Shown piece by piece: positions 1 through 64,000 of a DNA stretch of 64,000 nucleotides. This DNA is from a virus. The stretch lies in the UHGV virus genome UHGV-0248979; one strand, given 5' to 3'. Position numbers and translations under genes: made by a program. Under the pieces are notes generated by a model, which saw nothing but the letters and a program-made list of their open reading frames with translations, searched no databases and was not told the DNA's origin. Positions within the stretch are counted from its first letter, which is position 1, and every line of letters begins with the position of its first letter.

Positions 1-35
1 CGCTTAAAAAAAAGAAAAAAAAATAAGAAAGTTAA

Positions 36-57
36 CCTACCTCCGAAGGGAGGTAGG
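36..57. terminator. GC-rich hairpin (CCTACCTCC-GAAG-GGAGGTAGG) flanked by A-run upstream and T-run downstream; terminator-like
   Basis: Perfect 9-bp stem with GAAG tetraloop; poly-A at 6-27 and T-rich at 61-72. Confidence 0.5.
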
Positions 58-66
58 TGCTTTTAT

Positions 67-900
67 TTATTTCGCCAAGTCTGCTTCTTTTACAAAGATG
101 CCGTCGGCGTTCAGGTAACCTTTACGGTCTTTGATTTCATGCCAGGCTAAAGAGAAGCAATGGCGAATATCCAATTTATAATACAAGGCGATACGAGCAA
201 GATGGGCTAAACCCAGGCTAACGAAATCGAAACCATGATCTTTACCTTCCATAAAGGTTGTGGCAAAACTTTCAATAGCGTGAAGGTATTGTTGATGTGG
301 GTATCCAGCGTTGTTTAAATTTTCTTCAACTTCAGCTACATCTTCCACGTCTAAGCGTAGACCAGACTCGATGCAGTCTTCTGCCACTGTAAGGTAACCA
401 GAATTCGCATCCCCTAATTCGATGATGTTTACCAGAACCACCAACGCATCGCCGATACCATCCATGATCATTTCAGGTTTGTTTTTACTGATGCCCGCCG
501 CAATTTCACCTAACTCTTCAAAGAACTTCGTGATTTGGGTTTCCAGTTTGCCGTTATCGAGAATCCCACGTTCTTTAGACCAACCTTTAACGAGTTTTAC
601 ACATTTTGCGATCGTGCAAACTAGAACAGATTCTGTATGCATTACCGTACCGTTATAAACGGCATCGGTAAGCTTAATAGGCGCTACAATCGTTTCAATA
701 TCCAGTTCTTGATTACCGGTGTGGCGTTTACCTTCTACACGAATACGGCTGGTACCAGGGTTTACACCAATTGTGTAAATAGCGTCGAACTGTACTGCAT
801 TCTCATTCAGAGCGCGCAGTTGCGCGTTAACTTCTTCCAGGTGTTGGCCAGGATTAACCACGATGTTGTAAATAGTGTTGATGTCAAAACGTTCGCCCAT
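67..900 (-). CDS. MazG-like nucleoside triphosphate pyrophosphohydrolase domain protein (277 aa)
   Basis: Motif FFEELGEIAAG...DGIGDALVVLVNI resembles MazG/dCTPase EExxE...D metal-binding helices; start moved to ATG at 898-900 with GGAG 7 nt upstream. Confidence 0.5.
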   Translation of the reverse strand: MGERFDINTIYNIVVNPGQHLEEVNAQLRALNENAVQFDAIYTIGVNPGTSRIRVEGKRHTGNQELDIETIVAPIKLTDAVYNGTVMHTESVLVCTIAKCVKLVKGWSKERGILDNGKLETQITKFFEELGEIAAGISKNKPEMIMDGIGDALVVLVNIIELGDANSGYLTVAEDCIESGLRLDVEDVAEVEENLNNAGYPHQQYLHAIESFATTFMEGKDHGFDFVSLGLAHLARIALYYKLDIRHCFSLAWHEIKDRKGYLNADGIFVKEADLAK

Positions 901-969
901 TTTAAACTCCATTAGATTAAACAAAAAAGAATAAGGATTAGGGGTGCTACATAAGCACCCCGTGAACTG

Positions 970-1113
970 TTAAATTTTGCAAGCCCCGCCTGAGCAGTTA
1001 TCGTCTTCCGTAGTTGGGTCAGCACCCTTCTCTACGGTTGCTTCTGGGTCTAAGCCAGGGATTGCAAATTCGTCAGTTTCTTTAACGGTTTCTACTTTAA
1101 CTTCTTCAGTCAT
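970..1113 (-). CDS. small acidic hypothetical protein (47 aa, ends CSGGACKI), not in ORF track
   Basis: Manual translation of minus strand fills the gap between flanking genes; weak RBS. Confidence 0.25.
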   Translation of the reverse strand: MTEEVKVETVKETDEFAIPGLDPEATVEKGADPTTEDDNCSGGACKI

Positions 1114-1155
1114 TTTAGTTCCCAAATTTCTTACAAAGGTGTTAGCAGTTTTGAT

Positions 1156-1338
1156 TTAACGATGGCGAATGTGAGACAGAAGCAGGCCCATCCGTAATGG
1201 AACTGTCGCTGTCATTGCCTTTTTATACTGCACAGTGCGTACTTTCGATTTACCAGGTCCCTTACGTACGCGGTTGTAGCCAATAAAATATAGAGTACCT
1301 GTAAAGAATCTGAGGTTATGAAAATATGGCTTCTTCAT
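1156..1338 (-). CDS. small basic hypothetical protein (60 aa)
   Basis: ORF with strong SD AAGGAGGA upstream of ATG; start overlaps upstream gene stop (ATGA). Confidence 0.5.
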   Translation of the reverse strand: MKKPYFHNLRFFTGTLYFIGYNRVRKGPGKSKVRTVQYKKAMTATVPLRMGLLLSHIRHR

Positions 1339-1508
1339 TGTTCCTCCTTCTCGAATGGGTTAGCTTCAAGGAACTTGGAATAAGAAAATTGAATTACTTG
1401 GAAACGTTTACGTCCTTTACGTGGCCCTTTGCACCAACGTGTAACAATGGTACGGAACTTCTTCGGCTCGAAATACGTTATCGTGAAATTAAGAACATCG
1501 TCCAACAT
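1335..1508 (-). CDS. small basic hypothetical protein (57 aa), not in ORF track
   Basis: Manual translation; TGA stop overlaps ATG of the 1156-1338 gene (ATGA coupling); SD-like GGGGA upstream. Confidence 0.35.
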   Translation of the reverse strand: MLDDVLNFTITYFEPKKFRTIVTRWCKGPRKGRKRFQVIQFSYSKFLEANPFEKEEQ

Positions 1509-1529
1509 ATCAATTCCCCACAGGTTACC

Positions 1530-1919
1530 TTAATCGGTGTGGATAGTGAGATAATTGCTTTCAAAATCGAAGGTTTCGATTAGTTTTTGCAATTCTTCCA
1601 ACGCGCGCTGTTTCCATTCATCGCGTGGAATGAGCTGATCCAATTCTTCAATATATTGTTTAAAAGCGGTGAGTTGTTCTTTATTGATTGCGAACTCACT
1701 GCTACCGCATACCGTCGTTATATTGAATTCGGATTTAAGTTTGTTAAACGCGTTCCAACAAAACGACAGCCTTTCTGTCCACACCAACTCACCCTGATCA
1801 GATATTTCGCCGTGTATGTCGTCAACATGATCGACAAATTGTTGGTTGTCCCAAGCCTGACGCACGGATTCTTTTACAGCGGATTTTGAGTATGAATAAA
1901 CGTAGATATCGATTGACAT
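1530..1919 (-). CDS. hypothetical protein (129 aa)
   Basis: ORF with SD-like GGGAG upstream. Confidence 0.5.
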   Translation of the reverse strand: MSIDIYVYSYSKSAVKESVRQAWDNQQFVDHVDDIHGEISDQGELVWTERLSFCWNAFNKLKSEFNITTVCGSSEFAINKEQLTAFKQYIEELDQLIPRDEWKQRALEELQKLIETFDFESNYLTIHTD

Positions 1920-2135
1920 AATGAATTTACTCCCTGAGTTAATTTAATCAGTAAGGTCGGATTATAACCTTTTCGAAGTATTTATAAATAAATACCTTCT
2001 TGTTTTGATGTTTTCTTGGACCTTTCTTGATACGAGAGATCAAAATACGATCGATGTAACATTCTTTTATAACACGTCTTCTAGGAATGTAACAGGGAAC
2101 CGCCTCTAATTCTTCCATAGAACTAACCCCACTGA

Positions 2136-2582
2136 TTAACCCATTAAATGTATTACGACGTCTTTAGTTACTGAGTTTGCTAGTAAGCGGAAAAACTTCA
2201 TGTAACGGAAAATGCTAAAGAAAACCCCAGCGTCGTCTACAATAACAAGGCTGTATTTTTCTTTTTCTGTACCCATCTGATAACCGATGATTTGTGTGAT
2301 ATTCTCCGGTAAGTCTTCGAGACCCAAACGGAATAGCACATCGTCCTCTAAGAACCCTTTTGGATTAACGAATAATACCTTCCCTTTATGGTTCTTAGCT
2401 AACTCGACACCGAAGTCTGTAAGTCCTGTCTGCCTGCCCGTACCGTAACGAATAGTTCGAAATTCAGATAAGGCTTTGGGACCATAACGATCGGTAAACG
2501 GATTATCTTTGGAATCCAGATCAGTTAAACCTTTTGATAATTCTTCTACTACGATGTTATAGTTAACATGAGTTTTAGACAT
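2136..2582 (-). CDS. hypothetical protein (148 aa)
   Basis: ORF with SD AAAGGAA upstream. Confidence 0.5.
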   Translation of the reverse strand: MSKTHVNYNIVVEELSKGLTDLDSKDNPFTDRYGPKALSEFRTIRYGTGRQTGLTDFGVELAKNHKGKVLFVNPKGFLEDDVLFRLGLEDLPENITQIIGYQMGTEKEKYSLVIVDDAGVFFSIFRYMKFFRLLANSVTKDVVIHLMG

Positions 2583-2639
2583 TTCAATGTTCCTTTTAGT
2601 TTCGAGGTGGTTCAGATATAGATTGCATGTGAAACAACT

Positions 2640-2936
2640 TTACTGAAAATCACGTTTAGCCTTGCTAATGATTTGAGATATTCGGCTTGGCGTCACCCCG
2701 TGTATTTCGGCCAATTTCTTGTTACTTAGGCCACCCAATTTACCAACAAGAATGTTTAATAGACGCAAGTCTTTTAACGTTGCCGAAATCTTTTCTAAGA
2801 TCTCGATATCGTCTTGATCAAACTTACCTTTGGTCTGCAAAGCTATCCCAGCACGCTCGGTAATAGTTTTTAGCTCAGCTAATCGACTAATGCCGAAAGA
2901 AGTTAACTCCACGTACGATTTCTCATTAATCATCAT
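2640..2936 (-). CDS. small helix-turn-helix protein, sigma-70 region-4-like (98 aa); possible transcription regulator
   Basis: C-terminal LSNKKLAEIHGVTPSRISQIISKAKRDF resembles sigma region 4.2 / HTH. Confidence 0.4.
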   Translation of the reverse strand: MMINEKSYVELTSFGISRLAELKTITERAGIALQTKGKFDQDDIEILEKISATLKDLRLLNILVGKLGGLSNKKLAEIHGVTPSRISQIISKAKRDFQ

Positions 2937-2943
2937 GTACCCC

Positions 2944-3978
2944 TTAGACAGCTATGGGAGCTTTAATTGTGTCGTGTGATTGATACCCAACCAATTCGAA
3001 GTCTTCGTATTTGTAATCGAAGATAGAATCAGGTTTACGTTTGATAACCAGTTTAGGTAGCGGGTAAGGTTCGCGAGTAAGTTGAAGTTTTGCCTGCTCC
3101 AGATGGTTAGAGTAAAGATGAACGTCTACACCACTATAAACCAACTCGTCTGGAACCATATTCAACTGCTGTGCAATCATGTGGGTTAGCAACGCGTACG
3201 AAGCGACGTTAAACGGCGCGCCAAGTAGGTAATCGTTGCTCCGCATCATGTAAAAACATGAAAGCTTACGGCGTGGAATACCTTCACGATCTAAAGTTTC
3301 ATGAAGACGTTCTTCATCATCAATATCTTCGTGATTAATAAGCGGTGCGCTCGCAAATTTTTCCGGCTCGTTTATTTCGTACCAATCCAGTCGCTCAAGC
3401 AGTGTCATTTCTGTAGTGTAGAATTGGAAATAGTTGTGGCATGGGTTAAGTGCCATATCGTCCAGGTCACCTACATTCCAGGCACTAACAATAATACGAC
3501 GGGAGTCAGGGTCTTCACGAAGTTGTTGGATAACTTTACTGATCTGGTCATGTGCTTTCTCATAGACCAAATACGTCGTACCATCTTCCTTCATATTCCC
3601 AATATACTTGTAACCCCGCTGCATTAGTTGTTGTGTACGTCTTACGTCATGACACTCCACAACTTTACAGTCACGCCATTCGCGCCACTGTTTACCATAA
3701 ACTGGTCCTAAGTTCCCCTCCTCGTCACTCCATTCGTTCCAAATTTTTACCCCGTTCTCTTGCAGGTACTTCACGTTAGTGTCACCATTTAAGAACCACA
3801 GCAGTTCATGAATGATACTTTTCAGGTGAACCTTTTTCGTAGTAACTAATGGGAAACCTTCTTTTAGGTCGAAACGTAGTTGGCGACCAAATACAGAAAG
3901 TGTCCCTACGCCTGTACGGTCTTTCTTGACAACACCGTTATCTAGAATGTCTTGCATTAACGCTAAATACTGTTTCAT
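2944..3978 (-). CDS. thyA: thymidylate synthase family protein (344 aa) with large insertions
   Basis: Hallmark motifs [45 protein letters not shown] (catalytic Cys), [10 protein letters not shown]; SD GGAGA upstream. Confidence 0.85.
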
Positions 3979-4292
3979 TTGTTATTCTCCATACGTTTCG
4001 TTAAAATGTCTAAATTACGTTGCGCTTGCTCAGGACTAAAAATAATGTTTTCCTGGCTATACGTTACATGGAAATGTTTTTTGTTAACAATCTCAACCTT
4101 AAGGCCACGAACTTCGAATTGCCGTTTAGCCTCTTCAACCTTTTTTGGTGAGATTCTAAGAAGACCTGGAAATAGTTCGTCTGCAGGAACGTAGTATTTG
4201 ATTTCCTTAGTTTCGGGAATTAATTCGATCCTATCTAAACTGACGCTTATGATTTCGTCAATCTTTTTCTTTATATTGTCGTTCACAGTCAT
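3975..4292 (-). CDS. hypothetical protein (105 aa)
   Basis: ORF; start/stop overlap with neighbours. Confidence 0.5.
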
Positions 4293-4600
4293 CAGATTTT
4301 GTCCTTTTCGAGTTCAGTTAAAATTTCAAACAGGTCTGCGTTGGACTGCAGTACGATTTCACTGCCTTCTGCTACAACAGTAATTAAAGGCTTCTTACCA
4401 CGTAGCAAGAACTCCCAACGCATTGTTCTTACGTGGCTGTCGAGTAACTGTTTTAATTTGTGGTTAACTTCAACTTCCAATTTGCCCAGTAACTGTGGTG
4501 TAATGCTTTCACCTGAGTTTTTGTTATAAAGTGTACGCACTAAAGAACGTAAAGAATAGCCAATGCACTGCGAAATTGCCCAACCCGAATAGTTTTCCAT
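4292..4600 (-). CDS. hypothetical protein (102 aa)
   Basis: ORF in operon-like array. Confidence 0.5.
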   Translation of the reverse strand: MENYSGWAISQCIGYSLRSLVRTLYNKNSGESITPQLLGKLEVEVNHKLKQLLDSHVRTMRWEFLLRGKKPLITVVAEGSEIVLQSNADLFEILTELEKDKI

Positions 4601-4601
4601 G

Positions 4602-5147
4602 TTAATCCTTCAAAATGTCTTTAAGTTTTAGTTTTGTATAGAACGGAGAACTACTTAGTTCTTCTGTCCAACTTATACGTCCGTTCTGTAGAACCCGGTC
4701 GAAGATTAGGCCGTTCATCTTTATAATTCTGGCCAATTGATAAAAGAGCGTCGCGAGATGTAGACGTCGCTCCATTTGTGCGCGAGCGGTACAACTTCGT
4801 ACCGCTTTGATAGCAAGTACCGCTTCTGGCATCAACGTAACCGCGATTGACTCAGAATGTTCGTTTTTCCATTTCTTAATGGCTAGTAGTCGGTGTAGTG
4901 ATTTTTCAAGGGGACGTAAATCCCCGTTATTCATCACGTAAACTAGAGCAGCAATATCCCACAAGGCGTTACCCACCGCTTTAGCAACAAACAACCCGTC
5001 GTGTGATGTCGTGGATTCACAGACTTTGCCAATACTTCCATAAACACGTGCAGTCCATGCGTCTGTCTGTTCGCCGGGTTTTATACCCGCGTTATCCAGA
5101 AAGTGTTTAAACGCATTAACGTGATCAGTTAACTGTATTTGTTTCAT
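4602..5147 (-). CDS. hypothetical protein (181 aa)
   Basis: ORF. Confidence 0.5.
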   Translation of the reverse strand: MKQIQLTDHVNAFKHFLDNAGIKPGEQTDAWTARVYGSIGKVCESTTSHDGLFVAKAVGNALWDIAALVYVMNNGDLRPLEKSLHRLLAIKKWKNEHSESIAVTLMPEAVLAIKAVRSCTARAQMERRLHLATLFYQLARIIKMNGLIFDRVLQNGRISWTEELSSSPFYTKLKLKDILKD

Positions 5148-5161
5148 TTCCGATACCCGAT

Positions 5162-5626
5162 TTAGTCACGAGACTTTATTTTAAGGTACGCAACCGCAGC
5201 TCCCACGATTGCAATACCGGCGCCCCAACCTATCTTTTCTATTACACTCATATCGTCCCATCTTTTCTCTTCGTTACGTCGTTTGGCCTCGTCTGCCCGT
5301 TCTCTCCACATCGCTTCGCGTTCCAGACAGCTGGGATTTATTTCCTCTTCACAACGACGTTTCCGCTCTTCTTCCCTAACCAGTTCTTCTAAATAGAGCC
5401 TCGTTTCTTCCACAGCTTGTTCATAGACGTCTATGCGTTCGGGAAGAATTCTCCTGTGAGCGGCTTTGTTGCGAACGGAAGCAATCATGTGGAGTTTCCG
5501 TTCGTATTTTGGTTCGAGAAGATGAGCTATGCTTTTGGTCTTCCCATGAAGCCCATGACCGGTACCGCCGAGTTTTTCCACAAGTTCTTCTACAGAAATT
5601 GCAAGATCGAGAATATATCCACGCAT
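5162..5626 (-). CDS. HEPN-like protein with C-terminal transmembrane helix (154 aa)
   Basis: R-x4-H motif (SVRNKAAHRR), charged coiled region, then hydrophobic IGWGAGIAIVGAAVAYL; start moved to ATG at 5624-5626 with SD GGAGA. Confidence 0.35.
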   Translation of the reverse strand: MRGYILDLAISVEELVEKLGGTGHGLHGKTKSIAHLLEPKYERKLHMIASVRNKAAHRRILPERIDVYEQAVEETRLYLEELVREEERKRRCEEEINPSCLEREAMWRERADEAKRRNEEKRWDDMSVIEKIGWGAGIAIVGAAVAYLKIKSRD

Positions 5627-5686
5627 AATTGTTTCTCCGCTTAAACGCAGTCTTGGGAGACATAAGTCTGTTCCCAACTGTAAAAA

Positions 5687-6055
5687 TCATTTCAACAAAA
5701 CAAGATGAATTTGGTATTCGTCATCAGCAGGAGAAGAATAATCGCCAGCTTCAGGTAACGTTATATCTCCCAGTAGAGCGTGGAAGGGTAATCCACGAGC
5801 AGCCTCAACTATTCGTACAAGCGGAAAACCTGTTCTTTTAATCCAATTGTAATCAACAAACATAACACCACCAGGACTTCCCGAACCTTCCCACACACGA
5901 ATTTCCACAGTCTTTCCCGAAAAGTTGGCAAGTACGGTGCGTAGTCCTAATCGCACATAACTGGGAAAGGGTACTTCAATAACTTGTTTTGGTAAAACAA
6001 ATTCAGGGAATTTAAAACCGAAACCTTTGGGTGTACTAAAAAACTGAGCTTGCAT
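5687..6055 (-). CDS. hypothetical protein (122 aa)
   Basis: ORF with SD AAGGAGA. Confidence 0.55.
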   Translation of the reverse strand: MQAQFFSTPKGFGFKFPEFVLPKQVIEVPFPSYVRLGLRTVLANFSGKTVEIRVWEGSGSPGGVMFVDYNWIKRTGFPLVRIVEAARGLPFHALLGDITLPEAGDYSSPADDEYQIHLVLLK

Positions 6056-6087
6056 GATAATTCTCCTTTAGGGTAAAAAATGAAAAT

Positions 6088-6113
6088 ACCCTACTCCTGT
6101 CTAGGAGTAGGGT
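6088..6113 (-). terminator. intergenic hairpin CCCTACTCC...GGAGTAGGG (hairpin family member)
   Basis: 9-bp stem; A-rich on plus strand upstream = U-run for minus transcript. Confidence 0.45.
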
Positions 6114-6118
6114 AGGTA

Positions 6119-6778
6119 TTACATACGGGTAACTGAATCCCAGTAATCGCGAAGATATTCTTGATCTTCAGGATCTTTCGGTGTAGCCGGAATGTGGCCG
6201 TCAAACTCAAACGGAATTACAGACAGAACATCCGCAATCTCGTAACGCTCGACTTCCAGTTCAACTTTCACCCAGTCACCGACGCTGGTACTACTACGCA
6301 TCTCGGTGAGGAGATCGTTAAAGTCAGCCGAAACTTCAATTGCAGGGTGTCCGGTGGTGATAGTGAAAATATCAATATCCCAATGCTTAGCGCCTTTATC
6401 GGCTAATTCACCCGGTTCTAAGTGGATACGTTTCACCAGGTGAGCCAAATAACCGTCCTTGTAAAAAGAGAGTGCAGAACTAATACCGATATCCGAATTC
6501 TCTTCAACCTTTCCGTCCAGGAATTTACGCTTAAGCGTTAGCTGTGCTGTACCGTCTTCTTTAATACGGATACGACGACGCCCACCTTCTATCGGCATGA
6601 GAATGTCCATGAACATCTTAGTGGACTGTGCGTGTAGCCAATCCCATCCCGCTTGCGTGGGTTTTACCCAAACGCAATATTCCTTTTCCACTTCACGTTT
6701 AATGGATTCGCCTGCAACGCGAATAACTTCTTCTTCCTGCGCTTTTTCCAATTGCGCAAGGGTATCGAATAATCCCAT
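6119..6778 (-). CDS. hypothetical protein (219 aa)
   Basis: ORF; start overlaps upstream stop (TAATG). Confidence 0.5.
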   Translation of the reverse strand: MGLFDTLAQLEKAQEEEVIRVAGESIKREVEKEYCVWVKPTQAGWDWLHAQSTKMFMDILMPIEGGRRRIRIKEDGTAQLTLKRKFLDGKVEENSDIGISSALSFYKDGYLAHLVKRIHLEPGELADKGAKHWDIDIFTITTGHPAIEVSADFNDLLTEMRSSTSVGDWVKVELEVERYEIADVLSVIPFEFDGHIPATPKDPEDQEYLRDYWDSVTRM

Positions 6779-7620
6779 TAGATTAATCCCATACTTTCAC
6801 TGACGCTCGTAATGTCGAACGTTGTGTCGTTAAAGTCGATGTTTTCTACAATAGAAACCACCAGATTAGGAAGCCATTCTGAATGGGGTGGTGTAATAAC
6901 CCGGCCGTTCATAACGTAGTAATGCAAGAACGGTAGTCCCATCGAATGGCAGTACGATAACACATTACCTAAGCAACTCCCGTCAAACTTCAAGAGTCGG
7001 AGCTTACGCAGCAATGCGTTTTGAAATGCACCGTTCGCGTAATTGCTAAACTCGCCAGGTCGATAATCCGTGCCCCCGTAGATACTCGCCTTTAATCGCC
7101 GACCGCGTTGTATACATTCAGCCCCAGTCAGGGTTCGTAATAAACGAATGTCTGGATATTCAGTTTCCAAACGACCCAAAGCGTTTATTCCGTAGCCCTT
7201 GTAGAACAGATAGTCTACGATCCTTAAATAATGATAGTAACCTTCCAACGTTAAAAACTGACCGTGAATTGTGTCGAATTTAGCACCGTTAGGTTGCGCG
7301 TAGAAGTTACTGATCATTTTCCCTACGGTAGTGCGACCGTTAGAGTAAAGATTAAGATGGTTGATACCGTCGGTAAAAGGGAGTTTTTCGGGTAACGCAC
7401 AAACGTAGCCTAAACGACGAAGGTATAGGACATAAACAAAGCGCTCATCAGGAGTAAGCACAATGTTCGACGCGCTAACGTATGTATTAGGATTATTTCG
7501 GCCAGGCTGATAACCCAGCGTTAAAGCCAATGCTTGATTGTCTTCGCTCTGACTTTTGATCTTCTTTAATACGGAACGCAGTAATTGTGGTTCGGTCATA
7601 ACCGGCCTCTTAAATTGCAA
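6778..7620 (-). CDS. hypothetical protein (280 aa)
   Basis: ORF. Confidence 0.5.
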   Translation of the reverse strand: MQFKRPVMTEPQLLRSVLKKIKSQSEDNQALALTLGYQPGRNNPNTYVSASNIVLTPDERFVYVLYLRRLGYVCALPEKLPFTDGINHLNLYSNGRTTVGKMISNFYAQPNGAKFDTIHGQFLTLEGYYHYLRIVDYLFYKGYGINALGRLETEYPDIRLLRTLTGAECIQRGRRLKASIYGGTDYRPGEFSNYANGAFQNALLRKLRLLKFDGSCLGNVLSYCHSMGLPFLHYYVMNGRVITPPHSEWLPNLVVSIVENIDFNDTTFDITSVSESMGLI

Positions 7621-8884
7621 AATAGTCTTCCACGATTTTATCGGTAGACTGGTAACTTACACTGCCTGCAGCAATCACGTAATTACGTTTCTCAGTGGTC
7701 AGTAGTGCCTGAATCGCATTTACGCCCGCGTAGGTGTAAAGTTTAAGTTCAGTCATCTCCGGCGTGATGTTCTTCGCTTTGTCCCACTTTGCATCTAATC
7801 CTTTAAATAGCGTTAATAGGCGAGTACCATACGTTTTGAAACTGACACCAGGTTCAACCCGAAGGTTAGCCATGAGGTTTTGGATAACGGTGGTTGCGAT
7901 CTGGGTTCCTTGTCCTGGTTGGAGTTTATCCAGATAGTATTCCGTTGAATCCAGATTACCTGTCGCTGCCGCCTGAATCATCAACTCGCCGTACAGTACC
8001 TCTTTTGCTTGTGTGTCGGTAATCGCTTGAAGCATCGGTTCGATTTTAGCCGGTAAACCATAACTGTTCAGTTTGGTAGATAGGCCATAAATCAGTGCTG
8101 AAGAGGTATTAATGTCTAACGTGGAGAAACTGTCGCTGCCTTTAAAGCTGTTAATCAGGTTATCGATGGCTAAGAAGTCGTCTAAGTCTTTGTAGCTGTC
8201 GAAAGTATGTTGTACGTCATCAACGATCGAGGTGATTTGATAACGCATACTGTTGACTTCGGACATAAACCCGTTGACTTCTTGACTAACTTCCGAGGGG
8301 AGTTTAGCCAATTGCCCAGCAATGTTCATCGTCCCTTCGAGACGTTTTTTCACCGAGTTAAAGTCAGTACCGATACCGGATAAAACGGAGTCGGTTAAGC
8401 TGCCGATACTATCCCACCCTTTACCTAACAGCTTCCCCATCCCACCTGGACTTAGGTAGTCTAGTGCTTTTAGGCCATCTTCATCCTTTTTCTTAAAGGG
8501 TTCAGAAACGTCACGCTTTTGTGGGTCGAGGACAGGAAGCGTTTCTTTGGTATTAGATGCAAAACCGGGAACCTTTTGTCCTGGCGACACCCCGGAGGCT
8601 GAACTCCCCGCAGTCTTAGTTCCCCCAACACTGGCGGTATCGCTACCGCCAAAAAGGTTACCAATTTTACTGGTCAGCTCGTTGCCGCCGCTAATGAGTT
8701 TGTTGAAAGTTTCACCAGCGCGGTCTGATAGTCGGCTGACGCTATCGACCGTGTTCTTAATACCACGCTCCGCATTTTCCACTGTTGTTTGTACGCGGTT
8801 TGTGGCGCTCTTTGCCGTATTAACGGAATTATCGATTGCCGACTGACCTTTATTTATCTGACTGGTTATTTGGTCGATTTTCAT
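7610..8884 (-). CDS. hypothetical Ser/Thr/Gly-rich protein (424 aa)
   Basis: ORF; start moved to ATG with SD GGAGA. Confidence 0.5.
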   Translation of the reverse strand: MKIDQITSQINKGQSAIDNSVNTAKSATNRVQTTVENAERGIKNTVDSVSRLSDRAGETFNKLISGGNELTSKIGNLFGGSDTASVGGTKTAGSSASGVSPGQKVPGFASNTKETLPVLDPQKRDVSEPFKKKDEDGLKALDYLSPGGMGKLLGKGWDSIGSLTDSVLSGIGTDFNSVKKRLEGTMNIAGQLAKLPSEVSQEVNGFMSEVNSMRYQITSIVDDVQHTFDSYKDLDDFLAIDNLINSFKGSDSFSTLDINTSSALIYGLSTKLNSYGLPAKIEPMLQAITDTQAKEVLYGELMIQAAATGNLDSTEYYLDKLQPGQGTQIATTVIQNLMANLRVEPGVSFKTYGTRLLTLFKGLDAKWDKAKNITPEMTELKLYTYAGVNAIQALLTTEKRNYVIAAGSVSYQSTDKIVEDYFAI

Positions 8885-9695
8885 TCTGGTCTCCAATTTG
8901 GTATTCGTCAAGGTTTACCGTGACCTGAACTTCGTAGATCTTATTGTCTTTCTGACGCCTTAAGGTCAAAAGGATTTCGAAACTACGAACATCAATTGCC
9001 TTGAGTACCCTCATAAACCATTTCCAGGAAAACTTCTTTTTTAACCTTAGATTGTGCTGCATATTGTGCCGCAAATCATTTCGTTTCGACGGCGTCTGCT
9101 CACAGTTAGCGGGATCGTTAACGAAGTTTGTGGAAAGACGGTACCACCAATCCGCATTCATTTTCATGTTTGCGAAGATAGTCCAAGTTAACCGAGATAA
9201 CGGATGTACCATCATCTTTGCGGTCTCACCACAGTTCTGGAAATAACGGTTCAGTTGCGCCGTTGCAGACTCCTTAGGTCGTTCGTCGTTATCTTCGAAC
9301 AAATCCCGAGCGAGATCTTCACGCACGCGTGTGGTAACTTCAGATACGGTTTTTGTTTTGAAGTGTCCTCGGTAAGTGGTTACACAAATCCGCAGTGTTT
9401 CCACTCCGGTAATCACCAACCCTTCTGTAAAACCTCGCCAGGTAAGATCGACAGGTAGTGCAGGGATGTTACCTGAACTCAGCTTCGTGGAGATACGTTG
9501 TATTCGATCGTCCATCGTTGCTTTTGAACGTGTTTTAAATTCTGGAGACAGAATATGTTTGGCGACGGCGAGTTTGTAATCCGAAGGCTTCCATCCGATC
9601 AATTCTTTATAATTCCAATAAAGCGTTTGAAGTGGTCCGCCAGCACGTTCGTCTTCAGCGTCCACGACCACACTTACTTTTTTGCTATCCATCAC
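8850..9695 (-). CDS. hypothetical protein (281 aa)
   Basis: ORF. Confidence 0.5.
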   Translation of the reverse strand: MMDSKKVSVVVDAEDERAGGPLQTLYWNYKELIGWKPSDYKLAVAKHILSPEFKTRSKATMDDRIQRISTKLSSGNIPALPVDLTWRGFTEGLVITGVETLRICVTTYRGHFKTKTVSEVTTRVREDLARDLFEDNDERPKESATAQLNRYFQNCGETAKMMVHPLSRLTWTIFANMKMNADWWYRLSTNFVNDPANCEQTPSKRNDLRHNMQHNLRLKKKFSWKWFMRVLKAIDVRSFEILLTLRRQKDNKIYEVQVTVNLDEYQIGDQNENRPNNQSDK

Positions 9696-9725
9696 ATCAC
9701 CTTGTTACAAGGGGTTACTGGTTTG

Positions 9726-10274
9726 TTAAATAGGGCGTTCTAAAAGGTAGTGTTCGATCAGTGTTTCCAACTCCCGGAATAAATGCGCTGTTTGGTTTAC
9801 CAACGCTTTGTCTTCGTCGGACTCCGGTTTAAGGAACGTCGATTCATAAGGTTGAATTAGCGCGAGTAATTTACCCAATTTATAAGCGGCAACCTCAGGA
9901 CTGGACGTCCCAAAATAAGTGTCTAGCCATCGGTATTCTGCCAAGTCGTTTCGTTTATTTAAAGCATCGGGCAATGGTAGCCATTCAATTGAACTCCTGT
10001 TAATTGCTCGTTGGTATTCGTTAATGAGAAATGCTAAACGTTGATAAAGAATGTCAATGTTATTAACGCGCAATTCGAGGAAACCGCGAAGGCTGGGGCG
10101 AAAGGGTTCTTCATTTATGTTTAAAGGCAATGTAAGCAATTGTAAGCCGGTAAAGACTCTGACATAGGGGTTGTGGGTGTTCTTATGGAACTCCTGCTTC
10201 AAAGACTCTCTGAGGGCTTTTAAACGGTTATTCTCTAACCGTTGTTTAAAACGAGTTATTATTCCTGTTAACAT
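9726..10274 (-). CDS. hypothetical protein (182 aa)
   Basis: ORF. Confidence 0.5.
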   Translation of the reverse strand: MLTGIITRFKQRLENNRLKALRESLKQEFHKNTHNPYVRVFTGLQLLTLPLNINEEPFRPSLRGFLELRVNNIDILYQRLAFLINEYQRAINRSSIEWLPLPDALNKRNDLAEYRWLDTYFGTSSPEVAAYKLGKLLALIQPYESTFLKPESDEDKALVNQTAHLFRELETLIEHYLLERPI

Positions 10275-10345
10275 AATTCACTCCTAAAGAATGTCTCACG
10301 TAGATAATATCTGTCTGACTTCTTTTTGAAATTGAGGTAGTAAGA

Positions 10346-10810
10346 ATGGCTGACGAAGAAGTGAAATATCAGGCGTTTGATGGAGATGTGGACGACGAAG
10401 AATCGCTTCTCCGCCAAACGCAACAAGCCCGTGTACGGATTGTGAACCTCATCTTAGACGATCCACAAGCACACAAAGACTTGAAAACGGTAGACCGTCT
10501 AGGGTCTTTGCTTAACGACGTTGATAAACAAATCATTTCCAAACGTCGTGTCGCCGCTGCACAGAAAAACAGCGAAGCTAACCAAGATTTGGCGAATGCA
10601 CTTAATAGCATCCTCATGCAACGTGGTAATATCAAAATACGACGTCATGATGAGGAAATCGAAGAAACCCAGGGCTACCAGCCCCCCGTTCCTGCTATTC
10701 CCAATGTTGAGGTAACAGAAGGGGAGCTGGCACCAGTAGGTGAACAAATCGATGTTAAGTCCATTATGATGGCGGCGTTTGCACGTCCTGAACAGGACGA
10801 GCAAGACTAA
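10346..10810 (+). CDS. acidic hypothetical protein (154 aa)
   Basis: Lone plus-strand ORF in minus block; D/E-rich N- and C-termini; SD GAGG upstream. Confidence 0.5.
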   Translation: MADEEVKYQAFDGDVDDEESLLRQTQQARVRIVNLILDDPQAHKDLKTVDRLGSLLNDVDKQIISKRRVAAAQKNSEANQDLANALNSILMQRGNIKIRRHDEEIEETQGYQPPVPAIPNVEVTEGELAPVGEQIDVKSIMMAAFARPEQDEQD

Positions 10811-11486
10811 ATAAAGCAGCATCCCGTGGGTCGACACCGACCCACTCTGCCATAAACCGGATATGTTCCTTAAACGGGTTAACGCCGTCTTGTTTGATTT
10901 GTTCAACCAACACGCCGGTCAATTCTGGTGTGAGCATGGCAGGGTGTGTGATGGTAAAGCTTGGAATCGGTTTTTTCAAGTGCGAAGCGTTAAGCTTAAT
11001 CCACTCGAACCAATCGTACATTATCCAGCAATCCCACGCCAATGATAATCTCCCCGGTGTGAGGTCTTCTAACGACCAAGACACCAATTCGACTTGTACG
11101 TTATTGTAATACATCCGAAACAGATTCAAAAAGGCTTGAAGTTCTTCGCCTGTTAAATCCGTATAAGGCCATGTATTGATGGTCAGAGTAGGTTTTTCAA
11201 TTGGCGAATGCATTTCGATTTCAAGCATCATACACTCGAATTCGTTTTTCATCGTTGCCAATAATTCAGTAGGCTGCGCATTAATCAAAGCGCGCTTATC
11301 CCGCTTCCGCCACTCTTCATCCCATTTTTCAAACCCGAGTACACCCGCCCATGCTTCTGTATAGCGACGCCGATAAACATCGTAGTCTAGTAAGGCTAAG
11401 CTTTCAGGCTTAATGGCTTTTACCCAACCTAAACGCGTATCAAATAACGTATCAATATCGATTAAGAAACGTCGAGATAATCTCAT
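10764..11486 (-). CDS. hypothetical protein (240 aa)
   Basis: ORF; 3' end convergently overlaps the plus-strand gene. Confidence 0.45.
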   Translation of the reverse strand: MRLSRRFLIDIDTLFDTRLGWVKAIKPESLALLDYDVYRRRYTEAWAGVLGFEKWDEEWRKRDKRALINAQPTELLATMKNEFECMMLEIEMHSPIEKPTLTINTWPYTDLTGEELQAFLNLFRMYYNNVQVELVSWSLEDLTPGRLSLAWDCWIMYDWFEWIKLNASHLKKPIPSFTITHPAMLTPELTGVLVEQIKQDGVNPFKEHIRFMAEWVGVDPRDAALFSLARPVQDVQTPPS

Positions 11487-12151
11487 GACGGATGGCCTAT
11501 GTTGTTACCGATATGCATCGCTTTGAGGTACGCTGACCACGTCCGTGTTGCTTTAGAACTCGTTCGCTCAGCTCCAGGCAAATCGATACGTCCTTTACCG
11601 GTTTGGCGCAGCGACTGATAGAAAGCACGTTGTAGTGCGTCGTTACCACCACGCGCCCACAAGAACTCTTTCAGTGTCCAGTCGTGACCATCGGAATACA
11701 TGATGTATGCTTCTGGGAAGGAGACCCCGGATGCTTTGGAAGGACCGACAACTTGACCGGAGAGTTTATCGCGAACTTTGTCGTTCTTCGCAACCGCCAT
11801 TTTCTTCTCTTGCATCTGCGTCTGACGACGGACAGGCAAGCGTAAGACCAAGTGAGGGTAACGAGTACGGTGATAAACACCTGTTTTTGGTTCTGTTAGC
11901 CACAACCGTTGCTCCAGGTTTACCCCTAGGATTTTGCACACCTCGATATTGCGCAGGTGGTCAATTTCGACTTTACTTCCCACCGGGTTGTAAATAGGTA
12001 AACCGTTACGAAGTCGGTTAAACTGTTCGTCGGTCATTCGTGCGAAGGCTTTCTTCGCGGCTTCGGCATTAATGCCAGAAGGGTCTACCAACTTTAAGAT
12101 TTGTAAGGCGTAGGCTTCCGCCTTTTTACGCCGCGCTGGTTCGAGTTTCAT
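11483..12151 (-). CDS. hypothetical protein (222 aa)
   Basis: ORF. Confidence 0.5.
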   Translation of the reverse strand: MKLEPARRKKAEAYALQILKLVDPSGINAEAAKKAFARMTDEQFNRLRNGLPIYNPVGSKVEIDHLRNIEVCKILGVNLEQRLWLTEPKTGVYHRTRYPHLVLRLPVRRQTQMQEKKMAVAKNDKVRDKLSGQVVGPSKASGVSFPEAYIMYSDGHDWTLKEFLWARGGNDALQRAFYQSLRQTGKGRIDLPGAERTSSKATRTWSAYLKAMHIGNNIGHPS

Positions 12152-12425
12152 TGTCTACCGCCTTACGTAAATTGGATAACGTTTCTGCTTCAAGCAGGTC
12201 AATCCAGTAGCTGATAGCTTCCGTGTTTTCAGGAAGTTCGGAACGTACTGGCGCATACCCGTAACGTACTAATAGATTCGAGTAATACTCAGCGACCTTT
12301 AAACAAAAGGATTCCAGATCGGGAAACGGAAGAGTGAAGGCTTCACGAAATTCGGCCGCTGTTTCTAAATTAACACTTGCCAATCCTTCACTTAAGCGTT
12401 CCACAATCTCCGTTTGATAACGCAT
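12126..12425 (-). CDS. hypothetical protein (99 aa)
   Basis: ORF with SD AGGAG. Confidence 0.5.
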   Translation of the reverse strand: MRYQTEIVERLSEGLASVNLETAAEFREAFTLPFPDLESFCLKVAEYYSNLLVRYGYAPVRSELPENTEAISYWIDLLEAETLSNLRKAVDNETRTSAA

Positions 12426-12469
12426 GATGACTCCTTAGGTCGGGTAGGGTTTACCCTACCCGATCCTAT

Positions 12470-13966
12470 TTATTTCTTTTTCGTCAGGAACTTCGGTTCT
12501 AGTCCATCGACAGCCATACCCAGAATAGTACGTGCAGTCAGTGTACGTTTACCACCTTTGGTTTCCTGGTCTTTAAACATCCAGTATTCTACCGTGTTAT
12601 CCAGAATTTCATTCCAGTCCCACTTCTCGTCAATCAGTTTGTAAATCTCACCCATGCTGAGATGATACTTCATTTCAAGACGGTGGTAGTTGTTTTGCAT
12701 ATACGCGATTGCCGCCGTGATTTCTAAAGCGCGACGTAAGCGTGCGTTATCAGAAATCATATCACGGATTGTCGTACGTTGGAATTTCACACCAGGTAAA
12801 ATGTCCAGTTCTTTGATAGAACCGCCACTACCGCTTGACGTAAAACCAAAGTCTGACTTCTTCAGCGTGTCACTTAAATAGTGCCACAGGCTCAGGTGAT
12901 ATAACAGACCCATTTCCTGAGAGAAGATCATCTGGAATTTCACACCGGTGTGACCACCCTTCGCACGATACTGAGTAAAGGTGATAATCTTCAAGTCGTT
13001 TACCGAAGCATTCATCGCTTTAGAACGTGACGTCGGATAAAGTTCTTCGTTAACACCGGTCTGTGCGTTATAGCTCTGGTCTTTCTTCAACTCCCCTGAT
13101 TTCGTCGCGACGATAAAAGAGTTTGTTAAAAAGCTAAGCTGACGGCGAGGAATACCTGCGAATTTTAAATCGTCGTTGGCATCGTCAAGAATTTTCGCAT
13201 TTGCTTTTTGTGCCTGACGACCACCTGCCATCGCTTTCCCAGAGTCATCGGCCATCTGTGCCACGAAACCCATATAGAAACCACCGCGTGCAAACGCAGA
13301 CGGCCAGCGGCTCATCATGTTCGATTTTTGCAGTGCATCGTGGGCGTTCAGGATGTTCTGATCAGAATCACCGATATCTGTTTTTGCGTGTTTGTCTTCC
13401 AGCGAACTGGAATGCCACTCTGACAAAGAGTCGATAGAATAAAGCCAGGGGTCCAGGATTTCTTTTAACTTCCGACGAACCGGATCGGGGAACGGCGTTA
13501 CACGGGTTTTACCAGACATATACTGCTTGAAGCGTTTTTCAACTTCGTCACGAATATAATCACTGTAATACTGTTCCCCAGGCATTACATCAGAACCGAC
13601 CAGGTTATAACGACCTTCGTGGATGAGTTCCAATACGGACGTTCCGTCGTCGATACCGTTGGCGTTCATGGCAGAGATGTACCCAGTTTCTAAACGATCG
13701 AGGGCGGCGGACACTTCTGTATCGTACTTAGAACCCCACTCTGCTTTATAACGTTGCAGGATTTGGAAGATACAGAAATCTAACAAAGTGGATTTAAAGG
13801 TGTTACCGCGACCTGCGAAACCCATGATGTGGGCAAAACCACCGTTAAGGTAGTACAAACCATCTTCACCTTTTTCGTAGTTACCTAAGGCATGATCCAT
13901 GATGGTGTAAACGTTAAAACGTGGACGAATTACTTCACCGATAACTTGCTTAGTTGGGCCTGCCAT
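12470..13966 (-). CDS. hypothetical protein (498 aa)
   Basis: Long ORF; no motif recognised with confidence. Confidence 0.55.
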   Translation of the reverse strand: MAGPTKQVIGEVIRPRFNVYTIMDHALGNYEKGEDGLYYLNGGFAHIMGFAGRGNTFKSTLLDFCIFQILQRYKAEWGSKYDTEVSAALDRLETGYISAMNANGIDDGTSVLELIHEGRYNLVGSDVMPGEQYYSDYIRDEVEKRFKQYMSGKTRVTPFPDPVRRKLKEILDPWLYSIDSLSEWHSSSLEDKHAKTDIGDSDQNILNAHDALQKSNMMSRWPSAFARGGFYMGFVAQMADDSGKAMAGGRQAQKANAKILDDANDDLKFAGIPRRQLSFLTNSFIVATKSGELKKDQSYNAQTGVNEELYPTSRSKAMNASVNDLKIITFTQYRAKGGHTGVKFQMIFSQEMGLLYHLSLWHYLSDTLKKSDFGFTSSGSGGSIKELDILPGVKFQRTTIRDMISDNARLRRALEITAAIAYMQNNYHRLEMKYHLSMGEIYKLIDEKWDWNEILDNTVEYWMFKDQETKGGKRTLTARTILGMAVDGLEPKFLTKKK

Positions 13967-13981
13967 TTAGCGCTCCGATAA

Positions 13982-14281
13982 TTAACGATTCTTGGTCGGA
14001 AGAAGAAGACGGCGGTTGTGCCAGAATTCAAAGTAGGTCTCTACCCACTCAGTAACTTCTTCCGCATTTTCAGGATAAGGGTTTTCAATAGACTCGAAAC
14101 GGCGTTTGTTACGCTCGTCAATTTCCAGTTCCATAACACGTTTACCGCTCGGGCACGACGTTACGCTCAAGACTTTTCCAACTTGAATAGGCTTACCGTT
14201 CTGACCTTTTTTAACAGGGCTCAGATAAATTTCCGGTTCTAAACGCGGTGTGGTGTTTCGAGTCAGTAATTTGATTTTCAT
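13982..14281 (-). CDS. hypothetical protein (99 aa)
   Basis: ORF. Confidence 0.5.
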   Translation of the reverse strand: MKIKLLTRNTTPRLEPEIYLSPVKKGQNGKPIQVGKVLSVTSCPSGKRVMELEIDERNKRRFESIENPYPENAEEVTEWVETYFEFWHNRRLLLPTKNR

Positions 14282-14379
14282 CGAGCTTTACCTTTATGGA
14301 ATTGTCTCGGTCATAAGGTTTGGGTGAACTGTAAAAAGACTTTACTATGTAACCCTGACTTATAATCCGAGGTTTTAGA

Positions 14380-15135
14380 ATGAATGTAAATCCACTTGCA
14401 GCGTTATCTAGCTTCGCCGCTAAAGCGTCTGCAATCTTACCGAAAGGCTTTAGTGGCCCTCAACAAGAGATTGCATTAACCACTTATGACGAGATGTCGG
14501 ACGTTTCCAAGTGGATGCAACAAGAAAAATTCCTTCACTTTGCGGGAATGTTGGTTATCGTTCCACCTGGGTTTAATACCTACGTGATGGATCATTTGAA
14601 CCGCTTAGAATCCGTATGGAGTTCACTGCAAAACATTTATACGGGTATTCTGTTCCCGGTCGATAAACAACTTTCGGCCCTTACACATGATGTGGGTGTA
14701 CTGTCATTACCGATTGGTTTCCGTTACAAAAATGTTAATATACCTTTACGTAACGTTAACCCGAAAGATCTGGTTAACTTGTTAGCGAAATCGTACACTA
14801 ACAACGTTATTGACCAGCGACCAATCGAGAAGACGTATCACAGCGCGTCCGAAATTGATGTTGCGTTCAATCGTGCTAAGGCACTGAACGTTGAAATCAC
14901 AAAACGTCTACGGACAAACATCGACAAGTCAATCGAGTCTATTCGCACTACGTCAGAAATCTTGTCAGAACAAAACATTCATCCGAATGTAGCAAAAGAA
15001 CTGACGATGATGTTAGATTTTGCTTCCGATTGGGTGGAGCTGTTTGGTTTGTTCATGAAACAGGTTAACGAATTAATCGAATGCCTGAACGTTACTGCCG
15101 AACGCTTAAAAGCGCTTAAGGCAAACAAAAAATAA
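14380..15135 (+). CDS. hypothetical protein (251 aa)
   Basis: Plus-strand ORF with GAGG RBS, followed by bidirectional terminator. Confidence 0.55.
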   Translation: MNVNPLAALSSFAAKASAILPKGFSGPQQEIALTTYDEMSDVSKWMQQEKFLHFAGMLVIVPPGFNTYVMDHLNRLESVWSSLQNIYTGILFPVDKQLSALTHDVGVLSLPIGFRYKNVNIPLRNVNPKDLVNLLAKSYTNNVIDQRPIEKTYHSASEIDVAFNRAKALNVEITKRLRTNIDKSIESIRTTSEILSEQNIHPNVAKELTMMLDFASDWVELFGLFMKQVNELIECLNVTAERLKALKANKK

Positions 15136-15147
15136 AAAAGTAAAGCT

Positions 15148-15173
15148 ACCCCTAGACCACACGGTCTAGGGGT
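15148..15173. terminator. bidirectional hairpin terminator (CCCCTAGACC...GGTCTAGGGG)
   Basis: 10-bp stem between convergent genes; A-run upstream, T-run downstream. Confidence 0.6.
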
Positions 15174-15180
15174 AAACTAT

Positions 15181-16080
15181 TTATTTCCCACGATAAAATC
15201 CAGAGATGTAGCTTGGCGCTATCCATCGCCATTCGCGCCAACGCATTTCTGACATTTTACCACACCATACACGCTTCCAATGAGCACGACGGATATGTGC
15301 TGCGCAATAAATCGCCAAACAAACCTCGTGTCCCTCCTTGCGTTGTTGTTCTATATCTTCCCATTGTACCGGACTTACGTCTAAAACGACCGCTTCACTA
15401 CGTGGGCGAATCTCTGTATCAGGAACATAACGAATGGTCCTCCCGCGAAATTCTTTCTTCTCACGTTCAGTTCGTTTAATTCGCGATGAAAGATATAGTC
15501 CGATATAGACGGCGTCGAGTAGTCGTTGATTCTCCTTAACCGAAGTAAGGAGCGGCTTTAACTCCACGAAATCATCATTACTTTTATCGATCGTGTAAAT
15601 CTCAAACTCCATGTATACCGACTCGTCATGTTCTTCGCATGACATCACAAAGAGAACTTCTTCACCTTCGTAAAGACGTCTTCCGATAAATAACGTGATT
15701 GGACATTCGTCGAGATTTACGGTAACCGAGAAAGTAAATGAAGGGATGGTTTCTATCCAGAAGTACGGGATATTTTTTAGTCTCTCAGTTTTTGCTAAGA
15801 GCGCCATCAGTTCTTCATCCGAGATGATTTCAACAGCAGCGTATTGCCATCCTAGTCCCAGGGACTGCTTAATCAGTCTGGGAATCTGTTCGGTAACGCC
15901 ATATTCACGATAGGTCGGATCTTTAACTGGCATAAACGTTACGGGTATTTGTCGTTTATGCTCGTTAATGAACCGAATAAAACGGCACTGATCTAATCCG
16001 TGAATTGTTTGGTGTGCTTTTTCTATCTGTTCGCTCATGCGTCTTAGCGCTTTCCCGTAAAGTCTATTATTCGTTGTCAT
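15181..16080 (-). CDS. hypothetical protein, tandem paralog A (299 aa), conserved C-terminal AAHIRRAHWKRVW motif
   Basis: Shares C-terminal motif and internal blocks with the 16106-17032 gene; start moved to ATG with SD AGGAGC. Confidence 0.55.
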   Translation of the reverse strand: MTTNNRLYGKALRRMSEQIEKAHQTIHGLDQCRFIRFINEHKRQIPVTFMPVKDPTYREYGVTEQIPRLIKQSLGLGWQYAAVEIISDEELMALLAKTERLKNIPYFWIETIPSFTFSVTVNLDECPITLFIGRRLYEGEEVLFVMSCEEHDESVYMEFEIYTIDKSNDDFVELKPLLTSVKENQRLLDAVYIGLYLSSRIKRTEREKKEFRGRTIRYVPDTEIRPRSEAVVLDVSPVQWEDIEQQRKEGHEVCLAIYCAAHIRRAHWKRVWCGKMSEMRWREWRWIAPSYISGFYRGK

Positions 16081-16105
16081 TTTAATGCTCCTAAACACTT
16101 TTAGC

Positions 16106-17032
16106 TTAATTGTGGGGTACGTAGCCACGGACAAATGTAGGTGGAATCCAACAAAGTTTTCTTTTTCTTTCCCCATCTCTTGGACCGACCCAATATCTGC
16201 GCCAGTGCGCGCGACGAATATGTGCGGCCTTGGCGTGTTTGATACCTTCCATGGTTTTCAAGTCGGTGTTAAATCCCTTTAGATATTTCACTTGTTCTGG
16301 TGTGATGTCTATTTTAACGTCACGTTCACGAGGTTTGATTTCGTGACTTATGCTACCATTCTTTTTGATTTCTTTGAACTTAATGTCATTGAAAGACCCT
16401 CTGAGATTGGGCGGGATTAGCGTACAGAGAAATATCAACGATATGGCGGTTTTGGCCAGTGATAACCATAACGTCTTCTCTTGTTCGGTCTGTACGCCAG
16501 TTGTATAATCGATTTCAACAAGCCCGTTTCCAACACTACATATCTCTAACGAGCAGGTGGCGATTGTGGTAACGCCTTCTGTTAACCCGTAATCAGTATT
16601 TGTAGCAATTATAATAAACCTTCTATTCCCATTTTTTCGATAACCGAGAAAGAAAGTCTCATCTTCTTTACCTACATCGATTGCTACAGTCCAAGTAGGT
16701 ATAAAGTCTAACCACTCTTCAGGGAATTTACTGGGCATCTCAGTCTCGAAAACAAGTTCTCTAAGTGCTCGATCGGATATTAAGGAAGCACCACCGTATA
16801 GCCATCCAATTGCCAATGTTTGAGCGTGAAGAGAACGGGGATCTTTGAGACCTAACTCAGCGTCGTAGGGTATAAAGGCATTAGTTAAATGCTTACGATT
16901 CTTTTTTATCCATTTCGAGACGGGATTTTCTTTTGTTTGATTTTCTTCCATGACATTTTCTAGATGCTGACTCCCCATTTGTCTAAGGCAGTCTTTAACA
17001 CCTTTTACTTTTTTACTTTTGTACAAATACAC
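16106..17032 (-). CDS. hypothetical protein, tandem paralog B (308 aa), conserved C-terminal AAHIRRAHWRRYW motif
   Basis: Paralogy with the 15181-16080 gene. Confidence 0.55.
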   Translation of the reverse strand: MYLYKSKKVKGVKDCLRQMGSQHLENVMEENQTKENPVSKWIKKNRKHLTNAFIPYDAELGLKDPRSLHAQTLAIGWLYGGASLISDRALRELVFETEMPSKFPEEWLDFIPTWTVAIDVGKEDETFFLGYRKNGNRRFIIIATNTDYGLTEGVTTIATCSLEICSVGNGLVEIDYTTGVQTEQEKTLWLSLAKTAISLIFLCTLIPPNLRGSFNDIKFKEIKKNGSISHEIKPRERDVKIDITPEQVKYLKGFNTDLKTMEGIKHAKAAHIRRAHWRRYWVGPRDGERKRKLCWIPPTFVRGYVPHN

Positions 17033-17065
17033 GGTATATTCTCCTAAAATGGTTAAAAATAAAGT

Positions 17066-17085
17066 TACCCTAGCCGAAGCTAGGG
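17066..17085 (-). terminator. hairpin ACCCTAGC-CGAA-GCTAGGGT
   Basis: 8-bp stem with tetraloop, A-rich upstream on plus strand. Confidence 0.45.
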
Positions 17086-17091
17086 TGTCTA

Positions 17092-17580
17092 TTAGTCGAT
17101 TTTGACGTAGTCGGGATAGTTAGCTTTTAACCACTCCCATAGCTGTAAGGAAAGTAGGTTTTCACTACGTTCGATGATTTCCATGATATCTGCCACGTAA
17201 GACCCACCAATCCAAATTCGTCTATAAAAATTTTCCCATTCCGGTTCTGTATAGGGAACAATCGGTGTAGGAAATTTCTCTAAATTGTACGCATCGGTAA
17301 CTTTTCTTAAGAACTGATACCGGCAATCGCGAAGGCGTTGTCGAACGTCTGTTTCTGTTATGTGGTCGTTTGATGGATTGAAGAAATCAAACAGGTTAGC
17401 TGTGTATGCTATTATGCTCTGGCAACTGAAGTAGGCCGCAGCGTAATCTGCCATCCAAGGAGTGGAAGCAACCATTGGGGCCAACTTTTCTTCTATTTCT
17501 TTTCTTACACGCGCACCGTGATTGAGAAATTCATGCACAATATCACTTTTACTAAGATTGATAATATCATTTACGTTCAT
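17092..17580 (-). CDS. hypothetical protein (162 aa)
   Basis: ORF. Confidence 0.5.
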   Translation of the reverse strand: MNVNDIINLSKSDIVHEFLNHGARVRKEIEEKLAPMVASTPWMADYAAAYFSCQSIIAYTANLFDFFNPSNDHITETDVRQRLRDCRYQFLRKVTDAYNLEKFPTPIVPYTEPEWENFYRRIWIGGSYVADIMEIIERSENLLSLQLWEWLKANYPDYVKID

Positions 17581-17581
17581 T

Positions 17582-18106
17582 TTACTGTCCTAAAATTGGG
17601 GTGAGTCTGTCTGCGGTGTTTAACAATGCTTTTGTAATTTCGTGGTTGGTCTCTTTTAGGATGGCGCAGCAGAGAGTGGTATAAACCTCGATTGCTAAAC
17701 CGATTTCTTGTTCAGTCAGACACGGTTCGGTGCCGCCAATCCCGTAACGCTGCGCTGCATACTCAATTTCAAGTTTCAAACGTTTTCGTAGTGCCTCGTC
17801 ATCAGTTAAACGCGCGCACGCCCGATCGAAACGTCTATTGTAAGCCTCGATCTTGTGGACAATTTCGCGTCGCAGTTGGTCGACCTTTACGTTATCATCA
17901 AGAGTGATGGTGACGTTGTCAACTAAACAGTAATGCACCGCGTGTCGTAAGTTGTGTAATGTGGCGGCAGTAACGACCCGCTCCTGATGGTCGCTAAAGC
18001 CGTGGGCACCACAGAGCTTGCGTGCAACCGCGCCAGAGATTTTCTCCTCTAACGCTATCGGCGTGGCAATGGTTGTTTTCTTACGAAGCTGAATTAAAAT
18101 ATCCAC
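17582..18106 (-). CDS. hypothetical protein (174 aa)
   Basis: ORF. Confidence 0.5.
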   Translation of the reverse strand: MDILIQLRKKTTIATPIALEEKISGAVARKLCGAHGFSDHQERVVTAATLHNLRHAVHYCLVDNVTITLDDNVKVDQLRREIVHKIEAYNRRFDRACARLTDDEALRKRLKLEIEYAAQRYGIGGTEPCLTEQEIGLAIEVYTTLCCAILKETNHEITKALLNTADRLTPILGQ

Positions 18107-18108
18107 GG

Positions 18109-18651
18109 TTATACTCCTTTAGGTTGTCCGTATTTTGACGATAGGTAGATGAGTTCAGCATGGCAGATTTTCTCAACTAACCCGAGTGTCTCAAGGAAAA
18201 TATCCCGGATACGGGACATCGTTTCGTTGGTAAGAATATCGCTCCAACATGTTGTGTCTATTATATCCGTCGTTGAAGATTGGCGCTGCAATATTGCGAC
18301 ATACACTTCGTCGAGGCTATCTGGTGCATTATTCTGTAAGTAATGGGCGGCATGTAGAAAGGCTTTCTCAAGAATCAGCTGAATATCCGTATCGGGATCA
18401 GTTACCCGTACTAAATGCGGGTATGTCATAGCCGAACTGATTTTTATCACTAACTGCTCAACGAGGTTATTCACCATCGCTTCTGAATCCAGGATAGTAA
18501 TATCAGCTCCATCGTGTTCTTCAGAAATCTTATTCTCATGCACTGCTATCGCATCGTGTAATTCAAACGCAACGCGACTTCGCATCTCACTTAACACTTT
18601 GTTTAATTTGTCCCGTGACTCGCTGAGTGAGAAATCGATAAGTATTTTCAT
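18109..18651 (-). CDS. hypothetical protein (180 aa)
   Basis: ORF. Confidence 0.5.
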   Translation of the reverse strand: MKILIDFSLSESRDKLNKVLSEMRSRVAFELHDAIAVHENKISEEHDGADITILDSEAMVNNLVEQLVIKISSAMTYPHLVRVTDPDTDIQLILEKAFLHAAHYLQNNAPDSLDEVYVAILQRQSSTTDIIDTTCWSDILTNETMSRIRDIFLETLGLVEKICHAELIYLSSKYGQPKGV

Positions 18652-19394
18652 TATACGTACTCCTGATAAATTGGCCGACCCCGATCTTCTCGAATCTGGC
18701 AGTATGTTACAACAATACCGTTAGGGATTTGTGCGCCGCTGTCTTCAAGGTAAATAACGCCCGTAGCTTCACAGAGATAAAACGACCACAATCGTGAGAT
18801 ACCAAGCCGTGCGTTCTCGTAGTGACTGAATGGCCAGAAACCACAGTGAATCTCATCATAGTCTCCCCGTTCTATCCCGTAAGCAATCATTTCTTTTTCC
18901 CACAACGTACATTCAGCGTCGTAAGTCGAAAACCAGAAACCAACGAGATTCTTTGTCCGCTTAACGTTCATTAAGTCGTTATAAATGGGAAAGAGTGCTT
19001 TATTGAAATTTTCTAACATCTCTGGAGAGAATAGAAAATTCATGTAGTATTCTAGCCATTGATAAACGGCTTCCCAGACATCTTCAGAAGAGAAATGTTC
19101 GAATACGGCGTCATCGCAATCGTAGTTATCGAAGATCCCTGAGAGATCTATTTCGACGACGCCGCGAAGGTCAAAGTTTCTGTTGGTATTGACAGCGTCA
19201 ATAACCTCAGCGATGAGACGAGTAAAGACGATTGTGCAGGCGGTTTGTGCGGTATAAAAGAATTCTCCTTGTACGGTTGACCACTTCGGGTCCTTCAAAT
19301 GTTCATTGAAGTATTGTGGCCAAATTTTATAAAAGATTCCCTCGAACAACGAGGGATTGATACGTTGTAATTGAGGGACATAAACTTTTAGCAT
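18651..19394 (-). CDS. hypothetical protein (247 aa)
   Basis: ORF. Confidence 0.5.
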   Translation of the reverse strand: MLKVYVPQLQRINPSLFEGIFYKIWPQYFNEHLKDPKWSTVQGEFFYTAQTACTIVFTRLIAEVIDAVNTNRNFDLRGVVEIDLSGIFDNYDCDDAVFEHFSSEDVWEAVYQWLEYYMNFLFSPEMLENFNKALFPIYNDLMNVKRTKNLVGFWFSTYDAECTLWEKEMIAYGIERGDYDEIHCGFWPFSHYENARLGISRLWSFYLCEATGVIYLEDSGAQIPNGIVVTYCQIREDRGRPIYQEYV

Positions 19395-19430
19395 TCTAAT
19401 AACTCCAATGGTGTTACACCTGGATAATAT

Positions 19431-20099
19431 CTATCTAAGAATATTTTTAATGAAAAAAGGATCGGCTGTAAACTCCTTCACTTGTGAGTCATAACCCGAA
19501 TGTATTTGATCGCTACTGAGCAAATACTGGTCTAGGTCGTGCGGAAGAATCCAAGAATCACCTTGCTTAAAAATACCATAATCTGCTGTTCCTGCGGAAA
19601 AAATGATTTCCTCTGGAAACGAATAGACACGGCGTAAGGCAAGATCGGATGGCTTTAACACGATTAATCGAACGGGATGTTGACTGACTGCCTCTTTAAT
19701 AAACTGTTCACGATTAAACCAAATTATTTTTTCGGGGTAAGTTTCGAATTCAGCCCATGCCCGCGTGATAACTAATTTGGAAATCTTTCTCAATTCTTCA
19801 GAACGCTCTGCGTAGCCGATGCACTCCTTGCGTACTTCATGATTTTCTATCGATGTTGTGAATTTTTGGAATAGGTGTTGTTGGAAAAAGCCGTTCTCCG
19901 GGATATCACAACCCGCGTTGTATAGTGCAATGATCTCCCACAACAACGAAAGAGAAAACACAAATGCTAACTTTTCCACAACTTCCCAATCTTCGGAGTA
20001 AGGGGCTTTAAAGCCCCAATACTGCCGTGCGTTATACATAAAGTGAGTTTGTAAAAACCGAGGGGCTTTTGACAAGACCTCACTATAAACGATCAGCAT
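19431..20099 (-). CDS. hypothetical protein (222 aa)
   Basis: ORF. Confidence 0.5.
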   Translation of the reverse strand: MLIVYSEVLSKAPRFLQTHFMYNARQYWGFKAPYSEDWEVVEKLAFVFSLSLLWEIIALYNAGCDIPENGFFQQHLFQKFTTSIENHEVRKECIGYAERSEELRKISKLVITRAWAEFETYPEKIIWFNREQFIKEAVSQHPVRLIVLKPSDLALRRVYSFPEEIIFSAGTADYGIFKQGDSWILPHDLDQYLLSSDQIHSGYDSQVKEFTADPFFIKNILR

Positions 20100-21613
20100 T
20101 CAAGCTCCTTATCCGTCAATATTCGTTTGTTTGAATAATAGCCGCACCACAAACCATGATATTTTTCCCCGATATAAACCAACGCGTATTCGATATACTG
20201 CCGTTCTGGACGACGTACAGCCACGTAAAACCGCCCTTCCGGTTCTTTGATACGGTTGATTTCCGTACGCGTCGGTATGTCGATACCTCGAGTAAGGATA
20301 GCTTTAACCTTGTTTTTACTACCAGGGATCTTGATGGTTACGTCAAAACCTTTATCTACGTTACGATAAATGTCTTTCTTCGGCTTACCTTTCTCATCGT
20401 AAAGTACGTCAGTAATGTCATTCAACACTACTGAGTTTTTCCCTTCCATGGCATCGCGTAACCAACCTGCAAGCTCATCACGAATCGCAATACAACGATA
20501 AGATAATAGCGCAGGACGAAGAATTCGTGTAATCGAAAGATCTTCAAACATCCACAGGTTTTTGTCTTCACTAAAATGCATCCGATCGATAGGAATGCCG
20601 TTAGCAGCGGCTTCTGCGAACTTCTTGCGCTTTACGAATAAGTTAAAAACAACGGCGATTGGATCAAATTGACGTAAACGGGGCACCCCTTCCCACGCTT
20701 TCGCAGAATGGGTATTTACCAACTCGTATACGTTATCCCACGGTTCTTTGGTAAACATTACGCAGAATTGTGCATCTGGAATGTACTTACCAACGAAGAC
20801 GATATCATCCTTCTGTTTTGCGTGGTTTCCACCGAACATGTAATAAAGTTTATTACCGTTAACTGTAACAGTGGGGTGAGGCTCGTTCACCATCGGGTAA
20901 CAGAACTTCGTAACACAGATATCGGGAAAAGTGGACAAATTGACACCCTCACCAACAACTTCCGGTTGCTGTTCTTCCTCAGGCAGTTCGTCTTTTGACC
21001 AATACGGTGTATAGTCTAACCCCTCCCCTCGGGCAGAGATAATTGAGCCTTTCCGCGCTAACTCGTCTGCGCGTTCGTTTCCATAACGTCCAGAGTGGCC
21101 TTTAATTTTAAGGACACGAACACCTTTCCCTTCTTTCTTTAAGCGCTGTTTAACCACCCACATCCGTTGGATTAATTCCAGATTCGCAATAGGTGTACCG
21201 TCCGCACGACGCCAACCACGTGCTGCCCAACCATCAATCCAGTCGTTATACGTGTTGACAACGTAAGATGCGTCGATATAGATAACGTAGTTTTTGGCAA
21301 CGAAGGGGGCGTGTTCGAAGACGGTCAGGAAAGCCACGAGTTCTGCAACGTCGGAGTGTGACATTTTTGGTACAGGAACAACTCCGTCAATAAACTCCAC
21401 GGTTTCTGGTAAAGGCGGAAGTTTTTCATCTTTGTTTATCTGGCGGTATCCTGACGTCGTAATCCCCTCGGGAATAGTGGGATGGCGGTAAACCCGACCA
21501 TCCTCAATCGCTTCACGATTAAATAAGTATCCATGAATCCCCGCCCCTGTACCGAGCGGGGAAGTCAAATGGCTACCGTCCGTGTAAATTACTGCAACAT
21601 CAACGTTCTTCAT
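20093..21613 (-). CDS. RNase H (type 1) domain fused to a ~300-aa C-terminal domain of unknown function (506 aa)
   Basis: N-terminal VAVIYTDGS, conserved E, IYIDASYV, and KIKGHSGRYGNERADELARKG match RNase HI catalytic motifs. Confidence 0.75.
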   Translation of the reverse strand: MKNVDVAVIYTDGSHLTSPLGTGAGIHGYLFNREAIEDGRVYRHPTIPEGITTSGYRQINKDEKLPPLPETVEFIDGVVPVPKMSHSDVAELVAFLTVFEHAPFVAKNYVIYIDASYVVNTYNDWIDGWAARGWRRADGTPIANLELIQRMWVVKQRLKKEGKGVRVLKIKGHSGRYGNERADELARKGSIISARGEGLDYTPYWSKDELPEEEQQPEVVGEGVNLSTFPDICVTKFCYPMVNEPHPTVTVNGNKLYYMFGGNHAKQKDDIVFVGKYIPDAQFCVMFTKEPWDNVYELVNTHSAKAWEGVPRLRQFDPIAVVFNLFVKRKKFAEAAANGIPIDRMHFSEDKNLWMFEDLSITRILRPALLSYRCIAIRDELAGWLRDAMEGKNSVVLNDITDVLYDEKGKPKKDIYRNVDKGFDVTIKIPGSKNKVKAILTRGIDIPTRTEINRIKEPEGRFYVAVRRPERQYIEYALVYIGEKYHGLWCGYYSNKRILTDKELEC

Positions 21614-21615
21614 TC

Positions 21616-22350
21616 TTAATCCCTGGTTAATTGATCACGAATCTGCGGCGCAACATACTCGCCAGTTTTCAGTTCTTCGTGACAGGCTTTGGCGCGTTCA
21701 AACCCGTATTGGCGGGTGACCAAAGCGAGGTGATAAATACGTGCCGTGGTGTAGGCTTCTTTTGCTGCATCCCACATTGCGTGGTGCTCAAAAGCGGGCT
21801 TACCGCGTGTCCAATAAACTTGCTCTACCGTTAAGTCGGGTTCGAAACCAAACGCAAAAGCTAAACGCTCTGCGGTACGATCGCTATCCAACGCACTAAA
21901 TTTACGGAACTTCCCTGGCGGAATATCGCATTGTGCGAAAGCGTTTATGAAAATCGGCGCATCGAAGTCGGGACCGCGCATGGTAATAACAAACTCATGT
22001 TTTGCGGTGATCTCCCCGAGCCATTTTTGCATCGCCCACAGAGCATCAGGCAATGCTGTTGTTCCACCCCATGCTTCCGCATAGGCTTCACGAGACGGCG
22101 CGTATTCAGGTTCGCCTTTACCTTCCCACCATCCAACCGTTTGTGGGTCTTCGTGGAAAATAGCTTTTGCTTTAGGGTCATTAGGATCGATACGGATGTA
22201 TGAGGAACCAACCATTTTCAAGGTAGGGACGTCAAACGCCACTAAACCTGCACTCAACAGATAAGCGTCGGGACGTAACGATTTGGTTTCTGCATCGGCA
22301 CCAATAACCAACGTCGGTGTGTACGGGGTGATAATTTTTGGGTAGGTCAT
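21616..22350 (-). CDS. DEDDh-type 3'-5' exonuclease (DnaQ-like) (244 aa)
   Basis: Exo I-like LVIGADAET near N-terminus and Exo III-like HHAMWDA motif. Confidence 0.65.
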   Translation of the reverse strand: MTYPKIITPYTPTLVIGADAETKSLRPDAYLLSAGLVAFDVPTLKMVGSSYIRIDPNDPKAKAIFHEDPQTVGWWEGKGEPEYAPSREAYAEAWGGTTALPDALWAMQKWLGEITAKHEFVITMRGPDFDAPIFINAFAQCDIPPGKFRKFSALDSDRTAERLAFAFGFEPDLTVEQVYWTRGKPAFEHHAMWDAAKEAYTTARIYHLALVTRQYGFERAKACHEELKTGEYVAPQIRDQLTRD

Positions 22351-22405
22351 GTTGAATTCTCCTGTTAGTCTACATTAAAATAGTCGTAAACGTTAAAAAG
22401 AAAGG

Positions 22406-22434
22406 CCCTCCTGTACCTCGAAGGGTACAGGAGG
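22406..22434 (-). terminator. hairpin CCCTCCTGTACC...GGTACAGGAGGG
   Basis: 12-bp stem, A-rich upstream on plus strand. Confidence 0.5.
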
Positions 22435-22439
22435 GAGTG

Positions 22440-22898
22440 TCAGTACAAACACGATGTCAAGTATTGGTTATACGAATCGAGCAGTGCCTGACGGTCGGAA
22501 CGGTAATTCCACAACAAATTATTGAGTTTACGCGATAAATCACGGCTAATCTCCTGGGCCGTTAAAGAGCTCTCATCAAGAAACATGCGCTCAGGTACAA
22601 CGTGTAATTTCGGTAACTCATAGCGTTCACAAAGTGGAGCCAACATTGGTGGACTCCAGCCACGTTTAGCGGCTTGCTGGTTTAAATTTCGTGTGTAGAC
22701 ATAAACGTAATAAGCATAGGTGTTGACATCTGCAACATACTCACGCATTGCATTCTTGTCAATTTTCCAATTCACCATTATTGGCGGTTCAGGAGGAAGT
22801 TCCAGTGGTCTATAAGCTGGACGTTTAACTTCGTCACCGTAGCTATTACTCACCAACCCCACGAACACTACCATGATGAATAATAGCATTTTCATCAA
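22440..22898 (-). CDS. secreted hypothetical protein with signal peptide (152 aa)
   Basis: N-terminal MMKMLLFIMVVFVGLVSNSYG hydrophobic signal. Confidence 0.55.
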   Translation of the reverse strand: MMKMLLFIMVVFVGLVSNSYGDEVKRPAYRPLELPPEPPIMVNWKIDKNAMREYVADVNTYAYYVYVYTRNLNQQAAKRGWSPPMLAPLCERYELPKLHVVPERMFLDESSLTAQEISRDLSRKLNNLLWNYRSDRQALLDSYNQYLTSCLY

Positions 22899-23402
22899 TC
22901 ACTCCTTAGAAGACGATAGCGTCTTTATGATCTCCTGTCGAAAACTGTTCGCGTTTAAATTACCAACAGGTCTCGCCGAAGCCTCTTTACGTTGTTCTGG
23001 TGTTGAAGCCGGATTAACAGGAGTTTCTGGTTTTGCCGAGGACAGATCCTTCGTCGTACCGCTCGCTTTCGATGAATTAAACGTGCTTTCATATGGCGGT
23101 TTCTGGCCGAGGCAAACGAAGAGTCTGTCGTATAACTTATCATTATCTTCTTTTAGTTTATCTCGATCTTGTTTCATCTCTTGGTAAGACTGTGACATAT
23201 AAGTGTCATGAGACTGCACTGCAACGAGCGCGTGAAACTGTTGTACATAGGCGTAGGAGACGAAGCCAGAATACGACAACAAGATCGTGATGATTAAAGT
23301 CATTATCTTGCTTGCTCTTGATACGTTTTCTCCTTCTCCTGGTTTAAATGCTTCCATTAACATCTGAAGGAAGAACGGAAGCACTTTAAAAAATGAACCC
23401 AT
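22899..23402 (-). CDS. membrane protein (167 aa)
   Basis: Hydrophobic segment IMTLIITILLSYSGFVSYAYV followed by charged coiled region. Confidence 0.5.
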   Translation of the reverse strand: MGSFFKVLPFFLQMLMEAFKPGEGENVSRASKIMTLIITILLSYSGFVSYAYVQQFHALVAVQSHDTYMSQSYQEMKQDRDKLKEDNDKLYDRLFVCLGQKPPYESTFNSSKASGTTKDLSSAKPETPVNPASTPEQRKEASARPVGNLNANSFRQEIIKTLSSSKE

Positions 23403-23427
23403 TGCTCACCTCGGAGTATTTTTAATT

Positions 23428-24801
23428 ATGTTAGACTTACAAGGTTTTATTCAGATACCGGCACTGTTTGACAATCAGGACGGCGTCACCGCTCCGGTGG
23501 GCGAGCTGTCGGATTTGACACTCTCGTACGCGAAGAGTAAACAGACGTTTACCAAAACCAATTTGCAAGTTCAATTGGTGACTTTTACGTCTAAACGAGA
23601 AAAACAGACGGTTGTTGTACCAGCCGAATTTTCTGATCATATTCTAACCGTTTCTCAATGGATATACCAGCAAGCCATCTTGGGGAATCTGAGAAATGAC
23701 GAACTTGAATTCCAGCGCCTGTTACTAGGACAATTCCAATCAACCATTTCTGGCGTTCAGTCCGGTGCGATGATTCAGACGAACAGTAATTGGTTCCCAC
23801 GCTGGGTGAGCTGGAAATATGAAGCAACAGCAGATCAAGTACAAGATGACACTGATGTAGATAATCAGATCATTGTTTGGTTCTCGGATGAAGACTTCGA
23901 TCAAGATTACACAGGGTTCGAAATCGAAGTGCAGATGCCGATTTCACCAATCGACACATTTTTGTCGACCAAGTCAGTCGTTGAAAAGGCGATGGAAGGG
24001 TTTAACCTTACCGAACACCATAAGAAAATCAATGAGTTAATGGCAGGATTTCCTTACACCGCTATCCAAACCAACTACTATACTTGGCACGATAAAGAAA
24101 ACTACGAGTCCACCCTAGTTGTCCCAATGTCGGTTATTATTTACGGCCGCGCGGGAAAAAACCCAACGAAAATAAAGCAAGCATTGCGAGAACATATTCT
24201 TGCCAATTCTAGCTTTACTGTCCCCGTCGGGGTAAAGGTATTTCCTGAAATTTTCACTACCACGAAATTTACAATTGTTCCTGGATGGAAAATTCGTGGA
24301 ATACCTAATGAGGAAGACGTAGCGGCGCTTTATTCCCCTATCCTTCCATATGATTTCTGGGTCAAAGCTATCAGTCGGTTTGGAGAATGGGCAGACCTGA
24401 CGGTAGCGGAAAGAAATACTAAAACGATCAGTAAGCCTACGACAGATGTAACTGACTTACCAACCGTTTATAAATCATTAAACTGTGTTGTAATCAGTGG
24501 GCCGGAAAATGATACGCGGAAAGCGACCTTACACGAAACTATCCCGGATTATGCGTTAATTGCGACGACTAACCCTGATATTGCACGTATGTCGAAAACA
24601 ACGACCGAATGGTTGGCGTTATTCTTCCAGGCACTTATTGCTGCGGAAGAATACCACCCGTATCAAACCAGCTTAGACATTGTAAAACTGGTCGATGAGG
24701 CAGACCCTGATAACTATTTCTGGGTATTTGAGTACGATAATGTGGAATATCGAATCCTGTCTCGGAAAGCGAAATGGTACAGCGAGTTAGACAAGGAGTA
24801 A
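23428..24801 (+). CDS. hypothetical protein (457 aa), possibly structural
   Basis: Plus-strand ORF with GGAG RBS. Confidence 0.55.
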   Translation: MLDLQGFIQIPALFDNQDGVTAPVGELSDLTLSYAKSKQTFTKTNLQVQLVTFTSKREKQTVVVPAEFSDHILTVSQWIYQQAILGNLRNDELEFQRLLLGQFQSTISGVQSGAMIQTNSNWFPRWVSWKYEATADQVQDDTDVDNQIIVWFSDEDFDQDYTGFEIEVQMPISPIDTFLSTKSVVEKAMEGFNLTEHHKKINELMAGFPYTAIQTNYYTWHDKENYESTLVVPMSVIIYGRAGKNPTKIKQALREHILANSSFTVPVGVKVFPEIFTTTKFTIVPGWKIRGIPNEEDVAALYSPILPYDFWVKAISRFGEWADLTVAERNTKTISKPTTDVTDLPTVYKSLNCVVISGPENDTRKATLHETIPDYALIATTNPDIARMSKTTTEWLALFFQALIAAEEYHPYQTSLDIVKLVDEADPDNYFWVFEYDNVEYRILSRKAKWYSELDKE

Positions 24802-24804
24802 TGA

Positions 24805-25428
24805 ATGGCTACGCGTTTACCACTACAGGTACCAGTCAACACCACGGGTCTGTTTAAAGTAAAAACACCATTTACTTTAGCCGAGACAGTCATTTATACG
24901 GTAGAGGCATCGCGTACCTTCCCAGATTTAGTACGTCAGAATATCGACGTTTATAATTCGTATTACCAGCCAGCAGGGCTAGGGCGTGAAGAATATTTAG
25001 CAGATGCGAATGTTAGTGCGTCGATTTTGACATTTAAATCTCGTGATGGTCAAGTTGTATACATACCTGACACCTACCTGGAATCGTACCCAGGTTTATC
25101 CGGGATCACGTATCAACGAAATGTGTTAGTGGTAGATTTGGCACTAGTACCGGATTACGTGAAAGTGTCGTCTATAACAAAAGACGTTTCAGATATTCTC
25201 ACGCATACTCTGGGGATTGAACCGAAAGTTGAAATTACAACTCTCGAGTATGAGGGGAAGGTAACGGAGGAACAACACTTGCAGATGGAAGCGGCACGAA
25301 AAAATAAAATTCGTGAGTCTATTCCGTTGGGCGAGAAAGTTGCTGCGTTGACAGAAGAAAACAAAAAATTAAAAGAGTTAAACAACCAAATGTTAGAGAT
25401 TCTTAAAGCTAACGGGTTAGTTAACTAA
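24805..25428 (+). CDS. hypothetical protein with C-terminal coiled coil (207 aa)
   Basis: ORF immediately following previous gene; followed by terminator. Confidence 0.55.
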   Translation: MATRLPLQVPVNTTGLFKVKTPFTLAETVIYTVEASRTFPDLVRQNIDVYNSYYQPAGLGREEYLADANVSASILTFKSRDGQVVYIPDTYLESYPGLSGITYQRNVLVVDLALVPDYVKVSSITKDVSDILTHTLGIEPKVEITTLEYEGKVTEEQHLQMEAARKNKIRESIPLGEKVAALTEENKKLKELNNQMLEILKANGLVN

Positions 25429-25436
25429 AAAAGATT

Positions 25437-25460
25437 ACCCTACTCCTTCGGGAGTAGGGT
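25437..25460. terminator. bidirectional terminator hairpin CCCTACTCC-TTCG-GGAGTAGGG
   Basis: 9-bp stem with TTCG tetraloop; A-run upstream, T-run downstream. Confidence 0.65.
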
Positions 25461-25470
25461 AGCTTTTATT

Positions 25471-26019
25471 TTAAATGTCGACTTCTAGTTTACGGTAATC
25501 GATGACGCCTTGAGCAATCATAGCAGCAACATCGTTCCAAGTACGAAAAATGAAGTAAACGGTATCCCCGTTTAAATAGATATTGGATTCTTTATCCGGG
25601 AAATCATCTTCGCTAAGGTAATAGTAGGGCCTGTCGAATGGGAAGTCGCGTTCATCAGAGGAGCCAAGTACCGCATAACGATTGCCACAATCAAACAGAA
25701 TCTTCCAACCAGACATTTCACTATTAATGTCAATACGATCGGCGATTTCAACGGTAATAGGGGAATGATCAAGAAAACTGATTGTAATATCACCGTTATA
25801 ACGCTTGAATCGCCAAATATCTGTAGGTACGATTTCAGACGCCGCTATAAGGGAATAAAGTTGTGTTGAGGTGATCTTTTTGTAAACGTTAGTTCCATCT
25901 CCAAAATGGTTATATAAGAAATTAGCCAGGAAATTTATATCCTTTAAACGTGTGCGGAAAACAGAACCACGGCGAATACCGTAAGCCAGATGAGTTAAAT
26001 ATTCAGACGATGGAAACAT
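25471..26019 (-). CDS. hypothetical protein, paralog of the 26081-27025 gene (182 aa)
   Basis: N-termini alike: MFPSSEYLTHLAYGIRRGSVFRTRLKDINFLANFLYNHF vs MTFPSEVIYTLANIFRRSHNFPIFRKSVDVTADFLYNYL. Confidence 0.5.
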   Translation of the reverse strand: MFPSSEYLTHLAYGIRRGSVFRTRLKDINFLANFLYNHFGDGTNVYKKITSTQLYSLIAASEIVPTDIWRFKRYNGDITISFLDHSPITVEIADRIDINSEMSGWKILFDCGNRYAVLGSSDERDFPFDRPYYYLSEDDFPDKESNIYLNGDTVYFIFRTWNDVAAMIAQGVIDYRKLEVDI

Positions 26020-26049
26020 TTTAATACTCCTAAGATGGAAAAAGAATTA

Positions 26050-26073
26050 ACCCTACTCCCGGAGGAGTAGGGG
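26050..26073 (-). terminator. hairpin CCCTACTCC-CGGA-GGAGTAGGG (hairpin family member)
   Basis: 9-bp stem, between paralogous genes. Confidence 0.45.
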
Positions 26074-26080
26074 TCTTAGA

Positions 26081-27025
26081 TTATTTTTTGGTTTGGCCCA
26101 GCTTTTCAAGAACCAGTTCACGAATGTACTTTTGAGTACGTTTCTTCGGTGGTAAAGCCATAAGTGTGTCAACAATTTCCTGGCCACCGATAACCTTGCT
26201 GACGAGTTGTTGAACTTGGAAGAGTTCTGCTTCTTCGTCGCTAATTTCGTTAGCTTGGTCTTTCTGACACAATGCTTCTACCAGGTCAGCTACGGATATT
26301 TCATTTTCGTCACCAGGGAAATCCAGGTTTAACGATTCGAAAACATCGCGTTTAACGAGCACAGATTTCAGATCGTCGTAGTTTTCACAGACGGCGACTT
26401 CTGTGCCAGGTACCGCCGGTTCATTGTACGCAGCAAACAAATCTTCCATTACTTTCTGATTGTGCTCTACTTTCAAAGCGTGGAAAGTTTTGGAGGCGCT
26501 GGTTAAAACGTAACCAATTTGCGGCCAGCTGCTCAGAATGAAGCAAACCGTGTTTCCAGTTAGACCGATATTGCCCTGACGTGCGTCAAAAAAGATTTCT
26601 TCGGTGCGAGAAATCTGTCCAAGTTCGAAATAGGTTTCTTTTTTGGCCGCGACGACTTCATACTGATTCTTACCCTGCTCTACAACAACTAACCAGTTAC
26701 CAAGAATTTCGTGTTGGTAGTTTGATACGGAAAGTGACTCGTTGCCCGCGTGCGGCTTAATGTCAATGGACGCCCGACGCATACCCATTGAGAAGTTGAA
26801 CTTAACCCCGTCATGATACGCTGAGGCGTAGTCGATCGGGATAATTTCCGAGACACGTTCGATATCCATAATTGTTTCCTGCGTAACACATGCAGGATCG
26901 GTACCAATTAGATAATTATACAGAAAGTCGGCTGTAACATCTACTGATTTCCGGAAGATTGGGAAATTATGGCTGCGACGGAAAATGTTAGCCAGTGTGT
27001 AAATTACTTCAGATGGAAAAGTCAT
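26081..27025 (-). CDS. hypothetical protein, paralog of the 25471-26019 gene (314 aa)
   Basis: Shared N-terminal domain, acidic C-terminal extension. Confidence 0.5.
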   Translation of the reverse strand: MTFPSEVIYTLANIFRRSHNFPIFRKSVDVTADFLYNYLIGTDPACVTQETIMDIERVSEIIPIDYASAYHDGVKFNFSMGMRRASIDIKPHAGNESLSVSNYQHEILGNWLVVVEQGKNQYEVVAAKKETYFELGQISRTEEIFFDARQGNIGLTGNTVCFILSSWPQIGYVLTSASKTFHALKVEHNQKVMEDLFAAYNEPAVPGTEVAVCENYDDLKSVLVKRDVFESLNLDFPGDENEISVADLVEALCQKDQANEISDEEAELFQVQQLVSKVIGGQEIVDTLMALPPKKRTQKYIRELVLEKLGQTKK

Positions 27026-27078
27026 TTTAATAGTCCTCTTTTAGGTTTGTTCAAATCAACTAAGGGTTATGTAAAAAG

Positions 27079-27558
27079 TTAAAACAGTGGTAAGTTACGC
27101 CATTGACCTACCGAGTAAAAAGCTTTTGGATGTTTGCGGATATACGCTTTCGCTTCTTCTGGCAACCAACGATCGCCTACCAGTTTTTGTTGCGCAACAA
27201 TTACCGCCAACAGTAAATACGGGTTTTTCGCACCGGGGAACTTTGCATTGGTTTCTAGCGCAATATCTAACATTGACGACCAGCCCAGTAATTTACGTTG
27301 CGCCGGTAAACGTCCTTCAATAAACATTAGCCAGTCCATGATTTGTCTGGGTTTATACGGACACGTATAATTCGCCCAACTCACCATGGCGAACTTAATA
27401 GCCTTCGCAATAACCCATACAGGAACTGCCACGAAAAGACAGAAAATGGTCAACTGTGAGGCAGGTGCATCGATAAAAGTAACCGCTACAAGAACCATAC
27501 ACAGTTCAAGCACCACAAACCAAAAACGTGTTGGATAACGCCAAATGAATTTTATCAT
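27079..27558 (-). CDS. membrane protein, two N-terminal TM helices (159 aa)
   Basis: Hydrophobic stretches FWFVVLELCMVLVAVTFI and LTIFCLFVAVPVWVIA. Confidence 0.5.
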   Translation of the reverse strand: MIKFIWRYPTRFWFVVLELCMVLVAVTFIDAPASQLTIFCLFVAVPVWVIAKAIKFAMVSWANYTCPYKPRQIMDWLMFIEGRLPAQRKLLGWSSMLDIALETNAKFPGAKNPYLLLAVIVAQQKLVGDRWLPEEAKAYIRKHPKAFYSVGQWRNLPLF

Positions 27559-27593
27559 ATCTCTGTTCCTTTAGGGAATGAAAATAAAATTAC

Positions 27594-27620
27594 CCCTTAC
27601 TCCGTAAAGGGTAAGGGGTA
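27594..27620 (-). terminator. hairpin CCCCTTAC...GTAAGGGG
   Basis: 8-bp stem, A-rich upstream on plus strand. Confidence 0.45.
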
Positions 27621-27624
27621 GAGA

Positions 27625-28134
27625 TTAGAAGAACGGCCGATTTGGAATGACAGCGTACTCTAAAATGAACATGTGCTCTGGGGCGTCTTCTTTACGCCAG
27701 ACTTTGTGTGTTAACACAAGTTTTTCCAGAATCGTTAGAAAACTACGCTGGCAGTATGTGTTTTCGCCAAGTAGCAGTTTCTGAAGTTCTACAGTAGCGT
27801 CCATATACGCCTGTTTAAAGACTAGGCTACGGTTATACTGTCCGGTAAAATTCCAAAGCAAGACTTTCCCTTCTTCGGTTTCTTTTACCGTTGGACGTAA
27901 ACCACAAATCCACAGCAAGGCAAGGTTGACGTTCCAGTCAAACTCTAAACCTTCCTCTTCGTCATCACCGAATGCTGTAGGTAAAGCATCGTAAAATTCG
28001 TGTTTCTCTGCGAATTCTTCATCCGATTTAATCTCGTCTTCGATGCTGCTTCGGACGATACCGTAAATGTCTTTCGCGGTTAGTTGTGCGGCTTTTGTAA
28101 TGCCTTTATACCAATCGGTTACAACGATGCTCAA
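27625..28134 (-). CDS. hypothetical protein (169 aa)
   Basis: ORF; start overlaps upstream stop. Confidence 0.5.
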   Translation of the reverse strand: MSIVVTDWYKGITKAAQLTAKDIYGIVRSSIEDEIKSDEEFAEKHEFYDALPTAFGDDEEEGLEFDWNVNLALLWICGLRPTVKETEEGKVLLWNFTGQYNRSLVFKQAYMDATVELQKLLLGENTYCQRSFLTILEKLVLTHKVWRKEDAPEHMFILEYAVIPNRPFF

Positions 28135-28829
28135 AGGGTAACTCCTCTATTGATTGGAAAACTCGTGTTTATCGTATCCCAAATTTTACTAACTTCCGCC
28201 AATTGAATCTGACGTGATGTTTTCTTCGCAAACGCAAGCTGACGTGGGGCCGAGCCCACAACAACAGGCACATCGATTTTCGCGCTATAGAACGCGGCAT
28301 CTTTCATAAAGCCTGCCATTTCTCGTTGTGCTGCTCGAGATTTGCTTTTGATTCGCGTGTGAGCGCCACTTTCACCCCAGTGGTAAGCTAACGCAACTTC
28401 AGCCATGGTGGGCTTGCGTTTGAGTCGTTTGGTTAACCCCTTCTCAAGATGTTTAACATACGCGGTAGCCAGCAAAACAGCGTTACGCGGATTATACAAA
28501 TCGGCGTTCTGACTAAGACCTAATTCTTTTCCATAAAGCTTTAGCAGACTACGCTTGGTACTTGGAAGCATCTGTACCAGGCTGTGTGCCCGTGAGCTTT
28601 TGTTGTAAGCCTTGGGATCAAAACGTGATTCGCGATAAATCAGCGTAATCATCAGCTTAGGATCAACGCCTTGCTTTCGTGAGATTTCCACAATTAACGG
28701 ACTGACTTTTTCGAACCGATGTTGGATTTGTGTAAACTCACGCTGATGTTTAGTTTGTGGCGTTGACGTTGACGCCTGTGCGTTAAACGCGAAAAGTGTT
28801 ACCAGTAAAAGAAAGAAGATACGAAACAT
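28131..28829 (-). CDS. secreted lytic transglycosylase (SLT domain) with signal peptide (232 aa)
   Basis: Signal peptide MFRIFFLLLVTLFAFNAQAS; SLT-like YRESRFDPKAYNKSSRAHSLVQMLPST; start moved to ATG with SD GGAGA. Confidence 0.65.
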   Translation of the reverse strand: MFRIFFLLLVTLFAFNAQASTSTPQTKHQREFTQIQHRFEKVSPLIVEISRKQGVDPKLMITLIYRESRFDPKAYNKSSRAHSLVQMLPSTKRSLLKLYGKELGLSQNADLYNPRNAVLLATAYVKHLEKGLTKRLKRKPTMAEVALAYHWGESGAHTRIKSKSRAAQREMAGFMKDAAFYSAKIDVPVVVGSAPRQLAFAKKTSRQIQLAEVSKIWDTINTSFPINRGVTL

Positions 28830-28929
28830 TTTGTTTCTCCAGTTGGATTTATACATTTCCGTATTCCGTAAGACGAAATGACGGCGCGGACAGCTAATAC
28901 TCCTTTGTTGTGTGCCCTAATGATAATAT

Positions 28930-29490
28930 CTATTTAAAAGAGTTTGGAATTAATGACTCTGCTTCTCGGTACAGCTTATCGGGTAAGTATAACGTGTAGT
29001 GTTGCCTCCTCGGTTCAAGTTTTTTGTAAAGCCACAAGAAGATTTCTTGCCTTTCCCAGGAATCTAACCACCCATTTGCCATTCCCAGTGGAGGGATAGC
29101 AACGCTGGTATCCAGTTCCTCAACACAATCTGCTAATGCGGTAATGCCCGCAGTAACATAAGAAACCTTGGACTTTAAACGCCAATGTGTTTTCGTGGGG
29201 AGCAAGATGCACTTTTCATCAGGGTAAACGTAAACACTTCCAATCTTGATTTCGTCTTCGCGACACCGCTTACGGTAATCTTGATAAAGGTTGGGGTAGC
29301 GTTCACGGCACGCCAGTGCAATACCGCGACCCATTGCTCCTACACAGTTAATGGTAACGACTTTATAGTCTTCGGGCGCATTAAAAAGATCGTTACCAAT
29401 TTTAGATTCTTTACGTACCGTTAACATAACGAATCGGCCATAGTTGATGTGTAGTATTAAAACGTGTACCGCCGATTGATAGCTCGACAA
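28930..29490 (-). CDS. macro domain protein, TARG1/DarG-like (ADP-ribose glycohydrolase family) (up to 186 aa)
   Basis: Motifs TINCVGAMGRGIALACRERYP, LLPTKTHWRLKS, SVAIPPLGMANGWLDSWE match the TARG1-type macro domain pattern; start uncertain (M1 or M22). Confidence 0.55.
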   Translation of the reverse strand: MSSYQSAVHVLILHINYGRFVMLTVRKESKIGNDLFNAPEDYKVVTINCVGAMGRGIALACRERYPNLYQDYRKRCREDEIKIGSVYVYPDEKCILLPTKTHWRLKSKVSYVTAGITALADCVEELDTSVAIPPLGMANGWLDSWERQEIFLWLYKKLEPRRQHYTLYLPDKLYREAESLIPNSFK

Positions 29491-29514
29491 GTATAGCGAT
29501 ATATGTTTTACCCA

Positions 29515-29883
29515 TTAGCGATTTTTTGTAATCCATTGTTTGACCGCCGTTTCTAAACCTTCGTGTTGTAAGCCCAGGCGTTGCATAGTCAGTGCCAAGT
29601 TGAGCGTGTGGACAACCTGTTCACGGAACTGATGATCGTTCATGCGGTCCCAGACCTTTTCTACTGAAATATTGTGTTTCCACAGCAAATAAGCTTCGCG
29701 ACACGATGCACGACGAACCAAGCTGGGTTTAACAAAAGGTAGCTCGATTTCAGGTAAGTAACCTAAAAGCTTAACTAGCTCTGTTACCTGCGTCTTACCA
29801 AAGTCGTCGCACTGATAACAAATTTGTAGAATGTCAATTTCATTCAACGGTATGCCGTAAATTGATGGGTTCACTGTGAACAT
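29515..29883 (-). CDS. hypothetical protein (122 aa)
   Basis: ORF. Confidence 0.45.
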   Translation of the reverse strand: MFTVNPSIYGIPLNEIDILQICYQCDDFGKTQVTELVKLLGYLPEIELPFVKPSLVRRASCREAYLLWKHNISVEKVWDRMNDHQFREQVVHTLNLALTMQRLGLQHEGLETAVKQWITKNR

Positions 29884-30085
29884 TCGTATTCTCCTCAGGC
29901 TCGAAATATGGTTCGGGTGGCAACGTCCCTAAAGCCCCTTGGATACAAGCCGTCAATGAAGGTTTGCCGAAACAGACCTTACCTATTGTCCCTACATTGG
30001 GATGTTGTAAGAACGCTTTTGCACGTTCGTATTCTTTCCAACAAATACTCGTATCCAAACCACCCACTCCGTACGATTTTAACAT
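29840..30085 (-). CDS. hypothetical protein (81 aa)
   Basis: ORF truncated to ATG preceded by SD AGGAGA to avoid overlap with GNAT gene. Confidence 0.4.
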   Translation of the reverse strand: MLKSYGVGGLDTSICWKEYERAKAFLQHPNVGTIGKVCFGKPSLTACIQGALGTLPPEPYFEPEENTNVHSEPINLRHTVE

Positions 30086-30152
30086 AATTAGCTCTCCTGA
30101 CGTAAATTTCTCACACTCATAGTGAGGTACGCCAAGAGAGCTTTTATTGTTT

Positions 30153-30602
30153 TTAGAATGTTTTGCTAAAATCGACCCACTCACGATCGTGTGAGTAAAC
30201 CGCCTGATAGCCGCGTCGGATGAAATACTCTTTTGCTTCTTTACATTTCGCATACATGCCAGTAACAATTTCACCGAAAACTTCATCAGCGGCAATTGCT
30301 TTGAAAATCTCTTTCATTACACCCCGCTGACGATAGTCTGGGAGCACGTATACCGAACGTATCTTAAGTGAACCGTTACGATTCCGATAACTACAGTATC
30401 CTACCGCGACATCATCCTGATACACCAGAACTATGCAGTTACCTTCGATCAGTTGCCGAGCTTTTAATTTCGGTACCGACGTTTTTATTTTTAGTAATGT
30501 AGCCTGGTGGTCCAAGTAACGGTAGTGTAGTTTGAGTAAATCGGCAGCTTGTCGTTCGCCGACTTTAGAAGATGCGTTCAACAAATAAATTTCCATTTGC
30601 AA
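30153..30602 (-). CDS. GNAT family N-acetyltransferase (149 aa)
   Basis: Acetyl-CoA binding motif A-like VLPDYRQRGVMKEIFKA. Confidence 0.6.
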   Translation of the reverse strand: MQMEIYLLNASSKVGERQAADLLKLHYRYLDHQATLLKIKTSVPKLKARQLIEGNCIVLVYQDDVAVGYCSYRNRNGSLKIRSVYVLPDYRQRGVMKEIFKAIAADEVFGEIVTGMYAKCKEAKEYFIRRGYQAVYSHDREWVDFSKTF

Positions 30603-30923
30603 ACCTTAGAGACGCAAAAAAGTAAAATTAAAACCAACGCGCGATGACGAATGCCGCTGCGGCTAATATGGCCGTGGTGATTATCAACCCACCCCATGAA
30701 AGTTCCGCATCGTATAATGCGGATATCGCTACATTCGTAGTGTTTATCGAGGTCATTTTCTGCTCCTAGTAATACCCTCACGCCGGAGGGTATTTTCCGG
30801 ATTATTTGGGTGTTTAGTCTTCAAACGCCCATCTGTGTTGTTTAACCAGCAAGTTTAAACCTTTACCGATTAACCACATCGCACCAAGTGTTAACAGAAC
30901 CCCTTCAACCATATTCCCTTCTC

Positions 30924-31103
30924 CTAATTCCGCCATTCGCATTCACGTTGACGCCAAATTGAACCCCATGATAGTTTAATCAGATAAGATGAAACTACCC
31001 ATAAAATCATCACCACGCAAAACATGACATAAAGAACCGCTAGAATGGACATGAAACCAAACCCCGCCGCGTCCATAAAACGACGGAACCAATCAGTTTG
31101 CAT
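30924..31103 (-). CDS. small membrane protein (59 aa)
   Basis: Hydrophobic core FGFMSILAVLYVMFCVVMILWVV; SD AAGGAG upstream of the ATG. Confidence 0.4.
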   Translation of the reverse strand: MQTDWFRRFMDAAGFGFMSILAVLYVMFCVVMILWVVSSYLIKLSWGSIWRQRECEWRN

Positions 31104-33597
31104 AAACAATTTTTACTCCTTCGTTATACACCGCAGGCAATGTCACTCCTTCCGGTTCGATGACACAGTACGATGCTTCATTAAGTTTAGAATGGACCTC
31201 AGCTTCGTGGGAAACTACCAAGAGTTGTGAAAATTCTCCCGAGTTTGCTAACGTTTTAATAAAGCCGACCAGGTTATTACGGTGTTCCTCGTCCATGCCT
31301 TCCGAAGGCTCATCCAAAAGCAACGGAAACTGATGCAACTTCAGCGCTTTGTACGCAGTCAGTCTGAACATCAGATTAAATATAGCACGCTGTGCCTTAG
31401 ACCCTTTACGCACGTCAGGAACAGGCTCAGGGTGCGTTTTTAGCTGGACAGGAAAAGTATAATCCAAATCACCGTCAGTGAGATCACAGGGCATAACACG
31501 CATGGGGTACGTCCAGACCTGTTCGATATAACGCGTCATTAACTCTGTGATTCTAACGATAGCGTTGTAAAAATACTTTCTAAGTACACCCTTTTCTGGC
31601 GAGAAGGCTTGAATCATCAGTTTGTTATTGAACTGTTGGGCTTGTAAGTCTGTAAGTTCGCGCTCCAAACTGTTGAGCTGATTCAATTCATTTTCCATCT
31701 GACGATAACGTTCGCGTGCAGTTGTAAAAGCATCCAGCTTCCCTTCCCGCACTCGTAAGAGTTCCTCGACGACCGTATTTGTCAACGTAACCTTAACATC
31801 ACTCTCTAACCGTTCGAATAACGCACTGAAATCATCTACAGCACGTTTAACATTCACTAGATAGGTAAGTGTCGTGTTAGCCAGTTCGTGCTCTCTACGA
31901 CGCATTGAGAGCATCTCTGTGGCTTTACCTAACCGTGACTGTTGGAAGGCGATCTTTTGTTGTAAAGCACCATCGACGTTACCAACGGCCGCCACGGCAT
32001 CCTGCCATTCTTTTTCCGCTTTCACTAACCGTTGTCGGGTTTCATGGTACTCAATAGCAGAGTACAACTCACCGTCAAACGCTGCGCATAGACTCCCGAA
32101 CTGCTCGCGAGACTCTGTGAAAACGTTACGTTCTTGCAAACGCTTAAAGAACATACTCAATACAGGGTCCTTTGAATACGTCAGTACAATCTCACGAACC
32201 TGCCGCATATAAGTTACATCAGATTCTAATTCAACACGATCGCGTAATAAGGTCTCTAGCTGTGTTTGAAGTTCCGTCCGTTGCTGCTGTTGACCACGAA
32301 TCGATGACTCGAGTTCAGGTAAAGAACGCGTAACACCTGGCCGAAACTTAAACCGACACTGCGGACAATCCACTTCTGCTGTTTCTAAGTAGTGGTTACG
32401 TTCGTGATTTAAATTCTGTAAAACGTTCTCCACTCGCTGGAGTCTATCCCGTAATCCTGCGGTTTTTTGATCCATCACCAGAAGGCGTTCTTCCAAAACA
32501 TTGAGTTTCTCGGTTGAATGAATAGCGTCCAGTGTTGTTCCCAACCGTTGTCCCCAAACACGCGCATCGGTAGCCGCACGAAGTTGGTCTAAACTGACGT
32601 TATCGTTAAATAAACCCGGAAAGAGATGCTCGGTGTCCCATTTGGTAAGTAACTCACGTAAACGTGCCAGTGTATTCTTGAGACCTTCGTGGTTCCGCAT
32701 CAGGTAGTCTTGTCGTGTTGACTCATCCATCAATAACGACAAGTCTTTATTCAACATCGATACCTCTGTTTCGGTAGAAACGACGGCTTCGCGGGCTGTC
32801 GCTTCATTTTGTCGGGCGGCCAGTATCTGTTCATCAGTAGGCAACCCACCACGATGTTGTAATATTGCGTCGATGGTTGGACCCAAGCCGTTTAATAAGG
32901 CTTGGATTGTTTCGATCGTGACGGCACGATTTAATCCTGGCAACTGTTCGATTTCTCGGTTCAGTTCACGTAAATCCGATTCCAAACCTTTTAATCTCGT
33001 TGCTAATTGTTGTCGTTCTTCCTCGTTCTCAATAACGCGCGTCCGTAATTCGGCAATCTTACGACTGGTGATTTCAATACCCCCATTTAAGGCGGTAAGG
33101 TTTTTACGCAAACGTTGATAAAACCCTAACGCGTATGTAAGATCAGAGGTACTTAAACGGTAAAACCATTTACGGCGTAATTCGGTTCCCGCATCGGTTA
33201 ACAAAACCTCACCATTTAATAGTTCTTTAATTTCTTTCGTAATACCCGTGATTTCTTCAACACGGGAGTTGTAGACCTTCGCATTACCTTGCTCGACGAT
33301 CTTTGCTCCCGTGGTCAGATTTTCAATATCGCAAACCAAAGAGTTACCTTTACGGGCAACTTTGAATCGATACCGTTGATCACCAACTAAACAGTAGTTC
33401 GTGTAAGAACCGCCGTCTCTGAATTCAGTTTTAGCCGGTGCTAAGGGTAAGAATACAGACAGTAGACTGGTTTTCCCGCAACCGTTCCCACCCAGGATAA
33501 TTGTTGTTGGAGACTGGATAGTGAAATCGAAAGTTTCAATTTCATGTAATCCCATCCCCGTAAAACCTTTGAGTATAATGCGTTCAACTTTTAGCAT
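31093..33597 (-). CDS. sbcC: SbcC/Rad50-like ATPase with coiled coil and CxxC zinc hook (834 aa)
   Basis: N-terminal Walker A GGNGCGKTSLL, central coiled coil with CPQC hook, C-terminal LLLDEPSEGMD Walker B and SHE H-loop; start moved to ATG with SD GGAGGTG. Confidence 0.85.
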   Translation of the reverse strand: MLKVERIILKGFTGMGLHEIETFDFTIQSPTTIILGGNGCGKTSLLSVFLPLAPAKTEFRDGGSYTNYCLVGDQRYRFKVARKGNSLVCDIENLTTGAKIVEQGNAKVYNSRVEEITGITKEIKELLNGEVLLTDAGTELRRKWFYRLSTSDLTYALGFYQRLRKNLTALNGGIEITSRKIAELRTRVIENEEERQQLATRLKGLESDLRELNREIEQLPGLNRAVTIETIQALLNGLGPTIDAILQHRGGLPTDEQILAARQNEATAREAVVSTETEVSMLNKDLSLLMDESTRQDYLMRNHEGLKNTLARLRELLTKWDTEHLFPGLFNDNVSLDQLRAATDARVWGQRLGTTLDAIHSTEKLNVLEERLLVMDQKTAGLRDRLQRVENVLQNLNHERNHYLETAEVDCPQCRFKFRPGVTRSLPELESSIRGQQQQRTELQTQLETLLRDRVELESDVTYMRQVREIVLTYSKDPVLSMFFKRLQERNVFTESREQFGSLCAAFDGELYSAIEYHETRQRLVKAEKEWQDAVAAVGNVDGALQQKIAFQQSRLGKATEMLSMRRREHELANTTLTYLVNVKRAVDDFSALFERLESDVKVTLTNTVVEELLRVREGKLDAFTTARERYRQMENELNQLNSLERELTDLQAQQFNNKLMIQAFSPEKGVLRKYFYNAIVRITELMTRYIEQVWTYPMRVMPCDLTDGDLDYTFPVQLKTHPEPVPDVRKGSKAQRAIFNLMFRLTAYKALKLHQFPLLLDEPSEGMDEEHRNNLVGFIKTLANSGEFSQLLVVSHEAEVHSKLNEASYCVIEPEGVTLPAVYNEGVKIVYAN

Positions 33598-33651
33598 ACC
33601 CACCTCCATAAAGACGGAGTGTGGTGTAAAAAGAAAAAAAAAACAGAGAAA

Positions 33652-33673
33652 GGGAGAACCCGAAGGTTCTCCC
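33652..33673 (-). terminator. hairpin GGGAGAACC-CGAA-GGTTCTCCC
   Basis: 9-bp stem with tetraloop; long A-run upstream on plus strand. Confidence 0.55.
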
Positions 33674-33678
33674 AAACG

Positions 33679-34287
33679 TTATTTGGTATACGGCTGATAA
33701 CCCATTGAAGTCCAATAATCGATATTCTTCGCGTTTTCTACCCAAACCTGTCCCGCCTTTGTGGCTAAGACTTCCATTGTCAGTGCACAGATCAGGTTTG
33801 TTACCGGAATGCAATTTCCTGGCGTAACGTCGTCCAGATAAACCGGGTATAAAAACGGTGATTTAATGGATTGGTACGGATAAGAATAGTGATTGCCGAC
33901 CTTCCACCCTTCCTCTACAGGACAGAGATTAAACGTACGTGTTTCTGGAACTGCGTTTTCAGAGATCCAGTTAACAACATCGGCTTTAATTCGGTCGTGG
34001 TCGATATAGTAGAACACGACACGTTGTGGGATACTTGTGGTACCAGCCGGGTCTAAAGCCTCCAACGCCTTGAAAGGCGTCGTTAACAATGTTGAACTGT
34101 TCTCAAGTGCGTAAACCAATTTTTCGTAAGCAGTCGGCGTTTTACGTTTAAAATACTCCCGTAAGCGTGGATACGCCAGGAAGCCCTCTACTTCCTCTTC
34201 CATTAAGTCGATGAATAAAGGCGTATGCGAATAACGCTCTGCATTTTGCATCGCTTCAAGAAAACGAACTAATGTAATTTCGTTCAT
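33679..34287 (-). CDS. hypothetical protein (202 aa)
   Basis: ORF; no Mre11/SbcD phosphoesterase motifs seen. Confidence 0.5.
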   Translation of the reverse strand: MNEITLVRFLEAMQNAERYSHTPLFIDLMEEEVEGFLAYPRLREYFKRKTPTAYEKLVYALENSSTLLTTPFKALEALDPAGTTSIPQRVVFYYIDHDRIKADVVNWISENAVPETRTFNLCPVEEGWKVGNHYSYPYQSIKSPFLYPVYLDDVTPGNCIPVTNLICALTMEVLATKAGQVWVENAKNIDYWTSMGYQPYTK

Positions 34288-34316
34288 CTGGTCTTTCCTT
34301 TTAGATCAAAAAAAGA

Positions 34317-34336
34317 AGCCCCGAATAAACGGGGCC
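34317..34336 (-). terminator. hairpin GCCCCG...CGGGGC
   Basis: 6-bp GC stem, A-run upstream on plus strand. Confidence 0.4.
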
Positions 34337-34343
34337 GGGCTAA

Positions 34344-34820
34344 TTATAGCCCTAAGTGCGTGAGTGATAAAATAGGCTGTGTTTCACCTTTAATCGTCGC
34401 GAAGGAACGATACATTTCTGCGTTACTTGAAAAAACTTCGTTAGCAACGATACATTCACCCGTCTCTAAAGAAAGGAGATAAATGTAGTCGCTCCATACG
34501 CTTTGTACCAATACCCATTCGAGCGCGGTGTCATTTTCGCGTGTTGTCCGCAGGTGGTGAAAGTAAGGCCGGATTGCGTCGACCGCTGCATTAAAACGGC
34601 GATGATAAATTCGGGTTAAATCAAATGTCCAGATTGTTTCCAGGTCAACTGGGTGTAATGTGCGCACAGTGTCGATAATCGTCGACTGATCGTTAAGGCG
34701 TGCGGCTTCAGCGATGCGCAGCAGTTTCCAGGCCACCGTTAAGTTGTGACGAATTTGTTCAGGTTTAGCCGACAGGTCATGATGAAATTGCGCAGCTTGA
34801 TAGACGTTAGATAATTGCAT
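34344..34820 (-). CDS. hypothetical protein (158 aa)
   Basis: ORF. Confidence 0.5.
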   Translation of the reverse strand: MQLSNVYQAAQFHHDLSAKPEQIRHNLTVAWKLLRIAEAARLNDQSTIIDTVRTLHPVDLETIWTFDLTRIYHRRFNAAVDAIRPYFHHLRTTRENDTALEWVLVQSVWSDYIYLLSLETGECIVANEVFSSNAEMYRSFATIKGETQPILSLTHLGL

Positions 34821-34857
34821 TTTAATACTCCTTTAGGTAAAACATGTCGTAAAAAAG

Positions 34858-34878
34858 GACCCCGGACATTCCGGGGTC
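34858..34878 (-). terminator. hairpin GACCCCGGA...CCGGGGTC
   Basis: 8-9 bp GC stem, A-run upstream on plus strand. Confidence 0.5.
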
Positions 34879-34888
34879 AAGACTACAC

Positions 34889-35278
34889 TCAATGATCTAA
34901 TTCGATAGCGCCAGCCATCTTGCCCCGTTCTTCGATAACGATCAGATAACGGTCGCGAGATTTGCTTTTAGCGAGAGTTAAGACAACAGTAGGGTCGCAC
35001 GTTTTCGTGGTGATAGGAAGAACCTCTCTTGCAACGGAATCGAGTAGAAAGTAATAACCTGCGGGACACATTGTGCCACCATCAGCTTTTACCAGAATAT
35101 AGCGCCCGTCTGCGCCGACTTCTTGGCAGATTGTTTCACCGACTTCACAAACTTCAAACCCCGGGGGATTATACTGATAATCGGTATTGTTGTTTGAGGT
35201 TAGCAGTAAATCATTAACCTGGGTAGATGCCGCTACACTCAGGGAGAAGAAGAATGCTAAAGCGCAGATGAGACGCAT
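34889..35278 (-). CDS. secreted Cys-containing small protein with signal peptide (129 aa)
   Basis: Signal MRLICALAFFFSLSVAAS; several Cys in mature part. Confidence 0.55.
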   Translation of the reverse strand: MRLICALAFFFSLSVAASTQVNDLLLTSNNNTDYQYNPPGFEVCEVGETICQEVGADGRYILVKADGGTMCPAGYYFLLDSVAREVLPITTKTCDPTVVLTLAKSKSRDRYLIVIEERGKMAGAIELDH

Positions 35279-35288
35279 GAGTTACTCC

Positions 35289-35699
35289 TTAAATTTTAAG
35301 TTTATCCATAGCTACAACGATAGGTTTTTCCGAAGTGTCTAATATCCCTACCATCGGTACACCATTTTTGATTTCGAAGAACGGTTTGTTATTGCCAGAG
35401 CACAAACGTTTGTCGTTGTATTCGAGACGTTGTGCCTTCCACGTTTCGAGGTTGAGTACGGACATAGGGCTGTCGTAGCACCAGGCCCCACCCTGCTCAA
35501 CGATGAACACGTATCTGCTACCTTTGTATTTAAACAGGCTCTTCGCCTGACAGTACAGGCCGTCAATTTCTGTACAGTAGAAATCGTCGGCACTATTGAC
35601 GTACTTAATTCCAGCTGGCAACTGTGTTATTTTTGCTGATACGTTAACAGAGAACAGAATAGCAATTGCAATGAGAAGAGTGTTGATGATAGTTTTCAT
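35289..35699 (-). CDS. secreted small protein with signal peptide (136 aa)
   Basis: Signal MKTIINTLLIAIAILFSVNVSA. Confidence 0.55.
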   Translation of the reverse strand: MKTIINTLLIAIAILFSVNVSAKITQLPAGIKYVNSADDFYCTEIDGLYCQAKSLFKYKGSRYVFIVEQGGAWCYDSPMSVLNLETWKAQRLEYNDKRLCSGNNKPFFEIKNGVPMVGILDTSEKPIVVAMDKLKI

Positions 35700-35709
35700 G
35701 ATAAACTCC

Positions 35710-36195
35710 TTAGTATTTAGATTGTTCTACGTACTTCTTAACCAGATAACCGAATTCAGCAACGCCGATTTCGCCGAACCAAACCAGATAACCGGGGTCG
35801 ATGTTGTAGTAATAACCGACGAGTTTCTTGGTGTGTGGGTTGTATAGCGTTACGATATATTCCCAGCCACAAGCGTTAGCTTTACAACCACCACTTTCAA
35901 TCCAGATTTTGTTGTTGATATTTACCGGATACATGTTACCGCCAGGGCCATCCATGTAACCTTTAGAGCCGAACATTCCATCCAGTCCCACCGGATCTAG
36001 TGTTTTATCAACAACACCTTTAAATGACTTATCGGTATCGTACAAGTCGTTGATGTTTGGACACGCATTTGGCTGACCTTCCCGAGCGTTCCCATCGCAG
36101 GTAAGCAATTCGTCTACGGAGGCCGCATCTACAGTAGGTGTGGCACCGATAAACAAGAAAACCAGAAAGAACATCAGTGTATGTAAACGTTTCAT
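35710..36195 (-). CDS. secreted small protein with signal peptide (161 aa)
   Basis: Signal MKRLHTLMFFLVFLFIGATPTVDA. Confidence 0.55.
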   Translation of the reverse strand: MKRLHTLMFFLVFLFIGATPTVDAASVDELLTCDGNAREGQPNACPNINDLYDTDKSFKGVVDKTLDPVGLDGMFGSKGYMDGPGGNMYPVNINNKIWIESGGCKANACGWEYIVTLYNPHTKKLVGYYYNIDPGYLVWFGEIGVAEFGYLVKKYVEQSKY

Positions 36196-36213
36196 TGTGA
36201 CTACTCCTTTAGA

Positions 36214-36606
36214 TTATTCAGCAGGACGATTTAAAGTAACACGGCCAATTAATTCGGCGTTATGAAAGAAGTCCACAGCGGTATAGTTACCAACTGATAA
36301 CGGATGTATGCTAACCGACATGACTTTTGGTTGTTCACAGGCGATATCGGTCAAACGTTGGTAGACTTGTGCACGGGTGTCAGCAATGAGTAATCCTGTA
36401 CATGTTTCACCACGTACTAAACGATAAACTTGCAGTTTACCGAAACTGCGCATTAACGTAGGTGTCTCATCCGGGTTGATAATCGGTGAGTCAGGAGCGG
36501 GTTCGTAATGGTTGACATCCGAACCGCCGAAAGCGTAAGTGCCAGTAATGCCGATTGCACAGAAAACAATGATAGTATAAAGTATAGTTCTAATATTCAT
36601 TTTCAC
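36214..36606 (-). CDS. secreted small protein with signal peptide (130 aa)
   Basis: Signal MKMNIRTILYTIIVFCAIGITGTYA. Confidence 0.55.
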   Translation of the reverse strand: MKMNIRTILYTIIVFCAIGITGTYAFGGSDVNHYEPAPDSPIINPDETPTLMRSFGKLQVYRLVRGETCTGLLIADTRAQVYQRLTDIACEQPKVMSVSIHPLSVGNYTAVDFFHNAELIGRVTLNRPAE

Positions 36607-36628
36607 GCACTCTAAAAAAGATTAATAC

Positions 36629-37090
36629 TTATTTGTTAGGACGGGTGTGTCCACAGTTCTGGAAGAAAGTTTCAGATAGACGTTCGCCTTCTACGGTAAA
36701 GTTAGCGGCGTCATTACCATTGATACTCACGCTGAAATTTTTGGCATTACCGATAGCATTAACGAAAGCAACCCAAGCGAGTTCTGCTTTGTCACTACCA
36801 TCCACGGTAGGGATGTTATAGGTTTTGCCGTTTACGACAATATCCATCGTGTTATCTTCAGCGTTAGTTGCACCTACAGGTTCCCCGTAATACCAAACCA
36901 TGCGACCGTAAAATTTGCGATTCGCGGTTTCAGTGTCACAGTTGATAGACAGTCCGTTTCCGGTGGTGTCTTCGATTTCGTAAACTGCCTGACCAGGGTT
37001 CTGTATTTGTTCCCAGCTGTTGATAGCGGCGTGTGCAGTATTGAATCCGAAAGTTAAAATGGTTACTAAGAACGCGATAAAAGTTTTCAT
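36629..37090 (-). CDS. secreted small protein with signal peptide (153 aa)
   Basis: Start moved to ATG with SD AAGGAG giving signal MKTFIAFLVTILTFGFNTAHA. Confidence 0.55.
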   Translation of the reverse strand: MKTFIAFLVTILTFGFNTAHAAINSWEQIQNPGQAVYEIEDTTGNGLSINCDTETANRKFYGRMVWYYGEPVGATNAEDNTMDIVVNGKTYNIPTVDGSDKAELAWVAFVNAIGNAKNFSVSINGNDAANFTVEGERLSETFFQNCGHTRPNK

Positions 37091-37136
37091 TGAAATGCTC
37101 CTTCGGGTTATGGGAAAGTTCCCACAAATCATGAAA

Positions 37137-37508
37137 TTAAATGAGAAAGTGGGCAACTCTTTTAATCTGTCTATAACTATCATCGATACCTCTTATTATT
37201 TCCAGACGTTCTTCTGAAGAAAGGCATTGGTTAATGTCTTTGTCAAGATTGAACAATGTCATGAGTTTTGCAATCGAAACTGCCAGGTTGTCCGATAGCT
37301 CGTTGTTTTTACGCCATTCTTCGTTACGGAAAATACAGATAAGGTCTTTCACCTGGTTTTCAGCGAGCGGTTTGGCTAACTGTGCGTCGCGCTGTTCGAG
37401 AAGGTATGCTTCGTTGGTAAGTAATTGTTTCAGGTCTTCTGGGTAAAGGGCAGCGCGAGTAACGATCAGTAATACAACAAACGGGTCTTTGAACAATTCG
37501 TTTTTCAT
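37137..37508 (-). CDS. hypothetical protein (123 aa)
   Basis: Start moved to ATG with SD AGGAGA. Confidence 0.5.
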   Translation of the reverse strand: MKNELFKDPFVVLLIVTRAALYPEDLKQLLTNEAYLLEQRDAQLAKPLAENQVKDLICIFRNEEWRKNNELSDNLAVSIAKLMTLFNLDKDINQCLSSEERLEIIRGIDDSYRQIKRVAHFLI

Positions 37509-37546
37509 CTTTAGTTCTCCTAAAATGGTTTCGTTAAGTGAGAGTA

Positions 37547-37571
37547 ACTGAACTCTCACCTAAGTAATATA
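37547..37571. promoter_or_regulatory. conserved 25-nt AT-rich element CACCTAAGTAATATATATCTGAAAT (copy 1), promoter-like
   Basis: Near-identical (24/25) to copy at 41946-41970; 39 nt upstream of the minus gene start at 37508. Confidence 0.4.
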
Positions 37572-37612
37572 TATCTGAAATTATTTTTAATGTTGACGAA
37601 CAAAAAATAAAA

Positions 37613-37632
37613 GGTGGGGGTAAACCCCCACC
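37613..37632 (-). terminator. hairpin GGTGGGGG-TAAA-CCCCCACC
   Basis: 8-bp stem, A-run upstream on plus strand. Confidence 0.55.
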
Positions 37633-37636
37633 GACG

Positions 37637-38215
37637 TTATACATCGAACCGATACTGCCGGGAGTTAATGAGGAACTCAGTATTCAGCTCAATCCATTCG
37701 AGTAAATCCCCCAACGGTAATCGGTTTGGGTTTTCTAACTCGATAGATGCAACCGGATAAGAGTTTACTAATTCCGTAATCGCCTCAATGCCCTCTTGCG
37801 TTCCATCGTCTTCTAAGGTGATTGTAAACGGCATATCGGTACGTTCCGCATTAGGATTGTACAAACTGACTTTCGTTGCTTGCACAAACGCAGTCAGGTC
37901 GTCTCGCATAATGCGAATATCTGGCGCTAGAACTACCCAGAGATGTTGCCCTGGCTGGAGTTTACGTTTTGCGTAGTTTACGAAAGGACTTGCCGTCAAG
38001 TTATCTAAACCACAACAGATGTTACGTAAACGAATTCCGCGCGGATCTTTGTAATCCACGTCGAAAATCCCCACAGGTTCATTCGCTGCCCGCTTTATCA
38101 GAAAGGCTAATACCGTGTCCGCTCTTTCTGGTAAGGAAAGCTCTATTCCCTCAAGCTCCCCATCGACGAGATTTTCTAACCAAACGTCTTTTCGCATTTC
38201 TATTAATCGGTACAC
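37637..38215 (-). CDS. hypothetical protein (192 aa)
   Basis: ORF. Confidence 0.5.
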   Translation of the reverse strand: MYRLIEMRKDVWLENLVDGELEGIELSLPERADTVLAFLIKRAANEPVGIFDVDYKDPRGIRLRNICCGLDNLTASPFVNYAKRKLQPGQHLWVVLAPDIRIMRDDLTAFVQATKVSLYNPNAERTDMPFTITLEDDGTQEGIEAITELVNSYPVASIELENPNRLPLGDLLEWIELNTEFLINSRQYRFDV

Positions 38216-38227
38216 GGTTCCACCTCA

Positions 38228-39001
38228 CTAATAATTAAGTTTTACATCGGCAATAAACAGCAACTGTTTACCGTGTTGCTGCACTTCTTTCCAACCTAGT
38301 TTCATAGCAGCGTCAACAACATCTATCATGCTGTAACGAGACATCAACGCGGTTGATTTTGTTCCTGACATTAAGTAAAGCGGCTCGTTGGGGCAACGGT
38401 CGCGTGCATCAGGAAGTTCCCGAGAGACTGCTGAGCCTTCGGGTACGGTAACAACATGAATCACGGTAAATGGTCTTTTGTGGGTTAAATAAATACGAAA
38501 CCCAACGTGTTCAGACTCATGAAAGACTTTCTTTACAACCACATCTTTTAGTGTCGTCTGAACATCAATCCCAGGTAATATCGTGGATTCGCGAGAAACA
38601 AAACAACGACTATTTTCAACCATGGAGAAATAATTACGTATCGGTAAACTGGCGTTATGATCGCGCAGTTTTTTGCTCAGTAGATCGAAGTTCAGTTCTT
38701 TAACTTTCTCTAGCCATTCTTTGGCTTGTTGTATGTAATAACTACCAACGGTGCGATAAGTCAATACCTTGCCTGTGCTTACTTTCCAAAGTTTAACGCT
38801 TAGTGAATTCGGCTTATAGCGACGATACTCACCCCGCGTATAGTTGATGCGCTCGTAACGCTCTACATCGTCAACGGGCGCAGATTCGATCGATTGTAAT
38901 TGCAACGTACGATCTAATCTATCGGCGAATAGTAGTGATGTTAGCGGACCTTCGATCAAATACGGTTCGGTTTTAAAGATATCATCTAGATGGATTTTCA
39001 T
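38228..39001 (-). CDS. hypothetical protein, GW...QLLF C-terminal motif family member 1 (257 aa)
   Basis: C-terminus LGWKEVQQHGKQLLFIADV shared with three neighbours. Confidence 0.55.
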   Translation of the reverse strand: MKIHLDDIFKTEPYLIEGPLTSLLFADRLDRTLQLQSIESAPVDDVERYERINYTRGEYRRYKPNSLSVKLWKVSTGKVLTYRTVGSYYIQQAKEWLEKVKELNFDLLSKKLRDHNASLPIRNYFSMVENSRCFVSRESTILPGIDVQTTLKDVVVKKVFHESEHVGFRIYLTHKRPFTVIHVVTVPEGSAVSRELPDARDRCPNEPLYLMSGTKSTALMSRYSMIDVVDAAMKLGWKEVQQHGKQLLFIADVKLNY

Positions 39002-39022
39002 TTCTATTTCCTTCTTAACAAA

Positions 39023-39041
39023 AGCCGCGACTAAAGCGCGG
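39023..39041 (-). terminator. hairpin GCCGCG...CGCGGC
   Basis: 6-bp GC stem. Confidence 0.35.
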
Positions 39042-39068
39042 CAGTTAGAGAAAGTCTATTTTTACTTA

Positions 39069-40220
39069 TTAGAGGTCAGCAACAAACAACAGCTGGCAGC
39101 CGTACTTTTGTACGTCCGCCCAACCGTAGTCTTTTCCGATTATAGGTAGATGTAAAAAATCCAGCTTCTCGTCTTTCGCTTTTAGTTTCGCCATTAACGT
39201 ATTGGACTCCTCAGCACTGAGCAGTAATGCGGGCTCTTTTTCAGTACGTCCTTCTGCGGTTGGGAAGAAATTGTAATAGCTGCGAGTAGGTAAATCGACA
39301 GAAAAACTACGATTGCCTATTCTGGCGATGAACGCAACTCCTTCACAGTTAGCATCTACACTACACGACCATCCCGCCTCCGTTAAAAGGTCTTTTAACA
39401 GACACCACACTTTAAGTTGGTTCTTAGAAACTGTACGGTAAATAGCAAGATGTTCAGGAAGTAAATGTACGCCCATAACCACGTTTTCAGATTTCTCGTC
39501 AAGCAACTCTGGATGCTGTATCGGGAACAATAATTCAGTGATACCCACGTTATCAATTTTGTTAACAAAATCAGTTAATTCATCTTTTAAGGTACACACG
39601 GATTTTTCTCCTTTGTCTTCAATAATCAGGTGGGGTTCGCCGCTAATTAAAATGTGGTAAACGAGATCGTCAGTAGAACGGTAAGTGAGCTTGATTGCTT
39701 TATCACTTAATATTTCGTAGCGGAAGAAACTTTCGTACCAACTTGAGCCGAAATCGTTTTGTGTGAGTTCCTGCTCAACTTTGATGGTTTTTGCTTCAAA
39801 GCCGATTAACTCGCTTAATAACGCGAGTTCTTGTTTAGTTAAAATAGTTACACCGTGAAAGGGCACTTGTTCAAGCTGAAAACATAACTTAGTGACTTCA
39901 CCATTTGGGAAGACCTTAAACATAATCTTCCGGTTGCTACTCTTTTCCCTAACAACAAGTTTACGGTAATTTAGTCCACAATTTGTGTAAGACGTGAACT
40001 GGTAACCTTCAATTTCTTCATCGAAAGTACAGACATCGACAGGCGCGATAATCTCATTGTATTCACTAAGTACACAGCAGCCCAATTTATAACCAAACAA
40101 CGTATGTTGTAAAAAATAGTCGAGGGTTAAGCTTGGTAGTGGCCAAGCCCGATTATAGCATCTGTCCATCAGTTCTTTTAGGTACTTGGCATGTCTTGGT
40201 TTAGAAATAATATTTCGCAT
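39069..40220 (-). CDS. hypothetical protein, GW...QLLF family member 2 (383 aa)
   Basis: C-terminus YGWADVQKYGCQLLFVADL. Confidence 0.55.
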   Translation of the reverse strand: MRNIISKPRHAKYLKELMDRCYNRAWPLPSLTLDYFLQHTLFGYKLGCCVLSEYNEIIAPVDVCTFDEEIEGYQFTSYTNCGLNYRKLVVREKSSNRKIMFKVFPNGEVTKLCFQLEQVPFHGVTILTKQELALLSELIGFEAKTIKVEQELTQNDFGSSWYESFFRYEILSDKAIKLTYRSTDDLVYHILISGEPHLIIEDKGEKSVCTLKDELTDFVNKIDNVGITELLFPIQHPELLDEKSENVVMGVHLLPEHLAIYRTVSKNQLKVWCLLKDLLTEAGWSCSVDANCEGVAFIARIGNRSFSVDLPTRSYYNFFPTAEGRTEKEPALLLSAEESNTLMAKLKAKDEKLDFLHLPIIGKDYGWADVQKYGCQLLFVADL

Positions 40221-40252
40221 TTTTACTCTCCTTTAGGGGGTTTTTTCGTTAC

Positions 40253-40807
40253 TTAAGCAGGGCAAGCTAAGAACAACAACTGCTGACCGATTTTACGTAC
40301 GGTATACCAACCGTGGGCTTTAGCGACCGCGATCAACGTTTCCCAGTCATCAACATCACATTGCTCGTTCCGAAGTTTTGTAAAGAGTGCTTCGGCTTCG
40401 TCTTGGTTTAATAACTTACCTGGATTATCAGGGGTGGTGCCAGAAGGGGTTGGAAAGAAATCGTATTGACGCGCTAAGAGAAAATCAACCAGATACTTGG
40501 TGTTCTCTTTATAAACCAGCGTGGAAGTCTTCCCTTCGTGGAAGAAGCTGCCTGTTTTCCAAACGCTATCTTTCAGTAAGCTCTGAAGGTAATCTGTAAA
40601 GCCCGTTCTAAATGGGATATGCGTTTTACGCGTGATGTTGCGACGCAGCGGGGTTTCCTCTACAGCTTGTACACTTACCCCTACTATCATCGCACCTGGC
40701 TGGATAATGGTATTGGTCAGTACGGTATAAGGACGGACAAAGAAATGTTCGCCTACGCCTTTTTCAAGGGTTTGGATAATTTCATTTTTCAGTTCAGTTT
40801 GAAACAT
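40253..40807 (-). CDS. hypothetical protein, GW...QLLF family member 3 (184 aa)
   Basis: C-terminus HGWYTVRKIGQQLLFLACPA. Confidence 0.55.
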   Translation of the reverse strand: MFQTELKNEIIQTLEKGVGEHFFVRPYTVLTNTIIQPGAMIVGVSVQAVEETPLRRNITRKTHIPFRTGFTDYLQSLLKDSVWKTGSFFHEGKTSTLVYKENTKYLVDFLLARQYDFFPTPSGTTPDNPGKLLNQDEAEALFTKLRNEQCDVDDWETLIAVAKAHGWYTVRKIGQQLLFLACPA

Positions 40808-40838
40808 GGTATATTCTCCTTTTTTTCGGTTTTCTTAA

Positions 40839-41576
40839 TTACGCGGTTTTAATTAACAGCAGATAGTCCTTCGTAATCTCAGCACAACTCCACCCTCTCA
40901 TCGTGGCGATTTTACGAAGATCAATTTTCTCGTGATATTTCAATAAGGGATCGTCTGAGTTAATCTCAACCAGGTGGGTGGCTTTAGAAATCGTTTCCAC
41001 ATCTGGGATCTGTTTTGCTAAGTCGGATGCAATCAGTTCAATAACGCGGTAACCCTTTAACACAGAAACATAGATGCGCAAACCATATAGCGTGCCCTCG
41101 TCTTCTAATGGACAAAGATCGATGCCGGGTCCAAGCAGTGATAACTCGACGTTATCGGGAAGGTTTTCTGCATTTCGGAGTAACCCTATCCCATTTCTAA
41201 ACAGAGGGAAGTAAGAGAATAGTGGTGGTAAAGCCCAACCGTTCCCAATAAGCACATCATCGATACTAGTAGGCGTGTTCGCAAGAAGACGAATGTGGTC
41301 AGCCACAACTTCAAGTTCGGCATCACTGATCAACTTATAGATTAACATGACACTGGTTTCGGTATTAATAACGAAGAAGACGCGGTTGGCGTAACTGCCT
41401 ATCACGTATTCGTCAATCATACAGTCGATAACGTCAGTGTCTGGATAATCTTCAGGTTTAATTGTTCCAGCATCGATTAACTTAGCAGGTTGCGATTGTT
41501 TTAATAGTTCGTTAACAACAGTAGAAGAAAGTTCTAAACTGGTGTTAGTAAAGATATCGTCTAATAATTCTCTCAT
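40839..41576 (-). CDS. hypothetical protein, divergent GW...LLL family member 4 (245 aa)
   Basis: C-terminus RGWSCAEITKDYLLLIKTA. Confidence 0.5.
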   Translation of the reverse strand: MRELLDDIFTNTSLELSSTVVNELLKQSQPAKLIDAGTIKPEDYPDTDVIDCMIDEYVIGSYANRVFFVINTETSVMLIYKLISDAELEVVADHIRLLANTPTSIDDVLIGNGWALPPLFSYFPLFRNGIGLLRNAENLPDNVELSLLGPGIDLCPLEDEGTLYGLRIYVSVLKGYRVIELIASDLAKQIPDVETISKATHLVEINSDDPLLKYHEKIDLRKIATMRGWSCAEITKDYLLLIKTA

Positions 41577-41945
41577 GATTTACTCGCTAATCTCAATAAA
41601 GGGAAGTCTATTATTATGGATTGTAAAAGAGGTATAAGGAAGTCACTACGTTCCTCTGGGAAGAGTATGTCGGTATACTACGTATACCTCCGCTATTTAT
41701 ATCCGTATACATAATGCCCCCTACCCCCTACCGGTATCCCGAGTAGCAGAATAAAGGGACAGACTGTAAAATTTTAGTACCTGTTATCGGAAGGTACTAA
41801 ATGGAGTGTAGTCTTTAAGCCGTTTGTGCAGCTCATTGAGACTTTCTTTTTTTAGTAGACATGATCTGTCTCCCCAAATGGTTTAATCAATCCGTTTCGA
41901 ATGAAACGTGTCCGTAGGGGCTGAACTGGCACTTCAGTCCCTATT

Positions 41946-41970
41946 CACTTAAGTAATATATATCTGAAAT
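41946..41970 (+). promoter_or_regulatory. conserved 25-nt AT-rich element CACTTAAGTAATATATATCTGAAAT (copy 2), candidate promoter for the virion gene block
   Basis: 26 nt upstream of the ATG at 41996; contains TATATAT -10-like core. Confidence 0.4.
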
Positions 41971-41995
41971 CAATTCCGATCTAAGGAACGTCCCG

Positions 41996-42961
41996 ATGGA
42001 GAAATCCAGTGTTGATTTTTTCTCAATTGGTATCGTCGCGGAAGACAAACCCCGTGGTACAGATCGGGTAAAAGTGATACCAATTGAAACTAATTTTGCT
42101 AACCCTACCGTGGTGCAATCTGTTTCTTCAGCAACTGAAAAGACACATGAAACATCTGGTGCAACAGATAACCTAACCATTAAGACGGGTAACACGATAA
42201 CAGCAAAGTGGTGGAAGTTTAACTCCAACCGAATTAATTCCCCTGACGTTAAACGAGAAGATTACGTTATCTTGTTACGTTTGGGGAAAACCGATATTTA
42301 TTTTTGGATTGATCTGAACTTCGCTAACGTTAAGCGATTAGAGGATGCGGTTTACGCGTGGTCTGCTGACCCTGAAAACCAGATGGCGGATGACCTGTCC
42401 AATGCGTATGTGTTGAATATCTCGACGATTGACAAACATATCACGCTAAGAACAAGTATGGTGAACGGTGAGAAAGCGGCGTGGTTATTTCAGTTTGATA
42501 ATGCAAATGGCACGTGGCAGTGTGTTGACCACAAAGGGAATAAGTATTACATTAACTCGGTGGAAGACGATTTAGGTTTTGAGAATGCGATGCTCTCAAA
42601 AGTGAACATCAACAAAGAAGATGCGTTCATTTATTCAAAGCGTTCTATTAACCTGGAAACGAAAACGATTAATGAAAAATGCGAAGTTCGCAATACGGAA
42701 GCAGCGAAATCCGTTACGTTTAAAACACAAACCTGGTTAACGGAAGCAGGGAGTTCGACAACATTTAAAACGCCGAACTTTAAACAAGAAGGGAATGAAG
42801 CGATGTTCACCGGTAATCTGGAAATCGCTAAGAACTTCAAATACGGTGGTACGGGCAAAGGCGTCGGTGTCTTTACGGTTAAAGATGCGGTTATTTCTGG
42901 CATTACCTTTAGCGTTCACATTCACCAAGGTAAACATGGCCCGACATCACCTCCACAGTAA
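41996..42961 (+). CDS. hypothetical protein, likely virion/baseplate-associated (321 aa)
   Basis: First gene of plus-strand block, SD AAGGA; no motif recognised. Confidence 0.5.
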   Translation: MEKSSVDFFSIGIVAEDKPRGTDRVKVIPIETNFANPTVVQSVSSATEKTHETSGATDNLTIKTGNTITAKWWKFNSNRINSPDVKREDYVILLRLGKTDIYFWIDLNFANVKRLEDAVYAWSADPENQMADDLSNAYVLNISTIDKHITLRTSMVNGEKAAWLFQFDNANGTWQCVDHKGNKYYINSVEDDLGFENAMLSKVNINKEDAFIYSKRSINLETKTINEKCEVRNTEAAKSVTFKTQTWLTEAGSSTTFKTPNFKQEGNEAMFTGNLEIAKNFKYGGTGKGVGVFTVKDAVISGITFSVHIHQGKHGPTSPPQ

Positions 42962-43167
42962 TTCCCCTTTTTCTTACGTTGTTTTTATATATTGTGACCT
43001 GACGTTGGTAAAACTTTTTATCAACACTTTTCTTAAACCCATCGTTTAGTTAAGCAGGCCACTTTTTTCGCGCACTCTACTCCTCCCTACGGGGAGGAGC
43101 TATCTTATGCTTCGGTTGTAACACACGTCGGTCTTAGACCACTAACCTTTTGAAATGGAGAGCTGTT

Positions 43168-43377
43168 ATGTCTATTAAAGAGTTCTCTTCTGCTGAGCAT
43201 ATTCCAGAAGAGTTTAAGAAAATCGGTAACGTTAGCGCTTTCGGCGATACCGTTGATCATGTAACTGGTAAACTGGCTGCTGAAGCCGAAAAAATTGGCG
43301 GCGACGCATTCAAAGTTATCGGTATTTCCGGCAACAACAAACTGCACGGTAACGCGATTGTCTACAAAAAAGACTAA
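43168..43377 (+). CDS. DUF1471 (YdgH/BhsA/McbA-like) domain small protein lacking a signal peptide (69 aa)
   Basis: Pattern EF...G.VS...DTVDHVTGKLAAEAEKIGGDAFKVIGISGNNKLHGNAIVYKK matches the BhsA-family fold signature; SD GGAG. Confidence 0.6.
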   Translation: MSIKEFSSAEHIPEEFKKIGNVSAFGDTVDHVTGKLAAEAEKIGGDAFKVIGISGNNKLHGNAIVYKKD

Positions 43378-43396
43378 GCGAAAAAAAAACGTGCTA

Positions 43397-43421
43397 CTCC
43401 TACCCTCTAAGAGGGTAGGAG
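43397..43421. terminator. bidirectional terminator hairpin CTCCTACCCTC-TAA-GAGGGTAGGAG
   Basis: 11-bp stem; A9 upstream, T7 downstream; between convergent genes. Confidence 0.7.
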
Positions 43422-43427
43422 GTTACT

Positions 43428-44690
43428 TTATTTTTTTCGTGCTCTAAAGCGATGCATTTCTAAATACACTTTTTCCCAGGGACCGAATGGACCAACGATT
43501 GCTTGAGCATCGTTAATCTTCTTCTGATTATACCACCGGGCTTCACGAAAGACGTAGTTTTGACTGTCGAATTCGGTGGTGTTAAATACCCACTCACCTT
43601 CCTCCCACGTAGGCCAATAACCTACCGTCTTTCCAAATCGATTATTTAAGTACCCTAATGGTTTTTCAGAATCAGGATCGGTGGGGTCCTTGAGATAACA
43701 ACGTCCCCAAACTGCGTTATGCGAAACACCCACAACTTCTTCTTCTAAATACGGATTATCTACCGTAAAGATAAAAGAGGATTCGTGCAGTAAAAGCGCT
43801 TTCAGTGTTTCAGGGTTACGAATACGTTGAACGTTGGTAGGCGATGATAAATCCCCCACACCGATGCTATCCCAGTCGTAATAACGTCGGGTCTCCAGAA
43901 CGGTCCGTGCAAGATCAAAATTCGGTAAAGAAATCATGATCGCACGGTCAGAGAAATAACCGTCCGGTGGCAACCAACGTAGCAATCCGCCTATGACGAA
44001 ACCCACGGTTTTCCCCGTAATAGACTCAGGCAGCGATATCATTAACGTGGAGTAATAGTCGCGTGTAGTGTCGAGCTTGTTTAGCGTAAGGTTGGCGATT
44101 GGATAGGTTTTAACATTCCCTAGCTGACCAAAAACCATACAGCCAATATCTGGCGTACATGCTCTCCGTACGATTTTACCGGCCCCAGGCAATCGCACAC
44201 CTACGGTATCCGTCTGGTGTGGTACCCATTGACCGTTAATGTTGTACAGCACACTATTACGGTATTTGTCTTTCCACTTGTCCTCACAAACGACGACAAC
44301 GTCATCAGCATCGTCTAAGCTGAAATCTTGACTGTGATGGTACCCTGGTGGACACAGATATGTTTCGACAGGTACATCGGCATTAATTGATTGGTAATGT
44401 GCCCAACTGAATTCCAGTTTCGGCAATCCGGTCTTTAGAGTGGGAATGACGTTTCCGGCTTTTTCGTTTAACCAATCTTGTAAAGTGTCTGTTCGGTTTT
44501 GTAGTTCGGCAAGATGGTATTGACTGACTAACGTATAGTCTTTACCAAGTGCACTTAAACCGATCTCAAAGGTGTGGTAGTCTGAACACAACGTAGTTAA
44601 AGGTTGCGTGACATCGATGGCTCCCCAGGTACGGGACTCTCGAGAGAAGCCAAAAGCGCTGTCGGGTCGCACTTGATAAGCAGTAGTCAC
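43428..44690 (-). CDS. hypothetical protein (420 aa)
   Basis: Long minus ORF divergent from tail fiber genes. Confidence 0.55.
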   Translation of the reverse strand: MTTAYQVRPDSAFGFSRESRTWGAIDVTQPLTTLCSDYHTFEIGLSALGKDYTLVSQYHLAELQNRTDTLQDWLNEKAGNVIPTLKTGLPKLEFSWAHYQSINADVPVETYLCPPGYHHSQDFSLDDADDVVVVCEDKWKDKYRNSVLYNINGQWVPHQTDTVGVRLPGAGKIVRRACTPDIGCMVFGQLGNVKTYPIANLTLNKLDTTRDYYSTLMISLPESITGKTVGFVIGGLLRWLPPDGYFSDRAIMISLPNFDLARTVLETRRYYDWDSIGVGDLSSPTNVQRIRNPETLKALLLHESSFIFTVDNPYLEEEVVGVSHNAVWGRCYLKDPTDPDSEKPLGYLNNRFGKTVGYWPTWEEGEWVFNTTEFDSQNYVFREARWYNQKKINDAQAIVGPFGPWEKVYLEMHRFRARKK

Positions 44691-44759
44691 AGCTCTTTTT
44701 CCTCTATAGATTCAAGTCATAGTATGAACTTCGACGCCCACGGACTATAGGAGTAGATA

Positions 44760-47700
44760 ATGGCTGTCGTCTTAGACCCACACTTCAAAAAACCGGGGAA
44801 TAAAATAACCGGTGAAGCGGTCGCCGTCATTGGTACGAAATACCGAATGTTGGTACCTGCCCACGCCCCTTTTTTCACCACATCCCTGGTGGTCAAGAGC
44901 GGCGGCAAAATACTGACCTTAGGCGACGATTACGTTATTACACACCCGTACGAGACTGGTATGTTGCGCACAGCCTATCTCATTCACGGGATGATTTGGA
45001 TTGTTAATGACAAATACAAATCGAACTTTACTGTAGATTACCATGCCGTTGGTTGTGGTGAAGCAACCCAAGAGCAGATTACCGCAGAGCGCGAGCTTAA
45101 TAAAGGTAAATACCCCTCCGCGTGTCAGTGGGACACCGTCATCGGAGACGTTTACTTTCCACCGGTCGATATCCAGTTCGATTGGGAGAATTGGAAAGGT
45201 GAACTGGAGCTAATGCAGGCCATTGCTGGGGTAGGCGATTCGTTAGGGGAAGTCGTGAGTCGTCTTAACCCAATCGCACGCAATACACTGGATTTGGAAT
45301 ATCGTGCTAATAGCAAGGTTATCACTTCCGAGCAGTATGCTGCGTACGATAATAAAGGCGGTTTCACCTACAACACAGCTCGCCACCGTTATAGCCTGAG
45401 TTATAAAGCGACAACCTTTAACAACTATTCCCTGTCGGTGAAACACAGAATTCCTGCTATTCTGCCGGACATGACAAAGTTGAATCCGAACGAGCAGATC
45501 GATTGGATGCTCTGTTATGCCAACGGTGGTGCAAGCATTCTACGGTTGCAGCTAAAACAGCGCAAAATCTCACTGGTCTTAACTGTCGCTATTGGAAGCG
45601 GTTCATCAAACTACGATTATACTTTAATCAACGGTTTAACTGACGATGAGTTAAAAAACGATATCGATTTTAGTGTAACCCGACAACCCGGAAACGGCGT
45701 TTACGTAATCGTAGTAAAAACAAATAAACAGACCATGGATTATACGTTCAACGTCGATACGCCACCTGATGAGTTCTCGGCAGGGTATTCGAAAACGGAT
45801 GTAGCCAAATGGTTGAAGTCTAAAACGAACATTAACCTGAACTGGTATGCGGCTGAAAACGATAATGTTCAAATTCGTTCTTTACCCGGTGCGCCGGAGC
45901 CTGACGTTGATAACGATGTTTACCAGTTAATAGTTAAGTATCATCAGTTGGTTGAGCAGCTGTATCGTAATGCGCCTGCGCACGAACACGTTACACGTAA
46001 GGACAACCCACACACAGATACGTGGGGTCCGATCCGTGCGTTAGAGTTGAACGGTATTGCGTCGGATGCAGCATTAGCTTACGGAAAAACGAAGCCGCAG
46101 TTAACGGATTATGTTAATGCTAAGTATCCAACACAAGCGACGCTGACAGCACAAAAGAAACTATTGCGCACGTCAGCTACGAAAACGGCTAACGGAACTA
46201 TTGGAACGCTGCCCGGTTTTACTTCGTTCACGACGGAAGTTGACCCGGTGTCAATGTCGAAATACGTGAGTCCTCGTTTTAGCGAAAGCTACGTTAGTAA
46301 TGGTCACAGGTATCACGGTGCGCTTCGTTACACAGGAACGAAGAGTGGATTCGCCACTTCTTTTAATGCGGTACCTGCTAACCTGCAAGATATTGACTTT
46401 ATTGTTACCGGACGTAAAACAGCGTCTGGTAATGAAGCTGTCGGTACGGTTAGCCTACGTTTCTATCAGAAACCTGGTACTAACTCTGGAAAATTTATCC
46501 AGCTTACAGGTGAAATTTCTGCGGGTAAAGTCGGCGTTAAGTTGGAACTGAACGGTTTTTCGAATCCCACACCGGAAGTTCAGTATCTTTCCCAAGCTCC
46601 TAATCCAGCAATACCGGATGGGGATTTTACGCTGCGTTTTCAACTGAAACGCACAGGGAACGTGTTTGATGTCGTTATTACCATAAACGGCAAGACATAC
46701 AGTGCACGTGTTAACTTCACTAACATGGACGCTGCACTAGAAGCATTGGAGAATAGCCACCACTTTAAATCATTGATCAGTAATGTTGCTGACAATGTCA
46801 CTATTAGCTCGGGGAATAAAGGTAACACGGTTACCATTAAGAAAGCGCCCGACGTCGTTGACGGGACCCGTTTAGGTGCCCAGTTTGTCGTTGACCCGAA
46901 ATCCATTAAGTTTATTGGACAAGGTTCAACCGAGGTTAATGCGGGGAATAACCCTGTAACGTTTCAAGCAGGTACTAACCAACTTATATTGTATCCTGAT
47001 GATCGTGGGTTACAGTGGCGTGGTAAGAAACTCTTAGACCCCACTACCGTGGCTCCGTATCTGCCAGGCAATACCGCGGGCGGTACGGGATTATTCTACG
47101 GTACATCTACAACCACGGTAGAACTTACCGGTAGCGGGATAAAAGCATCGCCGTTCGTAGCGACTTTTATTCTCCCTACCGCGACTGATACAACAGCCCT
47201 GGCAGCTTGGCAGTTGACCGATGAGTTTGGTACCGCTGAAAACCTTGCAGCAACGCCAGCACTGATTGAAAAACTCGATGCGGAGTTCACCGGTAAATTA
47301 GTTGCGGTTAAATCGTACATTAACGACATGCAACTTACCAGCTCGGTCACTATCGACAAAATTACCTTTGGTTTAGGTAACGTTGCGAATACACCCGATG
47401 TCAATTTACCGATTTCTACAGCACAACGTGCGGAGTTAGATAAATACTCGCCTAAAGTTCACCAACACCCGTTTACCGCTTTTGGTACTGGGAACGCAAC
47501 CACAGCGAAACGTGGTCTGATTAAATTTGGTCTGGATGTGGATGATGCGACTTTAGCACTCGATGGGAGTGTGGTAATGGCGCAGACTTCCCAGATTGAA
47601 AAATTGGAAAATGCTGTCGGTGGCGTTGACTCGGGTGCTCGCGTTGACATTATTCGTTTCGGCAAGTCTGGTGACGACTTAATTAACGTTACGGTTAAAG

Positions 47701-49082
47701 ACAAAATTCTGGCTATGCTCCCCGCTTCAACGTACTTTGTTGGTGGTGAGACGTATGACGTACCGTTAATGTCGGTTAACGTCACTGAACGTTTCCCGAA
47801 TCCGAAAACGTTGATCTACGCAGGAATTTTTGTTGATATTGTTGACAACAAAGCGAAGTATGTTATCCACGACAGCTACAATCAGGCTGAAACGGATACC
47901 ATGACGCGCGTGGGAAGACTCGTTGTCAATGAGCTTTCCGAAGTGGACGTAGTGGAATTGCGTAACGTGACACGATTAGGCGAATTCCACGAGCTGAAAG
48001 ACCACATCGCTAATGACAACGCACACATTCAACGTTCTGCTTCGCGTGCAGTATTGGGGTTAAGTGATTTAACAGTAGGTGCACCTTGCTGGGCTTCTGG
48101 ACTCCAGGCAGTAGTGCGTGGTGAAGCAGATTGGCGTTATGTTGTTCGTGGACAGTATAAAGCCTTAGACGGGGTGAAATACGACCAGATCGCATCAAAG
48201 TGGATTTTCGATGCGAAAGGGGTAAGTGACAACGTTCACGGGTTTATTCACAACTTATTCCCGACTTTCAAAAACGCAGGAATGCGGGTAAGTTGGGAAA
48301 CAGAAAGCAACGCAAAAACCGGAACAGTGTTAGAAACTGTTTTAGGTTGTTGGAAGAACACCGACGGCGAGTTTATGCGGTTGTCATTACTTATCACTCG
48401 CGGTTATCGTTTAACTGACAGTAACGGTGAATATTGTTACGCAGGGTTCGGTTTGAACTTCGGTAGCGGGAAATCGGTAGTGGTAGGTTTCACACCAACG
48501 AAGCGTGTTACGCCTGCACCGTGGAGTTCATTACGACCTGACGTAACGTTTACCCACACCCGTGGTGCAAACAACGCAATAACGTTTAATGCATCGCTGA
48601 CTTTAGCTGGCACTGTGTATACTATCGTGGTGTTTTTATCCGCGACAGATAAATACGTAAGCTGTACGGCGGCAGGGGGAACTACGCAGAAAATCCCATT
48701 AGCCGACCGTTTAACCGGGTTCAATATCGAACCTATCGTTAATGATCCGTATACCCCTATTTACTACGGTTTAGGGGGACTTTATGAGGATGAGGTTCGT
48801 GCCAACATCCGCTCTACAGCAGACAGCGCAACTGCGAACAAAGTCTACGGTACGTTGTTGGACTATGTTAGCAACTATTCCTCATTAAATCGAGTACGCG
48901 TCATGGAATTGTCCGGTGTCAGCTCAGACCCCGAAACGCTTAATGCGTTAGTGGCAACTGAATTTAATAACAACCTGGCAGATTACGCTGCGTTACCGAT
49001 ACCTCCTTATCTTAACAAGGAGCGCGTAATGTCGTTTATCGACACCGACAATAAAGTGCAGGCGGTAATCATTCGCGATTAA
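44760..49082 (+). CDS. tail fiber-like / receptor-binding protein 1 (1440 aa)
   Basis: Giant Thr/Gly/Ser/Asn/Val-rich ORF, SD AGGAG; N-terminal domain shared with the next three genes. Confidence 0.55.
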   Translation: MAVVLDPHFKKPGNKITGEAVAVIGTKYRMLVPAHAPFFTTSLVVKSGGKILTLGDDYVITHPYETGMLRTAYLIHGMIWIVNDKYKSNFTVDYHAVGCGEATQEQITAERELNKGKYPSACQWDTVIGDVYFPPVDIQFDWENWKGELELMQAIAGVGDSLGEVVSRLNPIARNTLDLEYRANSKVITSEQYAAYDNKGGFTYNTARHRYSLSYKATTFNNYSLSVKHRIPAILPDMTKLNPNEQIDWMLCYANGGASILRLQLKQRKISLVLTVAIGSGSSNYDYTLINGLTDDELKNDIDFSVTRQPGNGVYVIVVKTNKQTMDYTFNVDTPPDEFSAGYSKTDVAKWLKSKTNINLNWYAAENDNVQIRSLPGAPEPDVDNDVYQLIVKYHQLVEQLYRNAPAHEHVTRKDNPHTDTWGPIRALELNGIASDAALAYGKTKPQLTDYVNAKYPTQATLTAQKKLLRTSATKTANGTIGTLPGFTSFTTEVDPVSMSKYVSPRFSESYVSNGHRYHGALRYTGTKSGFATSFNAVPANLQDIDFIVTGRKTASGNEAVGTVSLRFYQKPGTNSGKFIQLTGEISAGKVGVKLELNGFSNPTPEVQYLSQAPNPAIPDGDFTLRFQLKRTGNVFDVVITINGKTYSARVNFTNMDAALEALENSHHFKSLISNVADNVTISSGNKGNTVTIKKAPDVVDGTRLGAQFVVDPKSIKFIGQGSTEVNAGNNPVTFQAGTNQLILYPDDRGLQWRGKKLLDPTTVAPYLPGNTAGGTGLFYGTSTTTVELTGSGIKASPFVATFILPTATDTTALAAWQLTDEFGTAENLAATPALIEKLDAEFTGKLVAVKSYINDMQLTSSVTIDKITFGLGNVANTPDVNLPISTAQRAELDKYSPKVHQHPFTAFGTGNATTAKRGLIKFGLDVDDATLALDGSVVMAQTSQIEKLENAVGGVDSGARVDIIRFGKSGDDLINVTVKDKILAMLPASTYFVGGETYDVPLMSVNVTERFPNPKTLIYAGIFVDIVDNKAKYVIHDSYNQAETDTMTRVGRLVVNELSEVDVVELRNVTRLGEFHELKDHIANDNAHIQRSASRAVLGLSDLTVGAPCWASGLQAVVRGEADWRYVVRGQYKALDGVKYDQIASKWIFDAKGVSDNVHGFIHNLFPTFKNAGMRVSWETESNAKTGTVLETVLGCWKNTDGEFMRLSLLITRGYRLTDSNGEYCYAGFGLNFGSGKSVVVGFTPTKRVTPAPWSSLRPDVTFTHTRGANNAITFNASLTLAGTVYTIVVFLSATDKYVSCTAAGGTTQKIPLADRLTGFNIEPIVNDPYTPIYYGLGGLYEDEVRANIRSTADSATANKVYGTLLDYVSNYSSLNRVRVMELSGVSSDPETLNALVATEFNNNLADYAALPIPPYLNKERVMSFIDTDNKVQAVIIRD

Positions 49083-49095
49083 GGAGAATTTTTTG

Positions 49096-52000
49096 ATGAA
49101 AGCGTATCCTTACGATCCTCGGGGGACGAAAACCGAGAATCACTTCTTAGAGGAGCGTATCATCGGGTCAGAAAACAACAACGATCGGGTGGTGATTTTA
49201 GACCATCGCCCGTTCTTTGAAGATTTAGTCGTCAGACAACCAGGTTCAACCACCCCACTGAGTCGTGGGGTGGACTACGAACTGCAATATCAGCTGACGG
49301 AACTGGATGACTCGGTAGCAGCCAACGTGTATTGTGGGGTACACCTTATCAACCCTTCCATCAAAGGCATCGTAACCTTTGAAGGACAAATGCTCGGCGG
49401 TACGTTCTACGACCCGTTTGTTGATATTCTCGATGAGCTGGTGAAATATTTGAATAACCCAGTCAGCGCTGACTGGTTGTTATTAGAAGGCAGACCGTCG
49501 TTATACCCGGCTACGCCTGCGGCAACGTCTTGGGCGGATTTGCTAAACAAAAAATATTTAGCGTCGGCAGTCCACGATGTTGAATTGAAAACCGATGACG
49601 CTAACCAGTTAATTAAAGATAAATTAGCCGAAGTTAAAGCGTTAGTCGCCGCGCTGGGTAAAGAAATCGAGACATTTAACTACCCGGCACACATCGCGGA
49701 AACCAACCCGCACCAAACCACTTCTGCACAGATTAACGCACATCCTGTTAACTTGAAAACACCCGACACCTTTATGGCGTACGGGTTAAAGTTGAAAGCA
49801 TTGACGGATGAGCTGAAAGCGTTTCGTTTACCACAGTCAGTTATTGACACGTATATCTCCCACTGGATTTCTTCAGAAGTACGGGGTGTGTTTAACTGTA
49901 CGGTGTCAGGAAACCGTGCACAGTTCCGCTCAAAAAACGGTGAGTCAGAAATCATTTTTGCGAATGATGGCTTTACGTTAAAATCCAACGGTTCTGTAGT
50001 GTTAGCGGTAGGGCATCTGGAAGGAACGGGTGCAGGACGTTACATTAACTGGCGTGCTGGTAAAAACATCCTACGTATCGAGTCAACAGGCGATGCTTTA
50101 GGGATGAACAAACTCACCCTAAACGGTAACCCGTTACTGACCACCACAGCATTGATGGAATACCAACAAGATCCTGATGCTGGCGGGAGCGGTGGCGGTG
50201 ACCCCGACGACTCAAAGGTGTACATCGAAGGCCGTAATGGGATTAGCTTCACCGGTAAAGGCTCTCGGACCGATCCTATCGTGGGTACTATCGACCCGAC
50301 GAAAGCGACAACCACTGAAAAAGGTGTTGTTAAGCTTAAAACTGGTAAAGGTACAGAAATCGTTGGGGTTGCAGCAACTCCGGCTTCGTTAGCGCCATAT
50401 GCGACCGACCTATCGGGGTATGTGGCTAAAACGACCATGATTAACGGTAAGCCAATGAATGACGGCTCCAGGACAATCACGAAAGCTGACCTGGGGTTAG
50501 GGCAAGCGGATAATACCGCAGATCTTGACAAACCGTTGTCAACCAAGTTAACTGAGGCGGTTAGCGGTCTAGCAGATGTGGGCCATCATCACGATTGGTC
50601 GGAGTTAGGTATTTATAAAGCTTCTCAATCTGTTTACGGTATTGGTCGTTATGCAACTAACCAGAACGGTTTGGTTGAAAACCGTGCAGTGGTACCGAAC
50701 ATCCTAAAAGAGCTTTCGGCACGTTTAAGTGTGGTCGCTGCGGCAATTGCAAATGCGAAAGAAGGAACAGTCACGGATTTCGCTGCTGTAAAAGGCGCAG
50801 ACTGGCGATTTAATAGCCAGGGTACGGCAATCTCCGTTCAGGATTTGAAATATTTCTATTTGCTGGACGGCACGAAAGGTGACAGTACCGTTACCGGTGC
50901 GATTGACCTGCAAACCACTCCGATGTTTAACTGGTTCTCACCGAACAACCAACTTGAGCTGACTTGGCCTACGGGTAAGGTGAGTAAAGGTACCGGGATT
51001 AGTTGGGATGGAATTGTTGATCCCCCAACAATGGGGTTTCAGTCAGTTCCGGTAGGTAAAAGCGCCACCCAGATGGGCGTTCAGTCCGTTGTATCGGTAC
51101 TGGCTAAAACGCGCGTCAAAGCTCGTCAGAAAAGGCTGTTTGTTTATGCCGCTGGCGGTGGGACAATAACCGTTTATGTAAATGGTGTTGTAGGCGCTAC
51201 TGGTGCGTCGCCATTGTTAATGAACTATGGAACGTCTCCAGATGTTGAAAACTACACAATTGCTGTTAAAGCAGAGTGTAGTGACACGGCTAAATCTGCA
51301 GCGGTACAGTTCGAAGTTTACGATGGTGACTACCCCGTTTATTTCAGTGGTCCTGAAACGCGTGTAGAGCTTCTCCAGGAGTTTGTCACAACGCATGTAG
51401 GTATTCGTCATTATTTGTACGTTAACATGCTCACAGGCTCTCTGTATTCGCGTGCTGAACCAGTTCAAGGATTTGAGGTCGATCCAGAACGCGGATATAT
51501 CGGTTATGTTGATATCGTTCCTGGTCAGTCTTACGCGAATAAAACCGTGGGATTTGAAACCACGTTTGATTTCGGGAAAAGTGCGGAAGTTAGCGAGCAT
51601 AATAGTATTCGTAAGGCACACGGTCTCAACGCTGCGGACTGGTCACTGACGGATAACCCACGGTTGCCGTTATTAAACCGTGCTATTGCCGAACCAAGAG
51701 CGTGTATCTTTAGGAAACCGTTAGCAACCGCTACAGGGGATGTTTTCCATCTTGTCAGTCGTGGTCTTTATACTTACGCACACAACCAAAACGTGAAGTC
51801 GAGTCTTCAATACGTTGTGATACCTGAAGGTGCTACGCCGTATTGTTGGTTTACACCATTTAACCCGAAAGAAAACAACGCACCGACATTCGAAGGCTCG
51901 TTTGCGTTCGATGTTGACGATGTTGGTGGAACGCAAGCCCTTGCTGCTGCGCCGGATTTGGTTCTATGCACGTCAACGCAAGGTAGCAGCGTTAAACGTC

Positions 52001-53277
52001 GCTATCTGCGCATTGACCTAACTACCAAAACCTGTAAGTTGGGGATTGGTTCCCGTTCAGATTCTGCTGTTACGGATATTCCGTTAGTGATGGAGGAGTC
52101 TGGGGAAACGGCAGTGGCCGCAACGTTTAAGGATGTGTTGTTCAACGGTGAGGAAACCAACGCGGCGACGCTCGACTTGATAGGTTGGGGTGCCAGCCGA
52201 GATAAAATTTCTGCAAACCATGCACCTCGTGGCATGATTCGCTATCGTTACAACGTAAACAGTCGGGTATTACGTTTAGCACTGACGTTCTCACAGTTCG
52301 GAACGACAACAGTTAAACATCGACAGCTGGAGATTCAATTCCCGTTCGATTTAGTGGATTATTTCACTGGCGACGGTGTGGGATTGTCGTTTAAAGAACT
52401 GTCTGCGAAATGCCGTGTAACGATTAGTCACGCGCTGATTGATCCGGCTACGAGTAACGTCGACATTGATAAGTACCATTACTTACGTTCGTTGTTCGAA
52501 TCGTATCTGGATTCGTCCGTTGGGTATTTGGCTGATACCAAAGACGTTGATTTTAGTCAGACTGTGATTGACCCCGCGACTTATGAGATTAGTCAGAAAT
52601 ACCGCGTTACAGAAAGCATCGCGCTGCCAACCGGCCAGGGAAGTGTTGCTGTTTCACATGACGGTCAGTTGCCTGCGCAGTTCTTTGACCGTAAGCTGTC
52701 TCGTGGTGCCTTGATGGCCAAGAAAGGTGAACTCAACGCTTCCTGGAATAATGAGTGGAGCACGACTAAAGCTGCTGCGAGTCGTTATCGCCATAAACTC
52801 ATTCTACGCTTTGCACAAGGTGCTGATAAACAGCAGTATCGCGTTGCAAAAGTGGCCGGGACGGTGAAGTCTAACTGGCCGGGTAAAGTGATTATCGGTG
52901 ATGCCGGGAAGGACCCGTATGTATCGGCTATTGATAGCGTATCTTTTGCGCTTTCGACCGCCTCTGATACAGGTAAAGCGATTACTCTTACGCCAAAGGA
53001 CTTACGTGTAGGTCAGGACATTTATATTGTCTTAGAACCGCCCGGCAATAATCCGGAAGGTTATGAACTTAACTTTACCTGTTCGTTAGATGTCACTGAC
53101 GAGAAAAGTGTCCGTCAAGATCAACTCAATGCACAGAGTTTCGAACTCCGTAGCGGCGAAAGTCAGTTCTTAATGGAGAAACGCAACCCGTACCACATCA
53201 CGAGTAAAGCGTGGAAGTGGATTCTGGCTGTACTGAAACGAGAACTTAACGGGAAGCAGTTAGGGGATCGTACTTAG
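49096..53277 (+). CDS. tail fiber-like / receptor-binding protein 2 (1393 aa)
   Basis: SD AAGGAG overlapping upstream stop; shared N-terminal motif PFFEDLVV...GVDYEL; contains HHHDW. Confidence 0.55.
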   Translation: MKAYPYDPRGTKTENHFLEERIIGSENNNDRVVILDHRPFFEDLVVRQPGSTTPLSRGVDYELQYQLTELDDSVAANVYCGVHLINPSIKGIVTFEGQMLGGTFYDPFVDILDELVKYLNNPVSADWLLLEGRPSLYPATPAATSWADLLNKKYLASAVHDVELKTDDANQLIKDKLAEVKALVAALGKEIETFNYPAHIAETNPHQTTSAQINAHPVNLKTPDTFMAYGLKLKALTDELKAFRLPQSVIDTYISHWISSEVRGVFNCTVSGNRAQFRSKNGESEIIFANDGFTLKSNGSVVLAVGHLEGTGAGRYINWRAGKNILRIESTGDALGMNKLTLNGNPLLTTTALMEYQQDPDAGGSGGGDPDDSKVYIEGRNGISFTGKGSRTDPIVGTIDPTKATTTEKGVVKLKTGKGTEIVGVAATPASLAPYATDLSGYVAKTTMINGKPMNDGSRTITKADLGLGQADNTADLDKPLSTKLTEAVSGLADVGHHHDWSELGIYKASQSVYGIGRYATNQNGLVENRAVVPNILKELSARLSVVAAAIANAKEGTVTDFAAVKGADWRFNSQGTAISVQDLKYFYLLDGTKGDSTVTGAIDLQTTPMFNWFSPNNQLELTWPTGKVSKGTGISWDGIVDPPTMGFQSVPVGKSATQMGVQSVVSVLAKTRVKARQKRLFVYAAGGGTITVYVNGVVGATGASPLLMNYGTSPDVENYTIAVKAECSDTAKSAAVQFEVYDGDYPVYFSGPETRVELLQEFVTTHVGIRHYLYVNMLTGSLYSRAEPVQGFEVDPERGYIGYVDIVPGQSYANKTVGFETTFDFGKSAEVSEHNSIRKAHGLNAADWSLTDNPRLPLLNRAIAEPRACIFRKPLATATGDVFHLVSRGLYTYAHNQNVKSSLQYVVIPEGATPYCWFTPFNPKENNAPTFEGSFAFDVDDVGGTQALAAAPDLVLCTSTQGSSVKRRYLRIDLTTKTCKLGIGSRSDSAVTDIPLVMEESGETAVAATFKDVLFNGEETNAATLDLIGWGASRDKISANHAPRGMIRYRYNVNSRVLRLALTFSQFGTTTVKHRQLEIQFPFDLVDYFTGDGVGLSFKELSAKCRVTISHALIDPATSNVDIDKYHYLRSLFESYLDSSVGYLADTKDVDFSQTVIDPATYEISQKYRVTESIALPTGQGSVAVSHDGQLPAQFFDRKLSRGALMAKKGELNASWNNEWSTTKAAASRYRHKLILRFAQGADKQQYRVAKVAGTVKSNWPGKVIIGDAGKDPYVSAIDSVSFALSTASDTGKAITLTPKDLRVGQDIYIVLEPPGNNPEGYELNFTCSLDVTDEKSVRQDQLNAQSFELRSGESQFLMEKRNPYHITSKAWKWILAVLKRELNGKQLGDRT

Positions 53278-53315
53278 GACAGACTGCCTGCGGGCAGTTG
53301 TGTGTCCGTAGGTAA

Positions 53316-53339
53316 CCCCTCCCTGTAATGGGGAGGGGT
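53316..53339 (+). terminator. hairpin CCCCTCCC...GGGAGGGG followed by T-run
   Basis: 8-bp stem then TATCCATTTTATTT. Confidence 0.55.
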
Positions 53340-53371
53340 ATCCATTTTATTTAAAAGTAGGAGTCTTTACG

Positions 53372-56300
53372 ATGCCGAGAGAAGACGCGGCGCAGTTTAA
53401 CGGTACGCTAAGCACAACGACGTACCCTAACCGATTTAACGTGGTCATTCCGCCTGAAGGACCTTTTTATCGTATCGGATTAAAACTCACAGTAGCCGAC
53501 GATACCGCGCCTAACGGACGTCGTACTCTGATTGAGGGGTTGGACTACTATTTAGGCTATTACTTTAAAGAACTCGCAGAAGCTGAACAAGATCAGATTT
53601 ATGGCGGGTTTATGTTGCTTACTGCAACAGAAATCGAATATGAGATTTTAGGGGTAGCACGGCAGTATCGTGTACCGCAATCTGAAATCGGGAAGTTCTT
53701 AGTTCGTACTGACCTGAAAGACCCGCGTAACGTGGACTGGTCGGAGTTAATGGCGTACGCGCCGGTTATTCAACCAATCGACCCCCCTGCTAACTTAGAA
53801 GAAGCTATTCTGAGGGACGAGGTCGTTAAAGCGTTGAACGATATCCGTAAGAAAATCGTTCAGCGTTCAACAGAGTTAGATGCGGCCTTCACCGAAGTCA
53901 CTAACCTGATTTACGAGAACGGTAAAAAGATTTTCGATGAAGAACTATACCAACACCACCTTAATCCTAACGCTCACCAGTATACGACCAATGACGTTGG
54001 GGCCCTTCCGGTTTTAGGACGTGCTGTTGACGCTACAAAAGCGTTTGGGTTGACAATTGACCAACTGGCTACGCTGATGGGTTCGGCGGGCATTGAGCAA
54101 TCAGACGTTGAACAGCTAATGGGTGAAGCCCTCGGTACCGTTTACGGTCGTTGGGGCACCACGAACGGTAACGAACTAACGTTTAAAACACCGGGTGGAC
54201 ACATCATCAGCATCCGTGGTGATAAGTGGTTAATTACCTCCCCGCAACCGTTAGTGATTAAAGCAGACCAAGACAACAACGAATCCGGTTTGGCGGTTGA
54301 GTTTAGTGCGGGACTGAATACGCTTTGGGTACACTCTGGGTCAGAACAGGATGTATTAGCACCGGTCTATAACTCTGTGTATCTCGTTACACCAGAAATG
54401 GTGAACATGTACCTGACGTCTGTAACGTTACTTGAAGCGAATGCCTATTTCAAACCGTCAGACACCGTAAAACCGTACGGTACAGCGAAGCAGTCTAACC
54501 CACTAACGTTGAACGCGAATATTCCCACAGCAACCGAGTCGGTTTATGGGGTGTTTTCGATTACGAATATCGCAACCTCTGTAGCGCTAGGCACTGCTAT
54601 TTCCCAAAAGGCTGTGACCGAGTTAAAAAACCGGTTGGACTTGTACGTTGACGACGACTACACGGTTAACGGTAAAGGGTTTGTTAAGACAGGCGACAAC
54701 ATGGTGTTAACCTTAACGAAGGCCGATTTCGGTATCGATAAGATGAATAACACCGCACCCATCGCTAAACCGGTAACAAAAGCGTTAGCGAACGTGCTGA
54801 AAAATAAAAGTTTGAAGGTACACACGCACACTACCGCTGATTTGGATAATGTCCCGATTGGTAGCGCAACAGTGGACGGTATCTTACAGCTGTGGGATGC
54901 GATTGATACCACGAATGATAAAGCCGTCACATCACGCCAAGGGTGGCTGTTCGCAAAAGAGATTAAGAAGGTCTCTGATAAACTGAATACCCTCTTGCCC
55001 GCATGGACAACGGCCGGGAGCAAATATACCAACAATTCGATATTGCCGATCTTGTCGATGGGTAATTACGAAGGTTATGGTAAAAACATGGATGCGCTCC
55101 AGATGGTTATAGGGGTACAACAAGGTAAGCTTTATGCTTTAATTAGCTCTAAATCCGCCCTTCCGGGAACTGAGGGTATTTATTACGCTGTTGCTGGGTT
55201 AAAAAACGACAAAAGTCTCGGTGAAATTTACAAAACAACTTTCCGTTATAAGCCGAAAGGGTTAGAGACGAATTATCCGGGGGTGGAACTAAAAGAAATT
55301 ACCGTTACTGGTACCGAAGCATTTATAGCGAAGGGCAGCGACGATAATTATTATTTAGTTAAACTGAACGGTTCAATGGATTACACCAAACATACCGATG
55401 TCAGGTTGGTAACTTTCTCAGAATTTGTTTCAGAAACAACATGGGAATTTGTGCCGAATATGTTCATGGATCGTGTGGTCATAGCCGATAACGGCGTCTA
55501 TGTTTTGCGTACGATGCTAATGGCCGATCTGAAAAACAATAGTCTGGTGGACTACATTAAGGATACTCCGCAACCTATGTTCCGTGTTGGGTTATTGCGA
55601 CTTAATAAAACCGATCGGTTTGAACAGGTTGATTTAAGCTCTACACGAAAAATCGGTAAGTGTGCCGATTTGGTTGAACCTGGCGCGTTCGATGTAGATA
55701 ATCCGAATACGAAGCGTCTTGCCTACTTCACTGCGGAAGGCAAAGCGTTGTGGACAGTGAATTTACAATTAACTAGAGGGGTGTCAAGATGGATAACGCC
55801 CGTTGTTAAGGACGGTCACTTGTTAACCGTCGGCGTGTCTGGCGTTTGTCTTGGTTTTTCTTCAACGAAAGGTACCACATTCGGGCCATGGAATGGTGCT
55901 TATCGTCTCGACCTATTAACCGGGGAGGTTGGGTTAGAGACAACTAACATCTTCCCAATCAAAATCGATACTACAGGTTGCTACTTAAAAGACGGAACAA
56001 AAATAGAGCTGAAATGGAAATGGGCTACTCGAAGTTCTGGCTATATGGCCGACAATAGAATCTGTGTCGGTGATATGGTTTATTCTTGCTGCTGTTCGAC
56101 AGAAAAACAACTTGCACCATCTCTCCATTACCAGAAACTCCCAGAAGGAGTTAGTTATCTGGACTATGTTAAGTTGAGTGTGGGGTATGAGGGGCAATCT
56201 ACGTTTGAAAATCGGATAAATCCTGTGGTGGGTTCGGTGTGGAAACCGTCTATGACCTTCCCATTGTTCTTCCCAGGAACAAACAAAGTATGGCTTAAAC

Positions 56301-58558
56301 ATCAAAAATCGGCTTATTTCATCGAAGCCGAATATGATAAAAATACGACCTATGGTTATCCTGGATACGCTGGTTTTGGACCAACATCCCGCCGTGTTGA
56401 AAAAACAGCGAACGAATACGGCATATTGACAAATATACCGCTGGTTGTTACGCCAGAAATACCGAAAGGTCTACTAGATGGGGCTTACTTTATCGGTGCT
56501 GAAAGTAAACCATGTAAAGTTGTTTACGGTACCACTACGGTGGCTAGTGATCGGTTGTCTATCGATGCGGCAGAATGGGCGAAGTTGACTAATATTGTTC
56601 AGTCCAGCCAGTTCTCTGGGGCATCTAACGGCAACGCCTATGAGCGGATTAGCGTAGCTAAGACCAAAAAGAACAACTACAGTTTGTCCTTTTGGGTGCT
56701 TGGTCAAACGATGTCTGGTGGTCCGCTTTGTATCGCGATAGTGAGTCTTATCTATAAAGACACTGACGGGGTAAATAAGTTTGCTTTTTACTTCTTTCAG
56801 GTAAAACCGACTATAACCAACGGGGTCATAAGGTTCGTTAGTTCGGAAGCGAGAATGATGACGTTCAGGGAAAAAGTGGCCAGTAACGCCATTAATCTCT
56901 CACCCACAGCTTTTAATGGTGAACTTAAACAACGCTCCGGTCAAGTTTTCCTTTATTCGCAAGACGGACAAAAGTTCAGATTCTCAATACATAACCTGGT
57001 TGGCGGGAATCTTGTAGGATCAGAGATTTCTTTTGCTTTTGGGATAAACTTGACTAAAAAAGGCGAATGGTTTACCGGCGAAATTCATCGGGCGTGGGGC
57101 TATACGTATACGCTGAATAATACATCTGAAGTCTATATACCCGATCTCTCGGGCATCGCGCTATTGACTTGTAACTCGGAAGATTTAAACGAGTTGTATC
57201 TCGGTGGCGAACAGTATAGAATCTCTGATTTGTTTAACAAAAAATATACTGTTATCGATAAGATTATTATTGGTGGCGTACAAACACAGAGCGGTTGGAA
57301 TTTCTATCTGACGGAGGAAACCGAGTTAAGTTTTGGAAATAAAAGATATACCGTTCCAAGATGGTCCGTTGATTTAAGCGATGAATTCCCGACCAATCAC
57401 GCTAACCAGACGTTCTACGTTTATGCTGAAGTGGTCGGTTCTACTGCCCAATACCGCATCGGTTTAGAGCAGTTAGCTGATACCTCGTCGAGACTGTTTG
57501 TTGGGACAGTAACCACTGATTCGAACCGTATTACGGATATCAGTATCGATAAAGTAAAACGGTTAGGTCGCGTAAAAGAGCTGGAAAATCATGCCTCGAT
57601 TGTTGATCAGCATGATGTGGCGCAGGCGTTCGACAGGAAAACTGGCCCACTATTAACGCTGGTTAATAAACCCGTTAAAGTCGTTACAGCATCTGCGAGC
57701 AAGGGTGCTGGGTATGTCGATGGTCAGAAATGGAATACGTTGTCCGGGATTACAACACGTTCCAGGTTGCCGGTACAGGAAACCTATTCAGGTTATAAAA
57801 GTATCAGCAGGGTGGCGTATGAGAACTGCGCTGACCAGTTCTGGCAGAAAGCGGTTGCTGCGAACGTTGCAGCGGCTACTGCTTCTGAGAACAAACAAGC
57901 AGCAACCGCGAACATGAAGTGGTTGGGCGCGTATACGAAACCGACTACTGGCGAGTATGCATATCTGGCATTGAGTCTGCGTGTTAAAGTACCTGGCGAT
58001 CCTGGTACTACTAATCGTCGACTGAAAATCAGGCTTGCGGCCCCGACAGGTATAACTCAAGTTCGTTACGGGCTAAATCAGTCTGGCGGTACGATGACTG
58101 AACAGACAGTAACGCTAACTGCTAACAGTTACCTGGAAAAAGAACACGCGGGATTTAAGCCAGCCGCCGAAGTCCGCCTTCATGCTACGTTTGTCATTCC
58201 AAAAAATGAATACGATAGTTACCGGACCAAATTTGGTGCTGTTCAGCTGATTGACGTTGAGACGAACACTGTCATTAAACAGACAGATATCGACACACCG
58301 TTTATCGTGTACACCGCCACAGAGCAAGCGGCACAATCTGGTTTGGTGTATAAAGCGGTTAAGAGTCAGTTTCGTCAACTCCCGGCTCAACCTGTCGTCA
58401 TTGTAACTGATGGACAGACAGGGACTACACCACCGGTGAAAACCGCGTTTTCTGACGGGACATTAACGGTCTACGTGGCAACCACGTACGATGCGGTTAA
58501 CCCAGCACAAACTCGCGATATCGATAAGCTCCAGTTCAATCTTATGTTTACATCTTAA
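53372..58558 (+). CDS. tail fiber-like / receptor-binding protein 3 (1728 aa)
   Basis: SD AGGAG; shared N-terminal motif GPFYRIGL...GLDYYL. Confidence 0.55.
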   Translation: MPREDAAQFNGTLSTTTYPNRFNVVIPPEGPFYRIGLKLTVADDTAPNGRRTLIEGLDYYLGYYFKELAEAEQDQIYGGFMLLTATEIEYEILGVARQYRVPQSEIGKFLVRTDLKDPRNVDWSELMAYAPVIQPIDPPANLEEAILRDEVVKALNDIRKKIVQRSTELDAAFTEVTNLIYENGKKIFDEELYQHHLNPNAHQYTTNDVGALPVLGRAVDATKAFGLTIDQLATLMGSAGIEQSDVEQLMGEALGTVYGRWGTTNGNELTFKTPGGHIISIRGDKWLITSPQPLVIKADQDNNESGLAVEFSAGLNTLWVHSGSEQDVLAPVYNSVYLVTPEMVNMYLTSVTLLEANAYFKPSDTVKPYGTAKQSNPLTLNANIPTATESVYGVFSITNIATSVALGTAISQKAVTELKNRLDLYVDDDYTVNGKGFVKTGDNMVLTLTKADFGIDKMNNTAPIAKPVTKALANVLKNKSLKVHTHTTADLDNVPIGSATVDGILQLWDAIDTTNDKAVTSRQGWLFAKEIKKVSDKLNTLLPAWTTAGSKYTNNSILPILSMGNYEGYGKNMDALQMVIGVQQGKLYALISSKSALPGTEGIYYAVAGLKNDKSLGEIYKTTFRYKPKGLETNYPGVELKEITVTGTEAFIAKGSDDNYYLVKLNGSMDYTKHTDVRLVTFSEFVSETTWEFVPNMFMDRVVIADNGVYVLRTMLMADLKNNSLVDYIKDTPQPMFRVGLLRLNKTDRFEQVDLSSTRKIGKCADLVEPGAFDVDNPNTKRLAYFTAEGKALWTVNLQLTRGVSRWITPVVKDGHLLTVGVSGVCLGFSSTKGTTFGPWNGAYRLDLLTGEVGLETTNIFPIKIDTTGCYLKDGTKIELKWKWATRSSGYMADNRICVGDMVYSCCCSTEKQLAPSLHYQKLPEGVSYLDYVKLSVGYEGQSTFENRINPVVGSVWKPSMTFPLFFPGTNKVWLKHQKSAYFIEAEYDKNTTYGYPGYAGFGPTSRRVEKTANEYGILTNIPLVVTPEIPKGLLDGAYFIGAESKPCKVVYGTTTVASDRLSIDAAEWAKLTNIVQSSQFSGASNGNAYERISVAKTKKNNYSLSFWVLGQTMSGGPLCIAIVSLIYKDTDGVNKFAFYFFQVKPTITNGVIRFVSSEARMMTFREKVASNAINLSPTAFNGELKQRSGQVFLYSQDGQKFRFSIHNLVGGNLVGSEISFAFGINLTKKGEWFTGEIHRAWGYTYTLNNTSEVYIPDLSGIALLTCNSEDLNELYLGGEQYRISDLFNKKYTVIDKIIIGGVQTQSGWNFYLTEETELSFGNKRYTVPRWSVDLSDEFPTNHANQTFYVYAEVVGSTAQYRIGLEQLADTSSRLFVGTVTTDSNRITDISIDKVKRLGRVKELENHASIVDQHDVAQAFDRKTGPLLTLVNKPVKVVTASASKGAGYVDGQKWNTLSGITTRSRLPVQETYSGYKSISRVAYENCADQFWQKAVAANVAAATASENKQAATANMKWLGAYTKPTTGEYAYLALSLRVKVPGDPGTTNRRLKIRLAAPTGITQVRYGLNQSGGTMTEQTVTLTANSYLEKEHAGFKPAAEVRLHATFVIPKNEYDSYRTKFGAVQLIDVETNTVIKQTDIDTPFIVYTATEQAAQSGLVYKAVKSQFRQLPAQPVVIVTDGQTGTTPPVKTAFSDGTLTVYVATTYDAVNPAQTRDIDKLQFNLMFTS

Positions 58559-58598
58559 CGCCACGAGACAAGGACGTCTCGGATTAAGGAGAGTGGCC

Positions 58599-59798
58599 AT
58601 GGCCTCCATTGTATACCAATACCCTTTAGATTTAACGGGAACCCTAACCTCTAACGCCGTGGAGCGTCAGATTACGTTAGGTACAGGCAAAGTTAACCGT
58701 GCGTTTGCTTTCCCTGATGGTCCGTTTTATGCCGATACGTTCCGCTTGCGGGTTGCCAATCGACCTGGAGCGACATATGAGCGTGGAACGGACTATGAAC
58801 TGATTTTTGCACACCCGGCTTATGAGAAATTGACGAAGAACCGGGAAGTGGTAATGGCGGTTGTTGTAACGAACACCGCGATTCCGACCGATATCACGGT
58901 ATCGGCGCAAGTAGTTGGTGGTCCGCAGTCTGCAAATGTGACCGCGATTGAGCAAGCGATTGCCGAGTTGAAACTCGATAATCGAACTGTTGGCTTTAAA
59001 GACTTGCGAAATGTGCCGGACACGTTTCCTTCAGCACCAACGTATAAAGACGTCGGTGATATTTACGGCTTCGAATATATCATTACAGTGCTCGCTGGCA
59101 TTAAAGATGCGATAACTGCGGGTGATGCTGTACAGCTTGAGAACATCAAAGCGATTCTCGAAAGCCTGAAAAACGATTTCCTGGACGCGCTGAACGCGCA
59201 CATTAACTCCACTGGTAACGTCCACCATCTGGATATTCATCAGGTTAACGGGTTAACAGAAACGGAAATCCGCGCTTTAATTCGCAGTGTTCAGACAGCC
59301 ATTGATGCAACGATTGCCGATATCAATGCATTGAAGAAAGCGGACGTAGCGTTAGGAAAACGTATTGATGCCGTTGTCAAATCTCTGGAAGCGTGGAACG
59401 ACCAACTTAACGTCGTTGCACAAAACTACCAGAAAATGGCACTGGCAATGGCGAACCTAAACTCGTTAGTGTTACAGTTACAGAAAAATATCAACGATCT
59501 GAGCACCAAACTCAACCAAGCGATTCAACGTATTGCTGCGTTAGAGCAACGGGGTAATGAGACTGATCAGAAAATTGATAAACTGCAACAAAACCTGGAT
59601 GCGCTTAAACAACAGGTTGCGAATAACACGAACGCTATTAGTCAGGCGAATCAGAACCTACAAAACCACATTGCGGCGGATAATCCACACACAGGTTACC
59701 TGCACAAGAAATACGGTGGCGTGGTTCAGGCTTCAGTACACGTTAACGCTAACTTGACGTCCCGTGATGACGTTCAGGCAGAAGCAGGTACGAAATAA
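58599..59798 (+). CDS. short fiber-like protein with shared N-terminal domain and long coiled coil (399 aa)
   Basis: Start moved to ATG with SD AAGGAGAG; N-terminal GPFYADTFRL...GTDYEL; heptad-rich central region. Confidence 0.55.
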   Translation: MASIVYQYPLDLTGTLTSNAVERQITLGTGKVNRAFAFPDGPFYADTFRLRVANRPGATYERGTDYELIFAHPAYEKLTKNREVVMAVVVTNTAIPTDITVSAQVVGGPQSANVTAIEQAIAELKLDNRTVGFKDLRNVPDTFPSAPTYKDVGDIYGFEYIITVLAGIKDAITAGDAVQLENIKAILESLKNDFLDALNAHINSTGNVHHLDIHQVNGLTETEIRALIRSVQTAIDATIADINALKKADVALGKRIDAVVKSLEAWNDQLNVVAQNYQKMALAMANLNSLVLQLQKNINDLSTKLNQAIQRIAALEQRGNETDQKIDKLQQNLDALKQQVANNTNAISQANQNLQNHIAADNPHTGYLHKKYGGVVQASVHVNANLTSRDDVQAEAGTK

Positions 59799-59808
59799 TT
59801 TAATTACA

Positions 59809-59839
59809 GGAGGAACTATGTTTATGGACGTAGTCCTCC
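59809..59839 (+). terminator. hairpin GGAGGAACTA...TAGTCCTCC followed by T-run
   Basis: Approx. 9-bp stem, then ATTCTTTTTTATTTT. Confidence 0.5.
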
Positions 59840-59865
59840 ATTCTTTTTTATTTTAAGGATACGTG

Positions 59866-60258
59866 ATGGCGATCAGTGTTAAAAATGTGCGTGACCGAAT
59901 CACCAACGTAGAGAACCAAATGGCAACTGGCCCACGTGTTGATCCGCAAGTTGCGTCGAAAGCACATAACGCTGCTGATTCATTTTCAGGTTGGACACCC
60001 GGTCGATTAGATTGTGGAGGTAGCTGTAGCTGGACATGCTCAAACGGTTGTACGCATGGTTGTACGAGTTGTTCAGGTACATGTACATCGGTGTGCGTAG
60101 GAAGCTGTTCCTCTGCGTGTGGTAATCAATGCAGTGGTTGTAGCGGAACGTGTTCGGGTGGTTGTTCAGGATGTAGTGGGACTTGTAGTGGGGGATGTGC
60201 TGGACGTTGTTCCTCGGGGTGTAGTGGTTCTTGTGCAGGTGGTTGTTCTAACCCATAA
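59866..60258 (+). CDS. cysteine-rich leader+core small protein 1 (130 aa), candidate radical SAM substrate
   Basis: N-terminal ~55 aa non-Cys leader, then CGGSCSWTCS and ~26 Cys in CxxC/CxxxC repeats rich in Ser/Gly/Thr; SD AAGGA. Confidence 0.6.
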   Translation: MAISVKNVRDRITNVENQMATGPRVDPQVASKAHNAADSFSGWTPGRLDCGGSCSWTCSNGCTHGCTSCSGTCTSVCVGSCSSACGNQCSGCSGTCSGGCSGCSGTCSGGCAGRCSSGCSGSCAGGCSNP

Positions 60259-60277
60259 AAAATAAGGATCAATTCGA

Positions 60278-61192
60278 ATGGAAGAACTTACTAGACCGAC
60301 GGTATCCGATAAGCTTTACAGTAATCCGAGAACGTTAAACGTGATTACAACATCCAAATGTAATCTGGACTGTAGCTTCTGCGGCGGAGCCTATTACATG
60401 CATAGAGAGGATACAACCGCAGAAGTACAAAAGGAAAGTATTATCGAGGCGCTGGAAAATAACCCGACTATCACAAATATCCAATGGTCAGGGGGCGAAC
60501 CATTACTTGCCACGCGTAAAATTGATACCCTTATAGAAGAGATAAGGGAGAAGTATCCTCGTTGCGAACATTACCTGTATACCAATGGTTTAAAAATGCG
60601 TAAATCGCATCTACCGTTGTTAAAGGGTTTTGATAGTATCTTTTTTAGCATGGATGGATTCAAAGAATCAGAGCGTCCGTTCATGCGGATTATCGAAGAA
60701 AAACAATACGAGGTTTTGGAGACAATTTACGAATTGAAAAATATTCGTACTTGGGCGGTTTTGACACGCGAGCGTATTGGGGATAAACGTTGGTACGAAG
60801 ATATAATTGCGTTACATAACCACATTTACCATTATGGTTTTTGTGAGATGTCGCTGGTTTTGGACAAAAACATGCCAAAACCGTTATCTCCCGATCACGT
60901 TATGAACTTTATTTACGGGTATTTTAGAATTCAGGAGAATATAGAAAGACTGAATTCGTCCAATCGAAGTGAATGTGCGTTTACGCTAAATGCGTTATTT
61001 GATGAACCCTGTAACACATGTAGTCGTTGTTTTCGCATTGAGTCTGACGGTGCCCAGAACCAAGTAAAGAACGTTGAAATCGTAACGCAACACGGCTGTA
61101 GTGACTTGGCCAGAAAGGTTGGATTAGATGCTTACGACTATATACGTCGTGTGGTAGGGGCTAAGAATAGAGTCTCAGAAAAACTACGATAA
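60278..61192 (+). CDS. radical SAM enzyme, paralog 1 (304 aa)
   Basis: CNLDCSFC (CX3CX2C) Fe-S motif at residues 28-35, GGEPLL SAM-binding motif, extra C-terminal Cys cluster CNTCSRC. Confidence 0.8.
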   Translation: MEELTRPTVSDKLYSNPRTLNVITTSKCNLDCSFCGGAYYMHREDTTAEVQKESIIEALENNPTITNIQWSGGEPLLATRKIDTLIEEIREKYPRCEHYLYTNGLKMRKSHLPLLKGFDSIFFSMDGFKESERPFMRIIEEKQYEVLETIYELKNIRTWAVLTRERIGDKRWYEDIIALHNHIYHYGFCEMSLVLDKNMPKPLSPDHVMNFIYGYFRIQENIERLNSSNRSECAFTLNALFDEPCNTCSRCFRIESDGAQNQVKNVEIVTQHGCSDLARKVGLDAYDYIRRVVGAKNRVSEKLR

Positions 61193-61250
61193 TTTTACAG
61201 AAAGTGAATTATAATGTGTCCTAGGGGGCACTAAACCAGTAGGTATTAAA

Positions 61251-61649
61251 ATGGCGATTGGTTTATCTTCTTTAAAGGCCCGGCTAGATAACATAGACTC
61301 TACTGCATTAAAAAATACAGGTGCGGTGCAGAACTATATTCGTGGTAAAGCCACTAATAATAGCGATCTGTTTGGAGGACAGCCGAGAAATCACTATGAC
61401 TGTGGGGGTAGCTGTAGCTGGACGTGCTCAAGTTGTTCGGGCGGCTGTACCGGCAACGCCTCCGGCGGCTGCGGTTCTTCCTGTTCAGCGAACTGTGTTT
61501 CAGGATGTAGTACAGGTTGCACAGGTTGTAGCAGTACCTGCTCAGGAGGGTGCACAGGTAATTGCTCGGGCGGTTGTTCAAGTAGTTGCACCGGAACATG
61601 TTCAGGTTCATGTCGAGGCGGATGTCAGCAATCGTGTACTGGAAGATAA
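61251..61649 (+). CDS. cysteine-rich leader+core small protein 2 (132 aa), candidate radical SAM substrate
   Basis: Leader SLKARLDNIDST..., then HYDCGGSCSWTCSSCSGGC and long Cys-rich core. Confidence 0.6.
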   Translation: MAIGLSSLKARLDNIDSTALKNTGAVQNYIRGKATNNSDLFGGQPRNHYDCGGSCSWTCSSCSGGCTGNASGGCGSSCSANCVSGCSTGCTGCSSTCSGGCTGNCSGGCSSSCTGTCSGSCRGGCQQSCTGR

Positions 61650-61652
61650 GAA

Positions 61653-61862
61653 ATGATAAGTCTTAAAAACATACGCGACAGATTAGTAACGGCGGAGGGA
61701 TATATCACCACCGCTAATGCAAACAACTATATTGCAAACCAAGGAACGGTTTCCTCAACCAACAATCTCGCAGGATTACCTTTAAGTCATTATAATTGTA
61801 ATGGCGGATGTAGTTGGTCGTGCAGCGGTAGCTGTAGTAAGGGGGCGGGGGGGGGTAAGTAA
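61653..61862 (+). CDS. cysteine-rich leader+short-core protein 3 (69 aa as read); likely continues into next frame via G-tract slippage
   Basis: Leader ISLKNIRDRL..., HYNCNGGCSWSCSGSCS, terminates right after G5CG9 tract. Confidence 0.5.
   Translation: MISLKNIRDRLVTAEGYITTANANNYIANQGTVSSTNNLAGLPLSHYNCNGGCSWSCSGSCSKGAGGGK
61841..61855 (+). repeat. G5-C-G9 homopolymeric tract (slippage/frameshift-prone)
   Basis: GGGGGCGGGGGGGGG seen directly; removing one G joins the peptide-3 frame to the downstream 61863-62319 frame. Confidence 0.9.
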
Positions 61863-62319
61863 GCCCTCTAGCGGTGGTTCTACGCCAACCCCTTCAAGAC
61901 CAACCTACGACAACAAAGCCGTTGTTTATGTTGAGTCTAAGCTACACGCTAAAGATACTGTTCGTATCAATTTCTCTACTGGGGCTGTCTTTATTCAATG
62001 CGTAACGTTAACCGGTAGAGAGAAACCGATAAGGGTCTTTAAATCGTTACTGTCTGGAAAGTCCTACGCCTACCCTCAAGTTGCAATGGGTAATGGTATC
62101 ACTGTTAATTTTACAGACGCGGCTAGTTTTAAGATAGACTCTATCGGTAATGCATCTTCTGCTTCTATCTCATTAGAAGTATTAAGTAATTCCGGCGGAA
62201 GCATGGCGATTAAGCAGCAACCGAGTAAATCAAACGGCTTTACTGCAGAATTTGAAGTTACCGGCAGGCAATGGCGTGGCGGGTTCTATACCTTGAACGT
62301 CAGATTGACCGTAAAATAA
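61863..62319 (+). other. out-of-frame continuation ORF encoding a ~150-aa Ser/Pro/Thr-linker plus globular domain, reachable from peptide 3 by 1-nt frameshift
   Basis: +1 frame is open from 61801 through the G tract to the stop at 62317-62319. Confidence 0.5.
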
Positions 62320-62331
62320 TTGGAGTAATCA

Positions 62332-63219
62332 ATGAAAAACGATTTGCATTTAGCCTATAAAACAATTTTCAACCACCCACTTCATATTTCTTCCCCCGAT
62401 TCAATACGCGCTCATTTGGAAGATAAAGTTCGTTTGTTAACCCAGTTACCTGGCGAATGGCCCAAAGTGCGTGGTCGTTTTTTTACCGATCGCAATAACT
62501 ATTCAGTAGAAAACACTTTTAAAATACGCGATCTGACAGCAGAAAGCGTAGTGGTGTTTACCGGTGATTCAGATTTACGCGGTAAATTGGTTGACGGTAA
62601 ATATTTCTTTAGTGACGGTATTCTGAATAATTCTGTAGATTTGGAATTGTTCTTTACGCCATTTAAAGAGTTGAATGCGAAGCCTGTAGCACGACGTTGG
62701 TGGTCTCCAGACTATCTTGGTTCATTCCCGTACTTTTATGCCCTGGTTCCTGTAGAAACAAAAAACTATGTTGATACTGAACCGTATATTGAAATAGAAG
62801 GTTACGAGGAACTTGGCATCAACTGTTTAGCAGATCTGATGGCGTACAGTTACAAATTTATGTGGGATCGTGAACGTTCAGTATGGGTTGCCCTTACAGA
62901 TGAACATGAAATCACAAAACGTATTCGTAAACCATGGATGCAGCATTTAATTCAAACACGTATTGGTGAACATCCGTCATCGGAAGCAGATTTAGCGAAA
63001 CTTGTTAGTTTCTTAATGACGAAAGTCACGTTAACTGATGAAGAAAAAGCGGCAGTGTCGGCGGTATTGGAACGTAACGTAACGTTAGCGGATCTAGAAC
63101 GTTTAAACGTGCGTTATAAAGACCTTAATCGTATTATTGAGGCTTACAATTCACCGTTTGTATTAAAACCTGGAGTTAACGCTTACGACGATCCTTTGTT
63201 ATCCATTGGCTATATTTAA
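62332..63219 (+). CDS. hypothetical protein (295 aa) inside the radical SAM cassette
   Basis: ORF with SD-like GGAG upstream; no motif recognised. Confidence 0.55.
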   Translation: MKNDLHLAYKTIFNHPLHISSPDSIRAHLEDKVRLLTQLPGEWPKVRGRFFTDRNNYSVENTFKIRDLTAESVVVFTGDSDLRGKLVDGKYFFSDGILNNSVDLELFFTPFKELNAKPVARRWWSPDYLGSFPYFYALVPVETKNYVDTEPYIEIEGYEELGINCLADLMAYSYKFMWDRERSVWVALTDEHEITKRIRKPWMQHLIQTRIGEHPSSEADLAKLVSFLMTKVTLTDEEKAAVSAVLERNVTLADLERLNVRYKDLNRIIEAYNSPFVLKPGVNAYDDPLLSIGYI

Positions 63220-63241
63220 AAAATAGATGGACTCACCTGCA

Positions 63242-64000
63242 ATGACAACCGACGTAGAGCCAAGGTTATCGAATCGTTTATACAATAAACCCACCGTATT
63301 GTCCGTAGTTGCTACATCCAAATGTAATCTGGACTGTAGCTTCTGCGGCGGAGCCTATTACATGCATCGTGAAGATTCTCCGCGAGAGTTTCAACGTGAA
63401 CGAATTTTGAAAGCGTTGGCGTCTAACCCAACCATTACTGAAATTCAGTGGACTGGCGGTGAACCGCTACTGGCAACTCGAAAGATTGAGGCGTTTGTCG
63501 ACGAATTAAAAACGATCCGTCCTGAACTCAAACACCAGATGTTCACGAACGGTTTAAAAATGCGTAAATCGCATCTACCGTTGTTAAAACAATTCGATGG
63601 TATATATGTTAGCATCGATGGGTTTAATCTTTCTGAACGGCCTTTTAAGCGCTTTATTGATGATAATTGTCATGAAGCGTTAGAAGTAATTTACAGCTTG
63701 AATAATGTTAACACCTGGGCTGTTGTTACGAGGGAGAATTTATCCAATAAAAGATGGCATGAAGATATCATTCAATTACATACTGCTATCTATCATTACG
63801 GTTTTCGTTCCATGTCCTTATTACTAGATAAAAACATGCCAAAACCGTTATCTCCCGATCACGTTATGAACTTTATTTACGGGTATTTTAGAATTCAGGA
63901 GAATATAGAAAGATTAAACGTTCTAAATTCTAGAGACTGCGGTTTTATTGTAAACAGATTCTTCGATCATGCTTGTAATGTCTGTAGCGAAAGTCTCAGG
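63242..64000 (+). CDS. radical SAM enzyme, paralog 2 (3' partial, 253 aa in window)
   Basis: Manual translation (not in ORF track because no stop in window): SKCNLDCSFCGG, GGEPLL, C-terminal CNVCSE; blocks of nucleotide identity with paralog 1. Confidence 0.75.
   Translation, partial: MTTDVEPRLSNRLYNKPTVLSVVATSKCNLDCSFCGGAYYMHREDSPREFQRERILKALASNPTITEIQWTGGEPLLATRKIEAFVDELKTIRPELKHQMFTNGLKMRKSHLPLLKQFDGIYVSIDGFNLSERPFKRFIDDNCHEALEVIYSLNNVNTWAVVTRENLSNKRWHEDIIQLHTAIYHYGFRSMSLLLDKNMPKPLSPDHVMNFIYGYFRIQENIERLNVLNSRDCGFIVNRFFDHACNVCSESLR

What the first reader, a model, noticed from the sequence alone, without database searches (positions are those of the whole stretch)
38228..41576. Tandem array of four paralogs defined by a conserved C-terminal GW...QLLF motif
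Four consecutive minus-strand genes (257, 383, 184, 245 aa) end with related sequences: LGWKEVQQHGKQLLFIADV, YGWADVQKYGCQLLFVADL, HGWYTVRKIGQQLLFLACPA, RGWSCAEITKDYLLLIKTA, while their N-terminal regions have diverged extensively. A conserved C-terminal tail on variable bodies suggests a shared interaction partner with diversified specificity, typical of fast-evolving host-takeover or anti-defence families.
Basis: seen in the sequence. Interest (0 to 1): 0.55.

Follow-up and report, generated by a model that had tools for sequence, protein, structure and literature searches.

The report
Expanded jumbo-phage accessory gene family
Four neighbouring genes of an uncultured 225-kb jumbo phage are real, fast-evolving paralogs of an uncharacterised non-virion phage protein family defined by a small C-terminal domain, and their function is still unknown, most likely host interaction.

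Summary
All four minus-strand ORFs (245, 184, 383 and 257 aa) are real genes under purifying selection.

Three of them (257, 383, 184 aa) share a highly significant C-terminal similarity. It is a self-contained domain of about 65-70 aa (β-α-α-β-β), not a 19-aa tail. The fourth (245 aa) does not match this domain significantly. It is instead a remote, full-length homolog of the 257-aa protein with a degenerate tail. The 184-aa protein matches the C-terminal part of the 383-aa protein.

The window comes from an unisolated relative of Salmonella phage SPN3US and the Erwinia jumbo phages. Most relatives carry one such gene at the same position. Erwinia phage Huxley carries three.

The domain has no Pfam, NCBIfam or PDB match. 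It appears only in four PHROGs of unknown function. It also occurs as stand-alone 72-130-aa proteins, and the four looked up lie on uncultured contigs, two of them phage-like.

The SPN3US homolog, gp175, is absent from the virion proteome. The array evolves about 5-10 times faster at the protein level than the flanking virion genes. It sits behind a promoter motif shared across this phage clade, probably of the early type. One natural variant has a nonsense mutation in the 383-aa gene.

Best reading: dispensable accessory proteins that join a shared binding domain to divergent bodies, for host takeover or counter-defence. That function is inferred, not shown. Interest is moderate.

The parts
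41950..41970 (-). Promoter-like element ATTTCAGATATATATTACTTA heading the operon. It is followed by a leader of about 375 nt.
   Evidence: It is an exact 21-nt repeat with 37561-37581; 0.01 matches are expected by chance. The core TCAGATATATATTAC occurs many times in CR5, phiEaH2, SPN3US, Phobos, Huxley and uncultured jumbo-phage contigs. It lies at the same position in related contigs and directly upstream of the single family gene in Phobos and CR5.
40839..41576 (-). p245: a divergent paralog with a p257-like body. Its C-terminal domain (about 40848-41021) is degenerate: IPD, GW and LLL remain, but the DR[ST]xNxP and GxQLLF motifs are lost.
   Evidence: Searches support homology to p257. Searches show the tail is not significant. 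95 allelic clusters.
40253..40807 (-). p184: an N-terminal α/β module of about 112 aa plus the C-terminal domain (about 40265-40462). Its family aligns with residues 210-381 of p383.
   Evidence: AlphaFold2 model with mean pLDDT 79.
39069..40220 (-). p383: a unique N-terminal half of about 200 aa, then a p184-like module, then the C-terminal domain (39072-39275).
   Evidence: The ortholog in L011 carries CAG>TAG at codon 150.
39024..39042 (-). GC-rich hairpin followed by a T-run in the p383-p257 spacer. It may be an internal attenuator or terminator.
38228..39001 (-). p257: the positional ortholog of SPN3US gp175. It has a two-subdomain N-terminal body plus the C-terminal domain (38243-38434).
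   Evidence: AlphaFold2 model with mean pLDDT 76.
37637..38215 (-). p192: a conserved gene (phrog_20879) that lies downstream of the family gene(s) in every relative examined, immediately so in most. It is the last gene of the operon.
37613..37632 (-). Intrinsic terminator (GGTGGGGGTTTACCCCCACC followed by a T-run) that closes the operon.
37561..37581 (-). Second copy of the 21-nt promoter element. It starts the next operon.

Best explanation
The region is one transcription unit of an uncultured SPN3US-like jumbo phage: promoter motif at 41950-41970, then p245, p184, p383, p257 and p192, then the terminator at 37613-37632.

It holds a lineage-specific expansion of the SPN3US gp175-like family, from one gene to three intact members plus one degenerate member. 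The family is defined by an autonomous C-terminal domain of about 65-70 aa. Its fold is β-α-α-β-β and its motif is PDxx[DE]R[ST]xNxPxxL[LM]S...GWxxVxxxGxQLLF[IV]A.

I infer that the proteins are non-virion, dispensable accessory factors, probably expressed early. In this reading the near-neutral C-terminal domain is a shared protein-binding module that also works alone in other, uncultured sequences, two of them phage-like. The divergent N-terminal bodies would give each paralog a different target, for host takeover or counter-defence.

Shown: paralogy, domain autonomy, synteny, fast evolution under purifying selection, absence of the SPN3US homolog from virions, and a natural knock-out.

Inferred: early timing, protein binding, and the host-directed role.
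For: Paralogy and domain:
-.
- Exhaustive HMMER search of 1.84 billion representative proteins found 72 hits. About 25 are long proteins with the domain at the extreme C-terminus. About 45 are stand-alone proteins of 72-150 aa.
- Two stand-alone copies lie on phage-like contigs, next to Dam and N6/N4 methyltransferases, Bro-N and DUF488, or next to an AAA ATPase and a T4-type RNA ligase.
- AlphaFold2 gives the same confident β-α-α-β-β unit in two paralogs, with pLDDT about 72-95 across its 10-residue blocks.

Synteny and copy number:
- One copy in SPN3US, Asesino, Phobos and CR5.
- Three copies in Huxley.

Evolution:
- dN/dS 0.17-0.36; 95 alleles of p245.
- A natural nonsense allele.

Non-virion status: SPN3US Table S4 lists gp167-171 and gp173, then jumps to gp193.

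Promoter. A review states that RNAP-encoding jumbo phages carry a highly conserved AT-rich motif of about 10 nt upstream of early operons (PMC7598289).

Charge: the domain has median pI about 6. The bodies range from pI 4.2 (p245) to 9.2 (p257).
Against: - No partner, activity or phenotype is known for any family member.
- No hit in Pfam, NCBIfam, PADLOC or PDB sequences.
- The early timing rests on motif analogy alone. SPN3US and Asesino lack the motif upstream of their copy, within 3 mismatches.
- dN/dS below 1 shows relaxed or episodic selection, not demonstrated positive selection.
- The locus sits inside a tail and baseplate gene region, so a role in virion assembly is not excluded.
Confidence: 0.5

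Rival explanations
1. The proteins are nucleic-acid-binding regulators. In this reading the C-terminal β-α-α-β-β unit is a winged-helix-like or R3H-like DNA/RNA-binding domain, and the paralogs are early transcription or RNA regulators with different specificities.
Confidence: 0.15
2. The proteins are non-virion morphogenesis factors, such as tail or baseplate-fibre assembly chaperones. Their variability would track variable receptor-binding proteins encoded nearby. The shared domain would dock on a conserved part of the tail machinery or mediate oligomerisation among the paralogs.
For: The array is embedded between the baseplate assembly gene (41996-42961) and other tail-region genes. The neighbour at 43428-44690 is homologous to SPN3US gp171, an essential tail-associated protein. 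SPN3US gp175 is absent from virions, as chaperones are.
Against: The array is on the opposite strand to the baseplate and fibre genes, with its own promoter and terminator. Stand-alone domain proteins lie among methyltransferase, Bro-N and RNA-ligase genes on other contigs, not in tail modules. A natural nonsense allele persists on a 164-kb phage contig. Extra dispersed members in phiEaH2 and in another contig lie far from this locus, directly behind the same promoter motif.
Confidence: 0.12
3. The similarity is chance or the ORFs are not genes.
For: The tail of p245 on its own is not significant.
Against: z = 10-23 for the other three tails. E values down to 1e-24 against independent database proteins. 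dN/dS of 0.17-0.36 with dS up to about 1-2. Shine-Dalgarno sequences are present upstream of p184, p383, p257 and p192. The four genes are conserved on many contigs.
Confidence: 0.02

Closest known systems
Salmonella phage SPN3US gp175 (SPN3US_0175, YP_009153469, 412 aa) and its PHROG families: phrog_33648, phrog_26772, phrog_24489, phrog_18480, all of unknown function
   Same: Same C-terminal domain (p257 against phrog_26772, E = 2.5e-9; p383, E = 3.9e-6). Same slot between the baseplate assembly gene and the phrog_20879 gene. Uncharacterised, with no phiKZ homolog listed.
   Different: SPN3US has one gene with an unrelated N-terminal body of about 340 aa. The window has three intact members plus one degenerate member, with different bodies.
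Erwinia phage vB_EamM_Huxley (Machinavirus) gp185-gp186-gp187
   Same: Three tandem genes at the syntenic locus, each ending in the domain (E = 2.5e-24, 1e-17 and 8.8e-13). The locus is therefore a recurrent site of expansion.
   Different: Only the domain region gives a sizeable match to the window proteins; elsewhere only short patches of about 23-39 residues align. The expansions therefore look independent or very old. Huxley has no p245-type member with a degenerate domain.
Stand-alone 72-130-aa domain proteins from uncultured contigs (for example P0078, P0092, P0079, P0071)
   Same: Same motif and length of the conserved unit. p184 matches P0078 at E = 7e-10.
   Different: They have no N-terminal body. 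They are not on jumbo-phage contigs; the two informative contexts are methyltransferase/Bro-N and AAA/RNA-ligase neighbourhoods.
Winged-helix, R3H and similar small α/β domains (structural resemblance only)

Membership tests
SPN3US gp175-like C-terminal domain family (phrog_26772, 33648, 24489, 18480) | Significant profile match to the 65-70-aa domain, located at the extreme C-terminus | tested here: met
   Met for p257, p383 and p184. PHROG hits for p257 and p383. p184 has no PHROG hit at E 0.1 or better, but it matches independent proteins: P0078 at 7e-10 and P0029 at 5e-10. Its near-identical cluster representative P0050 scores E = 7e-22 against profile A8, which includes p184's own C-terminal domain. 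The match always ends within 6 residues of the stop codon.
SPN3US gp175-like C-terminal domain family | The same profile match, tested for the fourth gene (p245) | tested here: not met
   E = 0.31 and 0.47 against two HMMs. No phmmer hit to any of 72 family representatives. p245 is linked only through full-length homology to p257.
SPN3US gp175-like C-terminal domain family | Motif PDxx[DE]R[ST]xNxP ... GWxxVxxxGxQLLF | tested here: met
   p257 has the full motif (LPDARDRCPNEP...GWKEVQQHGKQLLF). p383 and p184 have PT instead of PD and keep [RT]T..[EN]P and GW..V...G.QLLF. p245 keeps only IPD, GW and LLL.
SPN3US gp175-like C-terminal domain family | Syntenic slot: downstream of the divergently transcribed baseplate assembly gene and upstream of the phrog_20879 gene | tested here: met
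SPN3US gp175-like C-terminal domain family | Non-virion protein | not testable with these tools
   There is no proteome for this phage. In SPN3US, gp175 is absent from the virion mass-spectrometry table (PMC5105663 Table S4).
Winged-helix DNA-binding domains | Clear fold match and a basic recognition surface | tested here: inconclusive
Known defence-system proteins (PADLOC) | Profile match to a catalogued family | tested here: not met
   There was no meaningful PADLOC hit. PADLOC holds defence proteins, not anti-defence proteins. No anti-defence library was available, so membership of a known anti-defence family was not tested.
Jumbo-phage virion-RNAP early promoters | Highly conserved AT-rich motif that is multi-copy, intergenic and co-oriented with downstream operons | tested here: met
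   The definition comes from PMC7598289.
Jumbo-phage virion-RNAP early promoters | Mapped transcription start sites and early expression kinetics | not testable with these tools
   No transcriptome of this phage or of SPN3US was found.

The most novel reading that the evidence does not exclude
The 65-70-aa domain may be a previously undescribed adaptor, so far found only on phage or uncultured contigs, that docks on one conserved host hub or phage hub. The array would then be a modular battery in which each N-terminal body brings a different host factor, for example a defence protein, to that hub or neutralises it. Copy number at this locus (1, 3 or 3+1) would track the defence repertoire of the host range.
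Probability: 0.22. Interest if true: 0.7.

Novelty: new variant of a known kind. Interest (0 to 1): 0.4.

Why it matters
If the reading is right, the locus gives a compact and tractable entry point into the biology of enterobacterial nucleus-forming jumbo phages, most of whose early accessory genes have no known function. It offers a small domain absent from Pfam, with about 70 diverse representatives. It also offers natural variation in copy number (1, 3 or 3+1), a natural knock-out allele and dozens of alleles per gene. Together these make partner-finding and host-range experiments straightforward to design. As it stands, this is an ordinary example of a fast-evolving phage paralog array of unknown function.

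Tried and rejected
Searches that gave nothing useful:
- Near-identity DNA search of the array against isolated phages: no match.
- tblastn of p245 and of p184 against isolated phages: no match.
- Pfam, NCBIfam and PADLOC on the four proteins, on stand-alone members and on 37 long members: no informative family and no domain fusion.
- PDB sequence-profile search: one chance-level hit.
- Foldseek against BFVD: the significant matches that carry a name are uncharacterised proteins of Erwinia and Klebsiella jumbo phages.
- Rfam on 37000-42100: nothing.
- DNA repeats among the four genes: none apart from a 15-nt patch encoding the shared LDDIF N-terminus of p245 and p257, so the duplications are old.
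- Homology of the leader region to SPN3US gp174: none.
- Conserved neighbours of the stand-alone domain proteins: none related to p192 or to the N-terminal bodies.
- Word-indexed homolog search with the domain profile: returned only 7 fragments.
- Literature search for PHROG identifiers or protein accessions: nothing.

Ideas considered and rejected:
- A phage-nucleus import tag or a capsid-targeting tag. The domain exists as a stand-alone protein on much smaller, non-jumbo contigs, and gp175 is not in the virion.
- A C-terminal degron. Nothing beyond the terminal residues supports it.
Full report
**What the window is**

The 420-aa protein at 43428-44690(-) is 76-80% identical to proteins of Erwinia phages Asesino and phiEaH2 and of Salmonella phage SPN3US. 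Its SPN3US counterpart, gp171, is an essential tail-associated protein. The ORF at 41996-42961(+) is a baseplate assembly protein (phrog_3216, E = 9e-114).

No isolated phage matches the array at the DNA level. Conserved neighbouring DNA reaches only 71-75% identity over part of its length. Identical or near-identical proteins occur on 217-227-kb contigs. These come from metagenomes and from Salmonella, Shigella and E. coli assemblies.

The window is therefore part of an unisolated, genus-level relative of the SPN3US, Erskinevirus and Derbicusvirus jumbo phages.

**Checking the observation**

The four minus-strand ORFs exist at the stated coordinates. Public gene calls give the same lengths on every related contig examined.

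Against sequences shuffled 2000 times, the last 70 residues of p257, p383 and p184 are strongly similar, with z = 9.9-23.2 and no shuffle reaching the observed score.

p245 behaves differently:
- Its tail is only marginally similar to p257 (z = 3.6) and not at all to the other two.
- Three HMMs of the domain built without p245 fail to detect it. The first gave no hit at all. The other two ranked it top among non-members at E = 0.3-0.5.
- The p245 family profile nevertheless aligns with the p257 family from first to last residue (hhalign E = 6.4e-6).
- MAFFT aligns the two families collinearly with shared patches: LDDIF, G[FL]RIY, [IL]PD and GW.
- An HMM of the p245 body without its tail finds p257 over residues 1-184.
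- A 15-nt DNA patch encoding LDDIF is the only nucleotide-level repeat among the genes.

Separately, the p184 family aligns with residues 210-381 of p383 (E = 1.6e-12). With the shared domain removed, the evidence for the remaining part is much weaker (E = 0.008).

The array therefore consists of two related pairs, p245/p257 and p184/p383 C-terminal part. They are joined by a C-terminal domain that is intact in three genes and degenerate in the fourth.

**The conserved unit is a domain, not a tail**

Alignment with the single homologs of SPN3US (412 aa), Asesino (223 aa), Phobos (319 aa) and CR5 (364 aa) shows a conserved block of about 65-70 aa. Its motif is PDxx[DE]R[ST]xNEPxYLMSA...GWxxVQxYGxQLLF[IV]A.

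An exhaustive HMMER search of 1.84 billion representative proteins returned 72 hits at E of 1e-3 or better:
- About 25 are proteins of 184-534 aa with the domain at the very C-terminus.
- About 45 are proteins of 72-150 aa that consist of little else.
- One hit, P0094, is a repeat-protein false positive.

None of these proteins, long or short, matches any Pfam family in an informative way, and there is no domain fusion. The only library hits are four PHROGs of unknown function. PDB sequences give nothing.

Two stand-alone copies sit on phage-like contigs. One lies among Dam and N6/N4 methyltransferase, HTH, Bro-N and DUF488 genes. The other is flanked by unannotated genes, with an AAA ATPase two genes upstream and a T4-type RNA ligase further upstream.

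**Structure**

AlphaFold2 models of p184 (mean pLDDT 79) and p257 (mean pLDDT 76) both place a confident β-α-α-β-β unit at the C-terminus. pLDDT across its 10-residue blocks is about 72-95. The N-terminal bodies are different α/β folds.

The domain is near neutral, with median pI about 6. The bodies range from very acidic (p245, pI 4.2, net charge -15) to basic (p257, pI 9.2). This fits protein binding better than DNA binding, and it suggests different targets for the different bodies. That is an inference.

**Genomic context and copy number**

In SPN3US, Asesino, Phobos and CR5, one family gene occupies the slot between the divergently transcribed baseplate assembly gene and a conserved gene of about 190 aa (phrog_20879, p192 in the window). 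tblastn finds one place per genome in 54 isolates.

The HMM scan of fetched loci was more sensitive and changes this picture:
- Erwinia phage Huxley has three tandem family genes (gp185, gp186, gp187) at the same locus, with E = 2.5e-24, 1e-17 and 8.8e-13.
- phiEaH2 and a 237-kb uncultured contig each carry an extra dispersed member.

So the locus expands repeatedly, and the window lineage is the largest case seen here. p257 is the positional ortholog of gp175. It lies next to p192 and has the domain closest to those of other genera.

**Transcription unit**

A 21-nt sequence, ATTTCAGATATATATTACTTA, occurs exactly twice in the 64-kb window, where 0.01 matches are expected by chance. Both copies are intergenic and on the minus strand:
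- One lies upstream of the array (41950-41970).
- The other lies just after a strong terminator (37613-37632) that follows p192, ahead of the next genes.

The core TCAGATATATATTAC is present many times in CR5, phiEaH2, SPN3US, Phobos, ChrisDB, Huxley and uncultured contigs of 220-246 kb. It is typically flanked by an upstream A-tract and a downstream yTAGGTGAGA plus hairpin. In Phobos and CR5 it sits about 95 nt upstream of the single family gene. In more divergent relatives of the window phage it is kept at both positions with 1-2 substitutions.

A review of jumbo-phage RNA polymerases states that such highly conserved AT-rich motifs of about 10 nt mark early, virion-RNAP promoters in every RNAP-encoding jumbo phage (PMC7598289). 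I therefore infer early expression. No transcriptome is available to test it. SPN3US and Asesino lack the motif upstream of their copy.

**Evolution and dispensability**

Between the window and relatives L009 and L010:
- The flanking virion proteins are 94-96% identical, with dN/dS of 0.03-0.08.
- The four array proteins are 44-74% identical, with dN 5-10 times higher (up to about 19 times for the two most diverged genes in L009) and dN/dS of 0.17-0.25.

The closer relative L011 gives 0.11-0.36 for the array genes compared. This indicates real coding genes under relaxed or episodically diversifying selection.

Identity differs between genes of the same contig (p245 and p184 at 44-46%, against p383 and p257 at 65-74%, in L009). 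This indicates mosaic exchange. p245 alone forms 95 clusters at 90% identity.

In one contig the p383 ortholog carries a CAG>TAG change at codon 150. The gene is therefore dispensable at least in that setting.

In SPN3US, virion mass spectrometry lists gp167-171 and gp173 and then jumps to gp193. Neither gp175 nor gp176 is a virion component. gp175 has homologs in phiEaH2 and CR5 but none listed in phiKZ.

**Interpretation**

The evidence best fits an operon of dispensable, non-structural, rapidly diversifying accessory proteins, probably expressed early. They are built from a shared autonomous binding domain and divergent bodies.

Nothing here identifies the partner or the activity, so I give the functional part about even odds.

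The main rivals:
- Nucleic-acid-binding regulators. Support comes only from weak fold resemblance, and the domain charge argues against it.
- Non-virion tail-assembly factors. The location supports this, but the separate promoter and strand, the contexts of the stand-alone homologs and the natural knock-out argue against it.
- Chance similarity, which is excluded for three genes.

**Novelty and score**

The family is already catalogued, without function, in PHROGs, and is annotated as 'hypothetical protein' in dozens of phage genomes.

New here:
- Delineation of the domain and its stand-alone forms.
- Recognition that p245 is a degenerate member.
- The two-pair structure of the array.
- Variation in copy number across genera.
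- The promoter and terminator framing of the operon.

This is a new variant of a known kind of feature, a paralogous phage accessory array. Interest is moderate.

Noticed in passing
window 41950-41970(-) and 37561-37581(-); loci L020-L139: The promoter motif TCAGATATATATTAC is shared across this phage clade. In SPN3US-, CR5-, phiEaH2- and Huxley-like jumbo phages it usually has an upstream ATTAAAAATAAT tract and a downstream yTAGGTGAGA followed by a hairpin. It could be used to map presumed early operons in all of these genomes.
   Followed up: partly
L011 6001-7152 (logan ERR7366519_395): The ortholog of the 383-aa gene carries a single in-frame amber codon (CAG>TAG at codon 150). Gene callers therefore split it into 149-aa and 214-aa products. 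This is a natural knock-out.
   Followed up: yes
window 41724-41862(-): The 375-nt leader upstream of p245 contains a frameshifted remnant of a 47-aa ORF that is intact in L011. It is unrelated to the 105-aa ORF (gp174) that occupies this spot in SPN3US.
   Followed up: partly
L140 3434-5490 (Erwinia phage Huxley gp185-187); L037 5065-5661 (phiEaH2); L068 1401-2048: Huxley has three tandem genes with the same C-terminal domain at the syntenic locus. phiEaH2 and a 237-kb uncultured contig each have an additional dispersed member directly downstream of the promoter motif. tblastn missed all of these.
   Followed up: partly
window 43150-43377(+): A small gene of 69-75 aa for a DUF1471 / YdgH-BhsA-like protein (PF07338) lies between the tail-associated gene and the baseplate gene. 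Some relatives annotate it as 'multiple stress resistance protein BhsA'. The bacterial family is periplasmic, and this copy starts without an obvious signal peptide.
   Followed up: no
window 35710-37183(-): Three consecutive small genes (161, 130 and 184 aa) have signal-peptide-like N-termini. Public gene calls flag the third as YfjT family (PF27224). They look like secreted or periplasmic phage accessory proteins.
   Followed up: no
window 37137-37559(-): The first gene of the next operon gives a weak, sub-threshold match to the N-terminal domain of T4 y05I-like putative transcription factors (PF24449, E = 0.021), and a match to phrog_27024.
   Followed up: no
whole window / related contigs: This jumbo-phage lineage has no isolate in the phage collection. 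It nevertheless turns up as near-complete contigs of about 225 kb in many Salmonella, Shigella and E. coli genome assemblies and in one metagenome series. This suggests a carrier state, pseudolysogeny or frequent contamination of cultures.
   Followed up: no

What the first reader, a model, noticed from the sequence alone, without database searches (positions are those of the whole stretch)
41577..41995. Largest intergenic region is a divergent junction with three GTATAC palindromes and a CCCCCTA direct repeat
The 419-nt gap separates the minus-strand block from the plus-strand virion block. It contains three copies of the palindromic hexamer GTATAC within about 40 nt (41673-41710), an adjacent CCCCCTACCCCCTACC direct repeat (41717-41732), a hairpin near 41776-41800 and the 25-nt element just before the first virion gene. 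Such clustered palindromes at a divergent junction suggest operator sites for a dimeric regulator, a replication origin, or a transcriptional switch.
Basis: seen in the sequence. Interest (0 to 1): 0.45.

Follow-up and report, generated by a model that had tools for sequence, protein, structure and literature searches.

The report
Jumbo-phage divergent promoter–terminator junction
The flagged gap is the transcription-control junction of an SPN3US/phiEaH2-like giant phage: the "palindromes" are the two arms of a conserved RNA hairpin, the C-rich repeat is a conserved single-copy box, and the 25-nt element is an early promoter pointing away from the virion gene, so the region is interesting but is not an operator cluster or a demonstrated origin.

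Summary
Three GTATAC within 38 nt is unlikely by chance (P about 4e-4).

The window is a jumbo phage related to Erwinia phiEaH2 and Salmonella SPN3US. Comparison with about 25 syntenic junctions changes how the motifs read.

- **GTATAC 1 and 2** are the arms of a 7-bp hairpin. Its sequence differs in ten lineages but its pairing is kept. It is flanked by conserved boxes (AAGGAWGTC / TCCG).
- **The CCCCCTA repeat** is a conserved C5-N2-3-C4-5 box, present once per genome.
- **This module (41626-41745)** is the best-conserved part of the junction in the window's own clade.
- **The 26-nt element** is one of 22 copies of an early-type promoter motif. Every copy is co-oriented with leftward genes, so this one fires away from the baseplate gene.
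- **Next to that promoter** are a covarying 5' hairpin and a decaying 25-codon micro-ORF.
- **The canonical baseplate late promoter** (A-tract + TATG) is degenerate in the window.

Best reading (about 0.5): in the leftward RNA the module is a structured leader with a phiKZ-type terminator/attenuator. Closely spaced operators and a replication origin are not supported. Direction and function still need transcript mapping.

The parts
41634..41656 (-). Upstream copy of box A (ATAAGGAAGTC) with its own stem-loop AGGAA/TTCCT. This is a duplicated unit of the module, shared with Erskinevirus (phiEaH2).
   Evidence: In leftward sense it is followed by UAUACCUCUUUUAC. GAGGTATA (41629-36) is also complementary to TATACCTC (41683-90) (I11).
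41663..41671 (.). Box A. It reads GAGTATGTC here and AAGGAWGTC in other genera. In this clade it contains AGTATG, which resembles the late-promoter core.
41672..41688 (-). Conserved hairpin GGTATAC-tac-GTATACC, formed by GTATAC copies 1 and 2. Strand inferred as leftward.
   Evidence: Ten covarying stem variants. In the tool count 96.6% of cells are paired and 1/500 shuffles reach the score. The covariance model finds one hit in the window, 49 bits. dG -7.4 (+) / -9.2 (-).
41689..41694 (.). Box B, TCCGCT, conserved on the 3' (+ sense) flank of the hairpin.
41705..41716 (.). Third GTATAC, lying inside a semi-conserved box (TAYACAYAGAT-like) that precedes the C-box.
   Evidence: It is a palindrome only in the window clade and in L147.
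41717..41732 (.). C-box (C5-N2-3-C4-5), read as a G-box in leftward RNA. Single copy per genome.
   Evidence: The spacing to the A-tract is 35-37 nt in 12/15 relatives and 37 nt here.
41708..41768 (-). Predicted long interrupted hairpin in the leftward RNA, in which the G-box pairs with CCCUUUAUUCU.
   Evidence: dG -27.9, z -3.9 in minus sense against -14.3, z -1.75 in plus sense.
41764..41782 (+). Canonical position of the baseplate late promoter: A-tract CTGTAAAA followed by a degenerate core TTTAGTACCT. Relatives L004-6 have TACTATGA here.
   Evidence: TA[GAC]TATG[AT] is a real promoter-like motif elsewhere in the window.
41773..41801 (-). 10-bp hairpin at the 3' end of the micro-ORF. In leftward sense it is followed by AAUUUUACAG...CCCUUUAUUC.
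   Evidence: A hairpin of different sequence sits at this position in clade relatives.
41786..41863 (-). Leftward micro-ORF remnant. It is 25 codons if the A-run were A6. The window has A7, which gives MSTKKRKSQ* (ORF 41833-41862).
   Evidence: Intact homologues read MSTEKKSGLDEVIELFKRYNPAIPR and MFAEQKDGIEEVVRLFRHYSPYLPR. The run is A5 in L175, and the ORF is deleted in four relatives.
41893..41908 (-). Small hairpin CGTTTC-gaat-GAAACG. The stem is kept in clade relatives while the loop varies.
41914..41943 (-). 12-bp covarying hairpin directly downstream of the leftward promoter, read as the 5' stem-loop of the early transcript. The wobble pairs favour the + sense.
   Evidence: Stem variants. 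dG -16.7 (+) / -12.2 (-).
41945..41970 (-). Early-type (virion-RNA-polymerase-type) promoter, leftward: ATTTCAGATATATATTACTTAAGTGA.
   Evidence: The promoter class is inferred from the review PMC7598289.
41982..41998 (+). Shine-Dalgarno sequence (TAAGGAAC) and start codon of the baseplate assembly protein gene.

Best explanation
The gap is the divergent transcription-control junction of an SPN3US/phiEaH2-like jumbo phage. It has three layers.

**1. A conserved module (41626-41745).** It is conserved across the family and present once per genome. It consists of box A, a variable hairpin, box B and the C-box.
- I infer that it acts in the leftward (minus-sense) RNA as a structured leader.
- That leader ends in a phiKZ-type intrinsic terminator/attenuator, made of a stem, a short spacer and a UUUAUUCUU-type tail.
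- The G-rich box forms one arm of a further upstream hairpin.

**2. A clade-specific leftward cassette (41773-41970).** It consists of an early promoter of the virion-RNA-polymerase type, a 5' stem-loop, and a small ORF that is decaying.

**3. The baseplate gene's own rightward late promoter.** It should be an A-tract plus TATG. At its canonical position in this window it is degenerate.

**Proposed working.**
- Early leftward transcription starts just left of 41946.
- It crosses the micro-ORF and the G-box hairpin and meets the stem-loops at 41688-41636.
- Part of it stops there as a short structured RNA. Part reads through into the 245-aa gene and the leftward block.
- The baseplate gene is transcribed rightward late, through the same DNA.

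**Shown:** the anatomy, conservation, covariation, single-copy status and promoter orientation.
**Inferred:** the strand of action, termination, and the temporal classes.
For: **Identity of the phage and synteny:**

**Hairpin.**
- Ten stem variants preserve pairing.
- The tool count gives 96.6% of cells paired, three pairs changed on both sides, and 1/500 shuffles reaching the score.
- The spacings between box A and box B, and between box B and the C-box, vary. That argues against recognition on double-stranded DNA.

**Copy number and conservation.**
- One copy in each of 10 jumbo contigs and one in the 64-kb window.
- 41626-41745 is 95-99% identical within the clade. Its flanks are 58-69% and coding DNA about 90-95%.

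**Evidence for the leftward sense.**
- The 20 nt after the hairpin hold a mean of 8.5 U in minus sense against 5.8 in plus sense, with at least 9 U in 9 of 13 lineages.
- The conserved AAGAATAAAGG reads CCUUUAUUCUU in minus sense. This resembles the tails of this phage's own terminators. It also fits the stem + TTAT motif of phiKZ terminators (PMC10914365).
- Further leftward terminator-like hairpins follow the module in L011, L013 and SNUABM_8.
- The G-box is paired in minus-sense folds (P 0.74-0.95 in 9/14 lineages). The C-box in plus sense reaches only 0.09-0.48.
- Mean z is -1.6 in minus sense and -0.6 in plus sense. The window scores -3.9.

**A leftward promoter sits upstream.** There are 22 motif copies, all co-oriented with leftward genes.

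**Precedent.** Terminators inside phiKZ 5' UTRs yield short RNAs, e.g. T102 and T131.
Against: - The window's own GTATAC hairpin is followed by a U-poor leftward tail (4 U in 20). The same is true of phiEaH2 and STsAS.
- In relatives with the standard layout, no leftward promoter was found between the baseplate start codon and the module. What would be terminated there is unknown.
- All stem pairs are Watson-Crick, so the hairpin itself does not reveal its strand.
- The neighbouring hairpin 41914-41943 has G.U pairs only in the plus sense in two variants.
- Minus-sense z-scores are not significant in about half of the lineages. G-rich strands also fold better in general.
- The conserved GTC/TCCG flanks and the 4-nt bulge go beyond what a plain terminator needs.
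- No transcript data exist for this phage group.
Confidence: 0.5

Rival explanations
1. The module acts in the rightward sense and belongs to the baseplate gene. Either it is an upstream promoter element (the C-box at a fixed distance from the A-tract), or it is the 5' leader of a long baseplate mRNA. In the second case transcription would start at the AGTATG inside box A (41664-41669), and the hairpin would serve as a 5'-terminal stabiliser.
For: - The module is always next to the baseplate gene and in the same orientation to it, while the leftward neighbours differ.
- The C-box to A-tract spacing is 35-37 nt in 12/15 relatives and 37 nt in the window.
- The window clade's box A reads gAGTATGt. 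This is 7 of 8 matches to the late motif TA[GAC]TATG[AT]. That motif occurs only three times in the window, always 27-33 nt upstream of a start codon.
- The window has lost TATG at the canonical site, so a rightward promoter must lie somewhere upstream.
- Hairpin 41914-41943 has G.U pairs only in the plus sense.
Against: - Box A is AAGGAWGTC in all other genera, with G instead of the T at -3. That T is strictly required in phiKZ (PMC7598289).
- Relatives L004-6 keep both GAGTATGTC and an intact canonical TACTATGA, so box A did not change to compensate for a lost promoter.
- The C-box is mostly unpaired and the plus-sense folds are near random.
- The A-rich stretch before the hairpin and the absence of a U-tract after it fit a leftward terminator better.
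- The more distant relative L189 has the late promoter without the module.
Confidence: 0.22
2. The module is a DNA-level element. It could be operators for a dimeric regulator, or a replication origin, R-loop site or packaging site that uses an extruded hairpin and the G/C-rich tract.
For: - It is single copy per genome, strongly conserved and located at a divergent junction.
- Inverted repeats are present.
- A G5-N3-G5 tract in a leftward transcript could favour an R-loop. This comes from my own knowledge of ColE1 and mitochondrial origins and was not tested.
- The cumulative GC-skew minimum lies near 38-42 kb.
Against: - The arms of the inverted repeat change sequence, length (2-7 bp) and spacing (3-11 nt) between close relatives.
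- The distances between boxes vary.
- There are no iterons and no AT-rich unwinding block. The only direct repeat is 7 nt twice.
- The skew minimum is broad and coincides with the switch of coding strand.
- No recognisable DNA-binding regulator is encoded next to the module.
Confidence: 0.1
3. The module is a protein-binding RNA element rather than a terminator. It would be a stem, a 4-nt bulge and a stem, flanked by GGA...UCC. Candidates are a nut/put-like antitermination site for the many terminators of the leftward block, or a site for a host or phage RNA-binding protein. Box A, AAGGAUGU, resembles Shine-Dalgarno and CsrA-type GGA motifs.
For: - The flanks AAGGAWGTC and TCCG, and a conserved 4-nt bulge, are more conserved than the stem.
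- The unit is duplicated in tandem in phiEaH2 and in the window clade.
- The leftward block holds many intrinsic terminators that are directly followed by genes, which implies regulated read-through.
Against: - No partner protein is known.
- The GGA of box A is lost in the window's second unit.
- There is no match to any Rfam family.
- The resemblance to CsrA and nut sites comes from memory and was not tested.
Confidence: 0.15

Closest known systems
phiKZ terminators inside 5' UTRs that give short leader RNAs (T102 upstream of PHIKZ221, T131 upstream of PHIKZ302; Putzeys et al. 2024, PMC10914365)
   Same: - A promoter is followed within a few hundred nt by a stem-loop with a TTAT-type tail, upstream of the first gene.
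- The element is conserved among related phages.
- It occurs in a jumbo phage that uses its own RNA polymerases.
   Different: - Here no 5' or 3' ends have been measured.
- The stem is AT-rich, unlike the C/G-rich phiKZ consensus stem.
- The window's own tail is U-poor.
- The predicted leader (about 250-320 nt) also carries a micro-ORF remnant and a conserved G-rich box.
Early promoters of phiKZ-related jumbo phages, recognised by the virion RNA polymerase (PMC7598289, PMC8244752)
   Same: - An AT-rich, highly conserved core of about 10 nt.
- Many copies per genome, upstream of co-oriented early operons.
- The motif differs between phage groups but is found in each of them.
   Different: - The motif here is AGATATATATTACYTAGGTG, not the phiKZ sequence.
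- The class is assigned by analogy only.
- This copy sits 25 nt from the start codon of a late gene and points away from it.
phiKZ late promoters recognised by the non-virion RNA polymerase (T-3 A T G+1)
   Same: TA[GAC]TATG[AT] lies 27-33 nt upstream of three genes in the window. It also lies 14-22 nt (from the G of TATG) upstream of the baseplate gene in relatives.
   Different: - In this window the canonical baseplate site reads TAGTACCT, so TATG is lost.
- An A-tract (GTAAAAAAG) accompanies some of these promoters. This has not been reported for phiKZ.
Lambda nut sites (boxA plus boxB hairpin)
   Same: - A conserved linear box lies next to a hairpin whose stem covaries between related phages.
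- It sits at the head of a long terminator-rich transcription block.
   Different: - There is no sequence similarity.
- No N- or Nus-type factors are known for these polymerases.
- It is single copy.
- This is an analogy of layout only, drawn from my own knowledge.

Membership tests
Intrinsic terminator (phiKZ type: stem-loop + TTAT/U-rich tail) | A stable stem-loop kept by compensatory changes | tested here: met
   Ten stem variants; 96.6% of cells paired, 1/500 shuffles reach the score. z -2.5/-3.3.
Intrinsic terminator (phiKZ type: stem-loop + TTAT/U-rich tail) | A U-rich / YTTATKYY tail directly 3' of the stem on the transcribed strand | tested here: inconclusive
   Leftward tails hold at least 9 U in 20 nt, with CCUUUAUUCUU, in 9/13 lineages. 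The window's own hairpin has 4 U in 20. The second unit is followed by UAUACCUCUUUUAC.
Intrinsic terminator (phiKZ type: stem-loop + TTAT/U-rich tail) | A co-oriented promoter or transcription unit upstream | tested here: inconclusive
   Met in the window clade by the early promoter at 41945-41970. No leftward promoter was recognised in relatives with the standard layout.
Intrinsic terminator (phiKZ type: stem-loop + TTAT/U-rich tail) | RNA 3' ends at the tail | not testable with these tools
   No transcript data. Literature searches found none for this phage group.
Jumbo-phage early (virion RNA polymerase) promoter | A conserved AT-rich core repeated upstream of co-oriented operons | tested here: met
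   Four strong copies in the window, all on the minus strand (0.57 expected). 22 copies in the window plus relatives, all co-oriented with the downstream gene.
Jumbo-phage early (virion RNA polymerase) promoter | Transcription start about 10 nt downstream of the core, early in infection, independent of protein synthesis | not testable with these tools
   Needs dRNA-seq or primer extension.
phiKZ-type late promoter (TATG at the start site) | TATG core at the canonical baseplate position, after the A-tract | tested here: not met
   The window reads CTGTAAAATTTTAGTACCT. Relatives L004-6 read ...TAATACTATGA.
phiKZ-type late promoter (TATG at the start site) | An alternative TATG-type site in the gap | tested here: inconclusive
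   gAGTATGt at 41664-41671, 327 nt upstream of the start codon. Whether it is used is unknown.
Operator array for a dimeric DNA-binding regulator | Palindrome sequence conserved in relatives, with fixed half-site spacing | tested here: not met
   The arm sequence, arm length (2-7 bp) and spacer (3-11 nt) all vary. The third GTATAC is absent in most relatives.
Operator array for a dimeric DNA-binding regulator | A cognate regulator encoded nearby | tested here: not met
   The flanking proteins have no Pfam or PHROG DNA-binding assignment. Absence of a hit is weak evidence.
Replication origin | Iterons or initiator boxes plus an AT-rich unwinding element | tested here: not met
   Only short two-copy repeats. 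GC content is 29-49% with no distinct AT block.
Replication origin | A skew inflection that is independent of gene orientation | tested here: inconclusive
   The cumulative skew minimum at about 38-42 kb coincides with the strand switch.
Any Rfam RNA family | A covariance-model match | tested here: not met
   No hit at gathering score in the window. Nothing relevant at E up to 10 in 41000-42500.

The most novel reading that the evidence does not exclude
The module could encode a previously undescribed, single-copy, conserved structured non-coding RNA of SPN3US/phiEaH2/Derbicus-like jumbo phages. It would be about 100-150 nt in the standard layout and longer here.
- It would be transcribed leftward, from beside the baseplate late promoter.
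- It would carry an invariant GGGGG-N2-3-GGGGG box and a terminator hairpin with conserved flanks.
- It would act as a regulatory RNA or protein-binding leader at the boundary between early and late genes, not merely as a terminator.
Probability: 0.25. Interest if true: 0.6.

Novelty: new member of a known kind. Interest (0 to 1): 0.4.

Why it matters
- Gene regulation in phiKZ-related jumbo phages that use two phage-encoded RNA polymerases has been mapped only in phiKZ, AR9 and phiR1-37. My searches found nothing for the SPN3US/Erwinia group.
- This junction yields working motifs for the early and late promoters of that group.
- It also yields a conserved non-coding element, present once per genome and supported by covariation, across at least five genera whose baseplate proteins are only 42-75% identical to the window's.
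- If the leftward leader/attenuator reading holds, it extends the premature-termination leader RNAs seen in phiKZ to another clade. It would also give a concrete candidate for a regulatory RNA.
- If that reading fails, the element is still a defined target for mutagenesis in SPN3US, which has genetic tools.
- For annotation, the result is a warning. Clustered palindromes can be hairpin arms, and a promoter-like element next to a gene may serve the opposite strand.

Tried and rejected
- **Lost gene in the gap.** Relatives have a 105-aa gene here (gp096/gp092). I tested whether the gap hides a degraded copy. tblastn found no trace in the window.
- **Known RNAs.** Rfam and tRNA scans found nothing.
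- **Host-type signals.** The sigma-70 promoter and simple terminator scan of the gap gave nothing beyond chance.
- **First collection scan.** I replaced it with a tighter pattern.
- **Consensus fold of the whole leader.** RNAalifold in plus sense returned only the hairpin.
- **Box A as a general promoter motif.** Rejected: AAGGAWGTC is not enriched in the window.
- **CGTAAAAAAG-N3-TARTATGA as a repeated motif.** Not found elsewhere in the window.
- **An alignment error of mine.** I first aligned the window's GAAACGT (41903) with the relatives' A-tract box. I corrected this: the true counterpart is CTGTAAAA at 41764-41771, which has the same 37-nt spacing from the C-box.
- **'Compensating promoter' idea.** I supposed box A gained TATG because the canonical promoter was lost. 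This is weakened, because relatives with an intact canonical promoter have the same box A.
- **Small ORFs across the module, on either strand.** They are not conserved, and box A has ATG only in some lineages.
- **G-quadruplex, K-turn, N4-type promoter hairpin, CsrA site.** I considered each from memory. None fits all lineages and none was tested.
- **Adjacent proteins.** Pfam and PHROG searches gave no regulator.

Full report
**1. What the window is**

- The gene to the right of the gap (41996-42961, +) is a baseplate assembly protein (PHROG 3216, E 9e-114).
- It is 72% identical to Erwinia phage phiEaH2 gp095 and 62% to Salmonella phage SPN3US gp093.
- The next genes to the right are syntenic with those phages.
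- The window therefore comes from a jumbo phage of about 220-225 kb in the phiKZ-related group.
- Near-identical contigs exist in IMG/VR and in metagenomes.
- According to the literature, such phages transcribe early genes with a virion RNA polymerase from AT-rich promoters. They transcribe late genes with a second polymerase from promoters whose only consensus is TATG at the start site (PMC7598289).

**2. Checking the observation**

- GTATAC is not enriched in the window as a whole: 17 copies against 15 expected.
- Three copies within 38 nt has P about 4e-4 under random placement.
- Two of the three are the arms of one inverted repeat, GGTATAC-tac-GTATACC (41672-41688), so they are not independent.
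- 'Largest intergenic region' is doubtful, because two other stretches hold only short ORFs.

**3. The hairpin and its conserved boxes**

I lined up the syntenic junctions from cultured phages and uncultured contigs. The cultured phages came from five genera: Erskinevirus, Seoulvirus, Machinavirus, Wellingtonvirus and Derbicusvirus.

All of them share one architecture upstream of the baseplate gene:
- box A (AAGGAWGTC);
- a hairpin;
- box B (TCCG, usually TCCGCT);
- a spacer of 10-37 nt that ends in a TAYACAYAGAT-like box;
- a C-box (C5-N2-3-C4-5);
- about 36 nt of variable sequence;
- an A-tract (CGTAAAAAAG);
- TA[GAC]TATG[AT];
- the Shine-Dalgarno sequence and the start codon.

The hairpin sequence is different in each lineage, but it always pairs from the base outward.

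| Lineage | 5' arm / 3' arm |
|---|---|
| window | GGTATAC / GTATACC |
| SPN3US | GGTATCC / GGATACC |
| pEa_SNUABM_29 | GGTACCC / GGGTACC |
| STsAS | GGTACTC / GAGTACC |
| phiEaH2 | GGTGAC / GTCACC |
| L183 | GGTAGC / GCTACC |
| L009, L011, L013 | GGAG / CTCC |
| L147 | GGAT / ATCC |
| Kwan | GTCT / AGAC |
| Derbicus, Phobos | GC / GC |

- On the six long-stem sequences, 96.6% of cells pair, three pairs change on both sides, and only 1 of 500 shuffles reaches the observed score.
- The stem length (2-7 bp), the loop (3-11 nt) and the distances between boxes all vary.
- A protein reading a duplex palindrome is therefore unlikely. A hairpin in a single strand is the natural reading.
- The third GTATAC lies in the semi-conserved box before the C-box. 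It is a palindrome only in this clade and in one other contig.

**4. Copy number and constraint**

- A pattern scan of IMG/VR found exactly one copy in each of ten jumbo-phage contigs. The remaining hits were GC-rich chance matches.
- A covariance model of box A, the hairpin and box B finds one site in the 64-kb window (49 bits). The next best site scores 9 bits.
- Within the window's own clade, 41626-41745 is 95-99% identical. That is more than the flanking coding DNA (about 90-95%).
- The two sides of the module, 41566-41625 and 41776-41895, are only 58-69% identical.
- A more distant relative (L189, 54% baseplate identity) lacks the module altogether.

**5. The '25-nt element' is a leftward promoter**

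- Its consensus is AGAYADATDTYAYYWNNGTG.
- It has four strong copies in the window, all on the minus strand and all just upstream of minus-strand genes. About 0.6 would be expected by chance.
- The window and relatives together hold 22 copies, every one co-oriented with the downstream gene.
- The copy at 37557 follows a canonical leftward terminator and precedes a leftward gene.
- By analogy with phiKZ, AR9 and phiR1-37, I call it an early, virion-polymerase-type promoter. This is an inference.
- In the junction it points away from the baseplate gene.

It is followed by several features:
- A 12-bp hairpin at 41914-41943. Its stem covaries within the clade: GGGACTGAA, GGGGCTGAA, GGAGCTGAA and GGGGTTGAA.
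- A small hairpin at 41893-41908.
- A Shine-Dalgarno sequence and a micro-ORF.

The micro-ORF varies across the clade:
- It is 25 codons in seven relatives. Two diverged versions have the same length, MSTEKKSGLDEVIELFKRYNPAIPR and MFAEQKDGIEEVVRLFRHYSPYLPR. This argues that it was a real gene.
- In the window and L012 an A7 run breaks the frame.
- L175 has A5.
- Four relatives have deleted the ORF.
- The cassette is therefore dispensable and decaying.

**6. The baseplate late promoter**

- TA[GAC]TATG[AT] occurs only three times in the window. All three copies are intergenic and lie 27-33 nt upstream of a same-strand start codon (14343 +, 44720 +, 44717 -).
- Relatives carry it 14-22 nt before the baseplate start codon, measured from the G of TATG.
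- In the window clade the A-tract counterpart is CTGTAAAA (41764-41771). It is 37 nt from the C-box, as in other genera.
- L004-6 keep TACTATGA after that A-tract. The window, L012 and L003 read TAGTACCT or TAGTAACC.
- The leftward cassette therefore lies inside what was the baseplate 5' UTR, and the window's canonical late core is degenerate.
- The only other TATG on the plus strand that the clade conserves is gAGTATGt inside box A (41664-41671).
- Which site drives the baseplate gene in this phage remains open.

**7. Which strand does the module serve?**

Evidence for the leftward RNA:
- The conserved A-rich stretch before box A reads CCUUUAUUCUU(UUUAAC) in leftward sense.
- This resembles the tails of this phage's own terminators. 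Examples are UAAUCCUUAUUCUUUUUUG, UAACUUUAUUUUUAACC and GUUACUUUAUUUUUUU.
- It also fits the stem + TTAT motif reported for phiKZ terminators.
- The leftward tails hold a mean of 8.5 U in 20 nt, against 5.8 for the rightward tails.
- Several relatives carry one or two more leftward terminator-like hairpins directly after the module.
- The G-box is base-paired in leftward folds (P 0.74-0.95 in 9/14 lineages). The C-box in rightward folds reaches only 0.09-0.48.
- Fold z-scores average -1.6 leftward and -0.6 rightward. The window scores -3.9 for a hairpin spanning 41768 to 41708.
- In this clade an early promoter lies upstream in the correct orientation.
- phiKZ provides a precedent: 42 phage terminators lie inside 5' UTRs and yield short RNAs together with read-through mRNAs.

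Evidence against:
- The window's own hairpin has a U-poor leftward tail.
- No leftward promoter is recognisable in relatives with the standard layout.
- The hairpin has no G.U pairs that would fix its strand.
- The neighbouring 12-bp hairpin has wobble pairs only in the plus sense in two variants.
- Half of the lineages have non-significant z-scores.

**8. Verdict**

- **Solid:** the anatomy, conservation, covariation, single-copy status and promoter orientations.
- **Best-supported function (about 0.5):** a leftward structured leader with a terminator/attenuator. This remains an inference.
- **Rightward role for the baseplate gene:** about 0.2.
- **Protein-binding RNA element:** about 0.15.
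- **DNA-level origin or operator:** about 0.1.
- These readings are not fully exclusive of one another.
- My literature searches found no description of this element or of promoters in this phage group.

Noticed in passing
window 41786-41863 (-); relatives L004-6, L175-L181, L187: A 25-codon leftward micro-ORF with its own Shine-Dalgarno sequence. It is conserved in length in two diverged versions. In the window and L012 it is frameshifted by an A7 run. L175 has A5, which opens a 28-codon alternative frame. Four relatives have deleted it. This could be real homopolymer variation, transcriptional slippage or assembly error.
   Followed up: partly
window 44717-44727: Two overlapping late-type promoter cores on opposite strands (TAGTATGA on + and TACTATGA on -) lie in the 69-nt gap between the divergent genes 43428-44690 (-) and 44760-49082 (+). 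Each is about 30 nt from its start codon.
   Followed up: partly
window 43378-43435: A bidirectional terminator between convergent genes: A9, an 11-bp stem CTCCTACCCTC/GAGGGTAGGAG, then GTTACTTTATTTTTTT. Like other terminators of this phage, it has a short spacer between the stem and the U-tract.
   Followed up: partly
window 10297-10316, 19417-19436, 37557-37576 (all -); weaker 28915-28931 (-): Further copies of the early-type promoter motif, spaced roughly 9 kb apart along the leftward block. Each lies 23-50 nt upstream of a leftward start codon.
   Followed up: partly
window 38228-39001, 39069-40220, 40253-40807 (all -): The leftward genes next to the junction share a C-terminal domain with SPN3US gp091 and phiEaH2 gp097 (PHROGs 26772, 33648, 24489). 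They form a paralogous, variable gene family of unknown function. This side of the junction differs between related phages.
   Followed up: partly
window 12400-39050 (-), several sites, e.g. upstream of 34287, 34820, 39001, 26019, 27558, 22350, 17032: Many leftward genes are preceded by a strong intrinsic terminator, followed within 10-30 nt by the Shine-Dalgarno sequence, with no recognisable promoter. This implies leaky termination or an unknown promoter class.
   Followed up: no
window 42023-42034 and 42076-42087: A perfect 12-nt inverted repeat, TCAATTGGTATC / GATACCAATTGA, with arms 41 nt apart. It lies inside the first 90 nt of the baseplate coding sequence.
   Followed up: no
window 43168-43377 (+): A 69-aa YdgH/BhsA/McbA-like (DUF1471) protein, Pfam PF07338, E 1e-9. 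It is encoded between virion genes and conserved in relatives.
   Followed up: no
window 925-1529 and 30603-31092: Two stretches of about 605 and 490 nt that hold only short ORFs. Both are larger than the flagged gap. No tRNA or Rfam hit was found in either.
   Followed up: no
window 61841-61854 (-): A C-rich run, CCCCCCCCGCCCCC, on the minus strand inside a + strand gene. It is the only other match to the C5-N2-4-C4 pattern in the window.
   Followed up: no
L001 3506-3823, L002 3473-3790 (relatives): phiEaH2, SPN3US and STsAS have a 105-aa leftward gene directly next to the module. It has no homologue in the window (tblastn) and no Pfam family.
   Followed up: partly
window 2615-2626 (+): A partial early-motif-like sequence (GATATAGATTGC) in the opposite orientation, between two leftward genes. 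It could be chance or an antisense start.
   Followed up: no

What the first reader, a model, noticed from the sequence alone, without database searches (positions are those of the whole stretch)
43080..43421. Isolated DUF1471 (BhsA/YdgH-like) gene bracketed by hairpins next to the tail genes: likely host-derived moron lacking its signal peptide
The 69-aa product matches the enterobacterial BhsA/YdgH/McbA stress-protein fold signature (GGDAFKVIGISGNNKLHGNAIVYKK) but starts directly with the domain, without the signal peptide those periplasmic proteins normally carry. The gene has its own upstream hairpin and a strong bidirectional terminator downstream, the hallmark of an independently expressed moron. 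It also points to an enterobacterial host.
Basis: partly seen in the sequence, partly recalled or inferred. Interest (0 to 1): 0.45.

Follow-up and report, generated by a model that had tools for sequence, protein, structure and literature searches.

The report
Signal-less BhsA-like gene in jumbo phage
A small gene in the tail region of a giant phage encodes a copy of a bacterial periplasmic stress-protein domain that has lost its export signal; it is an old gene shared by a whole group of Salmonella/Erwinia jumbo phages, not a recent pick-up, and its counterpart in phage SPN3US has been detected in purified virions.

Summary
A 69-aa ORF (43168-43377, +) matches Pfam PF07338 (DUF1471/YdgH_BhsA-like) above the curated cut-off. 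Its AlphaFold model matches solved DUF1471 structures. An in-frame stop ten codons upstream rules out a signal peptide. Both flanking hairpins are real.

The "isolated host-derived moron" reading is only partly right. The gene matches PHROG 8068 over its full length. It sits in the same slot (central spike, DUF1471, convergent gp171-like tail gene, giant tail proteins) in 60 jumbo-phage records; the eleven inspected fall in five ICTV genera and an unplaced Seoulvirus/Machinavirus set. All infect Enterobacterales, and all inspected copies lack a signal peptide. dN/dS is 0.03-0.28 and GC equals that of the neighbours, so the acquisition is old and the gene is inherited vertically.

The SPN3US orthologue gp172 was reported by mass spectrometry as the smallest protein in purified virions. 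An invariant TATG, the phiKZ late-promoter core, lies upstream of the gene in ten phages.

My best reading is a late-expressed, low-copy virion accessory protein, probably tail-associated, domesticated from a host BhsA-type protein. Biochemical function is unknown.

This is a new member of a known, uncharacterised phage family. Interest is modest.

The parts
41996..42961 (+). Central baseplate spike gene (SPN3US gp173 / phiKZ gp164 homologue). Context gene immediately upstream. Its C-terminus carries an HxH motif (VHIHQGKHG).
   Evidence: PHROG 3216 'baseplate assembly protein', E 9e-114. tblastn finds 290 jumbo-phage records. C-termini compared.
43058..43070 (+). Conserved element GCCACTTTTTTCG of unknown role, upstream of the hairpin.
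   Evidence: G..ACTTTTTT is invariant and GCCAC nearly invariant in 10 aligned phages (A1). It is unique in the window and not enriched over shuffles.
43080..43099 (+). Upstream hairpin (8-bp GC-rich stem, loop TACG). In relatives it is followed by a T-run and acts as the terminator of the spike gene. The T-run is missing in this window.
   Evidence: -18.1 kcal/mol, z -3.6. A hairpin with a different stem sequence sits at the same position in most of the aligned relatives but not in EC001 (judged by eye, not formally counted).
43106..43109 (+). TATG: putative late (non-virion phage RNA polymerase) promoter core and transcription start, 59 nt before the ATG.
   Evidence: Invariant columns T148 A149 T150 G151 in 10 phages whose intergenic regions average 53% identity. 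The phiKZ late-promoter consensus is T-3 A T G+1 (PMC7598289). Positive control: the invariant palindrome at 44716-44729. The assignment is inferred, not mapped.
43157..43160 (+). Shine-Dalgarno GGAG, 7 nt before the start codon.
   Evidence: Sequence. GGAG or GAG is conserved in the alignment.
43168..43377 (+). 69-aa signal-less DUF1471 (BhsA-like) protein. It is the orthologue of SPN3US gp172 and a member of PHROG 8068.
   Evidence: dN/dS 0.03-0.28.
43379..43439 (.). Bidirectional intrinsic terminator. The stem is at 43397-43421, flanked by A9 (43381-43389) and T7 (43432-43438). It serves the convergent DUF1471 (+) and gp171-like (-) genes.
   Evidence: Across 9 phages 99% of cells are paired and 7 of 11 pairs show compensatory changes; 0 of 500 shuffles reach this.
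43428..44690 (-). Convergent 420-aa gene, homologue of SPN3US gp171, an essential tail-associated virion protein. Context.
   Evidence: PHROG 3337, E 3e-144. gp171 is tail-associated and absent from tailless particles (PMC5105663).
44716..44729 (.). Palindrome GTCATAGTATGAAC carrying back-to-back TATG cores between the divergent gp171-like and giant tail-protein genes. Context; positive control for the promoter motif.
   Evidence: GTCATA and TATGA are invariant in 9 phages; only the central base varies (A in Phobos) (A5). The motif is unique in the window.

Best explanation
The gene is the orthologue, in a new SPN3US-like jumbo phage, of SPN3US gp172 (PHROG 8068).

Origin: an ancestor of the Seoulvirus, Erskinevirus, Machinavirus, Wellingtonvirus and Derbicusvirus lineage captured a host BhsA-type DUF1471 gene. 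It landed between the central-spike gene and the convergent terminator, and the copy lost its Sec signal peptide. It has been inherited vertically under purifying selection since.

Expression: it is transcribed as its own short unit. Transcription starts at a phiKZ-type late TATG promoter read by the phage's non-virion RNA polymerase and ends at the bidirectional terminator.

Fate of the product: the 7-kDa protein folds in the cytoplasm as a bare DUF1471 domain. It is incorporated at low copy number into the virion, most likely into the tail or baseplate, whose genes surround it. The virion would then carry it to the envelope or periplasm of the next host cell, the compartment where DUF1471 domains normally act. 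There it would work as an envelope-directed accessory, either binding an envelope or polysaccharide component or interfering with envelope stress functions.

Shown here or in the literature: domain and fold; absence of a signal peptide; synteny; purifying selection; conserved TATG and terminator; MS detection of gp172 in SPN3US virions.

Inferred: late timing, tail location, delivery to the periplasm, and the biochemical activity.
For: - Domain and fold.
- No signal peptide is possible. Every bacterial homologue inspected carries one.
- Full-length match to PHROG 8068, E 4.5e-32.
- 60 phage records carry the gene, all about 200-250 kb jumbo phages of Enterobacterales.
- The slot is identical in SPAsTU, phiEaH2, EC001, ChrisDB, SNUABM_4, Asesino, Huxley, SNUABM_29, SPN3US, Phobos and Derbicus. 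Wellington keeps the slot but has extra small ORFs on either side. Two metagenomic or assembly contigs show the same arrangement.
- dN/dS is 0.03-0.28 in unsaturated pairs. Gene GC 42.4% and GC3 42.9% match the neighbours.
- SPN3US gp172 in CsCl-purified virions: 7 kDa, 4 unique peptides, 6 spectra, 81% coverage, called the 'smallest SPN3US virion protein' (PMC5694885).
- Neighbours gp171, gp173 and gp168-170 are tail proteins, lost in a tailless mutant (PMC5105663 Table S4).
- TATG is invariant upstream in 10 phages. It matches the phiKZ late-promoter core, in which all four bases are required (PMC7598289). The same motif is invariant as a palindrome between the two neighbouring structural genes. 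TATG is depleted genome-wide: 281 observed against 441 expected.
- The terminator is conserved with compensatory changes.
- Wellington carries a second signal-less DUF1471 paralogue in tandem.
Against: - Virion association rests on one data set with 6 spectra. gp172 was not listed in four other SPN3US particle preparations (PMC5105663 Table S4). It was also absent from 47(am1) particles, which the authors say may simply reflect loss of the low-molecular-weight gel region.
- No head-versus-tail assignment exists.
- TATG is only 4 nt. The chance of at least one in a 68-nt gap is about 0.13 for a single sequence. No transcription start has been mapped in this clade.
- Delivery to the periplasm and any envelope target are pure inference.
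- The protein is near-neutral to slightly acidic, unlike the basic polysaccharide-binding face described for SrfN (PMC4092069).
- The phage clade is recovered in an NJ tree but with only 37% bootstrap support. A single acquisition therefore rests mainly on synteny.
Confidence: 0.5

Rival explanations
1. The protein is a non-structural cytoplasmic phage protein. It could be a decoy or inhibitor that binds a host partner of BhsA-type proteins or their precursors, or an assembly chaperone for the spike or tail. On this view its detection in virions is carry-over of a small, abundant late protein.
For: Spectral counts are low, and gp172 is absent from several SPN3US particle preparations. No copy has a signal peptide, so the newly made protein stays in the cytoplasm. 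Conservation and purifying selection fit any function.
Against: 81% sequence coverage in CsCl-purified virions. The gene is embedded among tail and baseplate genes and carries the same conserved TATG motif as the structural genes. DUF1471 domains have no known cytoplasmic partner (PMC4092069).
Confidence: 0.3
2. One reading: a recently acquired, independently expressed host-derived moron that changes host phenotype (biofilm, stress resistance) in a lysogenic-conversion-like way.
For: The domain is of enterobacterial origin. The gene has its own terminator and an upstream hairpin. More distant phiKZ-like phages lack any gene in this slot, so it was added to the backbone at some point.
Against: The gene is present in the same slot in all inspected relatives across five ICTV genera, at 42-80% amino-acid identity. 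GC is fully ameliorated. No sigma-70-like promoter lies upstream. Without a signal peptide, an intracellularly expressed copy cannot reach the periplasm where BhsA-type proteins act. The SPN3US orthologue was detected in virions. From my own knowledge, not tested here: SPN3US-like phages are virulent.
Confidence: 0.07
3. The protein is a spike-tip protein that functionally replaces PAAR. In phiKZ the gene directly after the spike gene encodes a PAAR protein, and here the same slot holds the DUF1471 protein.
For: phiKZ gp163.1, immediately downstream of spike gp164, is a PAAR protein (PF05488, 28.7 bits). tblastn with phiKZ gp163.1 finds no PAAR homologue in the window. One bacterial locus has a DUF1471 gene two genes upstream of a PAAR gene.
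Against: The spike here, and in all DUF1471-bearing relatives, ends in an HxH...G..(S/T)xP motif. This resembles the self-contained apex of P2 gpV and phi92 gp138-type spikes (my recollection; not tested structurally). Outgroup phages with the same motif have no gene in the slot. phiKZ gp164, which does have a PAAR partner, lacks the motif. The DUF1471 alpha+beta fold is unrelated to the PAAR fold. A terminator hairpin and a separate promoter lie between the spike gene and this gene.
Confidence: 0.05

Closest known systems
Salmonella phage SPN3US gp172 (SPN3US_0172) and its orthologues: PHROG 8068, phiEaH2 gp094, Asesino gp192, Wellington gp190, Phobos gp174
   Same: Same length (67-73 aa). 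Same DUF1471 domain without a signal peptide. Same genomic slot between the spike gene and the gp171-like gene. Same conserved TATG upstream and the same bidirectional terminator. 45-80% amino-acid identity.
   Different: The window phage is a distinct lineage. Its best protein identity is 79.7% (STsAS/SPAsTU), and megablast finds no match for the locus. The T-run after the upstream hairpin is deleted here. Function is unknown for the whole family.
Enterobacterial BhsA/YcfR and other single-domain DUF1471 proteins (YbiJ, YahO, McbA, YhcN, SrfN; Pfam PF07338)
   Same: Same domain and the same alpha+beta fold. The conserved G..G.NK(L)HG.A..Y motif is retained. Identity to BhsA orthologues is 35-57% over the domain.
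   Different: The bacterial proteins are 78-91 aa with an N-terminal Sec signal peptide and act in the periplasm or envelope. The phage protein begins about 6 residues before the position of the cleavage site and has no hydrophobic leader. It scores below the NCBIfam BhsA equivalog cut-off, 46.8 against 90 bits. It is encoded in a phage tail-gene cluster.
phiKZ gp163.1 (PAAR protein encoded directly downstream of the central spike gene gp164)
   Same: A small gene occupying the same position, directly 3' of the homologous spike gene and before a convergent gene.
   Different: Unrelated fold and family: PF05488 against PF07338. The phiKZ spike lacks the C-terminal HxH motif that the spike in this window has.
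RcsF (outer-membrane lipoprotein sensor of the Rcs envelope-stress system)
   Same: The model superposes on RcsF (2Y1B) with query-normalised TM 0.84. The literature already notes that RcsF is the closest fold to DUF1471 (PMC4092069).
   Different: About 10% identity. The phage protein has no cysteines and no lipobox. This is a fold resemblance only.

Membership tests
DUF1471 / YdgH_BhsA-like (Pfam PF07338) | Profile match above the curated gathering score | tested here: met
   38.2 bits against 27, E 1.4e-9, profile positions 2-55 of 55.
DUF1471 / YdgH_BhsA-like (Pfam PF07338) | Mixed alpha+beta fold of SrfN, YahO and YdgH domains | tested here: met
   AF2 model pLDDT 85.4, with strand-strand-helix-strand-strand order. 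Top Foldseek hits in the PDB include 2M2J, 4EVU, 2MA8, 2JNA and 2NOC, prob 0.99-1.0, query-normalised TM 0.62-0.74.
DUF1471 / YdgH_BhsA-like (Pfam PF07338) | N-terminal signal sequence and periplasmic or envelope location (typical of most members, not part of the Pfam definition) | tested here: not met
   In-frame stop 10 codons upstream. No hydrophobic N-terminus: KD maximum 0.39 against about 2.0 in bacterial homologues. The phage protein aligns from about 6 residues before the cleavage site.
DUF1471 / YdgH_BhsA-like (Pfam PF07338) | Restriction to Enterobacterales | tested here: met
   All named bacterial hits are Enterobacterales. All 60 phage records are from phages of Erwinia, Salmonella, Escherichia, Cronobacter or Proteus. 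The host of the window phage itself is not known.
BhsA equivalog (NCBIfam NF047859) | Score at or above the curated equivalog cut-off (90 bits) over the full 85-aa precursor | tested here: not met
   46.8 bits, matching profile positions 30-85 only. It is BhsA-like, not BhsA.
PHROG 8068 / SPN3US gp172 orthologue group | Full-length profile match | tested here: met
   E 4.5e-32; protein residues 1-69 against profile positions 1-70 of 70.
PHROG 8068 / SPN3US gp172 orthologue group | Conserved synteny: spike, then this gene, then convergent gp171-like gene, then giant tail proteins | tested here: met
   Wellington keeps the slot with extra ORFs.
PHROG 8068 / SPN3US gp172 orthologue group | Presence of the product in virions | not testable with these tools
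   Reported only for SPN3US gp172 (PMC5694885). No proteome exists for the window phage.
Phage moron | Own promoter and terminator forming an autonomous transcription unit | tested here: inconclusive
   The terminator is strong and conserved. No sigma-70-like promoter lies upstream. A conserved TATG suggests a phage late promoter, but no transcription start has been mapped.
Phage moron | Patchy presence among otherwise collinear close relatives, or deviant base composition | tested here: not met
   Present in every inspected relative across five ICTV genera. GC and GC3 equal the neighbours. Absent only from distant phiKZ-like outgroups.
PAAR spike-tip proteins (PF05488) | PAAR profile match, partnered with an apex-less spike | tested here: not met
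   The protein gives no PAAR hit. The spike carries its own C-terminal HxH motif.

The most novel reading that the evidence does not exclude
A host periplasmic stress-protein domain has been domesticated as virion cargo. Loss of the Sec signal lets the protein be built into the tail or baseplate in the cytoplasm. The contracting tail, rather than the Sec machinery, then delivers it into the periplasm of the next host, where it manipulates the envelope (for example outer-membrane permeability or envelope-stress sensing) at the moment of infection. Tail-mediated delivery would thus replace a signal peptide for a captured host protein.
Probability: 0.2. Interest if true: 0.6.

Novelty: new member of a known kind. 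Interest (0 to 1): 0.3.

Why it matters
On its own the locus is one more orthologue of a small, uncharacterised, conserved jumbo-phage gene. Several GenBank records already label it 'putative BhsA' or 'DUF1471'.

The combination of facts has not been discussed in any paper I could find:
- the smallest reported SPN3US virion protein is a signal-less copy of a host periplasmic DUF1471 domain;
- it is fixed in the spike/tail module of a whole clade of Enterobacterales jumbo phages;
- it is preceded by a conserved phiKZ-type late-promoter core.

This gives a concrete, testable handle on two things. One is a function for DUF1471, which remains a domain of unknown function in bacteria. The other is the question of which accessory proteins giant-phage tails carry into the cell envelope.

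The conserved TATG motifs also provide candidate late promoters for a clade with no mapped transcription starts that I could find.

Tried and rejected
- Megablast of the locus against the phage collection gave no match. Relatives were found only at the protein level.
- Search for a cryptic upstream start or signal peptide: none possible.
- Sigma-70 promoter scan: nothing upstream of the gene, and counts were not above shuffles.
- Rfam scan of 42900-43500: only two sub-threshold hits on the terminator hairpin. No known RNA family.
- The conserved GCCACTTTTTTCG element is not a repeated genome-wide motif. Its role remains unexplained.
- The antisense 80-aa ORF (43105-43347) has no PHROG hit and is treated as a shadow ORF.
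- The PAAR-replacement idea was rejected because of the HxH spike C-terminus and the pattern in outgroups.
- Phylogeny of the 57-column domain recovers the phage clade but with 37% bootstrap support. It is too short to date or root the acquisition.
- dN/dS pairs involving EC001 were ignored because the ungapped codon registration is unreliable there.
- The exhaustive single-sequence search gave only 12 hits at E<=1e-3. A profile search was needed to reach the bacterial BhsA set.
- Literature: no paper links SPN3US or jumbo phages to DUF1471 or BhsA. The SPN3US infection-proteome paper (Weintraub 2019) is not held. A search for virion proteomes of other relatives was unproductive.
- The bacterial locus with DUF1471 next to PAAR: the adjacent 895-aa protein is not recognisably VgrG. 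I treat this as an anecdote.

Full report
**Observation.** The ORF runs from ATG 43168 to the stop at 43375-43377 on the + strand and encodes 69 aa. A GGAG lies 7 nt upstream of the start. The finding's span 43080-43421 is this ORF plus its two flanking hairpins.

The product matches Pfam PF07338 (YdgH/BhsA/McbA-like, DUF1471) at 38.2 bits against a gathering cut-off of 27. The best NCBIfam model is BhsA at 46.8 bits, well below the 90-bit equivalog cut-off. By sequence it hits the solved YahO structures 2MA4 and 2NOC.

An AlphaFold2 model built from a 45-sequence alignment has mean pLDDT 85.4. Its best Foldseek matches in the PDB are mainly DUF1471 structures: 2M2J, 4EVU, 2MA8, 2JNA and 2NOC, prob 0.99-1.0, query-normalised TM 0.62-0.74. 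The E-values are modest (1.7e-3 to 2.3e-2). RcsF also appears, the fold neighbour already noted in the literature (PMC4092069).

An in-frame TAG at 43135-43137 leaves room for at most six extra residues from TTG 43150. The N-terminus is hydrophilic. A signal peptide is therefore impossible.

The upstream hairpin (43080-43099) and the downstream hairpin (43397-43421, flanked by A9 and T7) both fold far better than shuffled controls.

One qualification applies. About 15-19 similar GC-rich hairpins, many sharing a CCTAC(T/C)CC core, are scattered through the window's intergenic regions. They are this genome's ordinary terminators.

**What the window is.** The neighbours are as follows.
- The central baseplate spike (PHROG 3216).
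- A convergent 420-aa protein (PHROG 3337).
- A 1440-aa virion protein (PHROG 7557).

tblastn places the region in the SPN3US-like jumbo phages, which are phiKZ-related and about 200-250 kb. No phage record matches the locus at the DNA level. The closest protein identities are about 72-80%. A metagenomic contig encodes a 99% identical protein in the same arrangement. The window therefore comes from an undescribed relative.

**The gene is not isolated.** The 69-aa protein matches PHROG 8068 over its full length (E 4.5e-32). It has tblastn homologues in 60 phage records, all from phages of Erwinia, Salmonella, Escherichia, Cronobacter or Proteus.

In every relative inspected the arrangement is the same: spike (+), DUF1471 gene (+), gp171-like gene (-), giant structural protein (+). 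The relatives are SPAsTU, phiEaH2, EC001, ChrisDB, pEa_SNUABM_4, Asesino, Huxley, pEa_SNUABM_29, SPN3US, Phobos and Derbicus, plus two further contigs. Wellington keeps the slot but has extra small ORFs on either side. These fall in five ICTV genera: Seoulvirus, Erskinevirus, Machinavirus, Wellingtonvirus and Derbicusvirus.

All inspected phage copies are 67-73 aa and start M(S)IKEF or MQQF with no leader. All bacterial homologues retrieved are 78-103 aa and have a typical signal peptide ending in A-x-A. The phage Met aligns about six residues before the bacterial cleavage site.

Several further results point to an old, vertically inherited gene.
- Pairwise dN/dS among unsaturated phage pairs is 0.03-0.28.
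- Gene GC (42.4%) and GC3 (42.9%) match the neighbouring genes and the window.
- The phage sequences form one group in an NJ tree, but bootstrap support is only 37% on 57 columns.
- Identity to the best bacterial proteins is 45-57% (BhsA-type proteins of Gibbsiella, Brenneria and Erwinia). That is no lower than between the most distant phage orthologues.

A single old acquisition is thus supported mainly by synteny and the shared loss of the signal peptide.

More distant phiKZ-like phages (Vibrio Yong XC32, Aeromonas AerS_266, Erwinia Mortimer, Salmonella SA002) have the spike gene followed directly by a convergent gene. So the DUF1471 gene was indeed an addition at the 3' end of the spike gene. 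It is moron-like in origin but ancient and fixed. Wellington additionally carries a second signal-less DUF1471 paralogue in tandem, with a long acidic tail.

**Expression signals.** I aligned the 206-280 nt spike-to-DUF1471 spacers of ten phages. Mean identity is 53%. A few conserved blocks stand out.
- GCCACTTTTTT. This is unique in the window and unexplained.
- A hairpin whose stem sequence differs between phages. In relatives it is followed by a T-run, making it the spike gene's terminator. The T-run is deleted in this window.
- An invariant TATG(C), 55-75 nt before the start codon.
- The Shine-Dalgarno sequence.

The late promoters of phiKZ, read by its non-virion RNA polymerase, are defined by exactly T-3 A T G+1, with all four bases required (PMC7598289).

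As a positive control I aligned the 70-nt spacer between the divergent gp171-like and giant tail-protein genes. It contains the palindrome GTCATAGTATGAAC, that is, TATG on both strands. GTCATA and TATGA are invariant in nine phages; only the central base varies, in Phobos. TATG is also depleted in the window, 281 observed against 441 expected. No sigma-70-like promoter lies upstream of the gene.

I therefore infer that the gene is a late, phage-polymerase-transcribed unit like its structural neighbours. This is an inference; no transcription start has been mapped.

The downstream terminator is conserved with compensatory changes in 7 of 11 stem pairs. It also ends the convergent gp171-like gene, whose stop codon lies in the T-tract.

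**Evidence from the literature.** SPN3US gp172 is the orthologue. [quoted passage not shown] The authors describe it as the smallest SPN3US virion protein, of low abundance and unknown function. It was not seen in 47(am1) particles, possibly because the low-molecular-weight gel region was not analysed (PMC5694885). It is not listed in four earlier particle preparations. In those, gp171, gp173 and gp168-170 behave as tail proteins: they are absent from a tailless mutant (PMC5105663 Table S4). No paper in the searchable library connects this protein with DUF1471 or BhsA.

**Interpretation.** The best-supported reading is a domesticated host domain. A BhsA-type periplasmic protein gene was captured by an ancestor of this clade, stripped of its signal peptide, placed under a late phage promoter in the tail module, and kept under purifying selection. 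Its product is a low-copy virion-associated protein.

Tail or baseplate location and re-delivery to the envelope or periplasm at the next infection are attractive, because they would explain why loss of the signal peptide was tolerated or favoured. They remain inferred.

The main rival is a cytoplasmic, non-structural role with adventitious carry-over into virions.

A PAAR-like spike-tip role was suggested by phiKZ, where a PAAR gene occupies the slot. It is disfavoured for two reasons. The spike here and in all DUF1471-bearing phages ends in an HxH-containing motif also present in outgroups with an empty slot. phiKZ gp164, which has a PAAR partner, lacks that motif.

**Verdict.** The gene is a new member of a known but uncharacterised phage family (PHROG 8068 / SPN3US gp172). 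Interest is modest at 0.3. The more novel reading is tail-mediated delivery of a captured periplasmic domain. The evidence does not exclude it, and I put it at about 0.2 probability.

Noticed in passing
window 44716-44729: Palindrome GTCATAGTATGAAC (TCATA-G-TATGA) in the 69-nt spacer between the divergent gp171-like (-) and 1440-aa (+) structural genes. GTCATA and TATGA are invariant in nine phages from several genera; only the central base varies. It looks like back-to-back phiKZ-type TATG late-promoter cores.
   Followed up: partly
whole window: The tetranucleotide TATG and its complement CATA are depleted: 281 observed against 441 expected under a first-order Markov model. This fits avoidance of spurious late-promoter cores.
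   Followed up: partly
window 35-58, 6087-6114, 12440-12463, 15147-15174, 25436-25461, 26051-26072, 43397-43421 and others: About 15-19 perfect GC-rich intergenic hairpins. Many share a CCTAC(T/C)CC / GGAGTAGG stem core and have A-runs and T-runs on either side. This is a family-like set of bidirectional terminators.
   Followed up: partly
window 43058-43070: GCCACTTTTTTCG upstream of the hairpin. Its core is invariant in ten phages although the spacer is otherwise only 53% identical. It is unique in the window. In some relatives it forms an A/T hairpin with a downstream A-run. Its function is unexplained.
   Followed up: partly
window 42900-42961 (spike C-terminus); L015 (phiKZ) 2956-4113: Spikes of SPN3US-like, Derbicus, Agrican-like and AerS_266 phages end in an HxH...G..(S/T)xP motif. 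phiKZ gp164 lacks it and is followed by a PAAR gene, gp163.1. This suggests two alternative spike-tip solutions within phiKZ-like phages.
   Followed up: partly
L008 (Erwinia phage Wellington) 1115-1273 and 1787-2347: In Wellington the slot holds extra genes. One is a 52-aa ORF before the DUF1471 gene. The other is a second signal-less DUF1471 paralogue after it (gp189, 186 aa) with a roughly 120-aa acidic, low-complexity C-terminal tail.
   Followed up: partly
L020 (GCA_000784735.1, JSYG01000008.1) 4001-5058: In a bacterial genome, a signal-peptide-bearing DUF1471 protein (P0012) lies two genes upstream of a 139-aa PAAR protein and downstream of an 895-aa protein with no clear family. This may be a chance adjacency or a T6SS-related cassette.
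   Followed up: partly
window 43105-43347 (- strand): An 80-aa antisense ORF overlaps the DUF1471 gene and is longer than the real ORF. It has no PHROG hit and is taken to be a shadow ORF. Naive longest-ORF gene calling would pick it.
   Followed up: yes
window 44760-58558: Three consecutive giant + strand ORFs (1440, 1394 and 1728 aa). By position and size they correspond to SPN3US tail paralogue family C (gp170, gp169, gp168). Only the first was checked (PHROG 7557) (PMC5694885).
   Followed up: no
window 41577-41995: An unusually long non-coding region of about 420 nt between the divergent 245-aa gene (-) and the spike gene (+). No ORF of 60 aa or more and no nearby TATG. Not examined further.
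   Followed up: no
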